Shown: positions 1 through 64,000 of the stretch, one piece after another
Position numbering within the stretch: the first letter of the stretch is position 1
Layout: each line of letters opens with the position of its first letter
Assembly: GCF_040938485.1 (NCBI RefSeq)
Contig: NW_027271660.1
Span: forward strand, 1,302,001 to 1,366,000
Length of the DNA stretch: 64,000 nt
Reading direction: 5' to 3'
Source: Diadema antillarum
Lineage: Eukaryota
Notes under the pieces: model-generated
The model's database searches: none
Seen by the model: only the letters and a program-made list of their open reading frames with translations
Told to the model about the DNA's origin: nothing
Program-made: the position numbers and the translations under genes

Positions 1-174
1 AGCTCGCTACCTACTGTGCAATGTACAGTATGCTGGTAGGCCCTATGTATCTACACTGTATGTCATCTTCTGTATATTAATGTTCATCAATATTATTCAG
101 GGCTCCATGGAAGACCACTATTATTGGTGAATGGACTACCCTGACAGAAGATTAGAAATACTAGTAAACTGTGC

Positions 175-292
175 GAGGGGGAAAAAAATCCCTCCCACAC
201 CCTCGCTCGCGCGCACATTCGCGCGCCGAGATGCCAAAAGTCACGAAAATCTCACTCCATTATGTAAAAACTTTTTGGACTTGACATCCCTG
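175..292 (-). mobile_element. Partial hAT-like MITE, inverted copy of the 3997-4297 family
   Basis: The reverse complement begins CAGGGATGTCAAGT...GAGTGAGATTTTCGTGAC...GCATCTCGGCGCGCG and matches the left half of 3997-4090. Confidence 0.6.
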
Positions 293-642
293 CGACGGTT
301 TTGGTCTTCTACCCAGGGTTTTCTAGTCCCAGTGCAGCACTAGAACTTTACCCAGTGTCCACGCACCAAAGGACACTAAACCTTTTTGGAGGGAACCCAC
401 TGTTGTCAGGTGACCTGGGGAAACACCAAAGAGGTTCATAGAACCTCTTTGGGAAAAACCCAGGGCGTATCACAATACGGGTCTCACCCACTGAACTCTC
501 TGTTCAGTGGGCATCATCACCTCCCTGGAAAATCATATTGTTCAGGACCTCCCGCACGCACACACATGTCCAAATTACTTTAGCTTTTTTAGTAATCGCG
601 TGTCAATCGGGATGCTTCGAGTGAAGTACCAAGTTACGAGAA

Positions 643-768
643 ATGACCTCGAAAGACTTCTATTATTGTAGCTTATGTCGTCAAAGTGACATCAGAGGAC
701 GGAAACACGTGTATAGCAAGCAACACAAGAATCGTTTGACCTTTGTTCTTCAAAAATTTGGAGCTAAA
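643..768 (+). CDS. CENATAC: CENATAC exon 1 (42 codons, first zinc finger); missed by the ORF track
   Basis: ATG at 643 and donor AAA|GTAAGT at 769. [42 protein letters not shown] resembles human [30 protein letters not shown]. Phase 0 fits the acceptor TTTCAG|ATC at 24229. Confidence 0.88.
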
Positions 769-3700
769 GTAAGTGAACTGAGCTAGAATTTACGTTTTTA
801 TGTGATGTAGATCTAGATCTATTCATACGTAATCGCATGCCTACTACTAGTATGATACACTAGACCAACTATACTAGTATACAGATCACAGTGTAAACTC
901 ATATTGAATGCGCAAACTACACGCACGTCGCACGTGCACCACCATTACTCGCGACCCGAGACTCCTAGAGTAGATCCTCGCCTCGGCTAGCAGCTCTCTG
1001 CTAGCTCAACTCAATCATCATCAGCTAGCTACTGATTTTGACCGAAAGATCGGTCTGTATATCTGGTCCCTGGTCGTCGGGGAATGTTACGCGGAGACTG
1101 CGTCTGGCTTCACCGATCCCTACGGAGGAGAGCGATAACGTAAAAATATAAAAGACTCCTCCGGACAGACGCGAGACGGATCTTTCTGTCTAGCCGGGTG
1201 TTACTACACTAGACACTACCACGGTACCTAGCCAGATCTAGTTTACTGATCATGGGTTCTTACCCGGCCCAGTAAAGTAAGTAGGCCCTAAGCCGTGGCT
1301 ATGAAATGGCTGAGTTTCTCAAGTCGAAGAGCATGCACGCACGGGATCGGGAAGGGAGCTTTTTTGGAAGTGTCAGAATTCAGCTCTAAAGTAACTAACG
1401 TTTATACACGTTCATGTATAGATTATTATATAAAGGTAAAGCCCAAACACATGAAACAAAGTTCTGGTAAATTTACGCCTGCAAAAGTTGTCAAATTTCG
1501 CTCCCAAATGTGAACGTATGCCTATCCCTACGGTAGGAAATGTGCGGAATAACGCTGTAGATAACAAGATATTCGATGGGTAACGACGAAAATGCGAAAT
1601 ATATTAACTAAAAAGGTTCAGTCTCAGAACTTCCCTGAATGGGGTCAGGCTAAACTCGGACTCGGGAATAACTCGGCCTCGCTTTGACGGCGGGATGAGT
1701 TGTATTTGGTTGTCCCTCTGGATTGTACAGTGTTATACTATGGGAGCAACCTGTATAAACTACATTTGTAGCGCTTCGCGTTCTGGCTACTCGCAGTAAT
1801 GGTCCGAGTTGTTACAACACGCGCATCAAAAACTTCTTTTGCATGCATGCAAAACTAGTGTGCACCTATCAAGCACCTCTAAAAACAAAGACGCTTGATA
1901 AACAACAAAAACTTCAAAGACCGCGCGTCTCAGCAACTGAGGTGATGTGCGTATTGATAGGTTTGAGGACCGCGCGTGCTGTCCATTTGTTTTGTACAGG
2001 ATTAGCACGCACTTTCCTGTCTGTTCATTTAGGCCTCGTTTGGTATTATACAGTAGAACATGGCGATCACGAACTGCGTGTAAATTGTCTGAAATAGGGT
2101 CGAGATTTCCCTGAGACCGAGTTAGTCTAACGTTAGAGGCTTCTGTTCTGGAATAAAACTTAAAAGTCGGTTTTCCGACTTTTATTATTTTTCTCAAAAT
2201 ACCCCAAAATGACTCATCATTCCAGCAAACCGTGTCAGCCAGGTACAAATTTTGTAAGTTTCTTTGTAGACTCTTTCGATATATTGCAGGCAAATATGAA
2301 ATTGTGCCAGACGGGTTCTCAAGCCCTTACCAGAACTTTGTTTTCACTTTAATAGAATTCAGAGTAAATTTAGATGTTCTATAGAGGGGTTTAACAACAC
2401 ATGCGTGTGTCTTCACTATCCAGCCCCAAGTGTGTGTTTGTAATTCTCGCTATCGCCATCCGCCAGTGATGTAAAAAGTACCCGGATGTTGATTTAAACG
2501 TCATTTACAGTGCATTATGGGATACGAGTAGTCCGGTGGCAAGTCACTTCCGTTCATACACGCGTGATATGTGACTATATACAACCGAATGTATTCTACG
2601 TGTACTTACTGTTTTCTCGACTTGAATTTTAGCTTTAATATGATTTGAAATTTCTCCATTCTTAAGAAATTGTTGTTAAAATATGATTATGGGTTGTTAC
2701 TGCAAAGCTGCCATGTGTTGTTCACACGACAATACGACTATGGGTTGTTACTGCGAAGCTGCCGTGTGTTGTTTGCACGACAATAAATGAAAAAATTCTC
2801 CAGAAATAGGACCTTTGTGCCTTACTGGCATGCGAGACGTGACGTGGCTGCGTGGGTAAAGTTTGCGGGTGACTCAACAGCGCATCCGCAGCGCGCGTTC
2901 GCATGTGACTTACTTGATTGGAAGAAATTGCTTCAGAGTTGTACTAGACGGGATAAGTTCGAGATCACGGTTCGTTCCCGATTGTGTTCGCGGCACCTCG
3001 ACAGAGAACAAATAAAAACAATGGGCATTCCATGACGATATCATGCGGGGGCTATACATGTAGCTGCAGTGTGCGAGTATCACAGGCCTGGCCACTGGCG
3101 CTGGCTCAGGTACTGACTACAGCCGCCTACTGTACTAGTATCCCTGGTGGGTGCGGCGCTATAGATAAGGTACACACATGCGCACGCTAGCGCTGTGCAA
3201 AATATACCCCGCCCCAGACGTGCCCCAGTACCGGAAGTGCAATAAATCTTGACGAAAAAGCCACATCCGGGTACTTTTAAACGTCATTGGTGTTAGCGAG
3301 AATTAATTCGAGGGATCGACAATAGCTGTAAGATATTTGCCGATGGTGGCGACCTTTTTTTTTTTTTTAGCCTTTTGGTTGTGATGCCTACTTCCGGTAT
3401 CGGTGCAAGCGTACAGCTGTTTGTATTGTGTGCAGCGGTGATCACTATGTACTACATGTTGCATTTCCTGTTGTGAGAAAGCAATATCATTGTGCAAACA
3501 GGTCACGCTGTTTAAAAGTAAGTAAGATATTGGATTTCAAATTTGTTCATAAAAAGTGGTTTTGTAGTACCAATTTTGTGACGATGGGCTTCCGTTGTGA
3601 AGCAGCGATGTGTTGGTCTGAGGAAAGTCATCACTCGGAGCCATCCGCTGCGGTCACCCTACGCCGCTTGTGCAGGGATTCTTCACGATCACAGGGCTGT

Positions 3701-6700
3701 ATCACATCGTACATGGTCACGGCTTTCGATGCAAGACTGAGGAGCTCGTCTCTCCGTTTACCATTGCATGGTACGCCTCTGTCAGTCAAAAACTTACGAA
3801 GTTGGGGGACAGTCATCCTCTGCAAATCTCTGTTCTCAGAACCGTCCATAATGATGGATGAAACGACAAAACAAACTGATAGAAATCGATGAATTCTCCG
3901 TGTAGCAATTTTCAAGCAGAGTATACTCGTATATACCGGATGTACACAGCACAACCGGAAATTCGACCCGTGGTAGCCAGGACTCACGGCGACCAACATA
4001 GATGCCAAGTTCAAAAAAAAATTTATGAGTGAGATTTTCATGACTCAGCATCTCGGCGCGCGCGCATGTGCGTGAGCAAGGGAGCGAGGGAAGGGTGTGA
4101 ACTGGTGCCTACTTAAATGACCATTTTTTACCTATTTTGAAAGACAAAAGGGAAACATGCCTTCAATTACAATTCTCACTTTAATTCTTTAAGCTATGCT
4201 CCCAATGCGTGAGAAAAAGTGGTGTCATGCGTGAGATCGTGAGACAGACCCTAAAGGCTTGAGTCTCACTCACATTGCGTGACACTTGGTAGCTCTGGAC
4301 CAATCAAAAATAAGCATTTGATACAGCCCTCTAGCGGCTAAATACTTATATTTATTGTCGATCCAGCGAATTGGCCATGGCCAAAGGGATGTTCCTCCTA
4401 GTAAGTCCTCTCCACCACTAGAGGGCGAACTATACAATGGTGTCTGAGATTTCATTGGGCTGCCATTACCCACTTTGTAATTGCAGACTTTGCGTACCGA
4501 AGTACCATTTTTACAACACGTATTTGAACTTTTATGTGAGTATGCACTTCTGGATTTGGCTGCTCCTCGGTTGCTCGTTTGCTAGCGTGTTAGCATGAGG
4601 GGTGAGGCTACCACCGCCTTGTCGTCTTCCAGTGCCCCCTGGGCCCTGTGTGCTCACAAAACAATAGTAAAATTTTGATAGTACAGGACGTATGCATACT
4701 CCACACTCTACAATGGCGGATTCACAGGGGGGCGCACCGGGCGCGCACCCCCTCTTTGTTATTTGTTAAAACAAAAAGAAAAAGAAAAAGATGAAACCCA
4801 GAAGTAGTACCAGACATATTGTTTGCGCCCCCCTCCCCCCTTACAGAATTCATGGATCTGCCCTGCTCTAGTAGTTAAGTTACTGGGTGAAAGCTCTTTA
4901 GCCAGGGCCTGCCAAGTCGCTGGATACAGCATACACTGTACATGTACATGTATGCAGAGCCACATGCATGTAAACACGCAATGTTGTTTAGATGGTCTAA
5001 TACTATAGGACTAATCATGGCGCTAGTGCAGTTTTGCACCAACCGGGTGCCTGAATTCAATTTTTATGGCATAGAATTCAATCTTTAACTCAAAATGATG
5101 ATACATGAACCGGGTACCTGATTTCCAGTTTTGTGGCATATGTGTAAAATTCAATCTTCAACTCAAACTGTATGCGAACACTTTTCCACATCTCTCTCTC
5201 AGCTTGTCGTCTCTTTGGGTCCTCGAACAAAACATTGAATTTTGTATGGCTTCTTATCACCTCACAGTTTCTTCAGAATTTAGTGCTACACACATTTCAA
5301 AGACTTTCTGGGGGAAACAATAATACTGTAGGTGTGGCTTGTCTGGAATAATTTCTTCCAGTTTAAAGGACAAGTTCATCTTCATATAAGTGTGGATTAA
5401 GTGAATGCAGCAATATTATTAGAACACATTAGTGAAAGTTGGGTGAAAATCAGACAATCCGTTCAAAAGATATGAATTTTTAAATTTTCTATGCAGTCAC
5501 TGCTGGATGAGAAGACTACTACAGCGTATGATGTCACATGCATATGACAAGGAAAATATTAGAATTTCACAAAATTTAATTTTTTGAAAAAAGTGCACAT
5601 TTCCTCTACCTGTCACTGTTGTATGTTATTAAAGGGTAATATTGTTCCCCCTGCTGTCTGACAGAGGCAAGACAAGCATTCTTTTATCATGCGAGAAAAG
5701 TGAAAATATGTTGAATTTTCCTTATGTTTTCTCCATAGTGTTGTACACATGTGACATCACAAGCTGTGGTACGTAGTCTTCTCATCCAGCAGTGACTGAG
5801 CAGAAACTTGAAAAATTCATAACTTCTGAACGAGTTGTCCAATTTTTCCCCAAACTCTCACTGATATGTTCTACTTATATTGCTGCATTCACTCAATCCA
5901 CATGTCTATGAAGGTGGACTTGTCCTTTAATTGGAATGCCTACCCCATAATATGGTAAATACAATTGTAACACACATCAAAACTGTCTGTTCACAGTGGG
6001 CGGGGTCAGACGGGCAAAAGAGCCAGAAGTTTAAGATTGCAAAGTCTTTGTGATCTTTTGCTGCCCGGTCAAACTGGTAGCCAAACTTCTCGATCTTTGG
6101 ATCACAATGTTCTCTAAAAGTCATTAGTGCGCGTACATAATGTAGGCAAGGAGAAAGAAAGAGCACGCTTTCTGATTGCTAGTGATTGTGACGTAACAAT
6201 GAACACCTGTGCAACACAATGGTTGTGTAATTTCTGAAGCACTGCCAGAAAATAGGTGGTTGGCGGTTCATATGAAAAAGATCACAAAGTTTTAATTTCG
6301 AGCATTCACTCTGGCAAAAGATCACAAAGTTTGGTGGTGATGGGGGAAATGCAGGTATCCCTAGTTGGGATGGGAAGTTTGGTGATAATTTTCACAGAAA
6401 GTTTGTGGTCACAATGGCGAAACAAACTTCTTGATCTTTTGCTGTTCTGACCACCCCTTTCATAAGTCAATTAAGCAGAGTACCCAATTAAGTGGTGCAT
6501 ACAGCTGTACCCTATTACAAAATTGTATGTGGAGACTGCATACTTGTAGCTAAGGTAAGTAAAGCCTGGCATCTGGAGGGTTTGAATGACTGTGAGTGTG
6601 CTTGTGTGCTACTGTCTATAGCCTACAGTTCTGGTATATTTTTGCTGTGTATTTAGTTGTTATGAATTATGGGTATCAACTTTAATGTGTATATTCTCAG

Positions 6701-9700
6701 CTTCCAAAAAGTTGTCCCTGGGTCAATCCACGTCAAATCATCCAATTTTCAGAAAAGTTGTCACCCGACCCCCTCCGATTTTCTTTAAAATCGCACCAAA
6801 TGTTCTCCAAAGTGTCTGACGGAAAATCCCAAAATATTTTGCCCCAAGGTCAATTGGTTGCTAAGATACAGCCTCACATAGCAACCAATGCGCATTCCAA
6901 AATATGAGTCAAAAGAAAATTATGCATTTTTGATTGATTGTGGTAGCATGGATATCTATGCAAAAGTGTTCATTATCTGGAAATTGAGAGAACTTTATAG
7001 TCTTTGCAAGAAAAACTGACTGTGACGCGAAATTGACTTTTCGTTAACGTGCACGAGGTCACCGAAAATGGTGTTAAATGTTAATTTCCAAAATTTTAAT
7101 GCATATTTAGAGGCTAATATCTTCCACATTTCATCATCTTAGGTTCTGAAATATTATGCTGTTGAAGGCTTTGACTTGCTCAGTAATTTTGAAAAAAATC
7201 AGCGGATTCGTGCTCACAGTTTTTACGGAGAGCGCCCTCAAAGTTGACAAAAATGAAAAATGTGCCAAATTCAAGGTCACGGATCACCCTTTGTCCCACC
7301 TAGGAATGGCATCAAGTTTTGTGTATTGGTAGACATTTACCTATACTTTCTTGGGTTACCAAAGAAATTTTGCTACCGAAATGTTCAATGGTAAATTTAC
7401 CCCACTGAAAATGGTGGTAAACGGCCAAATTCCCATGAAATATCACAAATTGGGTTTAGAGGACATTTCAAATGTCCATGCTTTCAAGACGAAAAGCCCT
7501 AGCCCTGTGATATTTGCTGTAGGGGTAGTCTGTTATTTAAAACAAGTGCACAGCACACTTTTAGCTTCAGTGCTTGTCATTTGACTCAAATGGGCAAAAT
7601 TGCTATTTAAACATTTCCTTTAAAGTAGACTTTACAGGTGACACCTGTATTGTCTGCCTCCATGGAAAAGGTTAGTGTGTACCAGTACTTTATAGATCAT
7701 CACTCATTTTATGGCCATTCTAAGACTGTGGTTCTCAATTGCAAATTCAACAAATTTACAGTGTATCTTTTACAAGCACCAACTTTGTGAAGTATGCCCA
7801 CAAAATACCAAAGTATTTAAAGGGTCCATGTGTTTGTTGTGTGAAAGATTTTTAGATAGAGAATGCACAGCCATAATCTACTAAACTAGCCACACACACA
7901 CACACACACACACACAAAACTCTTTACATATTAGAAATTAAACTGTTTGATTTTTAAGTCAACATACATTGTAGACCCTGTACACATGTTTGACATTGAA
8001 ATTTGGACATTATTATACCTCTCCTTTCACATCCAGACTTACCGGTAGTTTTCTCTTCACAATGACAGGATCATGTCCTTTCTTAGTTTCAGTTTGCTGT
8101 GTGCTGGTCAGACTTTTAATTCACACTGTTCATACTTTTCATTGTACTGAACACTCTGCAGTTTCAAGGTATTGCCACAAGTTTGGATACATAGTGCATG
8201 TGTCAGCAGCATGCTTTTACAACTAGAAGATTTCAAGTACATTTGTCTTTCTCATACTGTAATGGTACTTAGCTGCCTTTACTAGTGATAGTAGAGTACT
8301 CAATGTAGTGATGCAAACTAAAATAAAGAAATTCAGTACTTTAAATTTGCTCAGTGCTCGCACTGGATTTCAGTGACTTACAAATGTAATGCTTACAAGT
8401 AGTAACTGCTGACCACACATCACACATGATGTATTTTCATCTCGTCTAAAATGGCACACACACACACACACAACTCTATTAAGTAAGTTATACAACGTGT
8501 AGTATACAATGTACAGCAAGTATTGTGCTTGGTGTATACAAATATGCAACAAGGCTGCCTTGTTGATTTGTTTTTTCACCAATGAGGATGAAACATATAT
8601 TTTCACAAGATTTTTGCAATTTGACACCAAAGTTATCATAAATGCACTCATGCCTGTCTGTTCATAATATCTTCACATGTTGTTGACTCTTTATGTGCCA
8701 CGTTTGCATGCGTCACTCAGTCAATGGCGTGTCAAGTTCGCATATTCTGCTCAAATGCACAAATCCTCCCAACTGATCGATAAATCGCCCAATGCTACAG
8801 CGCAATGAAAGTGTTTCTCGCAATTCTATTCCTGTCACATACATTGCATACCTTGCACTTTGCATTGTATGTAGTAATTGCCTCTGAAGGGTGGTCCCTA
8901 CAGGCTTTGCTAGTAAATTCTCAGTTCCTGTCAATGTTTTGTGTGCAAAAGTCATGCCTTTACATTTCCAATAATGTACAGTGTAGATTCTGGTCAGTTG
9001 AAGGAAAAAACAATAGATTCGTCTTACAATTTACCTTACAGCAGAGCATGGCATTTTCTCTACAACTTTACTCGTTGCATGTTCAAGAAGATGTATAGAA
9101 GTTACATACATGTAGATTTAAAAAACAATGTTCCCCAAAGCATGACTACATTACCATCACAGAGTAATGTGACATGCAGGGAATTCACACCATGGCTCAT
9201 ACATGTAAAGAGATAAATTTTGGGCTCAACAGTGGTTTGCAAAATTTACAAAAATACCAGTACCACCAGCTTTTACAGTACAATCAAGTGTGACAACCAT
9301 ATGTGTATGCCACATCATTCACATACATTTGTATCACCCACTGGTAAATAAAGAGACTCTGCTCACACTGTTATTATTATTATTACTGCCCATCTCTCTG
9401 GAATACCAGTTATAATTTCTCTGAAAATCTATCATCAAAATGTTCTACAGCACTCCATATAATGACAATTGTGTGCACAACAAGTGACAGATATCCTCTG
9501 CTCATAATTCAAATGTCATGTTCCTATTGTATTGATAGACAAGTGTTTCAGTAGGAGAAATTATGATGAGCATAACATGGTGTACAATGTACATTGGCAT
9601 TAGAAAAACATTGTCACTTAGCTGTGTACAATTGTATTAATCAAGATGAGAGCTCGGTGATCACTGCACACGTCTCTGATCTGATTCACAGCACATGATC

Positions 9701-12700
9701 TTTCCTTGCACAGCTGCCAATGAACCCCTGACAAGCCTGTCAAAGATTCCTGTCACCCAAGAGGCAGAGACTTTCAACTCACTGCACGGCCAAACTTCAG
9801 TGGTTGTCAGCTATCACGGCCAAGATGTCGCGGGAAGACAAACCCAAAATGCTACGACTCTTTGAGGAGACTTTGACCAAAGACCAGCTGAATGATCTCA
9901 TCCACAGCCGTAAAAAGCCTAGTAAGTGTACAGTGTAGGCTGCATTACACGCTCTACAATGGTCATTTGAACTTCTATCACGAGACCAGGAAACAGTTGG
10001 CAGATTTGTAAATGAAGGGTAGATTTACAGCTTTAAAGATAGTATAAAGTTTTGGTACCTCAAAAGTTTCCTTGAATTTCCTTGTCTTAGTTTGTGTTTC
10101 AGGTGAAAGTACCTTTCATATAACTAACACTGTGAGACTTTGTACTCGCCCCAAAGTGCTCTCATCAATAGTAATCATGCAATAATGGTTTCGTACAATA
10201 CGTGTATATTGATTGTCGCGGTACCTCGTCAAGTCAAACTGACGGCTCGTTCGAATTTTTCAGAGCCCGCTCTGCTCTGGTACGAAACCATTATTGCATG
10301 ATTACTAAGACATGAGAGCACTTTGGGGCGAGTAATTCTCACAGTGTTAGTTATATGAAAGGTACTTTAACCTGAAACACAAACTTAGACAAGGAAACTG
10401 AGGGAAACTTTTGAGGTACTAAAACTTTATATTATCTTTAAACTGAAGAGATTCTTGTATTTAAAAATATGACTCATTTGAATTAGGTGTTTCAAATATG
10501 CTGAAGTGATAGAAGATCCATCTCTTAGAATGTCACTATTGTGGTAAAGGCTTTTGTGTCATGGAATTTGTAAATATGGCAAAGTCTTGTTTTCATTTTA
10601 ATAAGGAAAAAGTGTAAGTTGATGATCTCATTTTACAGGGATTCATTAATTTAACCCATCAACAACAAGCTGATTTTGCCACACGGGCAGGCATATATGG
10701 GAAATGTGAGTTGTGACAACTCACATTTCCCATATAATACATGTGTACGCCTGCCCAAGCATACTCAGGACTAGTCTTCAACAGGTTTAAGTTGGCACTT
10801 TGCGACACATTTCATGACAAATCTTATGGCAGAGTGGCTTGAAATCTATGGCTCACAGTGACCTGAATATCAACAAAAATATTGAAATTACTGTTCATCC
10901 TTCAAGAACTATTTTTACTGCTCCACTTTTAAAGTGTTATGATTTTCCTTGTCAGTAATGTGTTTAAGTTGTCTTTGCTCCTGTATCTTCAATAGCAGTA
11001 TTACAATTCTAGATAGAACTCACACTGTATGCGGATCATCTGCTCTCTGACCTTGTTTTATTAAAGGGACTGTACAGTACTGGTTGCAGTGGGGATTCAT
11101 GTTTTGCACATTCCTTAGACCCCATTTACAGTGCGAGGCTCGGCCGTGGCTCGGCCGCAGCCGTGCCCAGCCTCGCTTCAGTGTAAACACGCAAAAGGCC
11201 AAATGCGAGGCCAAAATTGGCCTCGCTCTGGAGGTGGTCTTGGCCGCGGCCGAGCCCGGCCTTTTCTTGGTGTAAACGCAAACTGGGCCAAATGCGCGTC
11301 CAATTGCGCGGCCAATTTTAGTCTGGCTTCCAAACCCTCTGCCTGTATCTTTCACTATTCAGGATATTAACCCCCTCAACGTCGAAAACTAGTATAGTTT
11401 AAGGTGGTTTTGTCCTGCAAAGGATTCTTTCCTTCGGCAAAGGCCTTTGCCCGAACGGCGACTTCGTCGCCACGGAATTCATTTGGCAAAGGGTCTGAAA
11501 ACCAGACAATACCAAATTGCATTTGTTTACAAGCAGAGCGCCACTACGACAAACCTCTTACGAAATATGAAAGAGCATGTAATTTTAAGAAGGATTCAAC
11601 GTTTATTTGATGAAAATTGGTTTTCAAATGGCTGAGATATCCAAAAAAGTGATAATAATAAAAGGCGACAAGCCACGCCTTTTATTAGGATCTCTTTGTT
11701 TCACCCCGTTTTTGGATATCTCAGCCATTTCAAAACCAATTTTCATCAAATAAACTTTTGATACCCCTTAGAATTGCATGCTCTTTGACATCTCATAGAG
11801 TGGTTTCTGAATATCTCGCAAAACGTTAAAAGCTAAATCTTCACCTTGACCAGAACTGCACACACCCTTTAATCTCCCAACGTATTTTTTTTCCCCAACA
11901 CGTACATGTATGCTTACACATACTGTGTTTATTATTATATCAAAAGAGCGTAATCAGTTTTTGATTTACAGGTGTGTGTGTGTGTTTGTGTATGCATGTG
12001 CCTATGTTTGCTGGTTTGTAAATGTGCATGTTCTTATAAGATACGCCTTATATTTAGCAAGTCTAAATTTTTGTGAATCGGGGTTACAAAGTACAAATTA
12101 TTTTTCTACATGCTTTGGATCAAGAGTAGCTGTGTTTTACTATAGTGTCAATAACAGACTGTACAGTTCTGACTGAGGTGAGGATTTAGCTTTTATCGTT
12201 TTGCAAGATATTCAGAAATCACTCTATGGGATGTAGAGAGCATGAAATTTTAAGGGGTATCAAAAGTTTACTTGATGAAAATCAGGTTTATTTGATGAAA
12301 ATCAAGTTTATTTGATGAGAATCGGTTTTGAAATGGCTGAGATATATCCAAAAACAAGGTGAAACAAAGAGATCCTAGAGGCATGGCCTGTCAATGTCAC
12401 ATTTTATTATTATCACTTTTTTGGATATCTCAGCCATTTGAGAACCAATTTTTATGAAGTAAAGGTTGAATCCTTCTTAAAATTACATGCTCTTTCATAT
12501 TTCATAAGAGGTTTCTCATTATCTCACTTACCAATATTATAAACCTGAATCCCCACCTGAACCTTGTACTGTACACTAGCATCACAACTTCTCCACACCT
12601 CCAATGCAGCGTCCTTGTTTTCTTCATGTGTGCGTTCACTGGTTCCACATGCCGTGTAATTTGTCAGACCTGTGTCATTGTGTGAAGTCATAGTTTTGTA

Positions 12701-15700
12701 TAGTGTGTGTTTGTGTGCACTTACCCACGGTGGAAAACGAGGACATACACATGAACTTTACATTTAAACCAAGGACACACAGCGAACCGAGGACGTCCTC
12801 GGTTCGCAGACCATTCCTGCTTTTGCATATTTACAAAGGTGTAGGGGTACATGTTTGTAGGTCCTCGATTAACATTACTTTAATACTGTACACCTGTAAG
12901 TCCTTGGTTGACAAGATTCCTCCTGTTCCTACACACAGGTCCTTGGTTATGTGGTAAAATTCTTGTGGGTAGAACAGGTCCTCGGTTTCCATTATAGACG
13001 CATATCATGTGTGTGTGTGTGTGTGTGTGTATGTGCACTGCATGTTTGTGTGTAGTAGAATTGCATAATATCCAAAGATAAGGCCATGGTGTAATGACTG
13101 GATCTGGTATCTTTATGTGGTGTCTGCATATATACAGTAACATGATGTATGTCCTTTTTTTTTTCTTCAAGAAAACAATGAAGAGTGTGACTGTGTTAAA
13201 GATTGTAAATGCAGACTAGCTTTTTGTGTCATATTGTAATGTCATTTGCCAACAGCAGTGTTTCATGAATAAACAGCAGTGACACATACATGTGCACACA
13301 GTTTGTAACTCTGTTTTGTAGTGCAGTTGCATGCTGCATTAATGTCCAGCCATAGTACAATGTAATCCCAGTGGGAGTGAAATTTGACCAAAATTACAGT
13401 CTATAGTCTAAAGTACCATAGCTGGAGGCAGTTTCTCCAGTCCTAAGGATATCCACTCAAGCGGAGTTAGGATAATGTTGTTTTCACAAATGAGGAGATC
13501 TGTTGTAGGACATTTTCGCAAAATGTTGTTTCTGCAAATTGACACCAAAGCTATCATACAAATGTAAGTGTACTACTTCCTGAGTGCATAGCAAAATATT
13601 TTGCGTGTTTTTAAATTCGCAGTCCAACTCTGATTGGCAAAATTTGCAAAGATTTAACCCTTGGAAAATAACAGCTTGTACAGCATGTGTGAAGCTTGCA
13701 TACATTGTACATTCTAGTCCGCATGCAATCAAATTAAGTTGATAATTTTGATGTACGTGTCGAATAAGTTCTTTTTTTATTAATTCTGTCCTAAGTGTAC
13801 ATGTACAGTGTAAGTCAAGGAAGCAGCCAAATTATGATTGTTGTGGCGTACAAGTTGTAGCTCTTCCTGGCACTCATTTGTACCAGGATGTTTGCAAGAT
13901 TGTACTTTTGAGAACACAAAAGAATTTGAAGTAATTTTTTTCTTTGTCAATTTCTTCTTTTTTTTTCTTTTGTCAGGTCACTGGGAGGATGGTGTTGTGT
14001 CCTACTTCCGAGTCTACAAGATCATTCAGATGCTGCGTGAGGAAAACAAACCATGTACGCCACACCTGGTCACCGCCATTGATGTCCTGTCTGATGGCAA
14101 GTCCAAAATTCGCAACCAGTCTACCTACGATTTCTGCAAATACGTCAAGTTTCAGGTAGAGGACCATGTGGACCGAACTGATGAGGAGCTTCAGCAACAG
14201 GTGGAACGTCTCATGCCTGGGTGCCTTCCCATTGGTCCAGAGTGTGAGTCTCTGGGTATTACAGGAGACATATTATTTGATGAGGAGAAATACTTCAAGG
14301 AGCCTATTCCTAGAGATCGCATCACAAACCGAGTTATGTATGAACTCAGTCAGTTCCTACCACGTGTCCTTGAGAACCAACAGAGTATGGCAAAGTGGCT
14401 GAAGAAGATTTTGCACCTGCGAGATGACCATGTTCCTTCCGTGGACTTAATCACAAAATGGTGCAGTGTTCTCCACAAAGAAACGTCTCGCAAACGACGT
14501 TCTAGCATGTCTCAAGCTCAGCAGTACTTAGAGGAAAAATTTTCCTTTACTGATTTCAAATTTGAGGATCCTCAGAAGGAAACATCTGAAAAGACAGATG
14601 CAGATGCCAATGAACCTGCACCGCAAGATGAGCAGGATCAGCCAATGCAAGTTTCAGCTGAAGGAGATTCGAGTGCTACGGCAAAGGCAGGGGATGAGCC
14701 AATGGAAGCTGATTTTTCAGGGAATGAAAATGGCAGTGCAGAAACTGTAACTGGCATTATAGCTGAAGCACTGGACATTCTGGACGAAGGAGAGTGCCAG
14801 AAGGAACAGGATGTTAGTGGAGAAAAGCTTTCTCAGACAGCTGTAGTGGACAAAGATAGTGATTTACAGGTTGGTGATATCACCAGACAGGATGGAGATA
14901 ACTCTGCTGCTGTCACCTGTGATGACTCCACACATGAGCAGAATGAGGAAGAGCTGAGTGCTACCACAAAAGACAAGTCCGGAGCAGAGCATCTTTTCCC
15001 TAAGTCTCCAAAAAGTGCAGCAAGGATGTCAACATTTGATGAATCCAAAGATTCAGGACGTGTGTCAAAAGTGAAAAGTGACAGCAAGAAAATTGCCAAA
15101 AAAGATGTGCCAAAACCAAGTTCAAAAGGAAGTAAAAAGGCAGCTCTTGGCAGAAACAGAAAGAAATCCTCAAACATTGGATGTGATGACTCGGATAATG
15201 ATGAGATTTCTGACAAAGATGAGGTCACTAGTATGACCGGCAGAAAACCTGCGAATGGTGCCCTAGATAGAGCCACCTTGCATAAAAATTTAGCTAAAGC
15301 AAACAGAATCATCAAGACAGTACTGCGTGTTGTATCAAGACTAAAAAAGGAAATGCATGTGACAATGAATTATCTTGAAACTGAAGCCAGTAAGCTGTGT
15401 GATGATCTCAAACATGAACAAGAACGCCTTGAAAAGGCAAAGAGACTCATAGATAATAGCAGTGTCAGTGAAGGAGAGGAGACAGAGGAAGAAGATGCCG
15501 ATGATAGTACGGAAAAAAATACAAGGGCAAGTGGGAATAAGCGTAGGTCCTCCAAGAACACCAAAATGATCACAGTACAAGTAAAACCAGGGGTTAAAGA
15601 TACCCTGAGGAAGTCATTAGTGAGACTTAGACCCCTTCCCTGTCAAAGAGATGGAGATGGCAGTGATATTAGTGACTTGCATGACTCAGCATCCAGCAGT

Positions 15701-18700
15701 GATAGTGACATGAAGTCAAAAATGAGCAGGGCAGAGAGAAAAGTTATGGCCCACACCAAATTAGTGAAAGAAAGCTCACCACGTAAGGGTGTAAGCAGTG
15801 CCAGGTCCAGGTCCAAACCAAAAGTTACTCGTAATCGCAATGCAGTCGAATCCTCGACATCAGCACAGTGTAGTTCAACAGCAGAGCTACAGAAACCCAC
15901 AGGATTGAAGTGTGAGAGTGGTGAAAGTCCAGGAAATGATGTGAATGATTTTGATAAAGCAAAATTGTTTTCAAGTAGAGTCTGTGTTAGCCTTACCAAG
16001 CTAAACCAGAAACAAATTGAAAAGGCAGAGAGAAGAAATGATGAAATGATAGAGGTTGAGGAGAGTGAGGATGACTCTTCCAGTCGCAAGAGCAGCAGAC
16101 AAAGAGCAGTGCAGAAGAGTAGGTCTAGAGCCAAGAGGTTAGAGAAGGCTCCAGAGAGTGATTCAGAGACTGAGCCATCTGAGGAGGAGGAGGAGGAGGA
16201 GGAGGAGGAAGACATGCCTTGGACTCCTGCAAAGTTGGCAAAATCAACCCACACAGACACAGACTCCAGTGAGGACCACAGCAAAGGAACAACAGCCAGA
16301 AAATCCTCACGCATGACTAGGATTCCCCCTGGTAAGAACAAATCTCAAAAAAATAAAGCTGGAGAGAAGGAGACCAGAAAGGCAGCTGCTTCGAAAGGTA
16401 GTAGGTCAAGGACATCCAGAAATGCTGGCCTGTATGACAAAGACGCAGAGTCTTCTGAAGAGAACTGCAGTGATGAACAGAAAAAAACAAGATCAGCTTC
16501 TTCAAAATGTGAAGGAGTATCGAAAGGTGATAGACAGCAACAGAATAAGCAGAGCAGCAGTGAACCCCCTCCCTCCAAAGAGAAGCCCAAAAAACGGTCA
16601 TTGGATGACTTTGTGAAGGCACTGAATTCACCAAAAAGAATCAAAATGGGCACTGAGAAGAAAATGCCAAGTATGAATGCAAGAAGCAGACGCTGTAAGG
16701 ACATTCAGATTGTGGAGGATAGCCCTACCAATGAAGATGACTCTGACTACGAAGACAACGAGGATGATGACTTCCTCGAGAAGGCAACCGAACAGGAACT
16801 GCAAAGGCTGAAGGAAGGGGAAATTGGTAATAGAAGCCAAGGAATGCAGAAAGAAGCTGGTATTGAAGGAACTATAGTCAATGGGGAACAAAATGCCACA
16901 GTTAAGACTACAGATGATGTAAAGACAAACAAGCCAGAGTCAAGCAATGTCTCTCAGATGGATACAGAGGTAGATGTATGTCCTCCTTTAATTGAAAATC
17001 AAGTAGATAAAAAAAGCAGTGATAGTGTACGGGAAATAGCAAGCTCTGATTCCTGTACAGAAACCAAGGTCAACAGAGGAAAGGAAGGCATGATGGGCAG
17101 TGAACAAGTTGTAAAAGCAAACTGTGCAGAATCAGGTTTTGATCCTCCCATGGAAGTTGAGGGAGCTGAAAATCCTCTTTTAAATGAAATCCAAGAAGAA
17201 GAAAGAAATATTGTAGAGGTAACATCAAAATCTAATTCTGACACAGGAAAGAACGTAAATGGAGAACAGGAAAACATGAGCAGTGTAGAAGTTGTAGACA
17301 CAAAATATTCAGAACCAAGTCCTGATCCCCAGATGGACACTGAAGTAGATACAAGCCTTCTTTCAGTTGGAAAGCAAATTGAAGAAGACAAAACAGATGC
17401 AGACACAAGAGATGGAGAAAGAAAAGATCCAGAATCAAGTCTTGATTCCCAAATAGAAATGGAGATAGATGAAAGCCTTATTTCCAATGAAAAACAAGAA
17501 TTAGTGGTCAGTAACTCCAAAGACAAAATGAAAGGGGATATGAATGATGGAAGTAATCACAGAGTAAATGGACAAATTAAGGAGGGAGAGGATGTACGTA
17601 AAATGGATGTGCTGGAAGGGGGAGATAATAATTGTGATTATCATGGATTGGAGGAGGATTCTGGGTCAATTGAGAGCAAAGGGGAAGAAGGGCAGGAGAA
17701 TGCTGAAAGTAGCTTAGGCAGGGCAAGAGGCCATTCTGAAAGTGAAGAGTCACCAGTACAACAATCTCAAAACATTTCATCACACAGGAAAGCTGAAAAC
17801 GGCACTTCACAACGCAAGAAAAAGGCGAAGAATGAGCGGGGCAAAAATAACAAAGTGTCGAAGCCGGCCTTCCCAGGAGACAGTATTATTGGAAAACAGG
17901 TGAGACACCGCAGCAGCTTGGGCCATCCAGACATCTTCAAGTGGTACAAGGGCAAAGTCCTGCGAAAGAGCACTGCCAGTGAGCTGCTCAAACTTGGCCA
18001 GGAACACATTCAACACTTGAATAACTTGGTTACCATCTTTGCTGTAAAATATGAAGAGTATACTGATGTTAGTCATGAGGCACTGGAGGTTGCTTGGCGA
18101 AAGGGTAACCTCAAGATTGTGCCATAGAAATCATGGAGGAGTAGTTTCTGTCTGGGGATCCCTTTCTTCCCATTATGTATGTACAAAGGAATTACACAAC
18201 ACTCTGGAAGATTCACCCACAGAAGATGGTAATCGCACTTTACTATTGCTGTTTAGATGTACCCCAACTCTTATTGAACTCTTTCATGCAATTGATAGAC
18301 TTTTTAGTTCACTTGAGCCACAGGTTATTGCTGTAACTAATAGTTTGTTGTCTGGCATCCAGTGTCCTGTGTCTGCCATGCATTAAACTGTTGGTGAAAT
18401 ATCATGCATATAAACTTAATACATTTTCAGCTTCTTGATAACCCATAATGGAATCATCAAACCTGGCAGGTGACATCCTTTGGATAATAGGATTTCAACG
18501 TGGGCATCAAATTGGGGACCAATTTCACACTTTCTTCATCTTGAAATCACATCATCAAATTTTCACCAAACACCATTACTATTGCTAGGGAGATGTACTA
18601 TTTGTACAAATAGGCACCATGACCCTTTGGGCACCCCAGCCCCAATGCCCTGAAATTGGCAATCCTTGAAAAATCTTCTTCTCTAGAAGTCTTACCTGAA

Positions 18701-21700
18701 CTACATGGTGCAAGTTAGCTATTGTGATTGCGAAGCATGCTCCTGCCATGCTGTGAAATTGTTTGGTTTTTTTTTCTTTTCTTCACGAGTATTCTCATTG
18801 ACCAAATTCCCGTCTTTCCCCATTTAAGGATGACTGTCATAAGCTAAACGTGTTTTTTTTTTTTTTACATTGTTGATATTTTTGAAGGACAAATTCACCT
18901 TAATACACTTGTGGATTGAGTGAATGCAGCAATATCAGTAGAACACATCAGTGAAGGCTTGAGAAAAATCAGACAATTCATTTGAAAATTATGAATTTTT
19001 ACATTTTCTGTGCACTCCCTGCTAGATGAGAAGACCACTGCATTTTATCATGTCACATGCAATAAACGATATAAGGAAAATATAAAGGGAATTCCACATG
19101 AAAGTTTTTTTGAAAAAAAAAAAAAACCAACACCTTTCCTCTACTTGTTGCTACTTGTATCTGATGTATGTTAAGGGTAGTATGATTCCCCCTTCCTTCT
19201 GAAATTCACATTCTCTATTTAATGCTAGAATAGTGAAAACACGTTGAATTTTCTTTATACATGTCGTATGCATGTAACATCACATGCTGTGGTTGTCTTC
19301 TCTTTCAGAGATGGCATTACTTCAACTTCAAAATTTTATAATTTATGAACAAATTGTCTGATTTTCTTGAACTTTCACTGATGTATTTTGCTAATATTGT
19401 CGCATTCTGTCAATCCTTATGTATAATAAAGTGAACTTTTCCTTTCATGTTACAATTACTGATAGAAAAGTTTCTACTAGACAGTTATAACATGTGTCGA
19501 GTCTAAATTTTGCATGACATTGTTGTTTGTATTATTTTGTCGCTATTTTTGTGGGTATTTTTTCAACCATTGAAGTTGAATACGTGTTAGTCTTACAAAA
19601 ATTAGATTCTGGGATTGTCATAAGTGACTGTTGTTATACTTGGGGATCTGCAAGTTGTGTCCAGAAGATAAGTTGACAGTGAACTTCATTATGTGAAAGC
19701 ATGATTTGATACAAGTACACAGTGAGGTGACTTCAAAAGGAGGTCCCATCTTTACCCGTGAGGGCTCTCGCTCAGAGTGATCCTGCTATTATGATGTCAC
19801 AAAGTATGCTTGTAGGTAGCAAAATGTTTGTGTTTGCTTCGCATGAAGAGAAAATTTAATCTTTGAACAACTTCTAGTTGCATTGCTTGTGATATACGAT
19901 TGTAGGTGTAAAATTTTAAAGCTGCAGTTCGGTCATGCACAACGGTATGAATGTGGCTGGCAACTTGGTGGTAGATGTGTATCAGTTCATTGGGTAAACA
20001 TGTCAGATTTTATGTTCAATTCTGTACTTTGTATTCATGATTAAGTGTGTCTTTGCTTTAAACAATTGAAATGCAGAAAGATTGTCATTTTGTGTCATTT
20101 TTAAGGTGTATATGAGTACAGTGTAGATATCAAGCATCGATTTGTGAAAGTGATTTATCCCTGCGTGCTATTAGATAATGGCAACTGTTGGGCATAGTAG
20201 CACTTTTATGGAATGTGTCCTAGTTATAAAGAAAGAGAAACAAAGAAAGGTTTACTGGACTACCATTCTGCACAAGTTTTAATTTGCAATGTATTAACAT
20301 TGTGTCATGAATTTCAAACATTGTCGTCAGATAGTCTGTAGAGTTAAACAGAGAAATATGTGCACAGTGGAGTAAGCAGTCATGGTCCACATATTGCACT
20401 CCAGTGCTAAATTGTAAGTTTGATCTCATTGTACATGTAGGTATAGTACTGTATGTTGTTTCCACACACACACAAAAAGAAATGCACTGTAGTCCAGCAA
20501 GTTTCAATTTTATTTTGCCTTGCAACAAACCCAAGTCCAATGAATATATTATGTACAGTTTCTTTTATGTACTAGGTAGAAATGGATGTAAGTAATTCAT
20601 GCAAATCTTTTGGGTCATTTCTCGTGCTTACACCGTGAGAGGAAATTTGTAATAGTTTTTTGCACACTACAGTAGGCCTACAATGTGAGAGGTGTTTTCT
20701 TGAAATTTTGTCCTCTTGTGAGGTACACGTGCTGAAGAAGAGTCCTGAATATACTCAGGCAGGTGTCTACTGGAAATGCGTGTTATAGCAAAAATCAGTC
20801 CGTCTTCAACGGGTTAACAAATGGTGTCCGTACGTATAATCCAAACTGTTTTCACCATTACCAATCTGAATGGACATTGGTCTTGGGTTGTGACCAATGG
20901 TGTTTTGTATAGAATGTCTTATTGTGTCTTAAAAATCATCTTGAAGTCTTACCATGAGTGAAATTGTCATAGCTCATAACTTATGATAGAAGAGACACAC
21001 ATGTATGTTATGTATAAAACAAACAGAAGAGATACTGTAAACTTCTGTATCCATTTCAATGAGAATTTGTAAAGAGAACTTATGCACCATAGTACCACGG
21101 AAGAGAGAGAGAGAGAAAGAAGCCTATCAATATTCTGATTTATGCACCATGATTTTTGTGCATGTAATGATGACAAAAATTATGCATGAGACAACCATGA
21201 AGCCTTATAGAGACAGGCCTGGCCTTCTCTTTACAACTCATGTACATGTATGCATCCACTGGATCTACATGCAGGTAAGAGAATGTCAGTACATATGTAG
21301 CTAATAAAAATGGCTTGTAAACTGCATATCGTTCAAGAGCATATCATTCCATGAACATGGACTGTCGATGAAGAAACTCACCTTTGGAATAAGAAAGTAC
21401 ATGTAGGAGTATACCAGTTATGGGAGGCGGTATTGTGCTTGTTAATTTTGTGCAAATCAGTAGTCTTGCAAAAAAAGAAAGAAAAAAAAAGACCATTGGA
21501 AAGCACAGTGTGGCAGCCAGAAAAAGAAAAAAAAAGAAAGTGGAGCATGCATGTACACTGTACTTTTTTTTTTTCAGAAGACATTATATACCTTAATAAC
21601 AAATGTGAATGATGCAGGTACACTTCAATCCAATATTGTTCACCACGGATGTAACAAAATTCTAGACTTTTAGACTTCAGTCTGTATATACTAGACATGA

Positions 21701-22243
21701 GCAGCATGCTATAGCACAGATTGCACTGGCTCTGACTTTTGTCTGTAATTGAAATGTTCCTTGAAAAATATACACGGTATGTGGTGCAATAGCTGTTCAG
21801 TGGCACAGATTACAGAAAAAACAGTCATCCTCATTGAAGTCAAATCCAAAGAAACCAGAGACTTGTGTGAATTTTGACTTACACAATAGAAATGAATTAT
21901 CCAGCCAGCATAGAATCATCTTCTGCTTCGCCAATTTTTTAGCTTGTATGAGGTCAACTTTTGTGAGGGTGAATATATTTGTCTGTATCAAGTGCATTGT
22001 ATGTTTTTAGTGTGAAAAAAAAGTAGAAGAATTAATCTGTCCTCCAAATGAGCTGAGCATTCTATTAGAGCTAATATCTTGTGCAGGCACAGAGGCTGTC
22101 TCAAAGCATAATAGTATTATGATGATAAAAAGAAAAATGACTTCCGTAGGTGATATGCCCAATCCACCCAATCAGTGGATACAATTCACCTTTGTACTCG
22201 ATACTTTTTTTAAAATATTTTAATGAGCTGTTTATAGTAGCCA

Positions 22244-22294
<51 letters not shown>

Positions 22295-23781
22295 AAAACA
22301 AGCTCTGAATTCTTAAATTTAACCATTCAATTAAAAAAATGATACACGTATGGGAGATTGTGACATGTTAACTATGTAACCAAGTGGAACCTGTGCCAAC
22401 TTTTTTTTTTATTCCTGAAGTGATTTGTTAGCTGTTACGAGAGAGAAAAAAAGTGAGTTCTCAGAGAGAGGAAGCCCTTTATGCATCAATGTAACTTGTT
22501 CAAAAAAAGTACATCATTGCTGTGACAAATAGAATTGCTGAGCTGCAGGGATTCACATTCTCTATTTTATTTTGCAAGAAATGAAACAAAACAATCTGCA
22601 CATTAATCTTGCTTCCTTATTTCTTGCCTTGAATGGGATTTAGTTGTCATAAAATCGATTTTTAGAAATGCCCAGCAAACTGAGCTACATTGTATGAGCA
22701 TCAACTCTGGTCAGTGCTAGGGGACTATCGAGTGAATCACTTTTGAAATGCATAGTACATTGTAACACACTGTTTGACTATGTAGTACTGTGTGTTGTGT
22801 TTGAACTTAGAATTGTACATATAAGAATAAGACATTCTTGTAATTTCCCTTCCAATTTATTGTTGAATATAAATTTGTATTTCTCTTTTTATGCCTCTGC
22901 CCCAATCGGTGTCAGATGCATTATTTCTGTATGTTGTAAGTATGAGAAGGGTGTGGCCAACAAAATTAATGCTGTACATTGGTGCTTAGATATTAAAAGA
23001 CAATTGTTCAGCATTGTTGAACAAACCTTTGGCATTGATCTTGTCCTTCATTGGACTAAGGTGTACATAAATTGTATTTGCTGTCATGATAAGATATTTG
23101 AAGAATGTGACAAAGATAGTGGAAATTTTTGTGTTGATTAATTCTTTTGGCTCAGCCTGTTTGGATGAATTTTGCCTGGCTTTAAAGGGGCATAGTCCCG
23201 GTAGTGTAGAGGGCGCTGTTGATGATACTGCCGATCACCATTAGCATTGATACGAAGATTACCGAAGTTGAGCTTTCATCAAGAGTAAAGTGCGTAGCTG
23301 TTACTAAGTAACGTTGCCTTCGTTGTCTTCTCTGCGCATCGCGCAGTCTATAGTAATGCCAGGGTGCGTGCATATGTGCTTGTTATTATGACATCACAAA
23401 AGAAGTTTGCTGAAGCTGTCACCCCCCTCAGCCGAATCATTAGCCGAACTGTGATCCGATCACTGACTACAGTGAATCAACTTCTTCGGACTCGGGGAAG
23501 TGGGCCAAAGCGTAAGCGCTAAAGAGTCGATAGCGTAGGTCTCTATAGGAAACTTGCACCGTGCGCCCGCGTACGCATGTAACTAAAACACCGGGACCAT
23601 GCACTTTTAAAAGCCCACACTGCAAAAATGTCCACTTTAGCAGTACTGTAATGAAAGAGAGTAAAGGAGAAAGAGTAGATATATGTATGTGAGATTGAAT
23701 TTTGGTTTTTGCTTGTAATTGAATAAGTTGATGAGAGTTGACTAATCTGTAAAGCAGAAGTGGCATGCATATGAGTTTGTA

Positions 23782-23838
<57 letters not shown>

Positions 23839-26261
23839 CCATACACATGTGATGGCATGTCTGGGCACTTGATGCCTTATAGTATGATCAAACTCCTACT
23901 GTCCTACATGTGAAATGGCCTCAGTCACCTCTTGTGTGTCAGGCTTTTAGTGATTCCAAAGTGCAAACCCAACCACATGCGGAAGTGATCCCTCCATATG
24001 CATTGTACATTATACATCATGACAACTGAAAACAACATGAACAGAAAAAAACAACAACAACTGACCAATTGGTATTTGTGTGTGTGTGTGTGAGTGTGAT
24101 TGTAATGGTAATTGTAAGCTACATGTGGCAGAGGGTCATGTAAAGAGCAAAAGCAGCATGTATTGTATCCATAGACTGCATTTTGAATGATCAGTGATTT
24201 GGGGCATTCATTCGCTTATTTCTTTCAGATCCGAGCAGCGGAGAGCCTGATTGGCTGTCCTGAGGTCATAGAAGGGTCGTTTGAGAAGGGAACAAACTAC
24301 TGGTGTTACCTTTGTTCCTGTGATGTGGAGAGACCTGCCCATGATGGCCAGGTTACACTCAAGTTGGCCAAGTTCATAGAGCACTTGTGCAGGTACATAA
24401 ACATACTGAATAGGGAGAATATACACGTAGTTATCTCTTACAACTGTACAGCTATATACCAGGGTATACAGTTTTGTACATAGGCCCACATCAACTGCTC
24501 ATGGTGCATGTATGTCTGTCTATCACATGTATACACAGGCATACATGTACCATGAGCAGTTAGTGGTCTCTCCCCCCCCCCCCCCCCCCCCCTTGCATCA
24601 ACTGCACATTAGTTCGCTATTAATTTGGCACCGACTTTCCCCTATATTTTTTAATGACTGTCGGATCTTTCAGTCAAAAGCTGTCATTTGCTCTCATTAA
24701 TCTTTCATTTCCTGTCTATAAATCTTTGTGTCTCCTACATCTCTTTCTCTTCCTTTTCTCTGTGAGATATATTGTCTGCCCTTTTCTTTCAGCTTTGTGA
24801 TCAATCTTGATCTACCCCTCAACCATTACATGCTTGTGTGTTATCGTTTCTCTCGGGAATCTCTTCGTTTTTTGTTGTGTTTTTAATCCACCAATTAGGC
24901 ATGGAATTATAGTTTTTAAAATGCTACTACACATTTTTAACAAAGTGTCATGTAAATTTACAAGTTTTGTGTTTTTACTGATTTCAGTTTGCTGTTTGTT
25001 ATAAGAGAACATCATGATAAGTACTTCTTGGGCAAATATGTTTGTGAATATTCCTCACTGTAAAAATAATAGGAAAGAAAAACAAACATACAAAATAACA
25101 CAAGAAATTGTACCCCATCACTTGATGTTTTTCTAACACACCTTCACACAGTGAGTCCCACAGTCTGGCTGCTCCAAAGTTCTACCGACTTCATCATGTT
25201 GAACCAGGCATGGTCAAGCAGCGACTGGTCTTTTCTCTTGAGGACTATGAGAGATTCAAGACCAAATTAGTCCAGGCCCTAGACCAATATGAAGACAAAA
25301 CATATGCCAAGCTTCAAGAGGTACAGAAACTCGCCTTACTGGAATTTCTCAAGCTGTACTATATTAGTTATCCTTGCAGGTATTACCGGTACATTTTCTT
25401 TTCCTATGTTACGCCTCGATATCATTCACACAATGATGTTAAATGACTTCATGTTCTGACACAAACCCTCCTCAAACTTCTTAAGAACTCTTTCATAACA
25501 AACACTATTAGTTGTATGATAGTAGCACAGTTGCACTTCAAGCCACTTTGGATATTGAACCTGTAAAATTGCAAAAAAAAAAAGGAAAAAAATAATAATA
25601 GTAAATGAAAAAAAAAAAATAAATAAATTGTATTGTAAATTAGGCCCTGCACCAAATCAACCAGCTTTAGAAGAAGCAATGCGGTTCAATGTCACCTTCT
25701 TTAATTAGTTTATTGCTCTTGTATATTGGTTTGTATTTGAATAAGTGTCTAAAGTATGCCTCTCAGGAAATCAAGGTTTTTTCAGGATTGGTTTTGGTTT
25801 CTTCCCTGCAGGAAGAGTTGAGAGCAGATACAAGTCTGCATAAACAAACAGGTAAAGCTGAACAAATAATAAGAATCAATGAAGAAGCATGAATTTATTG
25901 CTTTCGTAATGTTATAATTCACCATTGCAAGTCAGAACAGAAGGTTTATGTATTCTTGTTCTAAATGATGATGACTGCAGAGTGCGGCAAAGATTCGTAA
26001 AGTTGAAGCAGAGCGGCAAGCAGTTGTGGACAACCGTGAGGCATTCCCTGGCAGCCAAGGATGTAGAGTAGACACACATGTGGGCACAGCTTCTGTGGAA
26101 CATGGAGAGGGCAGTGACAAGTTTACATTGGGCAGGTGCAGTAAAAAGTCCTCTTGTACACCTTTCTTTTTCCTTTTTTTCTTTTTTTGCAATGACATGG
26201 AATAATTTATACCAGTTTTCAGTCACAGGGTATAAATTCCAGGTCAGTACATGTTATATAC

Positions 26262-26318
<57 letters not shown>

Positions 26319-29300
26319 GATAGAGATAGATAGATAGGTAGATAAATGTATAAATGTATGCAAGAAATGTGCCAACTTTTAAACTTCCAGGTGGTGAAGA
26401 TATTATAGGCATGAGATGGTATTGATCCCCCTTTTAACTCCCCAAAATTCATGTGCAATGAGATAGACTTTGCTATAGCACTGCATGGTAGATTCATTCC
26501 CCTGCCCTGGCACATCATAAATGTCAATGGAAAGTGTAAGTGAATTACATTAACCACTACACATTTTTCCCATGGGATATCTGAATATATGTGAAAAGTG
26601 ATTTCATTATTTTATTGTAAATACAAATTGTATAACTTCAGTGTCAAATTTCCTATGATATATACATATATATATACACGTATATATATATATATATATA
26701 TCATTTCTTGATGGATTGATATACTAGTAGTAATGGTAAATGAACCATGTAATGTTTGAGAGAACACACCCATTCATGGTTTTCAAAACAAAAACAGAAA
26801 AGGAATTTGTAAGTGATTCTGCATGTACCTGTGTTTTGTTTGTGTGTATTGTTTTTTATTACCATCACTGGGTTTGTATGTGTGTGTGATAATTGAAAAC
26901 AAACAAACAAAATAATTCATATTGCACTTGTATCCCATTGAACACATAATTTCTGTCATTTGTTTTGCAGTGAGGAAATCTCTATATATCTGCATGTACC
27001 TGTGTTCTGTTTGTGTTTTCTTATTGCCATTGCTGGGTTTGTATGTGATAACTGAAAACAAATAAAATAATATATTGCACTTGCATCCCATTTGAGAAAT
27101 ATTTTCTGAGGTTTGTTTTGCAGTGAGGAAATAAAGAAATGTAGGTTGTTTTCATGTTCATTGGCAAGCCTGTGTAGGATGCTTTGTTTAGTGTGTGTGT
27201 GTCTTTAAGCCAGTGTTTAATGGAAATGACAAAGTGTGTACAATTCTTTCTATTATGTATCATCTTTAAAAGGTCACTGAACTATGCAGCTGGACGACCC
27301 AAAGTGTTGAACAAAGTTTGCACCATTGCTGTCGTGTCATCTGGAGGCCTAGCGTCCATTGGAACTCATGTATGTAGTACTGATTCCCCCCCCCCCCCCC
27401 TCGTTATATTCACCCACATCTCACAGTAGCACATGATTTTATTTGACAGACACCATGTATCTCCGTATCGGGTGCACCTGTCCAGGTATTTTAGCAATGC
27501 ATATTCTTCTCAATTTTCCTCTTTTTACCATACGATCATTTCAGTATAGCAAAAACAACCGTAATTATGCATTACATACATATACTTTCGTCACACACAC
27601 ACAAACGATGCAACATTCCATCTACAATTGTATAATGTGGTTGTGGTGACCTGTATTGTGTATTATAAATATGGGTGAACCATCTATCCTGTATAACATA
27701 CTTTAAATCACACATCTAAAACCTTAACCCATGGAGGATTTAACTATAGCTGATACTGCCGTGACTCTGAAAGAATCTACCATGTCAATAATGGTTGAGG
27801 CAATGATAGAATAAGGATGATAATGATGATTTATGTTCATACACCCTGTTCCTTTGCTTAGTTGAAATTTGCCATCCTTATGTGATAAGTTCTTTCACAA
27901 GTTTGTAATTCACTGGCACCACATACTTTTGATGCAGTTAAAAAAAAAACAATAAAAAAAAAACAACAATTAAAAAAAGACCTTAAAAGATAAAGAAATG
28001 AGTCTTCATAGCTAGCATCAGAAAGCATGCACATCTTGATGGGCAAGTTGTATTTCCCTTTTCTTCTCCCTTTTTCAGTCTCTCTTCTCTCTTCCCCTTC
28101 CTCCATACATATCTCACACTTAACTGCTAATAGGTGGTATGATAAATGTATAGTAGTATACATAATATGACATATATACTGTATGTGCCGAATATTTCGC
28201 GAGATATTTATTTTCGCGAATTTCGCGAATCGGGTGCTATTCACGAAATTAAAGACACACAAAAATATTGACTCTGACACCGATGTGAATGTTACATATA
28301 CGCATGTACATTTCTCCGTTCAGTACAGGACTCCACGCTCGTGAATTTAACCACTCGCGAAATCGTCGGGAATTCCCGATTCGCGCAAATTTAGACTCGC
28401 GAAATAATGGCGTATACAGTAGTAGACATTATGATAATAGCATAAGATGTCCTAATTTGTTCTTCCCTCAATCTGTTCTCCTCTGCCTATGGGGCTCCCT
28501 CGTGTGACAGACTGCAGCAACACGTGAGGGGAATGTCCACTCTGGGGCCACACCCCCCTGGCTACGGGAGAGCTCAGATCCTACGAGAGCTAGAGATGAG
28601 GAGGGCAAGCGGAGTGAAGTGGGTGGGATCATCGGGCCTACAGCTGAAGACTTCCAGAAAGATTGTAAGCCTTGATAATACTACATGCATGTATGTAGCT
28701 TTAATCCATGCCATAAAATTCTGAAAGGCGCTGATCCTTCCTCCCAGATCGCTGAAATCATGGGTGTACCTGTGACTGTGGTCACTTTAAAATGCATGTT
28801 TAATAGACTTGATACAGTTATGAAACTTGTTGACTATCACAATTTCTTGATGTAGAACCTTAGCTCATTCAATATGGGGGGGGGGGGGGGGGGGGAAATG
28901 TGTTGTACAATGTGCTGAGGTAAAAAAGAAAAAAAAAGAAAGATAAAAAAGGATGAATTCACTATAGAAAACAAGAGTTTACTACATGACAATTGGAAAA
29001 CAAAAATCATAAAGCATTTAAAAACATGTTTCTATCCCGATATGGCATTAAGTGCATTTTACAGATAAAGATTGATCAAGTTCACTGGATTATTTGTTTA
29101 TTTTGTTGTAATGAAGTCACTCTGTTACTGTCATGGTTTGCAGTGGAGCGGAGGAAAAAGCGCAAACTGAATCCAAACCGCGTTGGTGCCAACTTTGATC
29201 ATATGACTCCAACCAGTGAGGAATGGCTGCCTTCCTTTGGTCGTGTGTGGAATTCTGGGAGGCGCTGGCAATCAAGGTAGATATTGTTACACACCATGTA

Positions 29301-30199
29301 TGATCAGGAATCATACTCCTGTTGATCCTGTGAATGCAGCTTTTTTCATTGTTTCTTTTCTGTAATTTTCCTTTCTTATAGCATTCATCCCACTCCTCTG
29401 TATTCCCTGCAAATGTACCAGTACATTAAAGGGGCTTTGCAGTACTGGTTGAGGTGGGGATTCATGTTTTTTACATTCCAAAGTGAGATAATGAGAAACT
29501 TCTTATGAAATATGAAAGAGCATGTAATTTTAAGAAAGATTCAACGTTTATTTGATGAAAATTGGTTTTTAAATGGCTGAGATATCCAAAAAAGTGGTAA
29601 TAATAAAAGACTACAGGCCACGCCTTTTATTAGGATCTCTTTGTTTCACCTTGTTTTTGGATATCTCAGCCATTTCAAAACCGATTTTCATCAAATAAAC
29701 TTTCGATACCCCTTAGAATTGCATGCTCTTTGACATTTCATAAGTGGTTTCTGAATATCTCGCAAAACGTTAAAAGCTAAATCCTCACCTCGACCAGAAC
29801 TGTACACACCCGTTAATCCCAATATAATTATTATACTGCATGTGATATGTCCTCAGCCAGTGAATTAACAGTCAAATTTACTCAGATTGTAAAAAGGCCT
29901 TGGCAATACATGTATTCAGCTTACCAGAATTGCAGAACTGCAGTTGATTTTAATTGAATTCAATTGCATTACAATCTGAAAGTTTACACCTCAATCTCAA
30001 AGTAAAATCATTCTAGAAAAAGGTAATTATTAATCTTATGTGGTTATGTCATTAAGGAGCTGACAATTGTTGCAAGCTACAATTTGATTTCTGCTTTCTT
30101 TTCTTTCATTTGTACAGACATCAATTCAGGAAGGAAAGCATGAAAAAAGGCGAGCAAAGGAAAACCCCAGCACCACACTCACAGAGCAAACCTCCCTGA
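643..30199 (+). CDS. CENATAC: Centrosomal AT-AC splicing factor CENATAC (CCDC84), 8 coding exons, 359 aa: join(643..768,24229..24392,25152..25320,25981..26135,27273..27369,28511..28664,29144..29276,30118..30199)
   Basis: All introns are GT-AG and codon phases join (total 1080 nt). Exon 1 [28 protein letters not shown] and exons 2-3 YWCYLC...EHLCSESH give two C2H2-type fingers. [11 protein letters not shown] (exon 6) and [29 protein letters not shown] (exons 7-8) match the conserved CCDC84 C-terminal motifs as I recall them from the human protein. Confidence 0.93.
2689..3035 (+). pseudogene. Degenerate THAP zinc-finger (transposase N-terminus) with frameshift and a 51-bp tandem duplication of its start
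   Basis: MGCYC.AA.CC.H occurs twice (ATG at 2689 and 2740), followed by a stop at 2788-2790. In a shifted frame WVKF...[29 protein letters not shown] gives the THAP C2CH signature W...RLCSxH. Confidence 0.6.
3631..3849 (-). pseudogene. Truncated SAP-like domain ORF (72 aa), probable remnant of a transposon accessory gene
   Basis: [32 protein letters not shown] fits the SAP pattern (T-V-x-Q-L-R/K-x-x-L-x-x-R-G-x-x-x-x-G-x-K/R-x-x-L). The ORF ends in a double TGA. Confidence 0.55.
3997..4297. mobile_element. hAT-like non-autonomous element
   Basis: Imperfect 14-bp TIR CATAGATGCCAAGT / ACTTGGTAGCTCTG, flanked exactly by the direct repeat GACCAA (3991-3996, 4298-4303), with repeated subterminal GTGAGA motifs. 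Confidence 0.6.
4711..4865. mobile_element. Short MITE with CA(A/G)TGGCGGAT...ATC(T/C)GCCCTG ends (hAT-like)
   Basis: Ends CAATGGCGGATTCA and TGGATCTGCCCTG; internal GGGGGGCGCACC / GCGCCCCCC inverted motifs. Confidence 0.5.
5041..5170. repeat. Two-copy tandem duplication (~67 bp)
   Basis: AACCGGGT(G/A)CCTGA...TGGCATA...AATTCAATCTT(T/C)AACTCAAA occurs twice in tandem. Confidence 0.7.
5367..5926. mobile_element. TTAA-flanked fold-back MITE (Kolobok-like), copy 1
   Basis: TTAA at 5363-5366 and 5927-5930; TIR AGGACAAGTTCATCTTCAT / ATGAAGGTGGACTTGTCCT; arms remain complementary for about 200 bp. Confidence 0.8.
6720..7590. mobile_element. Probable DNA-transposon remnant beginning GGGTCAATCCACGTCAAATCA
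   Basis: TIR-like start and a non-coding interior of typical repeat style. The right end was not identified, so the boundary is approximate. Confidence 0.3.
9825..18127 (+). CDS. Uncharacterised 1415-aa protein nested in CENATAC intron 1: join(9825..9921,13977..18127); globular N-terminus, coiled coil, long disordered acidic/basic region, C-terminal Spindlin/Tudor-like domain
   Basis: The exon has acceptor TTTCCTTGCACAG| at 9714, ATG at 9825 ([32 protein letters not shown]) and a phase-1 donor A|GTAAGT at 9922. It joins in phase to acceptor TTTTGTCAG|GT at 13977, followed by a 4.15-kb uninterrupted ORF ending in TAG at 18127. Confidence 0.85.
10037..10437. mobile_element. TTAA-flanked fold-back MITE (Kolobok-like) with ~160-bp inverted arms
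   Basis: TTAA at 10033-10036 and 10438-10441; AGATAGTATAAAGTTTTGGTACCTCAAAAG... is complementary to ...CTTTTGAGGTACTAAAACTTTATATTATCT. Confidence 0.8.
10651..10790 (+). mobile_element. Mini piggyBac-like MITE (family of 56053-56137) with an internal inverted duplication
   Basis: TTAACCCAT...TGATTTTGC...CCTGCCCAAGCATACTCAGGACTAGTCTTCAACAGGTTTAA is colinear with the 56053 copy. Confidence 0.65.
11065..11868 (+). mobile_element. TTAA-flanked MITE (family of 29430-29812) interrupted by nested insertions
   Basis: TTAA at 11061-11064 and 11869-11872. Both ends and 11555-11868 match 29430-29812; about 11113-11553 is extra sequence. Confidence 0.75.
11319..11509. mobile_element. Small inverted-repeat element with TAGTCTGG...CCAGAC(A)A ends, nested in the 11065 MITE
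   Basis: TAGTCTGGCTTCCAAACCCTCTGCC is near-complementary to GGCAAAGGGTCTGAAAACCAGACAA. Confidence 0.55.
12160..12575 (-). mobile_element. Inverted, more diverged copy of the 29430-type MITE
   Basis: GTACAGTTCTGACTGAGGTGAGGATTTAGCTTTT...GAATCCCCACCTGAACC is the reverse complement of the 11065/29430 copies. Confidence 0.7.
12730..12992. mobile_element. Short inverted-repeat element between (GT)n tracts
   Basis: TGGAAAACGAGGAC / GTCCTCGGTTTCCA ends with internal GTCCTC repeats; flanked by GTGTGT runs at 12703 and 13009. Confidence 0.4.
17880..18124 (+). other. Spin/Ssty (Spindlin)-like Tudor domain at the C-terminus of the nested protein
   Basis: IIGKQVRH...KWYKGKVL...IFAVKYEEY...[13 protein letters not shown] follows the (L/I)VGKRI-H...W-G-VL...F-VKYD...L...GDL-I pattern of Spindlin-like repeats. 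Recognised by eye only. Confidence 0.55.
18885..19446. mobile_element. Diverged copy 2 of the 5367-5926 fold-back MITE
   Basis: AAGGACAAATTCACCTT...GAGTGAATGCAGCAATAT...GTGAACTTTTCCTT is colinear with copy 1. Confidence 0.7.
20735..20818 (-). mobile_element. Inverted copy of the mini piggyBac-like MITE
   Basis: GAGTCCTGAATATACTCAGGCAGGTGTCTA...GCAAAAATCAG...CAACGGGTTAA is the reverse complement of the 56053 copy. Confidence 0.6.
22248..22289. repeat. (CT)n microsatellite
   Basis: Directly visible, about 20 units. Confidence 0.95.
23186..23606. mobile_element. TTAA-flanked CpG-rich MITE (Kolobok-like)
   Basis: TTAA|AGGGGCATAGTCCCGGT ... ACCGGGACCATGCACTT|TTAA. Confidence 0.7.
23785..23833. 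repeat. (GT)n microsatellite
   Basis: Directly visible. Confidence 0.95.
26262..26345. repeat. (GATA)n microsatellite
   Basis: Directly visible, about 20 units with interruptions. Confidence 0.95.
26820..27131. repeat. Two-copy tandem duplication (~170/140 bp)
   Basis: TGCATGTACCTGTG...CTGGGTTTGTATGTG...ATATTGCACTTG...TTTGTTTTGCAGTGAGGAAAT occurs twice. Confidence 0.8.
28177..28421. mobile_element. TACTGTA...TACAGTA MITE rich in TCGCGA motifs
   Basis: Complementary ends TACTGTATGTGCC / GGCGTATACAGTA; internal TTCGCGAA repeats. Confidence 0.65.
29430..29812 (+). mobile_element. TTAA-flanked MITE (Kolobok-like), intact copy
   Basis: TTAA at 29426-29429 and 29813-29816; imperfect TIR AGGGGCTTTGCAGTACTGGTTGAGGTG / CACCTCGACCAGAACTGTACACACCCG; internal inverted block AAATGGCTGAGATATCCAAAAA. 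Confidence 0.8.
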
Positions 30200-30236
30200 G
30201 CTCCTGCTTTGGCCCTGATGTGTCAGTTACAAACCT

Positions 30237-30816
30237 AATGGAGTCAAAAGGGGCCTCAGCTTTCATTCCTAGCAGAATCTTTGTCACAGGCAAAATGATA
30301 AATAGGCAGTGAAAGCAATCACATATAAGAACTACACACAACAAGCACAGTCAAGGGAGGGCTAGGGACATGAAACAAAGAAAACAAAAGGGAAGGGTTG
30401 GAGGTCATGGACAAGGAGCCCAACATGTAAGGAAGGAGGATTACAGTGGGAGGGTGGACAGACAAAAGGCAAGGCAGGTGAGTGATGATCCCAATTAAGG
30501 ATCATACAGGGCAACCTCCCTCCCTACTTATCCTAAACTTTCACAGGTTGTTCCCTATGATCCTTGGGATCATCACTCACCCATCTTGCCTTTTGTCTGT
30601 CCACCTTCCTACTTTAATCCCCCTCCTTACTTGTTGTGCTCCTTGCCCATGACACCCATCCCTTTTGTTTTCTTTGTTTTATGTCCCTAGCCCTCCCTTG
30701 ACTGTGCTTGTTGTGTGTAGTCCTTATATGTGATAACTGCTTTCCCTGCCTGCTTGTCATTGCCTCTGACAAAGATTCTGCTATGATCAAAAGCTCAGGC
30801 CCCTTTTGACTCCATT
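30237..30816. repeat. Long imperfect inverted repeat (~280-bp arms, ~27-nt loop) in the presumed CENATAC 3' UTR
   Basis: 30237-30517 is the reverse complement of 30545-30816 over most positions (e.g. AATGGAGTCAAAAGGGG / CCCCTTTTGACTCCATT). Confidence 0.9.
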
Positions 30817-32639
30817 TGGCCCGCCGGTACATGATAAAAACAGTTTTCAGAACTTGTTTTTTTCTACATTTAGTTACAAGCCTAGGGGCATTCTGGTAGT
30901 TTACGTAGGATCTAATGTGGAAAAAAAAAATTTAGTATACTGTGTACATTTATCTATAAAGGGCAACAAAACAACTTCCATTCATTATATTTCTCAACGA
31001 GGAAATACCCAAACGTACATGTGATGGAAATTAACTCCACTATACATGTAGGCCTACGTACTGTGTAATTGACAGAGGTGCAAAAAAAATCTGGTGAGAA
31101 GAATGTACAAATTCTATTGTTCACTTGTAGAGTGTACGCTTTTTATCGTCCATGTACTACCTACAGTTGACTGAAGGGCTTTCGTTTGAGTTTTAAACTG
31201 GTTTTTAAGTACATTTTTATGTGTATAACTTTGTTACATGACAGCTAGGTCTAGAGGTTTCCATCACTATGCATTTGAAACCTTGGTCTACTTTTGAAAT
31301 ACATGTATCTGCTCGTTTTGTGGGCACACAGTTATCTAAGATTGCTTTTTGTTTAAAACAGCTCACATGATATATAATATTATTCAAATTCTAGAATGTA
31401 TCTGTTATTGACAATGATAGACAAATAAAGGATTAACATTTCTTCTGTTGGTTCCCAAACAATATTCACAGTCTAAATTAAAAGACAAAATAGTGATAAA
31501 ATACACACCATTCCAACTCTTTTGCTTTTGAGTGTTTATATTTATTTTGAGTAACATAACAATTTCAAATGCATCCAGCAAAAACAGCAATGAACATTGA
31601 GGAAAGCCAGATTTACATACATTGTACATGTGTACTATAATTTAGAATAGGGGTATACAAGTACCAAAAATAGAATGAAAATCCACATCACTCTGCTGTA
31701 TCTTCTGTACACTTTACATAGCCATATATTATGTACATGGACGGTTATCTACAAGATGTTTTGTACAAAAACATTAAATCTATGAAATAGAGATGAATAC
31801 GCTTGAGGAATGTGCATGTTGTAGGCGTGACAAAACTTTCAAGGAATGTGTGAATACTAATCATGGCAAACATTAGGCAGACTGACAATTAGACAATCAA
31901 AGATTATTTTCAAATGGTCAACATTACAGAGGATATCTGAAAAGCCATTCTCTCTGAATGTCTTTTTTCTATTAGGCAGTTTCATGTTCAATATTGCAAG
32001 GTACAGCATACTTTCACAGTAATTTACAAATGATTGCCTTAAACTGCATATGAAGCAAGGGCACAGTTGAACAATTCCTAGAGTAAACCTGAAAGTATTG
32101 TTTGATGTGACCATCACTTACATCTTATGTCTTCAGGGGGTTTATGCTACTTTCACACCTTTTTTTATACTCTCCACAATACTCCAAACCAAAATGTTCC
32201 ATAAATGCAAAGAAAGTGCTGTTGATGTTGATATTTTACAAGAAATAAAGACTTATTTCAGAAAACATCAGGATGGATGAGAGAAATGTCTTTACAGCAA
32301 CATTCCTAATGCTCATTGTATGAAGTATTTCTGTATGTTTTCCTTATACGGTTGTGTGCATGGAAAGTTGGTTCTACATGTCCAGAGTTCATTACTTCCA
32401 TGCTTGTTACACAACTCTTTAATTGCCTCTATTTTGGTACACAACATATTTAAATACTGTATCCACCACATATTTAGCAAGTCTAATTTTTTTTTTTGTG
32501 AATTGAGACTTCCAGACAATTTTGCAAGTGGCTTACTGCAGTAATTCGCTATCCCAGAGTACAACAATGAATGGAAAAATGTATGGATTATGTGCATGTT
32601 AAATTCATGTCGTATTTTCATGTTTGCCAATTAAGTACT

Positions 32640-33445
32640 CTTCGTTTAATTGCATACTCCGCTTAATCGACTCACAAACGGAAAATCAGTTCCTGATGCA
32701 TGTTATATTTACAGGATAGTTGGGTAGGCATTCTGGATAAACCAGTGGGAAATTTCCAGATTAACCTAAATCTATTTTCATAGTTTCCCACAGAAAGCCT
32801 TTAGAATTTGTGTAAATACATGTATAAATTTTAAAGAAATTGCGAGGTGCTCAAAGTTGACAGAAAGCTTGGTTGACTTTATAACGTATTAAATGTGCAG
32901 TGTATGATCAATTCGCCATGTCACTGGTACAAATGGACACATTATGTCATGTATGAAGCACATCAGTACCACACACACACAGTGACACACTAATTACTAT
33001 AATAGGGCCTAACAGCTATGGCTTGCTCTCAAGAAAAACTAAGAATTTAAAACTCCATTGAGACTCTAACCTTTCTTCAGACCTTTAATTGAAAGCAAAT
33101 TTGCAGTCGCCATGAAACACACACGGATGGAGCAGAATTGGTCGCAGCATTCGGCTGCATATGCATATATGAATCTCGTTTCAGACGACAAATAATTAGA
33201 AGTATGCATGTTGCTTGATGAGGACTCGGGGCTGTATGCACATTGTTTGCAAAATTACGTTGCAGACACTAAGACTGTTGTGTGACTTTAGATGAACAGT
33301 GGTCGTAAGTGACATACCGTGCTGTGTGTCTGATGCAGAGAGGTGTATGATTAGTATATGGTATCTGTGTTGTGAATGAATAAAACATGCTTTCAGGTTA
33401 ACCCAGTACTGAATGTTCTGCCAGACACTACCCGATTAAGCAGAG
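32640..33445. mobile_element. Decayed Tc1/mariner-like element
   Basis: CTCCGCTTAATCG (~32657) is complementary to CGATTAAGCAGAG (~33433). Boundaries are approximate. Confidence 0.3.
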
Positions 33446-33685
33446 ACTTCTGTAGCACCCGACTCCAAAAATTCATGAAAAGAAAAACCCCGATAAAAAT
33501 ATGGTGTTTACAGTAGATTACTCACATGTTCTCTCAGAATTATCATATCATATTATCTGGTTTGATCAAATATGTGAGCAAGCAATGACCCTATAAAGAA
33601 AAAGAATTGAACAAACTGGCAACTCAGTATAAACTGTATAAACTTCTTGAACTAATCACATCATCATCATCCCCCAGTTGGAGTG

Positions 33686-34098
33686 TACTGTAAAAGTGGT
33701 TTCTTTCGTGTACAGATACTTTTGCAGTTTCCATCTTTTTCGCCAACTTTTTCGCGTGTGTTTAAATTCGTGGTCGGCAAAACTGTTTTATTTTGCACAT
33801 GAAAACCCAATCTATAATCAAATAATTGTTTTTATTTATTAAATAAAAATCAAAATTAAATGCAGGCTTACCTAAAATCTCGTCTCTCGAGTACTTTATA
33901 ACATGCTTGTACCTACATTGTGCAGTATCACTGTGTGTGTGTTGATCATCAATACACTCAATGTGCGGAATCTTTGTGTGTGCATGTGCGCAATAGCACT
34001 GTAACAAGCGGCGAGCTCAAAACATTTTCGCGTGATGTTAAATTCCCGGTACAACCTCAATGCGCGAAAATAAAACCACCGCGAAAGAGACCACTTTT
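33686..34098. mobile_element. TACTGTAAAAGTGGTTTC MITE (family of 46282-46495) with a ~210-bp internal insertion
   Basis: Both ends are colinear with 46282-46495; about 33781-33990 is extra. Confidence 0.6.
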
Positions 34099-34738
34099 AG
34101 GGCAAAATGAATACCATAAAGACACATGCATAAAACTTACTTACACAAAAAATTTGCATGAATTAATGGTCGAAATGCAAGTGTAAATCTATATTCCACT
34201 TTTTAAACTAATGATAACCTTTTTTTAACAGCACTCTACATCAAACTCTATAAACCCTGTGAAGTAAAAACTTTGTCAAAGATATTGATGATACATTGTG
34301 ATCATATCTGAAAAAAAGAAATGCAAAAATGATCAGCCATCAAATGGCGTGAAAAACCCTGACAAAATTGGAATACATGCACGTTGTACACAGAATTTTC
34401 ACATATTCATAAGTTCCTTGAGGTTATGGTATAGCCAGTCCCTTTTGTTTGTGCATATAAGACTTCTTGCATTGAAAGTGATCAATTCAAAATTCAAAGG
34501 AAGAAAAAAAAAAAAGGAATAAAAGTTGGTAACAGTGACTAGTATTCATATTTCAGGGAAAATGTTCAGAAGAAAGTTAACAACTGATTTAAAATTATGT
34601 ATTAAAGAAGAAAGAAAGAAAAAAACAGAACAAGAAATTGTGTGTTCAGATGTAGTAAACAGACAGTAAATGCCGATGGGGAAACTTCAATATACTTGTT
34701 ACATGACCAGATGATGCATGGAACCATCAGGTGACCAA

Positions 34739-37700
34739 TCACCTGACCTCTCTAATCCTGATCTGATTATCGGCATCTAGTTCCAGCCTGGTCTGGGAAG
34801 GCTTCTGGCGATCTGATGGGAAGTTAGCATGAACTCCAGAAGAGAGATTGGCTGAGCGGGAAGACTGGCTCTTACTGTCACTGGTCAGACTCAGGGAGGG
34901 AGCTGTGGAGCATGGACATTGGTCAATGTAATGGTCAGTCATGTGTCATGGGCAACAAACTTTAGCAAGTTCCATGCTCGTGGCATTACGCAATGTGATG
35001 CCATGTCCACAACATGTGGGGGAGTCCCATTACAGCGAGGTCAGATGCAACAAAAAAATGCTTTAACAAGATAAATCACAGGATCATTACCAACATTTTT
35101 GTTTCTATTGCATTATAATTCCAGGGAACGAACAAAGGACAAAGATTTCTTTTTTTTTTAAAATAAGAATTTATATGGCTACGAGAAGGAAGAAGTTTGT
35201 CCTGAACAACACAGTGGGCAAAAAAATGTGTCATGTTAAAACCCTCAAACTACTGTTAAATAACCACTGTTACTTGTCTGTGATATGGTTTTACTTTCCT
35301 GTTGGATTCCTTGTTTACAAGGGAATCCAATTATGATATCTATAATTGTGATCCATATTATAATATCTATTCCTCTATGATAATGCTGGATATGGTATGA
35401 GCCACCTTCAATGAGGTAAGCCCTTAGGCACAAAATTCCTTCACATGTTAATCTTACAGCAATTGTTATTATCACAAGGTAATTTCAGATCCTCCTTTTT
35501 AATTGACTATTACAAGTCCAGTACTACAAGTTCACGACAGGAGTAGTGAACTTGGACCATCATGGGCTAATTTTGGGTTGGCTTTAAAATTGCAATAGAT
35601 GGCTTGCTCCCAGGCATGCTACCTTTTAGACTTGAAGGATCCATGACACTGGTGGGGTCCTGGTCTGCTCCATTGATCAAGCCTGTCATTCGATGTCTCT
35701 TCAGCCAGTCATTCAGCTCCATCAGCTTGCTCTGGGTGGAGGAACCTTGGTTGGTTGCCATGGGAACACCACCTAGGCTAGATGAACCAGAATCTCTGAA
35801 TGCTTGCAGCTGGTCTCTGGCAGAGGGTGGCAAAGGTCATGAACCAACACAGAATGGAGCATTAATCACTTGTCAACATCATGACATATGCATCAATTTA
35901 GAAAAAAAAAAAAAAAAAATGAAGTTTTCATGCAGTCTTATTTCTACCTAAAAATGTACATGATATCTTATCATAAATTCAAAGTCACCAGAGAACTAGT
36001 TGTTCAGGGATTTTATTTGGGTCTTCTTTTTTTTTTCTTTTTCTTTTTTGGTGGGTCCTACATGGAATCATACAGAACTGGGGTTGTGTTTGAAGATGAG
36101 TTCTTATGAATCAACACAGAAGATGCTGGAGATTCTCATTGTTGAGCCAACCATTTCATCCTACACTACATCATCACACCTGCACATTTTAAAGTGACAA
36201 GAATGAGCATTCCAAATAAACCACAAATTGAAAAGAATTGTATTAATTGAAATTTGTAAAGAATTCAAAAAGAATTGTAAGAAATGAATTTGTAATCCTA
36301 CCTTGCAGAGACGTAACCACCAAAACTGGGCTGCTCCTGTCCCCCAGTAACTGGGAAGCCAGGGTTGACACTGGACCCCCTTGATCGCTGGTCTACACGG
36401 TAAAAAACAAACAAACAAGCAAACAAATGATAACAATGTTTTGAACACTGATCCATCTCTATAACTGGTATTCAGAACACTTGTATTTCAAGAAAACCAT
36501 GAATGATTTAAAAAGGAAAACAAAATGTTCTCTTTTGACATGGTGAACACAGATATATTCAGACATGACTGGTATTCAACAGAACAGCTAAATATGATTT
36601 ACTGTTTTCACTATTTCAAGTGTAAGTCTATCAAGGTTTCTGTTCTTACCTCCAAAGTATCTCCTCCATTTCCGACTCATGGCCTGCTCTGCAGACTCCG
36701 CCCCGTAGCCTGGATTGACCAGATCAAATGCACCTCCTCCTCCTGTCCACGGCCTAGAGGGTGTGTTGCCCTGCCTAGAGACTGCTGCATATTCATAAGG
36801 TGCTGGGTGGGGCCTGACATCTCCATAGTGAGCACTCCTCACATTGGGCACTGAGTATGTCTGAGGGGGAGGAGCTTGTGGGTAGGGGTGATTTGAATAT
36901 TTGTGAGGAGGAGCTGAGTAAGGGATGTGAGATCTGTGTGTTGTCTCTTGTGGTGGCGCTTGATACGCGTGGCCATTTTGGATGTGTGATGGTGCTGGGG
37001 GTGACTGTGAATAGGGGCCTTGGAGGGGGGCTGTCAAACCAAAACAAGATAGATGGAGACACTGTTGGAGCATCTTTACACAAAATTCCATTTCTGTGCA
37101 CAAATTTATCTCACTACATAAGAGTAGAGTGAATGTACCAAAAGATCACAAAATCAATGTCCACAATTGAAAATGTATAGGTTGTCCTCTTGCCATAAAA
37201 GAGGGTAAAATCTCCTAGATGAAATGATTCCCTGCGAGTTCTGGGGCCCGTTTCATAAAACTTATCATCAGTGACAAGTCGTCATAGATGTGACAAGCTA
37301 CTGAAATCCTTGCATCTGATTGGCTGAGAGCAAATTTGTCATAGAAATGTGGCAGTTGTCACTGATGACAAGTTTTATGAAACGGGCCCGAGGTGTTCAA
37401 ATGAGGAAAGAAGCTAGCTGAAAAGTTTTTTTAACCTTAGAAAATCATATCAATAGTCTCTGTAGAGTCTCCTCTATTCCATCACAATCATGAACACAAA
37501 AGAGTGAACTAAAGAACTTGTCACAACATCCTACACAAGGCTAACAGGCTCTCATGAACAGGCTCATGAACAGGCTCCTGTCGTTTGTAGCTGGGTACTT
37601 AATGACTCTGGGGGGTGTTTCATAAAGCTGTTCGTAAAGTTACCATTGACTTATGAGCAACTGGTGATCAGTTCTTGCGTGCTGAATTATGGAAATTATG

Positions 37701-40700
37701 ATAAGTATAGCACATCAGAACTGATCACCAGTCACTCGTAAGTTGTTCGTAACTCTACGAACAGCTTTATGAAACAGGGCCCTGGTCACAGAAATAAATG
37801 ACCAATCAAAAGTTTAAACTGTGGAAACTAGCTGAAAAAAAGATACTGTTTCAAATGATTTCATAAAAAGGGGGGGATGTTTTGAAGCATGGTTTGTAAA
37901 ATACTGCTAGAAAAAAGAATACATCAATCATAGTAAGACCATGTACAGGATACCTGTGGCTGTAGGTAATACATCCCTCTGCTGCAAGACACCCAGGACG
38001 TTCTGAAGTTGAGCATTGATGTTATTCAGGGACTTGACCACATGGGCGGGGTCATCACTCTGCCCACGCCCAGGTCGTTCCCTTCTCTTGGAAAGCAACT
38101 TGTGTGCTTTTGGATCTGGATTGTGTTAGGCAAGAAGCACTGGCTTGAAGACCATGACTGCAAATAAACTGCACTGCATACTGCACATCACCATTTCCCA
38201 AATCAATAAAATACAAGTCAATATCTTGAATAGTACTCTACACAATATAATACAATAGAAAACTTCTATAACATTTGCATAAAGAGTAATTGTTCCTTTA
38301 CAGCCTATGATTTTTTAGATATATCAAATTGAATTACAAGTCACACATATTTTTCTTTCCACCTCAGTTTCTATTGCCTGCACATGAAGTACTTTTTAAC
38401 TAATGACACAATAGTCTTATCTTCTCCGATCAACTTGTGAATACTCTAACAGGTGGCTAATTTAGTCTCTTGACGATAATGTATATCCATAGCTTCAGAT
38501 CTACATCAATCTCTAAAACATTTGATATACAAAAAAAGAAGAAAAACACGCCTTTGGTTCAATCAGCACAGGATGAGACAAAGGGAGACTGAAACCACTA
38601 TCTCAGGATTCTACTATTGTGGTATTACATGTATCATGTGAAAAATGTCACAAGAGAAGTCATAAAGTATGAACTGTTGTAATGAAGACAGACAGAGGAA
38701 TTGAATCAGACAAGCCACCTGGTTTGATGAGGTCCTCCCCACTGGCACTGCTACTCCTTCCATCACTGCTTCCAGATGATTCATCGAGGAAAATCCCTGC
38801 AGTGTGAGTAGACTCTGGGTGGGGGTCTATCTCACTGTCCCCAAACGTGCTCTATTCCACAGACAAAGGCAAACACAGAAAGAGATGGACCTCTAAACAG
38901 CCATGCTGACGTTTCCCCACTTGACATTCCTCAGATGTAATCATATCAAATCTCATAAAAAGTTACAGTCTTTTACAATGCAGGATATTTAAATTTGAAT
39001 AGGGTGGGGGTAGGGAAAGTGACTGTCTTAAGAACTGAAGTCTGGAGAGTTTTCAAATGTCCATTCATTTTACATTTCTTTTACAACATCAACCATGATC
39101 ATTCAATTTGTTCTTACTACCTAAGAGTTGCCCCCCCCCCTGCCTTCTTCACTATCATGCTTTGACTCAGAGAATGAGAGGCCTTTTCTCCTCTCTAAAT
39201 TAGAGATTGGCTTGTTTTGATTCCTTATACAATACAGGTGACTCTTGTAGTAACGAAGTCTTTGAGACCAGGAGTGTTCTGTCGCTATGTCGAAAATCTG
39301 TTACAGCCGAACATATTAGTTTTAAAAGATATATAGATGATAATTTTGAGACCTGAATTTCATTTCGTTGTCACAAGAATATTGTTTTAACCATATTCCT
39401 TATAATGGAGGCGCACGGTACAATTGCATGTTGTTATGATTAACACCATTGATATGAAATTGACAAGGAATTAATAGGGGAAAACTTCAATACAGGTGGA
39501 AACACTAAGAAATTATTAATGTATATGCACAATCACCTGTCCACACAACATGACATTGATGCTGGAATTATGTTAATATTGCAACGTGGCTACATTAATT
39601 ATACTATAAGAGAATACATCAATGACTGGACATGCTGTCAATTCGACAGCCAATATGAAGTGAACGATGACCCTCACTGACCACATCTCCTACCTTGTCA
39701 TTAAGTGACTCCTCTAAGCGTTTGAGTTTATACTCCTTCTCCCTCACCAGGCGACGCCCTGTGGTAAAGTTCACCATTGCTTTATCCAGCTCCAGAGCCT
39801 CCTGTGTGACCCAAACATACAAACAGTGGTCACATTATCCATTATCTCTCACAATCTAAAAACAGCTGATCATTTGACAAGTGAACCTCAAAGAAAAGAA
39901 AGTACATAATCCACTCATTTCATTGATGTACTAATGATAGGGTCCATGAAGCAATATTTTTTTCTGCAGACATTGCATGACTTGGCTCACTCTCCACTGC
40001 TATCACACGGCCTCCTGGAGATATGAATTCATTGAAACAAATAACATTTGCTGGTATATACTATTTGAACAGGACACTCCGAAATCATGAGCCAGTATAG
40101 ACAAACAGCTAGGCTAGCATACCTGAGTGGTAAAGGATAATACCCTCCCATCTCTGCATAATACTCACTGACTGCACTGTCATTCCTTACCCGTTCTAAC
40201 CCAAGTCTGACATCCTCATAAAGCATTGATGTTCCCCCACTGACTGGGTCTGGTTCCTCATCATAAGACTGCCTCAGGTCCCGCCTCCATTCTACCTTGG
40301 CATCTTCCAGAGCCACTTGCTGCTGGCGGAGCTGCCTCTTTTGTCTCTTGAGGAACTCCTTGGCCCGTCGGATGGCACCATTCTCCTCTGCTAGGCGCAG
40401 ACGCAGATCACTGGTTTAGATTGAGGGAAGACAGGGGTCAGTCTGCTGCCAAATCTACTGTGCTGTATCAGCCTCAGGGGCCATATTCCACTTCTTGTAG
40501 GTTTCATTTTTGTAAAGCCCTTTGAAATTGAGACCCTAAGTTTCTACACAGTTTGATTTCAGGACAGAGGATGTTTTACTCACTTTGAAGGTAAACTTAG
40601 ATATACTCCAATAGCTCTGATACTGTAGCAACCTTCTGTTGTAACTTAACCCTAAAAAGACTGGGCTATTTTGGTAGCTCGAAAGACTTGGGGGGGGGGG

Positions 40701-43700
40701 GGGGGGGGGGGGGCCCTAAAGGGCCCCCCCCTTAAGATCTCGGCCGTGGATCGTGCGATCGCCGCGGAAATTTGCACAATGGTAGTGTGCGATGTAATCT
40801 ACAAGATCGTATATTCAAATTTTCCAAAATAGTCTTCTTTTATTTTATATTGATTAATTATGCTAATTTATGCGAGAAATCAGACTTTTTTATCTAAATC
40901 AGTAAATAAAGCTCCAAAAGTGCTCATTTTTGGTCTAGATATTCTATGTAGCATTCTTAGCAAATGTACTTGAAAAAAAATTCGGTATCAAAATCAATTT
41001 CTTATTTATTTTATTGTTTTATGAATTTCTTATGTATTTCTTTGTTTTTTTCGACCTTTTGTTTCTGTTGTTTTTTTCAGCAAAATTTGTGGCAGACCCT
41101 TTTTGAAGCATAATACTACTAAAACAAATTGATTTTAGCCATTGAGAGTAAAATAAGCATATTTATATGAACCATGTGATAAAACTCAATTTGTATTGAC
41201 TTTGTACACAAAATCACATTTTTGAGCCATTTTCGGTCTCACGTGCATGTACAAAAAGTTATGTAACTTCAGAACCGTACCCCCGGGCGTCACAAATTTG
41301 GTGTCAAAATGTGCGGGAAACTCGAAAGAAAAAAGTCATAGAGCATCGCGGCGAGAGCATTGCGTGTTGCTGAGTAATTGCGCGAAATGTCGAGGGGGGG
41401 GCCCAGTCTTTTTAGGGGTCATCAACAAGAAAACAGCATCCTATCCTGTGTTGAATATTTTAAATAGTTCCCCCACCCCCATCCCCTACTTTTCCTTTTC
41501 TAACAGCACTCTGGTTTTCACAACATTGTTAACTTTGCATTCAAACATGGGCACTTAATTGTGTTGAAATAAACCAGTCATTCAGCATACCATTCATTCA
41601 TTATATTCTCAACAGGTTTTGAGGGATAACAGGTTTTTGAAAACTTTCAGTAAAAAGAAAGTCCATCCACTAACACTATTCAGGCATGAATCATATATTG
41701 CTCAATAATGGCCTGGCAATAACGGAGGATTTATTCATCTTGACTCTATTTACATGTCAAAGAGAAGCAACCAACAATGCACAAAGACACAAGCAGGCAC
41801 AATGACACGCAAGAGCAATATGTATGTATGAATACAAAACAAAACTATAGAGAGAGATAGGTATCACAACTTACTTGTGATAAGTCTGCTGGCGTGCAGC
41901 TGTCTCATCAAATTCTGATGTGTCAGATTCTGGAAAGGCATCAGGCCATGCACGCCTCCCTGTGTGCCTTGATGGAGGACGTTCATAAATCAGCTACAGA
42001 TAGGAGAAGACATATTAGAAGGACTTGGTATAAGTGTCATGTGTTTGCTGCAGCTGACCACATTCAAAGATACTATAGTGGTGACAGCACATTGCTTGTA
42101 CAGTGCACTCCTGTTATAACAAACATGGTTATAACAAAGTTCCAGTTACAAAGAAATAAAAATCAAGGTTGCAAAATCATTGCTTCTACTTTTTTTATTG
42201 TTCATTTGTTAAGTTATAGCAAAATATTGGCATAACAAAAGAAAACTGCCTGTCCCGAGGACTTTGATATAACAGGAGTCCACTGTATGCTCCTGTCATT
42301 GATATGAACATCAGTTTTCTCTTTATTAACTTCTTAGTTGTGTGTCGTCGTAAATAGATAATGAAATCTATGAGTGAAAAGATCAAAAGTACAGTGACAA
42401 TTTCTGGTAGAGTACGTGAAAGGAGTGCGGAAATGTCTCGGAGACAGGGATATATAGAAACTCCTGCAATACTAAAACTTAAGGATATTTCAGTCTAAAA
42501 TAAATTTTTCAAAAATTGTAAACTATTTCCTTTTTATACGGCAGCAGTAGAGTGCAATAGACAAGAGTAAGCAACACGAGGTGCATAAAAAAAAAACAGC
42601 AAGCTGCTTGTCGAGGGAACAGATTACAATGTGGCATTCACATGGCAATTTCCATTTTTCACATTTACCTTTATTTGTGACCAAAGTTGAAACTGGTGAG
42701 TGTGTGTAAACATACAAAAACTTAAACTCTGTGGTTTGACACAAGGTCACCAAGGTTTGTTGTTTCATAGCATAGCTTCTAGCACCACTGCTATAGAATT
42801 AGAAACATGTGGCAAGATTTCATGTGGTCAGACGATAGCATGCATACACACCTTGTCCCTGTCAATGTCGTACGAGGCTCGGTTGTACCCTGCATGCCTC
42901 TGAGCTCCACTCTTACTCCTTCCTCTCCTAACCTTGTTACTACCAAGGTCATGGTAATCTTCCTCATCTTCATCAGTTTCTGACAGGTCAAGAAGTGATG
43001 GACATAGAACATTTCAGGTGTTAGTCTTTATCTGCAGAGTTTGTGGAAGGGAAGGATGGACTTTAAAGGATTTTGGAAAAAAAAAGCTTGGTTGCCTTGA
43101 AAAAGACTACCTATCAACACAGCTGGCAACATCCTGTTCCAGGACACAATACTCAGCAGAAGAGAAAAATAATTTAAAGAGGTGATATTCTGTACAATAA
43201 AGAGATACCTTTTTATCTGGCAAAGCAAGCAGGTCTTCGATCAGACGTTTGACACAATGCTCTTTTGCAATAATTTGCAGACAAGAGTGGAAGTTTGCAA
43301 AACTTCAGAGGGCTGGCCTTTATGGAGAGGAAGTCATAGTAATTTTGTCAGATATATAGTTTGTCATTTCAAGACATTCTTCTTTCTCAGTAAAATAATG
43401 AGTAATCTTTGTGGGGTTTTTTTTCTTTGCCGAACAATATGTGTACAATGTATTGTCGCACACACGCACTGCTAAAATGTATCATAAATATATTGGAAAA
43501 TTGAGCAAAGAAAATGGGATTCGGGTTTATGTCAGGTTTAACCCTAATCCCACCGGGTTTTTTTTAGTTCCGATTGGAATCCCAGTTTCTTTGCTCAATT
43601 TTCCAATAATAAATTATATTCATTTCTGGTCAGTTTTCTTCTATTTACATTTGTTATAAATACATTGTATATTGGTATACATGTACAGCATAAATGAATT

Positions 43701-46700
43701 CTCTGTTTTCCTGATCAAGGCAACATCTGCTGAAGTCACATCAATCTGCCATCAGCTTAGTGGCCTTTGCTTGCAGATATAAGAAGTTGATGGAGATCAC
43801 TAGCACTACATGTACATGTATATCTACATAATATAGTATCAATATCAGAGTAACAATAATTCAAGCTTCAAAATAAACTTGAGTCTGGTAACATGAACAA
43901 ATATCATCACTGCTGATGATAGAAACACTTATGCATGCATTCATTCTCTTTCTTTGGTTCTCATTTTTGTTTGCACTTTTCAATACTTCAAAAAATTATG
44001 AAAATGGAACTAGTGTACAGTAGGACCTGATTTCATGATAATTCAGTTTTAAGTAGCCTAATATGACTGGAAAAAAAGCAAGATTACAGCAATGTGAATT
44101 GACTGAATCAGATTCCAGCTTCATAGTGCTCAGTTATAAACTCTTTGTGTGCCATATTCACACGCCCAACTCAGTCAATGGCTTACCAACTTTTCATATT
44201 TTGTTCAAATGCACATCCATCCACAAACTGAGTAATAAATTGCAATATACCATTGCCACACTACATTGTAAGCATCATAGCCCTGAAATTCACATCATAG
44301 TGTAGCTTCCAGTTTTCTCTGCAACTTGCCATACTGCATTTCCAGCATAAACACTTCTATATACGACTTTGAAAGACAGATTGTTTCCAAAAGCACTGTG
44401 TTGCAGTCTCAGAATAATGTGGCACATAGTGGGTTTACATTGTGGCACATAGAGAATAATAATGTGAGGCAGTAAATCTAAAGACAAAGCACATTCCCAT
44501 CAGCCAGCTCATAATTGTCTGATGAAATTAAACATATTTTCAATGCTCAAATTTTTCAATATTTTATTTGAACAGTTGCAACAGCAGACTCAGACTTTAT
44601 GAAAAGCTGTAGACCTATCCTCAACAAAGCAGTTCATTATTGCCATATTTGCCTGGAGGCAGAGGCCATTAGACAGAATGTATTTGTTATCACATTGCTA
44701 TGGCAATACCACACAGCAGCTATTACTTTAGTATGTCAGGTTTATAAATCATAAAAGAGTACTGTATGTGTCAGTCACAAGCACTTTTTTCACCTCCTTT
44801 TGAAGTGGAGGAGCATATACAGAGTATGAGATTTGTTACATCAGTTGGTAATACTTGACCTTACCTCTTGGAAGTGGAGCATCCCACTGCCCTGGTGTTC
44901 TTGGCAAGTCTCTGGGATGTACCATTGGTCTGACATTCTTTGTAGGGGAGGGTGTCATTGGATCAAGTTCGTTGAGTTCCATCACATCCACACCTGGTGT
45001 GTCCAAGACATCTCGTTGCCGCCTCCGCCTCGAGTCGCGAGGAGTCACATGGTTGTCAGGGTAACCATTTGGAAGGTTAGTTTCCTCACTGGTAGGAATT
45101 TGTCTGTGCATTTTAGAATAGAGAGAAGAGAAACCACAATATGTGGCAATAAGTGACATGAGATTGTGATACAGTTGTTACTGTAAGACACAATATTTTT
45201 GCGGCATGAAATTTTCCCGAATTGAAGCCAACGGCCTTTTTCGAGGCATGAAATTTTTGCGAGTTGCCTCTAACATTCAAAGCGTTTAGTCTGGACAAGA
45301 ACTCATATGTGCATTTTAATTTCGCGAATCTTGGCTTTCACGAATTTCGCAAAATTAAAATGCAAGCGAACATTCCTCGTTTTACAGTAATCTTTTATCT
45401 TTGACATAGTTGACCTTTCATCTTTTGCTCCAGTAATATCTGGGGTGTTCGCAATGCCAGTACTGAATGTACCAGTAATCCGAGCCTCAAAACTAAAGTT
45501 CACCTTCAAAATCTACCACTGATGATACAAACTTACGTATCTACTATAATGAATTAGTCCAACTGACCTGACGTCAATTTCTAGAAACAACTCACAAAGC
45601 ATTATCAAATCACATTTATTCTGGTGTCTGATGGTGAAATCAATCAGGGATGGCCTTGTTTCTGCACTTTGTATTTCAGCTGATAATTGCCAAACTGTAA
45701 TGGTGCTTCTTCTTCTACTTCCATATGAGTACAAGATCTCGTTCGTAATCTTAAGATACATCCAGAAGCTGGGTGAGGCAGTTGACAAGGGCACCCTTTG
45801 GATCAGAGAGGTCAGTCATGCCATTAGGGCATGAAGTGTTGGGCAGGTAAAGATGACAAAATGGCGCTATAGAACCACATCTCACAATGTAAAGACTCCT
45901 GATTGCTCCCTTATACCCCTTTCCTACAATGTACCTGGAAAGCTCATGTAAGCTCCTCACTCTGCCCTCCATCTCATCCTTCTCCTTCTCTAGATCCTGG
46001 AGTCTCCGACATTCTCTTTTGATGGCTTCCACCAGCTCCTGCCTCTCCTTCTCCATTCCCTCCATCAGGGAGACATCTCCACTCTTAGCCTTCAGCTCCA
46101 GCACCTCCTATCAGGTCACCATTAACCAGAAATTCCAATAAGATATCATGCTTTTTACAGATTTTTGTCAGTTGTCTCTCTTTGTAGCACATCTTCATCT
46201 CTCTGCTTTAATATTGAAAATCTCTTGCTTTCAAGATATTTTGTTGCTTTGAATAAAAACAGAAAAATTAGAGATGTGATTTACTGTAAAAGTGGTTTCT
46301 TTTGCGTACAGAAACTTTCGTGGTTTCCATCGGTGCGGACTTTTTCGCGTGTGTTTAAATTCGCGGTCGGTAATGATAGCGTTGTACAAGCGACAAGTTC
46401 AAAACATTTTTGCGTGATGTTAAATTCGCGGTTCAAACTCTAAGCGCGAAAAGTGTGAAAATAAAACCACCGCGGAAGAAACCACTTTTACAGTAGAACA
46501 AATTCAAGGAAACACACACACAATGAATGATAGAAGTTTAGAGAGAAAGATAAATTGGCGACTCTGTGTGATGTAGGAGTTGAGCAGCTCTCCATTTGTT
46601 TTTTTAAACAAAATTTGACTACCCTTAATTTTTTTTTTTCAAATATATGGGCACAGACAGAACTTATCTGCTGAGGAGGACATGCAAAGAATGTGACATT

Positions 46701-49700
46701 CTTTTACATACCAAGAACAGGAAAATTTCTCTTGGGTGAAAAATGATAATTGGTGGATTCTTTTTTTTTTTTTTTTTTGTCCAAACTACATTGAGAGCTG
46801 CTCAACATGTATGTCACAGAGAGTTGCCAACTTGACTTATTCTACACATTTACAGTTCATAGCTTTATTGTGTCTGATATTTTGTCAAAATTCTTACTGG
46901 CCTACTTCTCAGATTTTCTGTTTTTATTCAAAGCAACATTATGTCAGAGTGGAATTTCCCTTTAAAGCAGACTAATAACGGTACGATCAGAGTTGTTTGA
47001 TATTCGATATTGACCACATTTTCCTGTAGATGCAGAAAGGCAAAATTCCCATATACAGTCAAACTCGGATACCTCGAAGTCGTCGGGACTGAAGAAATTG
47101 GTTCGAGGTACGCGTATGTCGAATTTTCTTCGACTTATCCGATTTTTGTCGATGTTCAACATGGTATCTGTTACAGTGCCTACCGATTGTTTGTATGCTT
47201 GTCAATTGGATTTGAATCGACTTTAATATGAATGAATTGAATGAAAATCGATGTTCTTCTTTCATCAGTGTTTTCTGGTGAACAATTAAATGACTTATCA
47301 CCATAAAAACAAAAAGAAAATACCGGTACGTAATCGAGTGCAAGACAGGGTTGCAGAACATGCGTGCTGAATGTACATTGTCGCGTCGGCGTAGGTACCC
47401 CCTCGATCACTATTCGTTTTTCCTCCTTTTCTCTCTCTAAGTCATCATCTCTTACACAATATCCAACACAAGAATCAGTCTTAGCTTTGCAAACTATTAA
47501 AATTTCGCACAACTATGGGTGTACATGTAGCTCACCAAGACTGTTTAGAGCTACAGGGAGCGACGGCAATGTCGCACCGCTACGCACCGGTCTTCCATGT
47601 GTCTACCAGCAGCACTCACAGTCAGCAGACGATACCGTTAATCATTTCCAAATGTAAAAGCAACAATCAGTTTAATATTTATTTTATTATCATACGGAGC
47701 AGAATATTACTGTTATTCATTTCTAAATTTCCAAGCAAACATCCGACATTCGTTTTACTACCATACGGAGCCCAATATTACTGCTGTCCACTTCCAAAAG
47801 TGAAATGAATTATCTGACAATAATTTTATCATCGAATGGAGCTGAATGTTACTGTTATTAATTTCGAAATGTATAATAGCAAATATCCGACATTTATTTT
47901 AGCATCGTATGGAGCAGAATGTTACTGCTATTCACTTCCAAATGTAAAAGTAATCATGACTGTGATATTTATTTTGGAATCTTCCGGAGCCGAATGTTCT
48001 TGCTATTTACTTTCGAAAGTAAAAGCAAACGTCCGACATTTATTTGATCATCGTACGGAGTTGAATGTTATTGTTATTCATTTCCGAACATAAAAGGGAT
48101 CATTCGACATTCATTTTAGCCTATTCCGGAGCTCAATGTTATCGCTATGTACTTTCGAACGTAAAAGCAAACATCCGGCATTCATATTATCACCGTACGG
48201 AGTTGAATATTATTATTTATTTCCGAACGTCAAAGCAAACATTCGACTCGAAATTTATTTTAGCATCTTCCGGAGCCGAATGTTATTGCTATTTACTTTC
48301 GAATATAAAAGCAAACATCATACGGAGTTGAATACTATTGTTATTCATTTCCGAACGTCTAAGGGATCGTTCGACATTTATTTTAGTATCTTTCGGAGCC
48401 GAATGTTATCCTTGTTTATTTCCAAACGCAAAATCAAATATCTGACATTAATTTAAGCACCGTACAGAGCTGAATCTTACCGTTATTCATTTCCAAAAGT
48501 ATAAGCAAACATCCGACATTTATTTTAGTATCGTATGGAGTCAAATATTACTGTTATTCATTTCCAAAATCAAAAGCAATCATCCGACATTCATTGTAGC
48601 AACTTTCGGGGCCGATTGTTACCGCTGTTCATCTCCAAAAGTAAAGGCAAACATCCGACTTTTTTTGGTGGCCCGACGTGCGTTTTGGTGGCCTCGGGCC
48701 ACTGTAAGTGTCGAGCCCTGAATAAGTGCAGCACAGTACATTAAGGATGGGCTACTTGAGTAGTGAGTAATATCGCAAGATCAGATTCCGGCTATGGCTT
48801 CTGAGGACAGTGCTATTGCTGTAATCATAAACATTTACCGAAGAGGATTGTTCGCATTAAAAAAAAAAAGCGAAACAATCTTAGGGGGCCTTGACGATTG
48901 TGCTAGAAAAGAAAAGAAAAAAAAAAGTACCGAAAACTCAAAAAAGATTCAAGTCAAAACAGGGGTAAAATACATGATGATTTCTTTCTTTTTCTTTTTT
49001 TGTCTGAAAATCGTATTATTCCGTTACTTCGAAATTTATCAGAATAAACTGTTGTTAAATCATATCTATACTATTCTCTATTATACTAGGCCTATACTTC
49101 TAGATCATATACACACTATGCTTCATAATCGCATTGCTGGAAAAAAAAAATATTCAGAGCTTGCGTTCTCGGGGAGAATTAATGAAACAAACTTCGTGAA
49201 AGGAAAAAAGTAAAAAAAAAAAACACTAGCGGGAGATTGATGTTTGGACAGTGGACCTTGATTAATGACAAAGATATAACTGTCAACATCTAAGCAGGTG
49301 CGCCACGACGGTTAAGAAATGTACGCGCACGGCATGACTACCACGATCGCAAATCAAAACAGAGTGGTCAAAGAAAGATGATGGGCAGAGCGTAGTGCTA
49401 TTGTAAGCACTCCATTTGCACGGCTGCTATATGCATACCGTGTACGTGTGTAGGTACAGTAGGTGTTGGGGATTTTCCTTGTCAGCTGTGTACCGGGTAT
49501 TTCTTTGAGCGCACGATCGTTCTGGGGCTCAGAATATTTACAATCGAGTGTGAAAAGATTTGTGACATGTCTTCGCTGTCCACGCGCGCTTCATCGGAAA
49601 TGCTGAGTGATGTTTGCAATTTCAATTCGAGCAACATGCTGGGAAAAACAATAAGTTAATCAAGATCGGGACATGAGATTTCCCTTCGAGGTAACCGAAC

Positions 49701-52700
49701 TTCGAGTTAGTTTTTTTCGAGCTACGCGAATTTTAACACACGAAAACTCCATAGGAACAATCGGGACTTTCATTTTGCCTTCGAGATAAGCGATATTCGG
49801 CTTATCCGAGTTCGAGGTATCCGAGGTTGACTGTATTCTTGATCAACCTGAAATTGAAATTAATTCTCTACTTTTCCCATGTACACAGCAACAAGTTGTA
49901 TTTGTATCTGTAATAACAGGGGAATCCTTTTGGGATGGTAATGTGCAAAGAGTTGAACTTCTAATATCTGAATTATCATGAAATCAGGTCCTACCATTAA
50001 AGAGTTCTTTCTCCTAATAACCACTATAGACTACTTCGCATCATGCAGCAAAATTAGTCAATACAAAACAGAAATGGACATCACACACACTCAAAAAGAT
50101 AGGGTGTATAAAATGCTACCAATGCTCATGATTTATATGTCATTCCATTTGATCTAACTCTGATTTTCAAAACAATATTTTACATAAGCTGCTGACATCA
50201 TTCCACGCAATAGATTCAAGCAGATCTTCTCTCAAATTCTATATAGATTCTAGACTCAATGAAAATCTGTGAAACTCAATGAAGCCCCTAAAAATCCTAA
50301 ACATCATAGGTTCATTTATTGCTGCTGTTTAAAGGCCAAACTGATTCCTTTCAGTTTCTAGATAACTTCCATATCCTACATCCCCACTCCCAAACAGCAA
50401 CAAAAATAAATAACAAATAACTGAACAAAACTCTTCTAACATCACATGCTAACGGTATATTTTGCATGGCAAAAGAAAAATAGTATATCAAAACTGGAGA
50501 TTAGATCTTGCCTCCTGGTCCTGGCGAAGCTTTTCTTTCTCCTCCTCCACTTTCTTCCTCCTCCTTGCCAGCTTCTCCTCCTCCTTCTCCATCTCTTTGG
50601 CCTGCTTCTCCAAGGTCTTCCTCCTCTCCTTCAAGGCATCACTCACCTGGTGGTTTGAGGGGATGATATCATTGGGGTGGTTATCAGTAGGGAGCTGCCA
50701 ATAGGTGTGTTTTATGATGGTATCCTTGCATCAAAAATAACTACTGACTATATGGGAAACTATTCCAGTATTAGTAAACCAAAAGCTCATGTACACATTG
50801 CTTATCATCAATGATACAACTTGTAGTCCTAATTAGAGGTCATCCCTTTAGTGTGTAGCTTGTGTGATAAACATTCATTTCTCCTTTATTCACATGAATG
50901 TAACTATGTGCTGACTGGGACAATAATCATCCCAATTTCATCACTGATGTTTAATAGCTACAGTTTGTTGCCATACTTATTCTCAGGTAGAACAAGAAAA
51001 TATCTTAAAATACATTGTTCTATTTTCTTGAGAGTATGAGGTTCATAACAAATCATTCAGAAAGATTAAAACATGGAGACACATCAGAATCTAGTCAGAA
51101 AATTCAGAATCAACACAAAAGAAACTAAATTCTGTGAAGATGATGAATAAAGTTTGCAGGCTGTATCAAGAGGTAACCCTGGCTGGACCATCATCACCAC
51201 TTTAAGTCACAGTCATGAGATATACTCACATCTTTTAGTGCTTGTTCCTCTTCCTCATGGCTGGAATAAAACTCCTCCTTCTTCTGCTCAAACTCATCCT
51301 TTAAAACTTTCAAAGCTGACTTGTGAATTTTAACCAGTCTCTCCTTCTCTTCCTCCAGCTTCTTCTCCAAGGATTTTCTCTCATCTTGCTCCTGTACAAC
51401 ATAAAAAGGGATAATGTAAATGTAACAGAAAAAATACCTTAAAGGTCCTGTTTACCTTTGGGAGCAGTGAGTTTAAAAATGTTCAAGATATCACATTTGC
51501 TGCATATGTGTAGGTCAGTTGTATCATACAACATCCTAACTATACAAAATGTTTGCAATAAAGCCTAGAATATAAGGAGATATCACTATTTTTCTCAGTA
51601 ATCCATAACTGTAGACGGTTTAGTGTGGAAATATTTTTATCATAAACTATTGTTCACATTTTGTATATTTAACAACACTTAACATTCATTAAACTGATTC
51701 AGGCTTTTACATTGGTTGTTTATGTCTCTAACTCACATTTTAGAATTCTTTTGAAGCACTAATGGTGGGTTTTTGTTTCATCTGCAAATGGTAAATTATG
51801 CCTTTACCCAAGGGATTCACACATTCAGCTTGCTGGAAGAAGTATGTGCCTCAAGTCAGCATGGTTGTGACATTGTCATACCAATCTTGACGAAAATTGA
51901 TCAGCTACTTCTAGAATTGATATTCTCCATATGTCCCAAAGTGATTTCAACAATATCACTAGTTCAATTGTTCGAAAAAGCAGGTAATATAAATATAAAA
52001 TCAAAGAAATTTGAACCTATGACACACATATTACTACATCTAAAAATTTATATGAATTGATCAGAATCCCTGTTCATACAGCAGCTCACATCCACTTGCA
52101 CTCCACAATAACTGAAGATTTCCCAGTAGCAGCTGGGCAACAACAATCAGCTGCTAGTATTTAATGTTTTGCTAAGTGCAATCTTAGCAAATTTGCCAAA
52201 CAACATTCTCTATGAAACATGATCTAGATGAAATGGAAAACCTTTACATTACCGTACACGTGCAGACTAATGATTAACCAAATATACAGAAATGGACTTA
52301 CAGCCTCTTTGGATTCTCTGGTCATATCTCTGACTTTCTTTTCATGCTCCTTCTTCATCTTCTCAAGCTCCTTCTGTTGCTCCTCCTTCACAGCCTGCTT
52401 TCGTTCCTGGAGAATGTTCTCCATCTGGGTGAAAACAACATGATCTCTCATTGTCTCAAATTCATCATCACTTGACCGACACTTTCATCCAACTTTTACA
52501 GAGAACCCACAAGTCATATCCAGTAGAACTATGTCTCCACATGATGTATATGAACTTTATTAGAGACACAATCTGTGTCAGGTCATGCTGACATGGGGAA
52601 CTTTAGAAACCATAGGCACACTTATACTCATTCATATAAAAAAATAATAAATATATAAATGATGAATAAAGTAAAAAAAAAAATCTCAGGCTGTTACTTT

Positions 52701-55700
52701 TGTCATGAAAATACTATATATCAACTGGAAAGAATACTGAGCCAGTACACAGCCTTTTCAAATTCACCTGTATCCTCATGTCAAAACAGGTGAAATACAT
52801 TGCTGGACATAAGAGTAATATCTAGCAAACACATAAAGAATTATGACACTTAAAAGAAAGCAATAAACTAAGAGAATTACTTCCTATTTTGCAATAAGAA
52901 GATAACTATAAAATGTACATAGAATTTACACTAGGATGTCTGCAGGATAGCAATGGTGGCATTCAAATGACCATTCCTTTCTGAAAATTTTGCCTAACTT
53001 TACTCCAGGCTTAACAGACTTGTTTCTGTGACTTTTTCTCTGCCACTACCCCCACCCCTTCCTTTCCAAGGTTAGATGAAGACACAAAGAGAGATGTAAC
53101 GTGAGTGATCTTTGCTCACCCCTGACTCCATGTCCCTGATGGCTGCCTGGTTCTCTCGGCTCAGTCGAAGCTTTTCTTCCTCCCGCCTTCTCTCCTCATC
53201 CTGTGCATCCCTCAGGTCTGACAAGATGTCATCCATGTCCTGTTAGGGGTGAAGGGTTAAGGGTCATACTATCAGGACACATAGTTTCTGAATCACATGT
53301 TGTCTATTCACTGGGAAAACAAAAATACAAAAACATGCATAACGTTCAAAGGAACTGAATGCAGGCCCTAAGAATTGTATGCATCTCTCTCTTTTTTTTT
53401 TTTTCTGGTTTGTTCAGCTTCTTCCTTTTTGTTTTTCTTTCTCTTTTGGGGGTACATTGGTGTATGGTTAGAGCTGCTTGTTCTTTTTCATCATATTTAA
53501 TTCTTGATCGTTCAGTGTTAGCAAAACCATGCAATCAATTTGTCATCTCATAATGCTGTGTACTTTAGCAACATCCCCAACTGATTTACCCGTTTGTGTT
53601 TCTGTATTGCTTCAGCTTTCTTCTTTTCAAGCTCCTCCTCATGAGTTCTCTTCAGTTCATCCAGAGCACCCTGCTGCTCAGACTTAAGACTTGCTCTCAG
53701 AGATTCAATATCCTGAGGAGACAAAATAATTTTAACAAACAAATGTTTGTCACATTGATGTGCGCCTCAAGCTTGAAAGTTCAAATTCACAAAGGCAAAA
53801 CAGATGAAGCAATGACTAAAAACCTCAAGTTCAGCGCATATCATAGACAAAAATGTTCAAATTTATAAGGCAGTTCAAATTTACTCCATGGAACCCTTAG
53901 TCCACAGTTTGCATTCTTAGAGTCTCAGACAGACGTAAACTATGGCTTGATCATTCTGGGACTGAATTCAGTAAATCTCTGTGAATTCTAGCAAAGGTAA
54001 GTAAGGGAGGGCAACATGCTTTGTCTCCTTCTGTGGCATATACATTGTATCTCATCTAGGCTAACACCTTCTGCTGCAGGTGCTATCTTGGTTGTATTTC
54101 TCCAAAAGCTACAACATCAAAGCCAACAGTACTCTTCTGATATAAGTCATGTCATGCCTTGTCTAGTCCTGTATCCATGTTGCATTGTAAAGAACTGTAT
54201 AGACTAATACCAGGGAGGTAAGACCTCCTTGCTTATACTAAGCATGGTAATGTGCACTGTCCTGCATCATAAATTAGCTACAGACAAGACATTTACACAG
54301 CAAAGTCTCCACCTTTTCTTGTTCCTTTTTCAGGTCTGCCATCTTTTCTTCTTGGAAGGCTGTCACTTCTTTCTTGATCTTCTCTAAGGCCTTCTTCTTC
54401 TCTTCCTCAAGTTTCTCCTCCTCCTTTTCCCTCAGGTCTTTGACCTCATTGCGTAAAGCCTTCAGGGCCGTCTCCATGTCATTCCTTTTCATAGAGAGTA
54501 ATAAGTACAGTTCATTGAAAATCTGGAGTAAGATTTATCAAAAAATTCACAAGGGGTATGGAAATGTAATAAGATTAATACATATACCAGGTACAAAAAC
54601 CAAGTTAATAGCTAAATAGATAGAATTGTGAAGTCCCTGATTTCCCCTTCCCTTTGTTGAAAATTCATGAAATAACTGAATTCCACGAGAGACCTGACAG
54701 CATGGTAGGCCAATCACTTTCTGTATCAACCTCCGTGAACTATCATGCATCTCTACCTGACTCTCATCACTGCATCCTAAATTGATGACAGAAATATGTA
54801 CTGCAAACTACATGTACAAATCATCACACCATTCCAGTGCCTACTGTAGTCCGCATATTTTGTCACTGGTACATGTGAGCTTTTTGTACAATAAAATGAT
54901 ATCATCTCACATTTCTCAATAGTTCCCTGAAACAGGCTCACTTAAACAAAAATGATAATCTACATACAAGTTCTGACGTTACGAGTACCTGATTTTCTCC
55001 TCCTCACTCTGCTGCTCCTTCTTGATCTTCTCCTTCAGTTTCCTGATGGCATCAGACCTTCCCTCCATCAAGAGTGCCTCTTCCTCCTCTGTCTCCTCTT
55101 TCACTCTCTTCCTCATCTCACTGATTGAAAAGTCAGGAGACAAGGAATATCAGAACAGTACAACAGAAAACAAATCTAGAATTATATTGCAACTGATTGA
55201 CAAATTGCCCTATATCGACGTAATTTGTCAATCAGTTGCAATGAAAAACATCTCGACGGAAGAATTTAATGAATTTGAATTGAATTACATTGTCCTATAG
55301 AAAAACTAAAGCTGTACAACAAGTAATACAATAGATAGCTGCGATTGAACCTATTTTCTAAATACATGCATCATTAATGCATCATCAATGATTACATAAT
55401 TTATGGATTATTTGTACTGGTAGTAGATCTCTACCCTATGTTTGTTTCCTTTGTAAACTGTCAATGTTCAGTCATGTTACATTCTGTAAAGCGCTTGGAA
55501 ACTTTTTGTAGTCTACATGTGATATATAAATTCTTCACGTTATGATTATTATTATGCAATACATATACGTAAAGTATTACTATTATGCAACACATGTGTA
55601 AAGTAGTTTTTTGAAATTGACAGAAATTCTGGAAAGATTTTGAACCAAAAACTTTAAAATTTGTAATGATATAACAGAACAAATCCTTGATTTCTGACTT

Positions 55701-58700
55701 TGCATATGTCAAGGAATAACAAGAAGAAAGAACTCACATCACACAACTTATGAATGCAAACAGACACACTTTTGAGAAGGTAGTTGTTCAAAGAATATAC
55801 ACATACAAACAGTTCAAATGCTGCAATATGATCACATAACAATGGTACGTTTTGCCAGCCCGGAATTCAAATATATGCACAGCACACACCACAAACCACT
55901 TCCGAAGAACTCCAAACGTTGGTGACTATTTCAATATGAGTTAAAGGGCTTACAGAGTACTCCTGAACCTACCCTTGACAGAGGCAATACTTTAGAGCAC
56001 TTCAGGAGTACTTGTTGAGCACTGTAAACACCCTGTATAAATGGGACATTAACCCATTGAGGACGGTTTGATTTTGCTACAACACGCAATTCCCATAGAC
56101 ACCTGCCCGAGTATACTCGGGACTCATCCTCAACGGGTTAAACAACAATGACTGCACCATAAACTTATTGAAGTAGAAGTCTTGAACAGCAATCCCTCAC
56201 CTAAGACTCTTCTCCTTCTCCTTGTCGAGTTTCTCCTCCTCCTTCTCCTCCTCCTTCTTCACCTGCTCCTTCAGCTGCCTCAGGTTGTCCTCTTTGTCCT
56301 CCAGGAGCTCCAGCTTGGCATCTTCCAGCTCCTTCTCCAGCCGTTCCCTCATCACCTTCACTGCTTGCTCCTGGTCCTTGTGCAGCTCAGCCTCCTGGTC
56401 CTTCAATTCTTTGTGTAGCTCCTCCCTCCTGGGGAAATCAGCCAATCAGAATAGATTTAAAGACAGCCACCTTCCATCACTAACCACATGGCATGGCAGT
56501 CTCAAGACACAGTCAGCTGACACGATTCTAAACAAACTTCCTTTGGCTGCTGTAGTCTGAAATGTGACAACTGATAGCTACTACTAATTTCACAACACTT
56601 GCATCTCTTAAGAATGTCTCTTCTTCGAAGAGCTTACTGTAAACATGGAAATTTTTGCAGTGTTGAAATTCTGTTCGAACGCTCTAAAGCGAACCAAAGC
56701 GTACTGAACTAAAGCGTACCGTACCGAACTGTGCCAAATTTGAAGCGTTTGAGCGCTCTGTCGAGAAAGCGTACCTCACGAGTTTGTTTACAGCAAGAAT
56801 GTCATTGACCTTGCGCTTGACCTACTTACAGTTGTCCCGAACAAAGAGAATGATGTCTTTGCATTGTGACGTATGCGTATGATACACGCATGCTTTATAA
56901 CGAACTTTTGGTACGCTTTAGTACGCTTTTGGAGCACATCGGGAAGTGGTCCACTTTTGGCTCGGTACAGTACGGTACAGTACACTTTAGGAGCGTTCGA
57001 GCGCTCCTCTGGCGCGGGTACGGTACGGTACGCTTCGCTTTAGGAGAGCGCTCGAACGCACCCCTAGAGGAAAGGCTGTACATTGAGAAAGGTACACTGG
57101 CTGAGTGAGTGAAGTGAAGATGAGTCTGATACCTTGCACTAAGCTTTGCTTCCATCTCAGCAGACATCTTTGCCTCCTCTTCCTCCATCTCTCGTTGAAG
57201 CTTTGCTGTGTCAATCTTAGGTACAGCAGCTGGTGCTGATGACAATCCTATGACAGGGACAGTACTGCTTAGCTGTGAGTAGGACATCAGGAAACAAACA
57301 CTGAGTTTACCTGTGTACACTTAGAATGATGGGGCTAATGTACATAGTCGCTGCAAGTTACAGTGATCACTCCTTTTTATTAGTTTGACCATTTCTATGA
57401 ATTTAGATTTGCAAAGTGATTCCACAAGTATTAAATCATTACTAAACTGGTATACTTTGGATAACTTTCATACTTGTAATTTCAGAGTTACCTACAAAGA
57501 AAGCGACATTCATTTTGCAAAATATACTGCCTCTACACCTCCCAGTGCACTGGAATGGTTCAAGACGCAAACACTGAATGACTTTATGCCATACAACTGT
57601 ATGTGACCATGCATCAAAAAACAACAAAAAGTCACGCAAACTAATTTCATGGGCTGATTCAAAATAGATGAAATGGGTCTACCTAGTCATTCTTGCATTT
57701 ATACACATTTTCTGATAGAGAAATTTTTCTTCCATGCAATTTTAATATTGCATGCACCCTAAACTTCAGAGTCTCTTTTCTCAGTAAACACCTTTCCAGA
57801 GTGGGTACCTTCTTTCCATTATTTAGATGGTTAATAATAAAGTCCATGTGTATTGAGCTCAACATCATTTTACAGCTTAAAAGTCAGCCTTTTTTAAAAA
57901 TCTGCCTTTACCTAAAAAGTCATGACTGGTAACTTTTTGTTGGTTTTGCGATGTTGAAGGGTCACATATGAGTCCGATACATAAGTTACGTCTTTTGATA
58001 TGGTAAAACCAGCCCATTGAATTTGGCAAGGACACTCAACACCAGTGCCATTATGCATGATGTCATATTCTAGAAGGCTAGATCATACCTTCCCTGCACT
58101 GGGACCAAGGTTGGAGTCTAATAATTCCAGAGGGCGCCCTTGCATACTGTCTATAGATGAATCCAGGGTTACAGCTGGCTTGGAGGTGGGACCTTTATCT
58201 TCTTTCTTGGAGCTCTTCAGAAACTGCACAGAAGACACAGAGCAGAGCATAATACCAGAGAAACAAACAGAAATACATCATGAAACAAAATTTTTACAAG
58301 CAAGCAAAAGTCTTTCACAAGGAACTCTTAGCTGCAGGATAGATTAACATAACTGTGATACACATTGGTAAAATTCTACACTAGTATCTAGATAGTGTGG
58401 CAAAATAACTGCCAGCTGTAAGCACTGAGTGTGGTCATTCATCATTCACAAAGAAAATAACACTAATCAAAATTTAGGGGAAAAAATGATAAGAATTAGG
58501 CTGAATGTTGTACGTCATCATCCTGCTCTATGACACTGTCTATCTACACATTTCTCTGTTCACAACAAATGTGACCCTGCATCACAAACCCGCCAAAAAA
58601 TCACCAGACATGTATTCTTAGTTGAAGGCGGACCCTATGCTTAAGAGTAGTTTATAACTCGAATTCAAATGGACTCTCCTAACCTCTCTAAATAATGAAA

Positions 58701-61700
58701 AGATATGTACACGCTCTAGAAAAATGCTTACTGAGAAAAGAGCCTCCGAAGTTCAGGGGATATTCAAGGGCTTTTAACCTCACCAAGCTCTGCTCTGTCC
58801 AATGAATGGGACAAAAGACAGGAAGTAAAACTGCCTCACAATAACAATGAAGGGATGATCAGATTAAGCTGTAATTGACCATACTCTATGAACACATTCA
58901 ATTCTTAACTAATACAGACTTTCAAAGCAGTAGCATTAACCTTTCAAAAGTTATTAGGGTGGAAAGTGAGGAGTGTGTAAAGGTTTTTTTATAAAGGGCC
59001 TCTATTAACATACCAAATTACACTGTTCTACAAAAAGTGTTCTAGAAAAAGTGCAAAAAAAACCACAATTTCCCATATGTTTTATGATTCCATATTTTTA
59101 ATACTGTAGAAGAATTGCTCTTTCAGAAAATATACAAATCTAAAGATTAATTAGGTTGACCCATTCCACCTATTTTGAGTCCTCACGCAAAATCTTGGCA
59201 TGTGATTTTTGTTGGTTTTATGATGCACAGTCACAAATAGGGCAGTGAGTTGGCTCAGTCGGTAGCGCATCTGCCTTCGATCCAAGTGACTCGGGTTCGA
59301 TACCCAAGTCTCACTGAGCAATGTTGACTGTGATCATACCGTCCCCTCTAGCAAAAGGCAAAACACTCTGTCTCTCTGATAGGACATACAATGGAGGTCC
59401 CACGTGTGAGAGAGTCACAACTCATGCTAGTTAAAGATCCCGCTTCATTCATTCATCGCAAAGAGCATGGTGTTTAACCGGTGAAGTGGTCCCACCTCAC
59501 ATCCAACTGGACCCCATGGAAGACCAGCTTAGTGTAGCTGAATATGGGCTATACAGCCATCATCTCAGATGGAAAATGAACAAACAAACAAATAGTCTGC
59601 TACCAGTCCTATCAAAACATCTTTTCAGCTCAAGTACAGTCACACAACCACACTGACCAACTCTGAAGTGCAAAGGACCAGCCTGCAAAGGCTTGTATGA
59701 ATAGACAAACAATGTGTAGATAGGTAGGTCTGCAGTACATACCCTGGACTTTGGGAGCTCTGGACTGGTAGCAGGCAAGAGGCTGTCTGCATCCATCAGA
59801 CCGAGCCGTTTAGACAGGCTTGCATCTATGCCAAAGTCCTGTCAGGTCAGGGAGAAGAGTGGTAAAGGGGAAAGGGGGAATAGAACAGCACGAAAATGAG
59901 AAGGAAGGAAAAATAAGTGCAAACATCAAGAAAGGAAGACAGAGAAATTGAGAGAATTGAAAGGAACAAACAAATGTAGAGAAAAGAGAAAGTAAAAGTG
60001 ATCAGGGCAGAGATGAGAGGTCAGACAAGAAAAAGAGATCTATTGAGCATCACAGTCTCACAATAATGTAACAACCACAAATACTGTAAGAAATACTTAT
60101 TACTTGGAGAACGTTACACATAATAGCAAAATATTTCTACCATTCGAGTGTCTTGTTTAGTTCAAATATTAATTCTGGTACATGTATTTTGTCAAAAACT
60201 TTCTACCACACACAAGACAAAAAAGAAAGAAAAAAATTATGAATGTTCCACTTATTCCAACATAAAAGGATCAGCTTCATATATTAACCTGAAAATCAGT
60301 GAGGCTCAAACCCTTATTGCCATGAGGTATAGATATCCACACTTACATGTTTGTTATTGCAATTAATTGGAGGGAACAAAATCCCAGGATGGGTCAATGT
60401 GTACACTGTCTTTCAATGTGTGCATTTTACTGAACATTGGACCGATGGTCTTAAACCAAACCACATTCTCACCACGTTGACATCATCATCGTCACTATCA
60501 TCATCGGAGGCATGGAGATGTTTGAGGGCAGGCTCACTAGCTTCAGATTCCTGACAATACACACAAAATAAAACAGGTCTGTACTGTAGTAATTATCCAT
60601 GTATGTACATGACTTTGTCATGTAATACGAGTACCAGGGGAACCTAATGCAATACAACACGCAGTGTGGAGCGCAAAGTGCAGGTTGTGAAAAAGATTTC
60701 CCTGAAAACAATGTGGATCTGACGTGTGTGATTATAACATCATTTCATGGGTAGGATTATGCTGGTGGAATCTCTTCATAAATGTTTTGTAGTTGAATTC
60801 AGCATGTGTGCATCTGAAAGTATAATGGTTGTAAGACATAAATACAAGATACCACAACCGCATTTCAATCTGCATACAGAATTACAGCTGTTATGTTTAA
60901 ATGTCTGCATAAATAATTAGGGAAAAATATTGAGTGATGCCACGTTGATATACATGTGACCTTCTTTCAGAAGAAGGGTTAGGACTGCTGCTCACAGCTA
61001 TTGAGATATATTGGTATGGGTTTGGGTCTTTTACATCTGAAACGGTTAGGCCCTACAAGCTTGCAGTGTGCAAATTATCTGCAGTTTGTCACAAACATGT
61101 GCAGAATCAACACTAAAATGTCACACCAACCTCGTATCCAAGAGTGCCGATATCCTGCAGGTCCAGGTCCAAGTTGAGCCTTGGGGTTGGCTCCTGGGTA
61201 GAATCCAAATTAGAGATAGGTGAATTACATAGACATTTATACAATCACATTATACTGCCATGTATTTCAGGGCCACCTCTTATCAAATGACCCAAACATC
61301 TGAACAACATATCAAGACTGTGTAAGATAACAATCAAAGCATGATCTTTCAGGGGAAGCAAGTGGCAACTGACTCAAATGAGTACTTTAACCTATGTATC
61401 GTAGATCCATTTCTTTCCTACAATTTAATTTGATATTACAACTATTTTCACAAACATAAAAGTACTAAATTACCAACTGTGCATATTACATCAATAAGGA
61501 CAAAACATTCATGACACGGGAAAGCAAATAACACTGTTCAGGTATTGTTTGTTAGGTCCTACACTGCATGATCACAGAACAAGTGACTTTTGATTTTCTC
61601 TACGGTCACACCTTCCCTCCATCAAACTCACATCTTCTGAGAAGTCTGGCATCATCTGAATATTTTCCTCCCGGGTACCTGTCATAGACAGAGGCTTAGC

Positions 61701-63512
61701 ATCAAGAGTTCCTTTCTTCAGAAAGCTTGTCTCTTTCTTCTGTAGGAAAAAAAGAAGAGAAAATCCAAATTATAGCTCTCACAGATGATCTTGGTGAAAT
61801 CAAAAGAGAAGCTACAAATATTCCATATCCAATTATTTTTTCTTATATGTCTGCAAATGGCTAATGTATTTATCATAAAAAAGGGACTGATACATCTGTA
61901 GTAAGTGTTACACTTTGATTAAAATTACATGGTATTAAAATATGAATAATTATATTGTCAACAAAAGAGGTTATTGGTGGGGTTTTTTTCTCGAGCACAG
62001 AATTCTGATTAAAACTCACACTCACATAAACAAGGAAGGTATGGTTTACATTATATTATATCTCTGTCTTAGAAGATTCCATAGTTAATTTTTGTTCACA
62101 CTTGTAAGGCATGTAATATGGAAAACAGTTTACATAAAGGGGACTGTCTTTGACTCACATTCCCTAGTCAATATTAGCTTATTGCAAATGGAGCATAATC
62201 AGCATATACATTGTACATGTGGCCACAGTCAAGGCTAACATTCTAAATGTGTCTTTAACTTTCACTTTTACAATCTATGACATGAGAGACCAATCAGAAA
62301 TCTAGTTTGAAAGATAGTAATACATGCTCATGGTTATGGCATGTCGTGTCACATAAAATCAGGACAAATTGAAATAGTTGTTATATCAATGTCTTAATGG
62401 AATCTTACAATCCTTCTCAGATTAGATGCAGGAATTTCGGTTAAAGCAAGGATATCTACTTCATGCTGTAACGTTTGCCAAAATGTTATGTATCCTACAT
62501 GCACTGCATTGTTACTGCACTTACTAAGTCCTCACTAAACTTATTACATGTACCAATATGGTGAGGGGGTTTCGTGAAATAAACATAGTTAGACCTACAC
62601 ATAGCCAGACAGTACATTTATGAGGTTTTCAGCAAAGTGTAGCACAATTAAAGTATTACAATCACTCCTCCAGACTCACCCCAGTGGTAGACCCAAGGGT
62701 ACTACCTGGCCCTGGGTCTTGAAGAGAGCCCAGAGTACTCAAGTGACCTGTCCCTTTAAGGCTGCCAAGGGATGAGCCTAGGTTGCTCTCTCCTTTCAGT
62801 GGTCCAAGAGACTGTCAGGGTAAAACATGGGAGACTTGAAAAATGAAACACAGGTAACAGTAACAGATACATGCACACTAAGCTGTATCCACACACACAC
62901 ACAATATATATAAATGGATACATAAACAAATAAACTAACATGCCACAATCTTCTGAAGGCATTGAATGTAATACTTGGTACATTACTGCTTCCATTTTAT
63001 GGCTGTCCAGCAATGTTGACAAGCAATGTAGCGTAGTTATAGGTTTTCTTCATGTATACGTGAAAATATTGCCAAAGACAGAAAGATAATGTCCAACTAG
63101 TCCAACTACCATAACATATCCTGACTAACCATGCAATTATTTACTCAAATAATTCAGCTTTCTCTGAAGTACTGAGACCACAACAGGCAAGAAGGTGAAG
63201 TCATGAAAAATGATATAACAAAAAAGAATCCATTTAAAGTGCATTTTATCAAAAACTCCATCCAAATGTCCACATACTGAAGCTAGACCCTGGTTCTTCT
63301 TTCCCCCGTCTTGCTTCTCCTTGGATTTCTTGTCTTTCTTCTTCTTTCCCTCCTTCTTTCCACCTCCTCCTCCTCCTCCTCCTCCCAAAGCCTTGTTCTT
63401 CTCCCTCTGCTCCTGTACCATCTTCCGGTAGAACTCATCACACGGGTGGTCCCAAGTACTCTCCCCACTGGTGAAGTTGAAGTAGTAGATATCACCCCCT
63501 GAAGTGTCCTGA
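34739..63512 (-). CDS. CEP164: Centrosomal protein CEP164, 5'-partial, 28 visible exons (~1430 aa): complement(join(34739..34902,35623..35816,36302..36392,36650..37030,37954..38115,38719..38851,39694..39801,40191..40410,41875..41993,42852..42979,44865..45103,45935..46107,50512..50646,51230..51391,52302..52424,53120..53239,53590..53712,54313..54484,54989..55120,56201..56428,57133..57272,58089..58223,59743..59838,60473..60550,61131..61193,61632..61739,62680..62811,63278..63512))
   Basis: WW-domain segment [29 protein letters not shown] (63278-63512) is typical of CEP164. It is followed by long E/K coiled-coil exons, AKEFLKRQ...W, SRKWRRYF and a C-terminal [11 protein letters not shown] motif. 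Splice phases are consistent across all 28 exons (one GC donor). The start exon(s) lie beyond the window end. Confidence 0.92.
37244..37389. mobile_element. PIF/Harbinger-like MITE
   Basis: TIR GGGCCCGTTTCATAAAACTT / AAGTTTTATGAAACGGGCCC. Confidence 0.7.
37610..37782. mobile_element. PIF/Harbinger-like MITE
   Basis: GGGGTGTTTCATAAAGCTGTTCGTA / TACGAACAGCTTTATGAAACAGGGCC. Confidence 0.65.
40650..41417. mobile_element. piggyBac-like non-autonomous element
   Basis: TTAA|CCCTAAAAAGACTGGG ... CCCAGTCTTTTTAGGG (16-bp perfect TIR); the right TSD is degenerate; poly-G tracts lie inside both ends. Confidence 0.7.
42101..42285. mobile_element. TA-flanked Tc1/mariner (Tigger-like) MITE
   Basis: TA|CAGTGCACTCCTGTTATA ... 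TATAACAGGAGTCCACTG|TA. Confidence 0.7.
43491..43608. repeat. Inverted repeat with ~30-bp arms
   Basis: TATTGGAAAATTGAGCAAAGAAAATGGGATT / AATCCCAGTTTCTTTGCTCAATTTTCCAATA. Confidence 0.75.
45179..45389. mobile_element. TACTGTA...TACAGTA MITE
   Basis: Complementary termini; internal TTTCGCGAA motifs like the 28177 element. Confidence 0.6.
46282..46495. mobile_element. TACTGTAAAAGTGGTTTC...GAAACCACTTTTACAGTA MITE
   Basis: Perfect 18-bp terminal inverted repeat. Confidence 0.8.
47056..49833. mobile_element. 2.78-kb non-autonomous Tc1/mariner (pogo/Tigger-like) element
   Basis: TA|CAGTCAAACTCGGATACCTCGAA ... TTCGAGGTATCCGAGGTTGACTG|TA (23-bp TIR with 1 mismatch, TA TSD). No transposase ORF visible. 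Confidence 0.85.
47640..48660. repeat. Tandem array of ~71-bp units (~14 copies) inside the mariner-like element
   Basis: CGGAG recurs at 48056, 48127, 48198 and 48271; unit approx. CCGACATTTATTTTAGCATCGTACGGAGCCGAATGTTACTGTTATTCATTTCCGAATGTAAAAGCAAACAT. Confidence 0.9.
51443..51720 (+). mobile_element. Truncated TTAA-flanked MITE (left end only)
   Basis: TTAA|AGGTCCTGTTTACCTTTGGGA start in Kolobok-like style; no matching right end found. Confidence 0.35.
56053..56137 (+). mobile_element. 85-bp mini piggyBac-like MITE
   Basis: TTAA|CCCATTGAGGAC ... ATCCTCAACGGG|TTAA. Confidence 0.75.
56673..57065. mobile_element. Harbinger-like MITE rich in GTACG/CGTAC repeats, left end truncated
   Basis: GTTCGAACGCTCTAAAGCGAA...CGTACCGTACC is complementary to GGTACGGTACG..TTCGCTTTAGGAGAGCGCTCGAACGCACCCCT. 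Confidence 0.55.
59241..59587 (+). mobile_element. tRNA-headed SINE (full length, antisense to CEP164)
   Basis: A box TGGCTCAGTCGG, B box GGTTCGATACCC, (AAAC)n tail, and 8-bp direct repeat ACAAATAG at 59233-59240 and 59588-59595. Confidence 0.8.
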
Positions 63513-64000
63513 CTGTAATGTCGACAGAAACAAAGAGATACACATGGACAGCATGCAGACAAATAAGAATAAATCTATAAAACAATTATCAGAATCATGA
63601 CTCAGTGAAGTTTTGAAATGCAGAATCAAATTCATTATGTTTGCAAGCACTTCAAAGTTTCTTGGTGTATCATTTGATTCATCAGTGAGGAAAAGGAGCA
63701 CATAACAAAACCAGAAATATTCACTGCATGAAATTTTTGTGAATTGGAGCAAATGGTCTTTATGCAGAATGTAATTTTTGCAAATTGCTATTGGCATTCA
63801 GTGCATAGTGTAGACAAGAAATTTCCATGCATTTTAATTTCACATATCTTGGCTCCCTGCAAAATTTGCTAAAATTTCACGCTAGCAAAAATTTCTGGTT
63901 TTACAGTATGCATCACTTTGATGTAAGCCTATCTATTCACATCCCCCTTGCATATCTACATTAATCTTTCACACTGCACGGCAGTCCAGAGAATCTCTTT

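Follow-up and report, generated by a model that had tools for sequence, protein, structure and literature searches.

Evidence for an ancient, same-strand gene nested within the first intron of CENATAC in sea urchins

Introduction

The locus analysed here raises two questions: whether a complete gene lies within the first intron of CENATAC (CCDC84), on the same strand, in the sea urchin Diadema antillarum, and, if so, how the two genes could give rise to separate mRNAs. The window, i.e., the whole stretch of 64,000 nucleotides that was analysed (contig NW_027271660.1, positions 1,302,001 to 1,366,000), contains no N, and in it, as in the comparison loci of the other urchins, all the exons of both genes are on the + strand. 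The explanation that we consider fairly probable as a whole is that an echinoid-restricted, single-copy gene has resided since ancient times inside CENATAC intron 1, on the strand of its host, with the mechanism for its leader exon and poly(A) site proposed here from sequence features.

Results

Structure of the nested gene and its host

The first coding exon of the nested gene (9714-9921, + strand) is composed of a 5' UTR at 9714-9824 and the coding sequence at 9825-9921 (32 codons plus one base), with the donor GTAAGT at 9922. It is followed by a phase-1 intron of 4055 nt (9922-13976), where the sequence and the depth of low-coverage DNA reads reveal high-copy repeats at about 11300-11900 and 12300-12700, and which ends in the acceptor ...ttttgtcAG, with the AG at 13975-13976. 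The second coding exon (13977-18127) has 1382 codons plus the stop codon TAG at 18125-18127, and lies within a 1429-codon open frame at 13838-18127 on the + strand. From the ATG at 9825, across the donor 9921|9922 and the acceptor 13976|13977, to the stop at 18127, the spliced product has 1415 aa, identical letter for letter to the RefSeq protein XP_071505591.1 ("uncharacterized protein"). The open frame is far beyond chance and the coding sequence is conserved. The splice sites, the phase and the RefSeq identity thus confirm the original prediction that a two-coding-exon gene for 1415 aa, with its CDS wholly between CENATAC exon 1 and exon 2, is present on the strand of CENATAC. The arrangement had also been called undescribed. 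This does not apply to the gene itself, which is already a RefSeq model, but it does apply to the nesting, because the CENATAC models in RefSeq are 5'-truncated.

On the host side, CENATAC exon 1 (643-768, + strand) starts with an ATG and has 42 codons, which encode the first C2H2-like zinc finger and end in phase 0 at the donor GTAAGT at 769, while exon 2 (24229-24392, + strand) encodes the second zinc finger after a phase-0 acceptor, ...tttcAG. Both are above the gathering cut-off of Pfam PF14968 (25.3 bits), with exon 1 matching the profile positions 1-35 (E=5.9e-10, 39.8 bits) and exon 2 the positions 38-88 (E=5.6e-8, 33.3 bits), its first residue falling on position 36. In the CCDC84 profile the two exons abut (35|36), with phases 0/0, which bears out the earlier statement that they are unambiguous and in phase. 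Exon 1 is the sole copy in the window, and between Diadema and the camarodont urchins it shows pN of 0.16-0.17 versus pS of 0.82-0.90 (pN/pS of about 0.19). Its frame, Cys/His residues and GT donor are kept across Diadema, Lytechinus and Strongylocentrotus; the homologue in L. variegatus has no in-frame ATG in the assembly examined. Since exon 1 is out of frame with both acceptors of the nested gene, only CENATAC explains its coding constraint. Its contiguity with exon 2 in the profile and its low pN relative to pS show that CENATAC exon 1 is genuine, and the coding constraint on it leads us to infer that the host transcript is spliced from 768 to 24229, past the nested gene.

Note also that a scan for U12-type donors gave only chance-level matches, with none in CENATAC. 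Two other possibilities were considered and rejected: a retrogene, because of the conserved intron in the nested CDS, and a fusion joining CENATAC exon 1 in frame to the nested gene, because stops follow the join.

Leader exon, promoter region and proposed mechanism

Position 9714 had been taken for the start of the nested gene, which needs revision, as the site there is acceptor-like and not a transcription start. The conserved non-coding block at 9655-9713 (+ strand) contains a branch point (CTGAT), a polypyrimidine tract and CAG, and it aligns in five species, namely D. antillarum, D. setosum, L. variegatus, L. pictus and S. purpuratus. It is a probable 3' splice site before the first coding exon of the nested gene, from which it would follow that the nested mRNA begins with a leader exon further upstream; instead of an acceptor, a core promoter could lie here. 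The use of such a conserved acceptor by SL trans-splicing is unlikely, because to our knowledge this has not been reported in echinoderms.

Upstream, a broad CpG-rich island at 200-4800, having CpG o/e of 0.8-1.3 versus the window median of 0.38, holds CENATAC exon 1. It is the only CpG island between CENATAC exons 1 and 2 that is common to both haplotigs, with none at 9.4-9.9 kb, and L. variegatus and S. purpuratus have matching islands over CENATAC exon 1 and 1-2 kb downstream. The island is probably unmethylated and is likely the promoter region. Downstream, a pattern scan identifies three candidate poly(A) signals for the nested gene within 18382-19430 (+ strand), i.e., ATTAAA at 18382 and AATAAA at 19061 and 19425, the latter two being within a repeat copy at 18881-19448, as identified by a repeat match.

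In the model that we propose, an upstream leader exon, for which the 4.5-kb CpG island around CENATAC exon 1 is the most likely place, would begin the nested mRNA, and a poly(A) site lying 0.3-1.3 kb past 18127 would terminate it. The CENATAC mRNA would be produced only when the polymerase reads past the nested poly(A) site and the donor at 769 joins the acceptor at 24228, with the splicing skipping the nested splice sites. The nested and CENATAC outputs would then compete through the choice of splice site and poly(A) site. For the leader, a separate start site in the CpG island has a probability that we place slightly short of one half, and CENATAC exon 1 itself is a possible leader with an appreciably smaller one. 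It is plausible, though not proven, that the two genes have one promoter in common or two promoters side by side, as at the ChAT/VAChT locus.

If exon 1 itself is the leader, one promoter would have two outputs, with the exon 1 donor joining either 9714, to give the nested mRNA with exon 1 as a uORF-bearing leader, or 24229, to give CENATAC. It is noted that this reading is a sub-case of the model above. We regard it as a tentative one, with the chances rather against it. In the spacer from exon 1 to the nested ATG of L. variegatus and S. purpuratus, exon 1 and the acceptor block (84% over 58 nt) are the only conserved blocks, exon 1 is covered by the single CpG island, and in three lineages an in-frame stop occurs 2-6 codons past the join of exon 1 to the nested gene, so that no aberrant fusion would result; moreover, the ChAT/VAChT locus employs both shared and separate promoters (PMC3053374). 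However, with a uORF of 45-47 codons that carries the CENATAC start codon, the nested ORF would be translated far less efficiently, and in L. pictus and D. setosum more than 10 kb separate exon 1 from the nested ATG. In addition, non-coding leader exons are usually poorly conserved, and their invisibility in the alignments proves little. Somewhat more doubtful still is the full form of this reading, in which exon 1 would be bifunctional, the one promoter feeding a splice/poly(A) choice between CENATAC and a chromatin-type echinoid protein, with the CENATAC ATG serving as a throttling uORF.

RefSeq CENATAC models and the order of the genes

A quite different reading is that there is no nesting, with CENATAC starting downstream of 18127, the 1415-aa gene being its upstream neighbour and 643-768 being a relic or something else. 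This would agree with the RefSeq CENATAC models of three species, which start downstream of the nested gene, with 317 aa in D. antillarum, 190 aa in its second haplotig, 255 aa in D. setosum and 181 aa in L. pictus. However, the four first exons proposed there are mutually non-homologous ('MKPYRDRPG...', 'MD', 'MHIESLRE') and none encodes the first zinc finger of the CCDC84 family. The first CDS exon of the 317-aa model, at 21197-21274 (+ strand; the CDS start at 21373 in locus L006 is window position 21197), encodes a peptide with zero similarity to CCDC84, and in D. setosum its frame is broken (-6/+8 nt) and its GT donor is lost. This exon probably represents a start patched in ab initio, and not the conserved N-terminus, and the short RefSeq CENATAC first exons look like annotation artefacts. 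By contrast, exon 1 at 643-768 has the conserved frame, residues and donor, the low pN/pS and the abutment with exon 2 described above, together with a constraint that only CENATAC explains. The reading without nesting is thus improbable. Note also that an older S. purpuratus model has CENATAC and the nested gene fused.

The nesting itself recurs in other urchins. In both copies of the S. purpuratus locus the order is exon 1, nested gene and exon 2 on one strand, with the coordinates in locus L005 being 7454-7567, 10001-17157 and 26183-26344, respectively. In L. variegatus the exon 1 homologue is 3.3 kb upstream of the nested gene. Downstream of that gene, homologues of exon 2 occur in D. setosum, in both S. 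purpuratus copies and in L. pictus, at a distance of 13 kb from the nested stop codon in the last of these; the 10 kb upstream of the nested gene in D. setosum and in L. pictus yielded no exon 1. The arrangement is common to both D. antillarum haplotigs. The recurrence of the order in S. purpuratus, and partly in Lytechinus, indicates that the same-strand nesting predates the Diadema-camarodont split, and the comparison of the loci argues that it is real and of ancient origin, and that it is conserved among the euechinoids. The proposal of a lineage-specific insertion therefore fails in any recent sense, given the order in S. purpuratus, L. variegatus (exon 1) and L. pictus (exon 2).

Copy number, selection and relatives of the nested gene

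In a low-coverage DNA run over 9500-15499, where the introns are covered and no splice joints occur, as is the case for genomic DNA and not RNA, the word depth is 1-3 over the unique intron and exon versus 165-640 over the intron repeats. The nested gene is single-copy. The check on dN/dS that had been called for gives for the nested ORF in the Diadema pair 0.38 overall, 0.145 at the N-terminus and 0.05 at the C-terminus, with similar values for the Lytechinus pair and for L. variegatus versus S. purpuratus. The gene is under purifying selection, which is strongest in the terminal domains (dN/dS 0.05-0.15). The phase-1 intron has identical donor position and phase in the five urchin genomes (D. 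antillarum, D. setosum, L. variegatus, L. pictus and S. purpuratus). Each S. purpuratus nested locus has two RefSeq transcript accessions and one protein, which fits UTR variants.

The original prediction had allowed for an ORF that is one of many transposon copies and for a misassembly, and a transposon-derived or spurious ORF would suit a low-complexity product with zero Pfam domains and an intron holding high-copy repeats, but these readings are already effectively refuted by the single-copy depth, the syntenic orthologues in five genomes with the same intron phase, the purifying selection on the terminal domains and the lack of transposon protein domains, and, as to misassembly, by the agreement of the two haplotigs and the chromosome-level assemblies of other species.

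Relatives of the nested gene were found only in echinoids, as far as sequence comparison reaches. A profile of the N-terminal domain, searched against 1.84 billion representatives, gave four matches, comprising only urchin proteins and one metagenome fragment (P0006), for which Pfam gave sub-threshold matches only; a word search with the C-terminal region matched only in Diadema. The Pfam search of the nested proteins of Diadema, L. variegatus and S. purpuratus gave zero domains, the PDB profile searches with both terminal domains gave nothing significant, and the ESM Atlas gave no usable match to the N-terminal domain. The AlphaFold2 models of the two terminal domains (pLDDT 47 and 41) are too poor for a fold search.

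Domains of the nested protein

The second coding exon encodes a conserved N-terminal helical domain, a long disordered middle that is rich in S, E, K and D, and, at the C-terminus, a further conserved domain with a length of about 85 aa. The disordered middle is acidic/basic and has a coiled coil and short conserved motifs. For the C-terminal domain, the nearest ESM-Atlas cluster is Spin/Ssty (score 0.89, with 177 of 256 features in common), and a spindlin-like motif pattern can be read by eye. It thus resembles the Tudor-like domains of Spin/Ssty in motif pattern and embedding; on the other side, Pfam PF02513 gave zero matches to the C-terminus in five orthologues at E up to 10, and the AlphaFold2 model of the domain is unusable (pLDDT 40.7, no confident Tudor-like barrel). 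A PDB sequence search with the domain also gave zero matches. The domain may be Tudor/Spin-Ssty-like and is a candidate member of the family. Together, the conserved helical N-terminus, the acidic/basic disordered middle and the possibly Tudor-like C-terminus suggest that the nested protein is a nuclear or chromatin scaffold.

Discussion

With the above reading, the public annotation is corrected for CENATAC, whose models in at least three urchin RefSeq sets miss the conserved exon for the first zinc finger, owing to the same-strand gene inside intron 1. Attention is also drawn to a protein restricted to echinoids that exceeds 1100 aa, lacks known relatives and has strong constraint on both of its terminal domains. 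Moreover, a deeply conserved same-strand nested pair becomes available in S. purpuratus, a classic developmental model with abundant RNA-seq and Iso-Seq data, where the competition of intronic polyadenylation or splicing with the expression of the host gene could be measured directly.

Compared with the CENATAC/CCDC84 family (PF14968), the urchin gene is alike in that its exons 1 and 2 encode the two N-terminal zinc fingers, above the Pfam threshold, while it differs in having a 23.5-kb first intron that holds another gene and in that public automated models omit its exon 1.

It had been supposed that most nested genes are antisense to their hosts. This is inconsistent with the data on mouse and human, where nested genes favour long 5' introns and occur in the two orientations at 'broadly similar' frequencies (PMC11694760). 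VAChT (SLC18A3), located within ChAT intron 1 and oriented like its host, is a classic same-strand precedent (PMC3053374, citing Eiden 1998). The urchin arrangement is in this respect otherwise ordinary, same-orientation nesting in long 5' introns being common: as in the pairs of PMC11694760, a complete gene lies between consecutive host exons, in the long 5'-most intron, with both genes on one strand. It differs from these pairs in joining a taxon-restricted orphan to a host that encodes a minor-spliceosome factor, and in the conservation of the pair across euechinoids.

A close likeness in arrangement is to the cholinergic locus, which makes use of several promoters and of alternative splicing (PMC3053374). 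At both loci the nested ORF lies in the first intron of the host, in the same orientation, and the arrangement is deeply conserved; the conserved acceptor and the one CpG island of the urchin locus suggest a similar use of promoter and splicing, with a leader that may be shared. By contrast, the VAChT ORF is in a single exon and both products belong to one pathway, whereas the urchin nested CDS has an intron and no known functional link to CENATAC. If exon 1 indeed had the double role set out above, the urchin locus would have evolved independently as a second 'cholinergic-locus-like' unit, kept for more than 200 million years.

Structure and identity of the nested gene

Between exons 1 and 2 of CENATAC the + strand contains an open frame of 1429 codons (13838-18127), which is entered through a strong acceptor, a polypyrimidine tract followed by the AG at 13975-13976, and about 4 kb upstream of this frame there is a short exon that has its ATG at 9825 and ends at 9921, where GTAAGT follows. 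The intron is of phase 1, and the spliced product of 1415 aa is identical in every letter to RefSeq XP_071505591.1 ("uncharacterized protein [Diadema antillarum]"). Because of this identity, and because the window, which lies within contig JBFRCO010000772.1 of GCA_040938485.1, contains no N, the coordinates and the exon structure of the original prediction (open frame, splice sites and product) are correct. The nested gene itself is thus already publicly annotated.

Orthologues are present in D. setosum (91% identity), L. variegatus, L. pictus and S. purpuratus, and the two-exon CDS, with the phase-1 intron after the identical codon, is found in all five urchin genomes. By the Nei-Gojobori method, dN/dS between D. 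antillarum and D. setosum is 0.38 for the whole CDS, 0.145 for the N-terminal 230 codons and 0.05 for the C-terminal ~100 codons; between L. variegatus and L. pictus it is 0.11 at the N-terminus and 0.09 at the C-terminus, and between L. variegatus and S. purpuratus 0.29 for the whole and 0.05 at the C-terminus. The disordered middle of the protein is under far weaker constraint (0.5-0.9). With orthologues in four other urchin species, a conserved intron and dN/dS below 1, the gene is genuine.

In one public run of low-coverage genomic DNA, the word depth is about 1-3 over the nested ORF and the unique intron versus 165-640 over two repeats in the nested gene's intron (~11300-11900 and ~12300-12700). 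Therefore, the ORF is single-copy, and its being a transposon family is ruled out. The two intron repeats are a high-copy dispersed element with inverted-repeat joints; further dispersed repeat copies, ~71% alike, lie at 5362-5931 and 18881-19448.

The nested protein

Ser, Glu, Lys and Asp make up ~42% of the protein, the conserved parts of which are an N-terminal domain of ~225 aa, predicted to be all-helical, a coiled-coil segment, three short motifs and a C-terminal domain of ~85 aa. No Pfam family was found in the Diadema, L. variegatus and S. purpuratus proteins, and PDB sequence searches gave no significant match. Among 1.84 billion representative proteins, four matched a profile built from the N-terminal domain: those of D. 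setosum, L. variegatus and S. purpuratus, and a 217-aa metagenome fragment (P0006) with an identity of 55% to the Diadema protein and 44% to the S. purpuratus one. On this search, the family is confined to echinoids. The fragment, with only sub-threshold matches to Pfam, comes from an 11.8-kb eukaryotic contig of the ENA metagenome assembly ERZ26222911, which had been cut into prokaryote-style ORFs, and represents a third, divergent family member. Inspected by eye, the C-terminus is like spindlin-type Tudor repeats, and of the ESM-Atlas clusters Spin/Ssty lies closest to it (score 0.89, with 177 features in common); HMM comparison gave no match for this likeness, and the AlphaFold models of both terminal domains are too poor for use (pLDDT 47 and 41). 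The C-terminus may be of the Spin/Ssty (Tudor) type.

CENATAC exons flanking the nested gene

CENATAC exon 1 (643-768) corresponds to positions 1-35 of the Pfam CCDC84 profile and exon 2 (from 24229) to positions 38-88. The match of exon 2 begins at its third residue, at position 38, so that no profile position lies between the end of exon 1 and the start of exon 2. The splice sites at the two borders are canonical, and the phase is 0 at each. By tblastn, the window contains one copy of exon 1, and there is no exon 1-like sequence between 18127 and 24229. Between Diadema and L. variegatus or S. purpuratus, pN of exon 1 is 0.16-0.17 and pS 0.82-0.90, with the Cys/His residues and the GT donor kept, so that the exon is under strong constraint. 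Splicing of exon 1 to either nested acceptor would not keep its reading frame, and the coding constraint can therefore only come from its joining to exon 2.

The L. variegatus homologue (locus L002, 6450-6663) has, in that assembly, no in-frame ATG before an upstream stop, and in S. purpuratus an ATG stands at this point of the exon. The lack of an ATG may be due to an indel in the assembly, to initiation at a non-AUG codon or to an exon still further upstream. Directly upstream of exon 2, a CpG-rich segment of ~420 bp (23187-23605) is missing in the second D. antillarum haplotig and in D. setosum, and is therefore an insertion/deletion polymorphism.

The RefSeq CENATAC models of both D. antillarum haplotigs, D. 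setosum and L. pictus start downstream of the nested gene. The D. antillarum model (317 aa) has its first exon, "MKPYRDRPG...YMQ|gt", at 21197-21274; that of the second haplotig has 190 aa, that of D. setosum 255 aa (first exon "MD|gt") and that of L. pictus 181 aa (start "MHIESLRE"). These first exons are mutually non-homologous, none encodes the first zinc finger, and in D. setosum a -6/+8 nt change breaks the D. antillarum one, and its GT donor is gone. An older S. purpuratus model of 1543 aa (P0008, UniParc UPI0002228FAE) fuses the two genes: CENATAC exon 1 is followed by 28 additional aa, by the nested protein without its first coding exon, and by later exons of CENATAC. We take it that the same-strand nesting probably misled gene prediction, both in the contrary models and in the fusion; the downstream first exons could conceivably be genuine alternative starts of minor use.

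Age of the arrangement

Wherever they were found, exon 1, the nested gene and exon 2 lie on one and the same strand at the loci compared. In S. purpuratus they are at 7454-7567, 10001-17157 and 26183-26344 (L005) and at 7465-7578, 10001-18439 and 27744-27905 (L007), and in the second D. antillarum haplotig (L001) at 599-724, 10001-19617 and 25217-25378. In L. variegatus (L002) exon 1 (6550-6663) lies 3.3 kb upstream of the nested gene, which begins at 10001, with exon 2 not within 10 kb. In L. pictus (L009/L008) exon 2 lies 13 kb past the stop of the nested copy P0011, and in D. setosum (L003) the nested gene ends at 16175 and exon 2 is at 22086, 5.9 kb downstream, with exon 1 not within 10 kb in either species. 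The split between Diadematoida and Camarodonta dates from early euechinoid history, over 200 million years back, and the taxonomy was checked. Since the order is common to Diadema and the camarodonts, the arrangement is ancient.

The whole locus occurs twice on one chromosome-scale scaffold in S. purpuratus (L005 and L007, 1.37 Mb apart, aligned blocks 87-98% identical) and in L. pictus (L004 and L009, 1.9 Mb apart), representing either uncollapsed haplotypes or segmental duplication.

Putative leader exon and expression

Before the nested 5' UTR, a block that looks like a 3' splice site, with CTGAT as the branch point, then a polypyrimidine tract and CAG, is alignable in all five urchin genomes. 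Between L. variegatus and S. purpuratus, whose synonymous sites are near saturation, nothing in the 2.3-3.3-kb spacer can be aligned apart from this acceptor-like block and CENATAC exon 1. A CpG island at ~200-4800, covering exon 1, is the only one between the CENATAC exons that is common to both haplotigs, and the DNA at 9.4-9.9 kb is CpG-depleted; the CpG pattern is alike in L. variegatus and S. purpuratus. From the conserved block and the lone shared island we infer that the nested mRNA would have a leader exon in or near the island, splicing to 9714. The leader would be either CENATAC exon 1, giving a uORF of 45-47 codons that stops 2-6 codons past the join, or a separate non-coding exon. 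With whichever leader, CENATAC expression would require transcription past the nested poly(A) site (candidate signals at 18382, 19061 and 19425) and skipping of two good acceptors.

At 9491-9498 (+), 220 nt upstream of the 9714 acceptor, there is a motif, ATATCCTC, like a U12-type AT-AC 5' splice site; as 7 such matches are observed in the window versus 7.2 expected by chance, it is probably meaningless. Inside the CpG island, a short ORF on the - strand (3631-3846) codes for a SAP domain (PF02037) that scores 27 bits, over the Pfam threshold of 23.9. Both D. antillarum haplotigs carry this ORF, and none was found at the Lytechinus, S. purpuratus and D. setosum loci; it may be where an antisense gene begins, as its first exon, or a piece of a transposon. 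Another - strand ORF, at 63137-63562, has a WW-domain-like stretch, which may resemble the N-terminus of CEP164, a human 11q23 neighbour of CENATAC.

Comparison with known systems

The original prediction of a same-strand gene nested inside CENATAC is borne out by the adjacency of exons 1 and 2 in the CCDC84 profile and by the recurrence of the order in S. purpuratus. Its interpretation is right on the reality of the gene, on its strand and on its nesting, and wrong on the age and the type of the arrangement, which is not recent and is of a known kind: a lineage-specific insertion is at odds with the order being shared with S. purpuratus and partly with Lytechinus, and an undescribed type with the nested gene being already a RefSeq model and with same-orientation nesting being not rare (PMC11694760). 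The nesting may have a regulatory role. In practice, the case corrects the CENATAC annotation and makes a nested pair of deep conservation accessible to study in a model echinoderm. Among mouse and human host/nested pairs, the two orientations occur at "broadly similar" frequencies, and long 5' introns are favoured by nested genes (PMC11694760). The CENATAC/nested pair belongs to this known kind, the same-orientation host/nested genes, with the cholinergic locus as its closest specific precedent.
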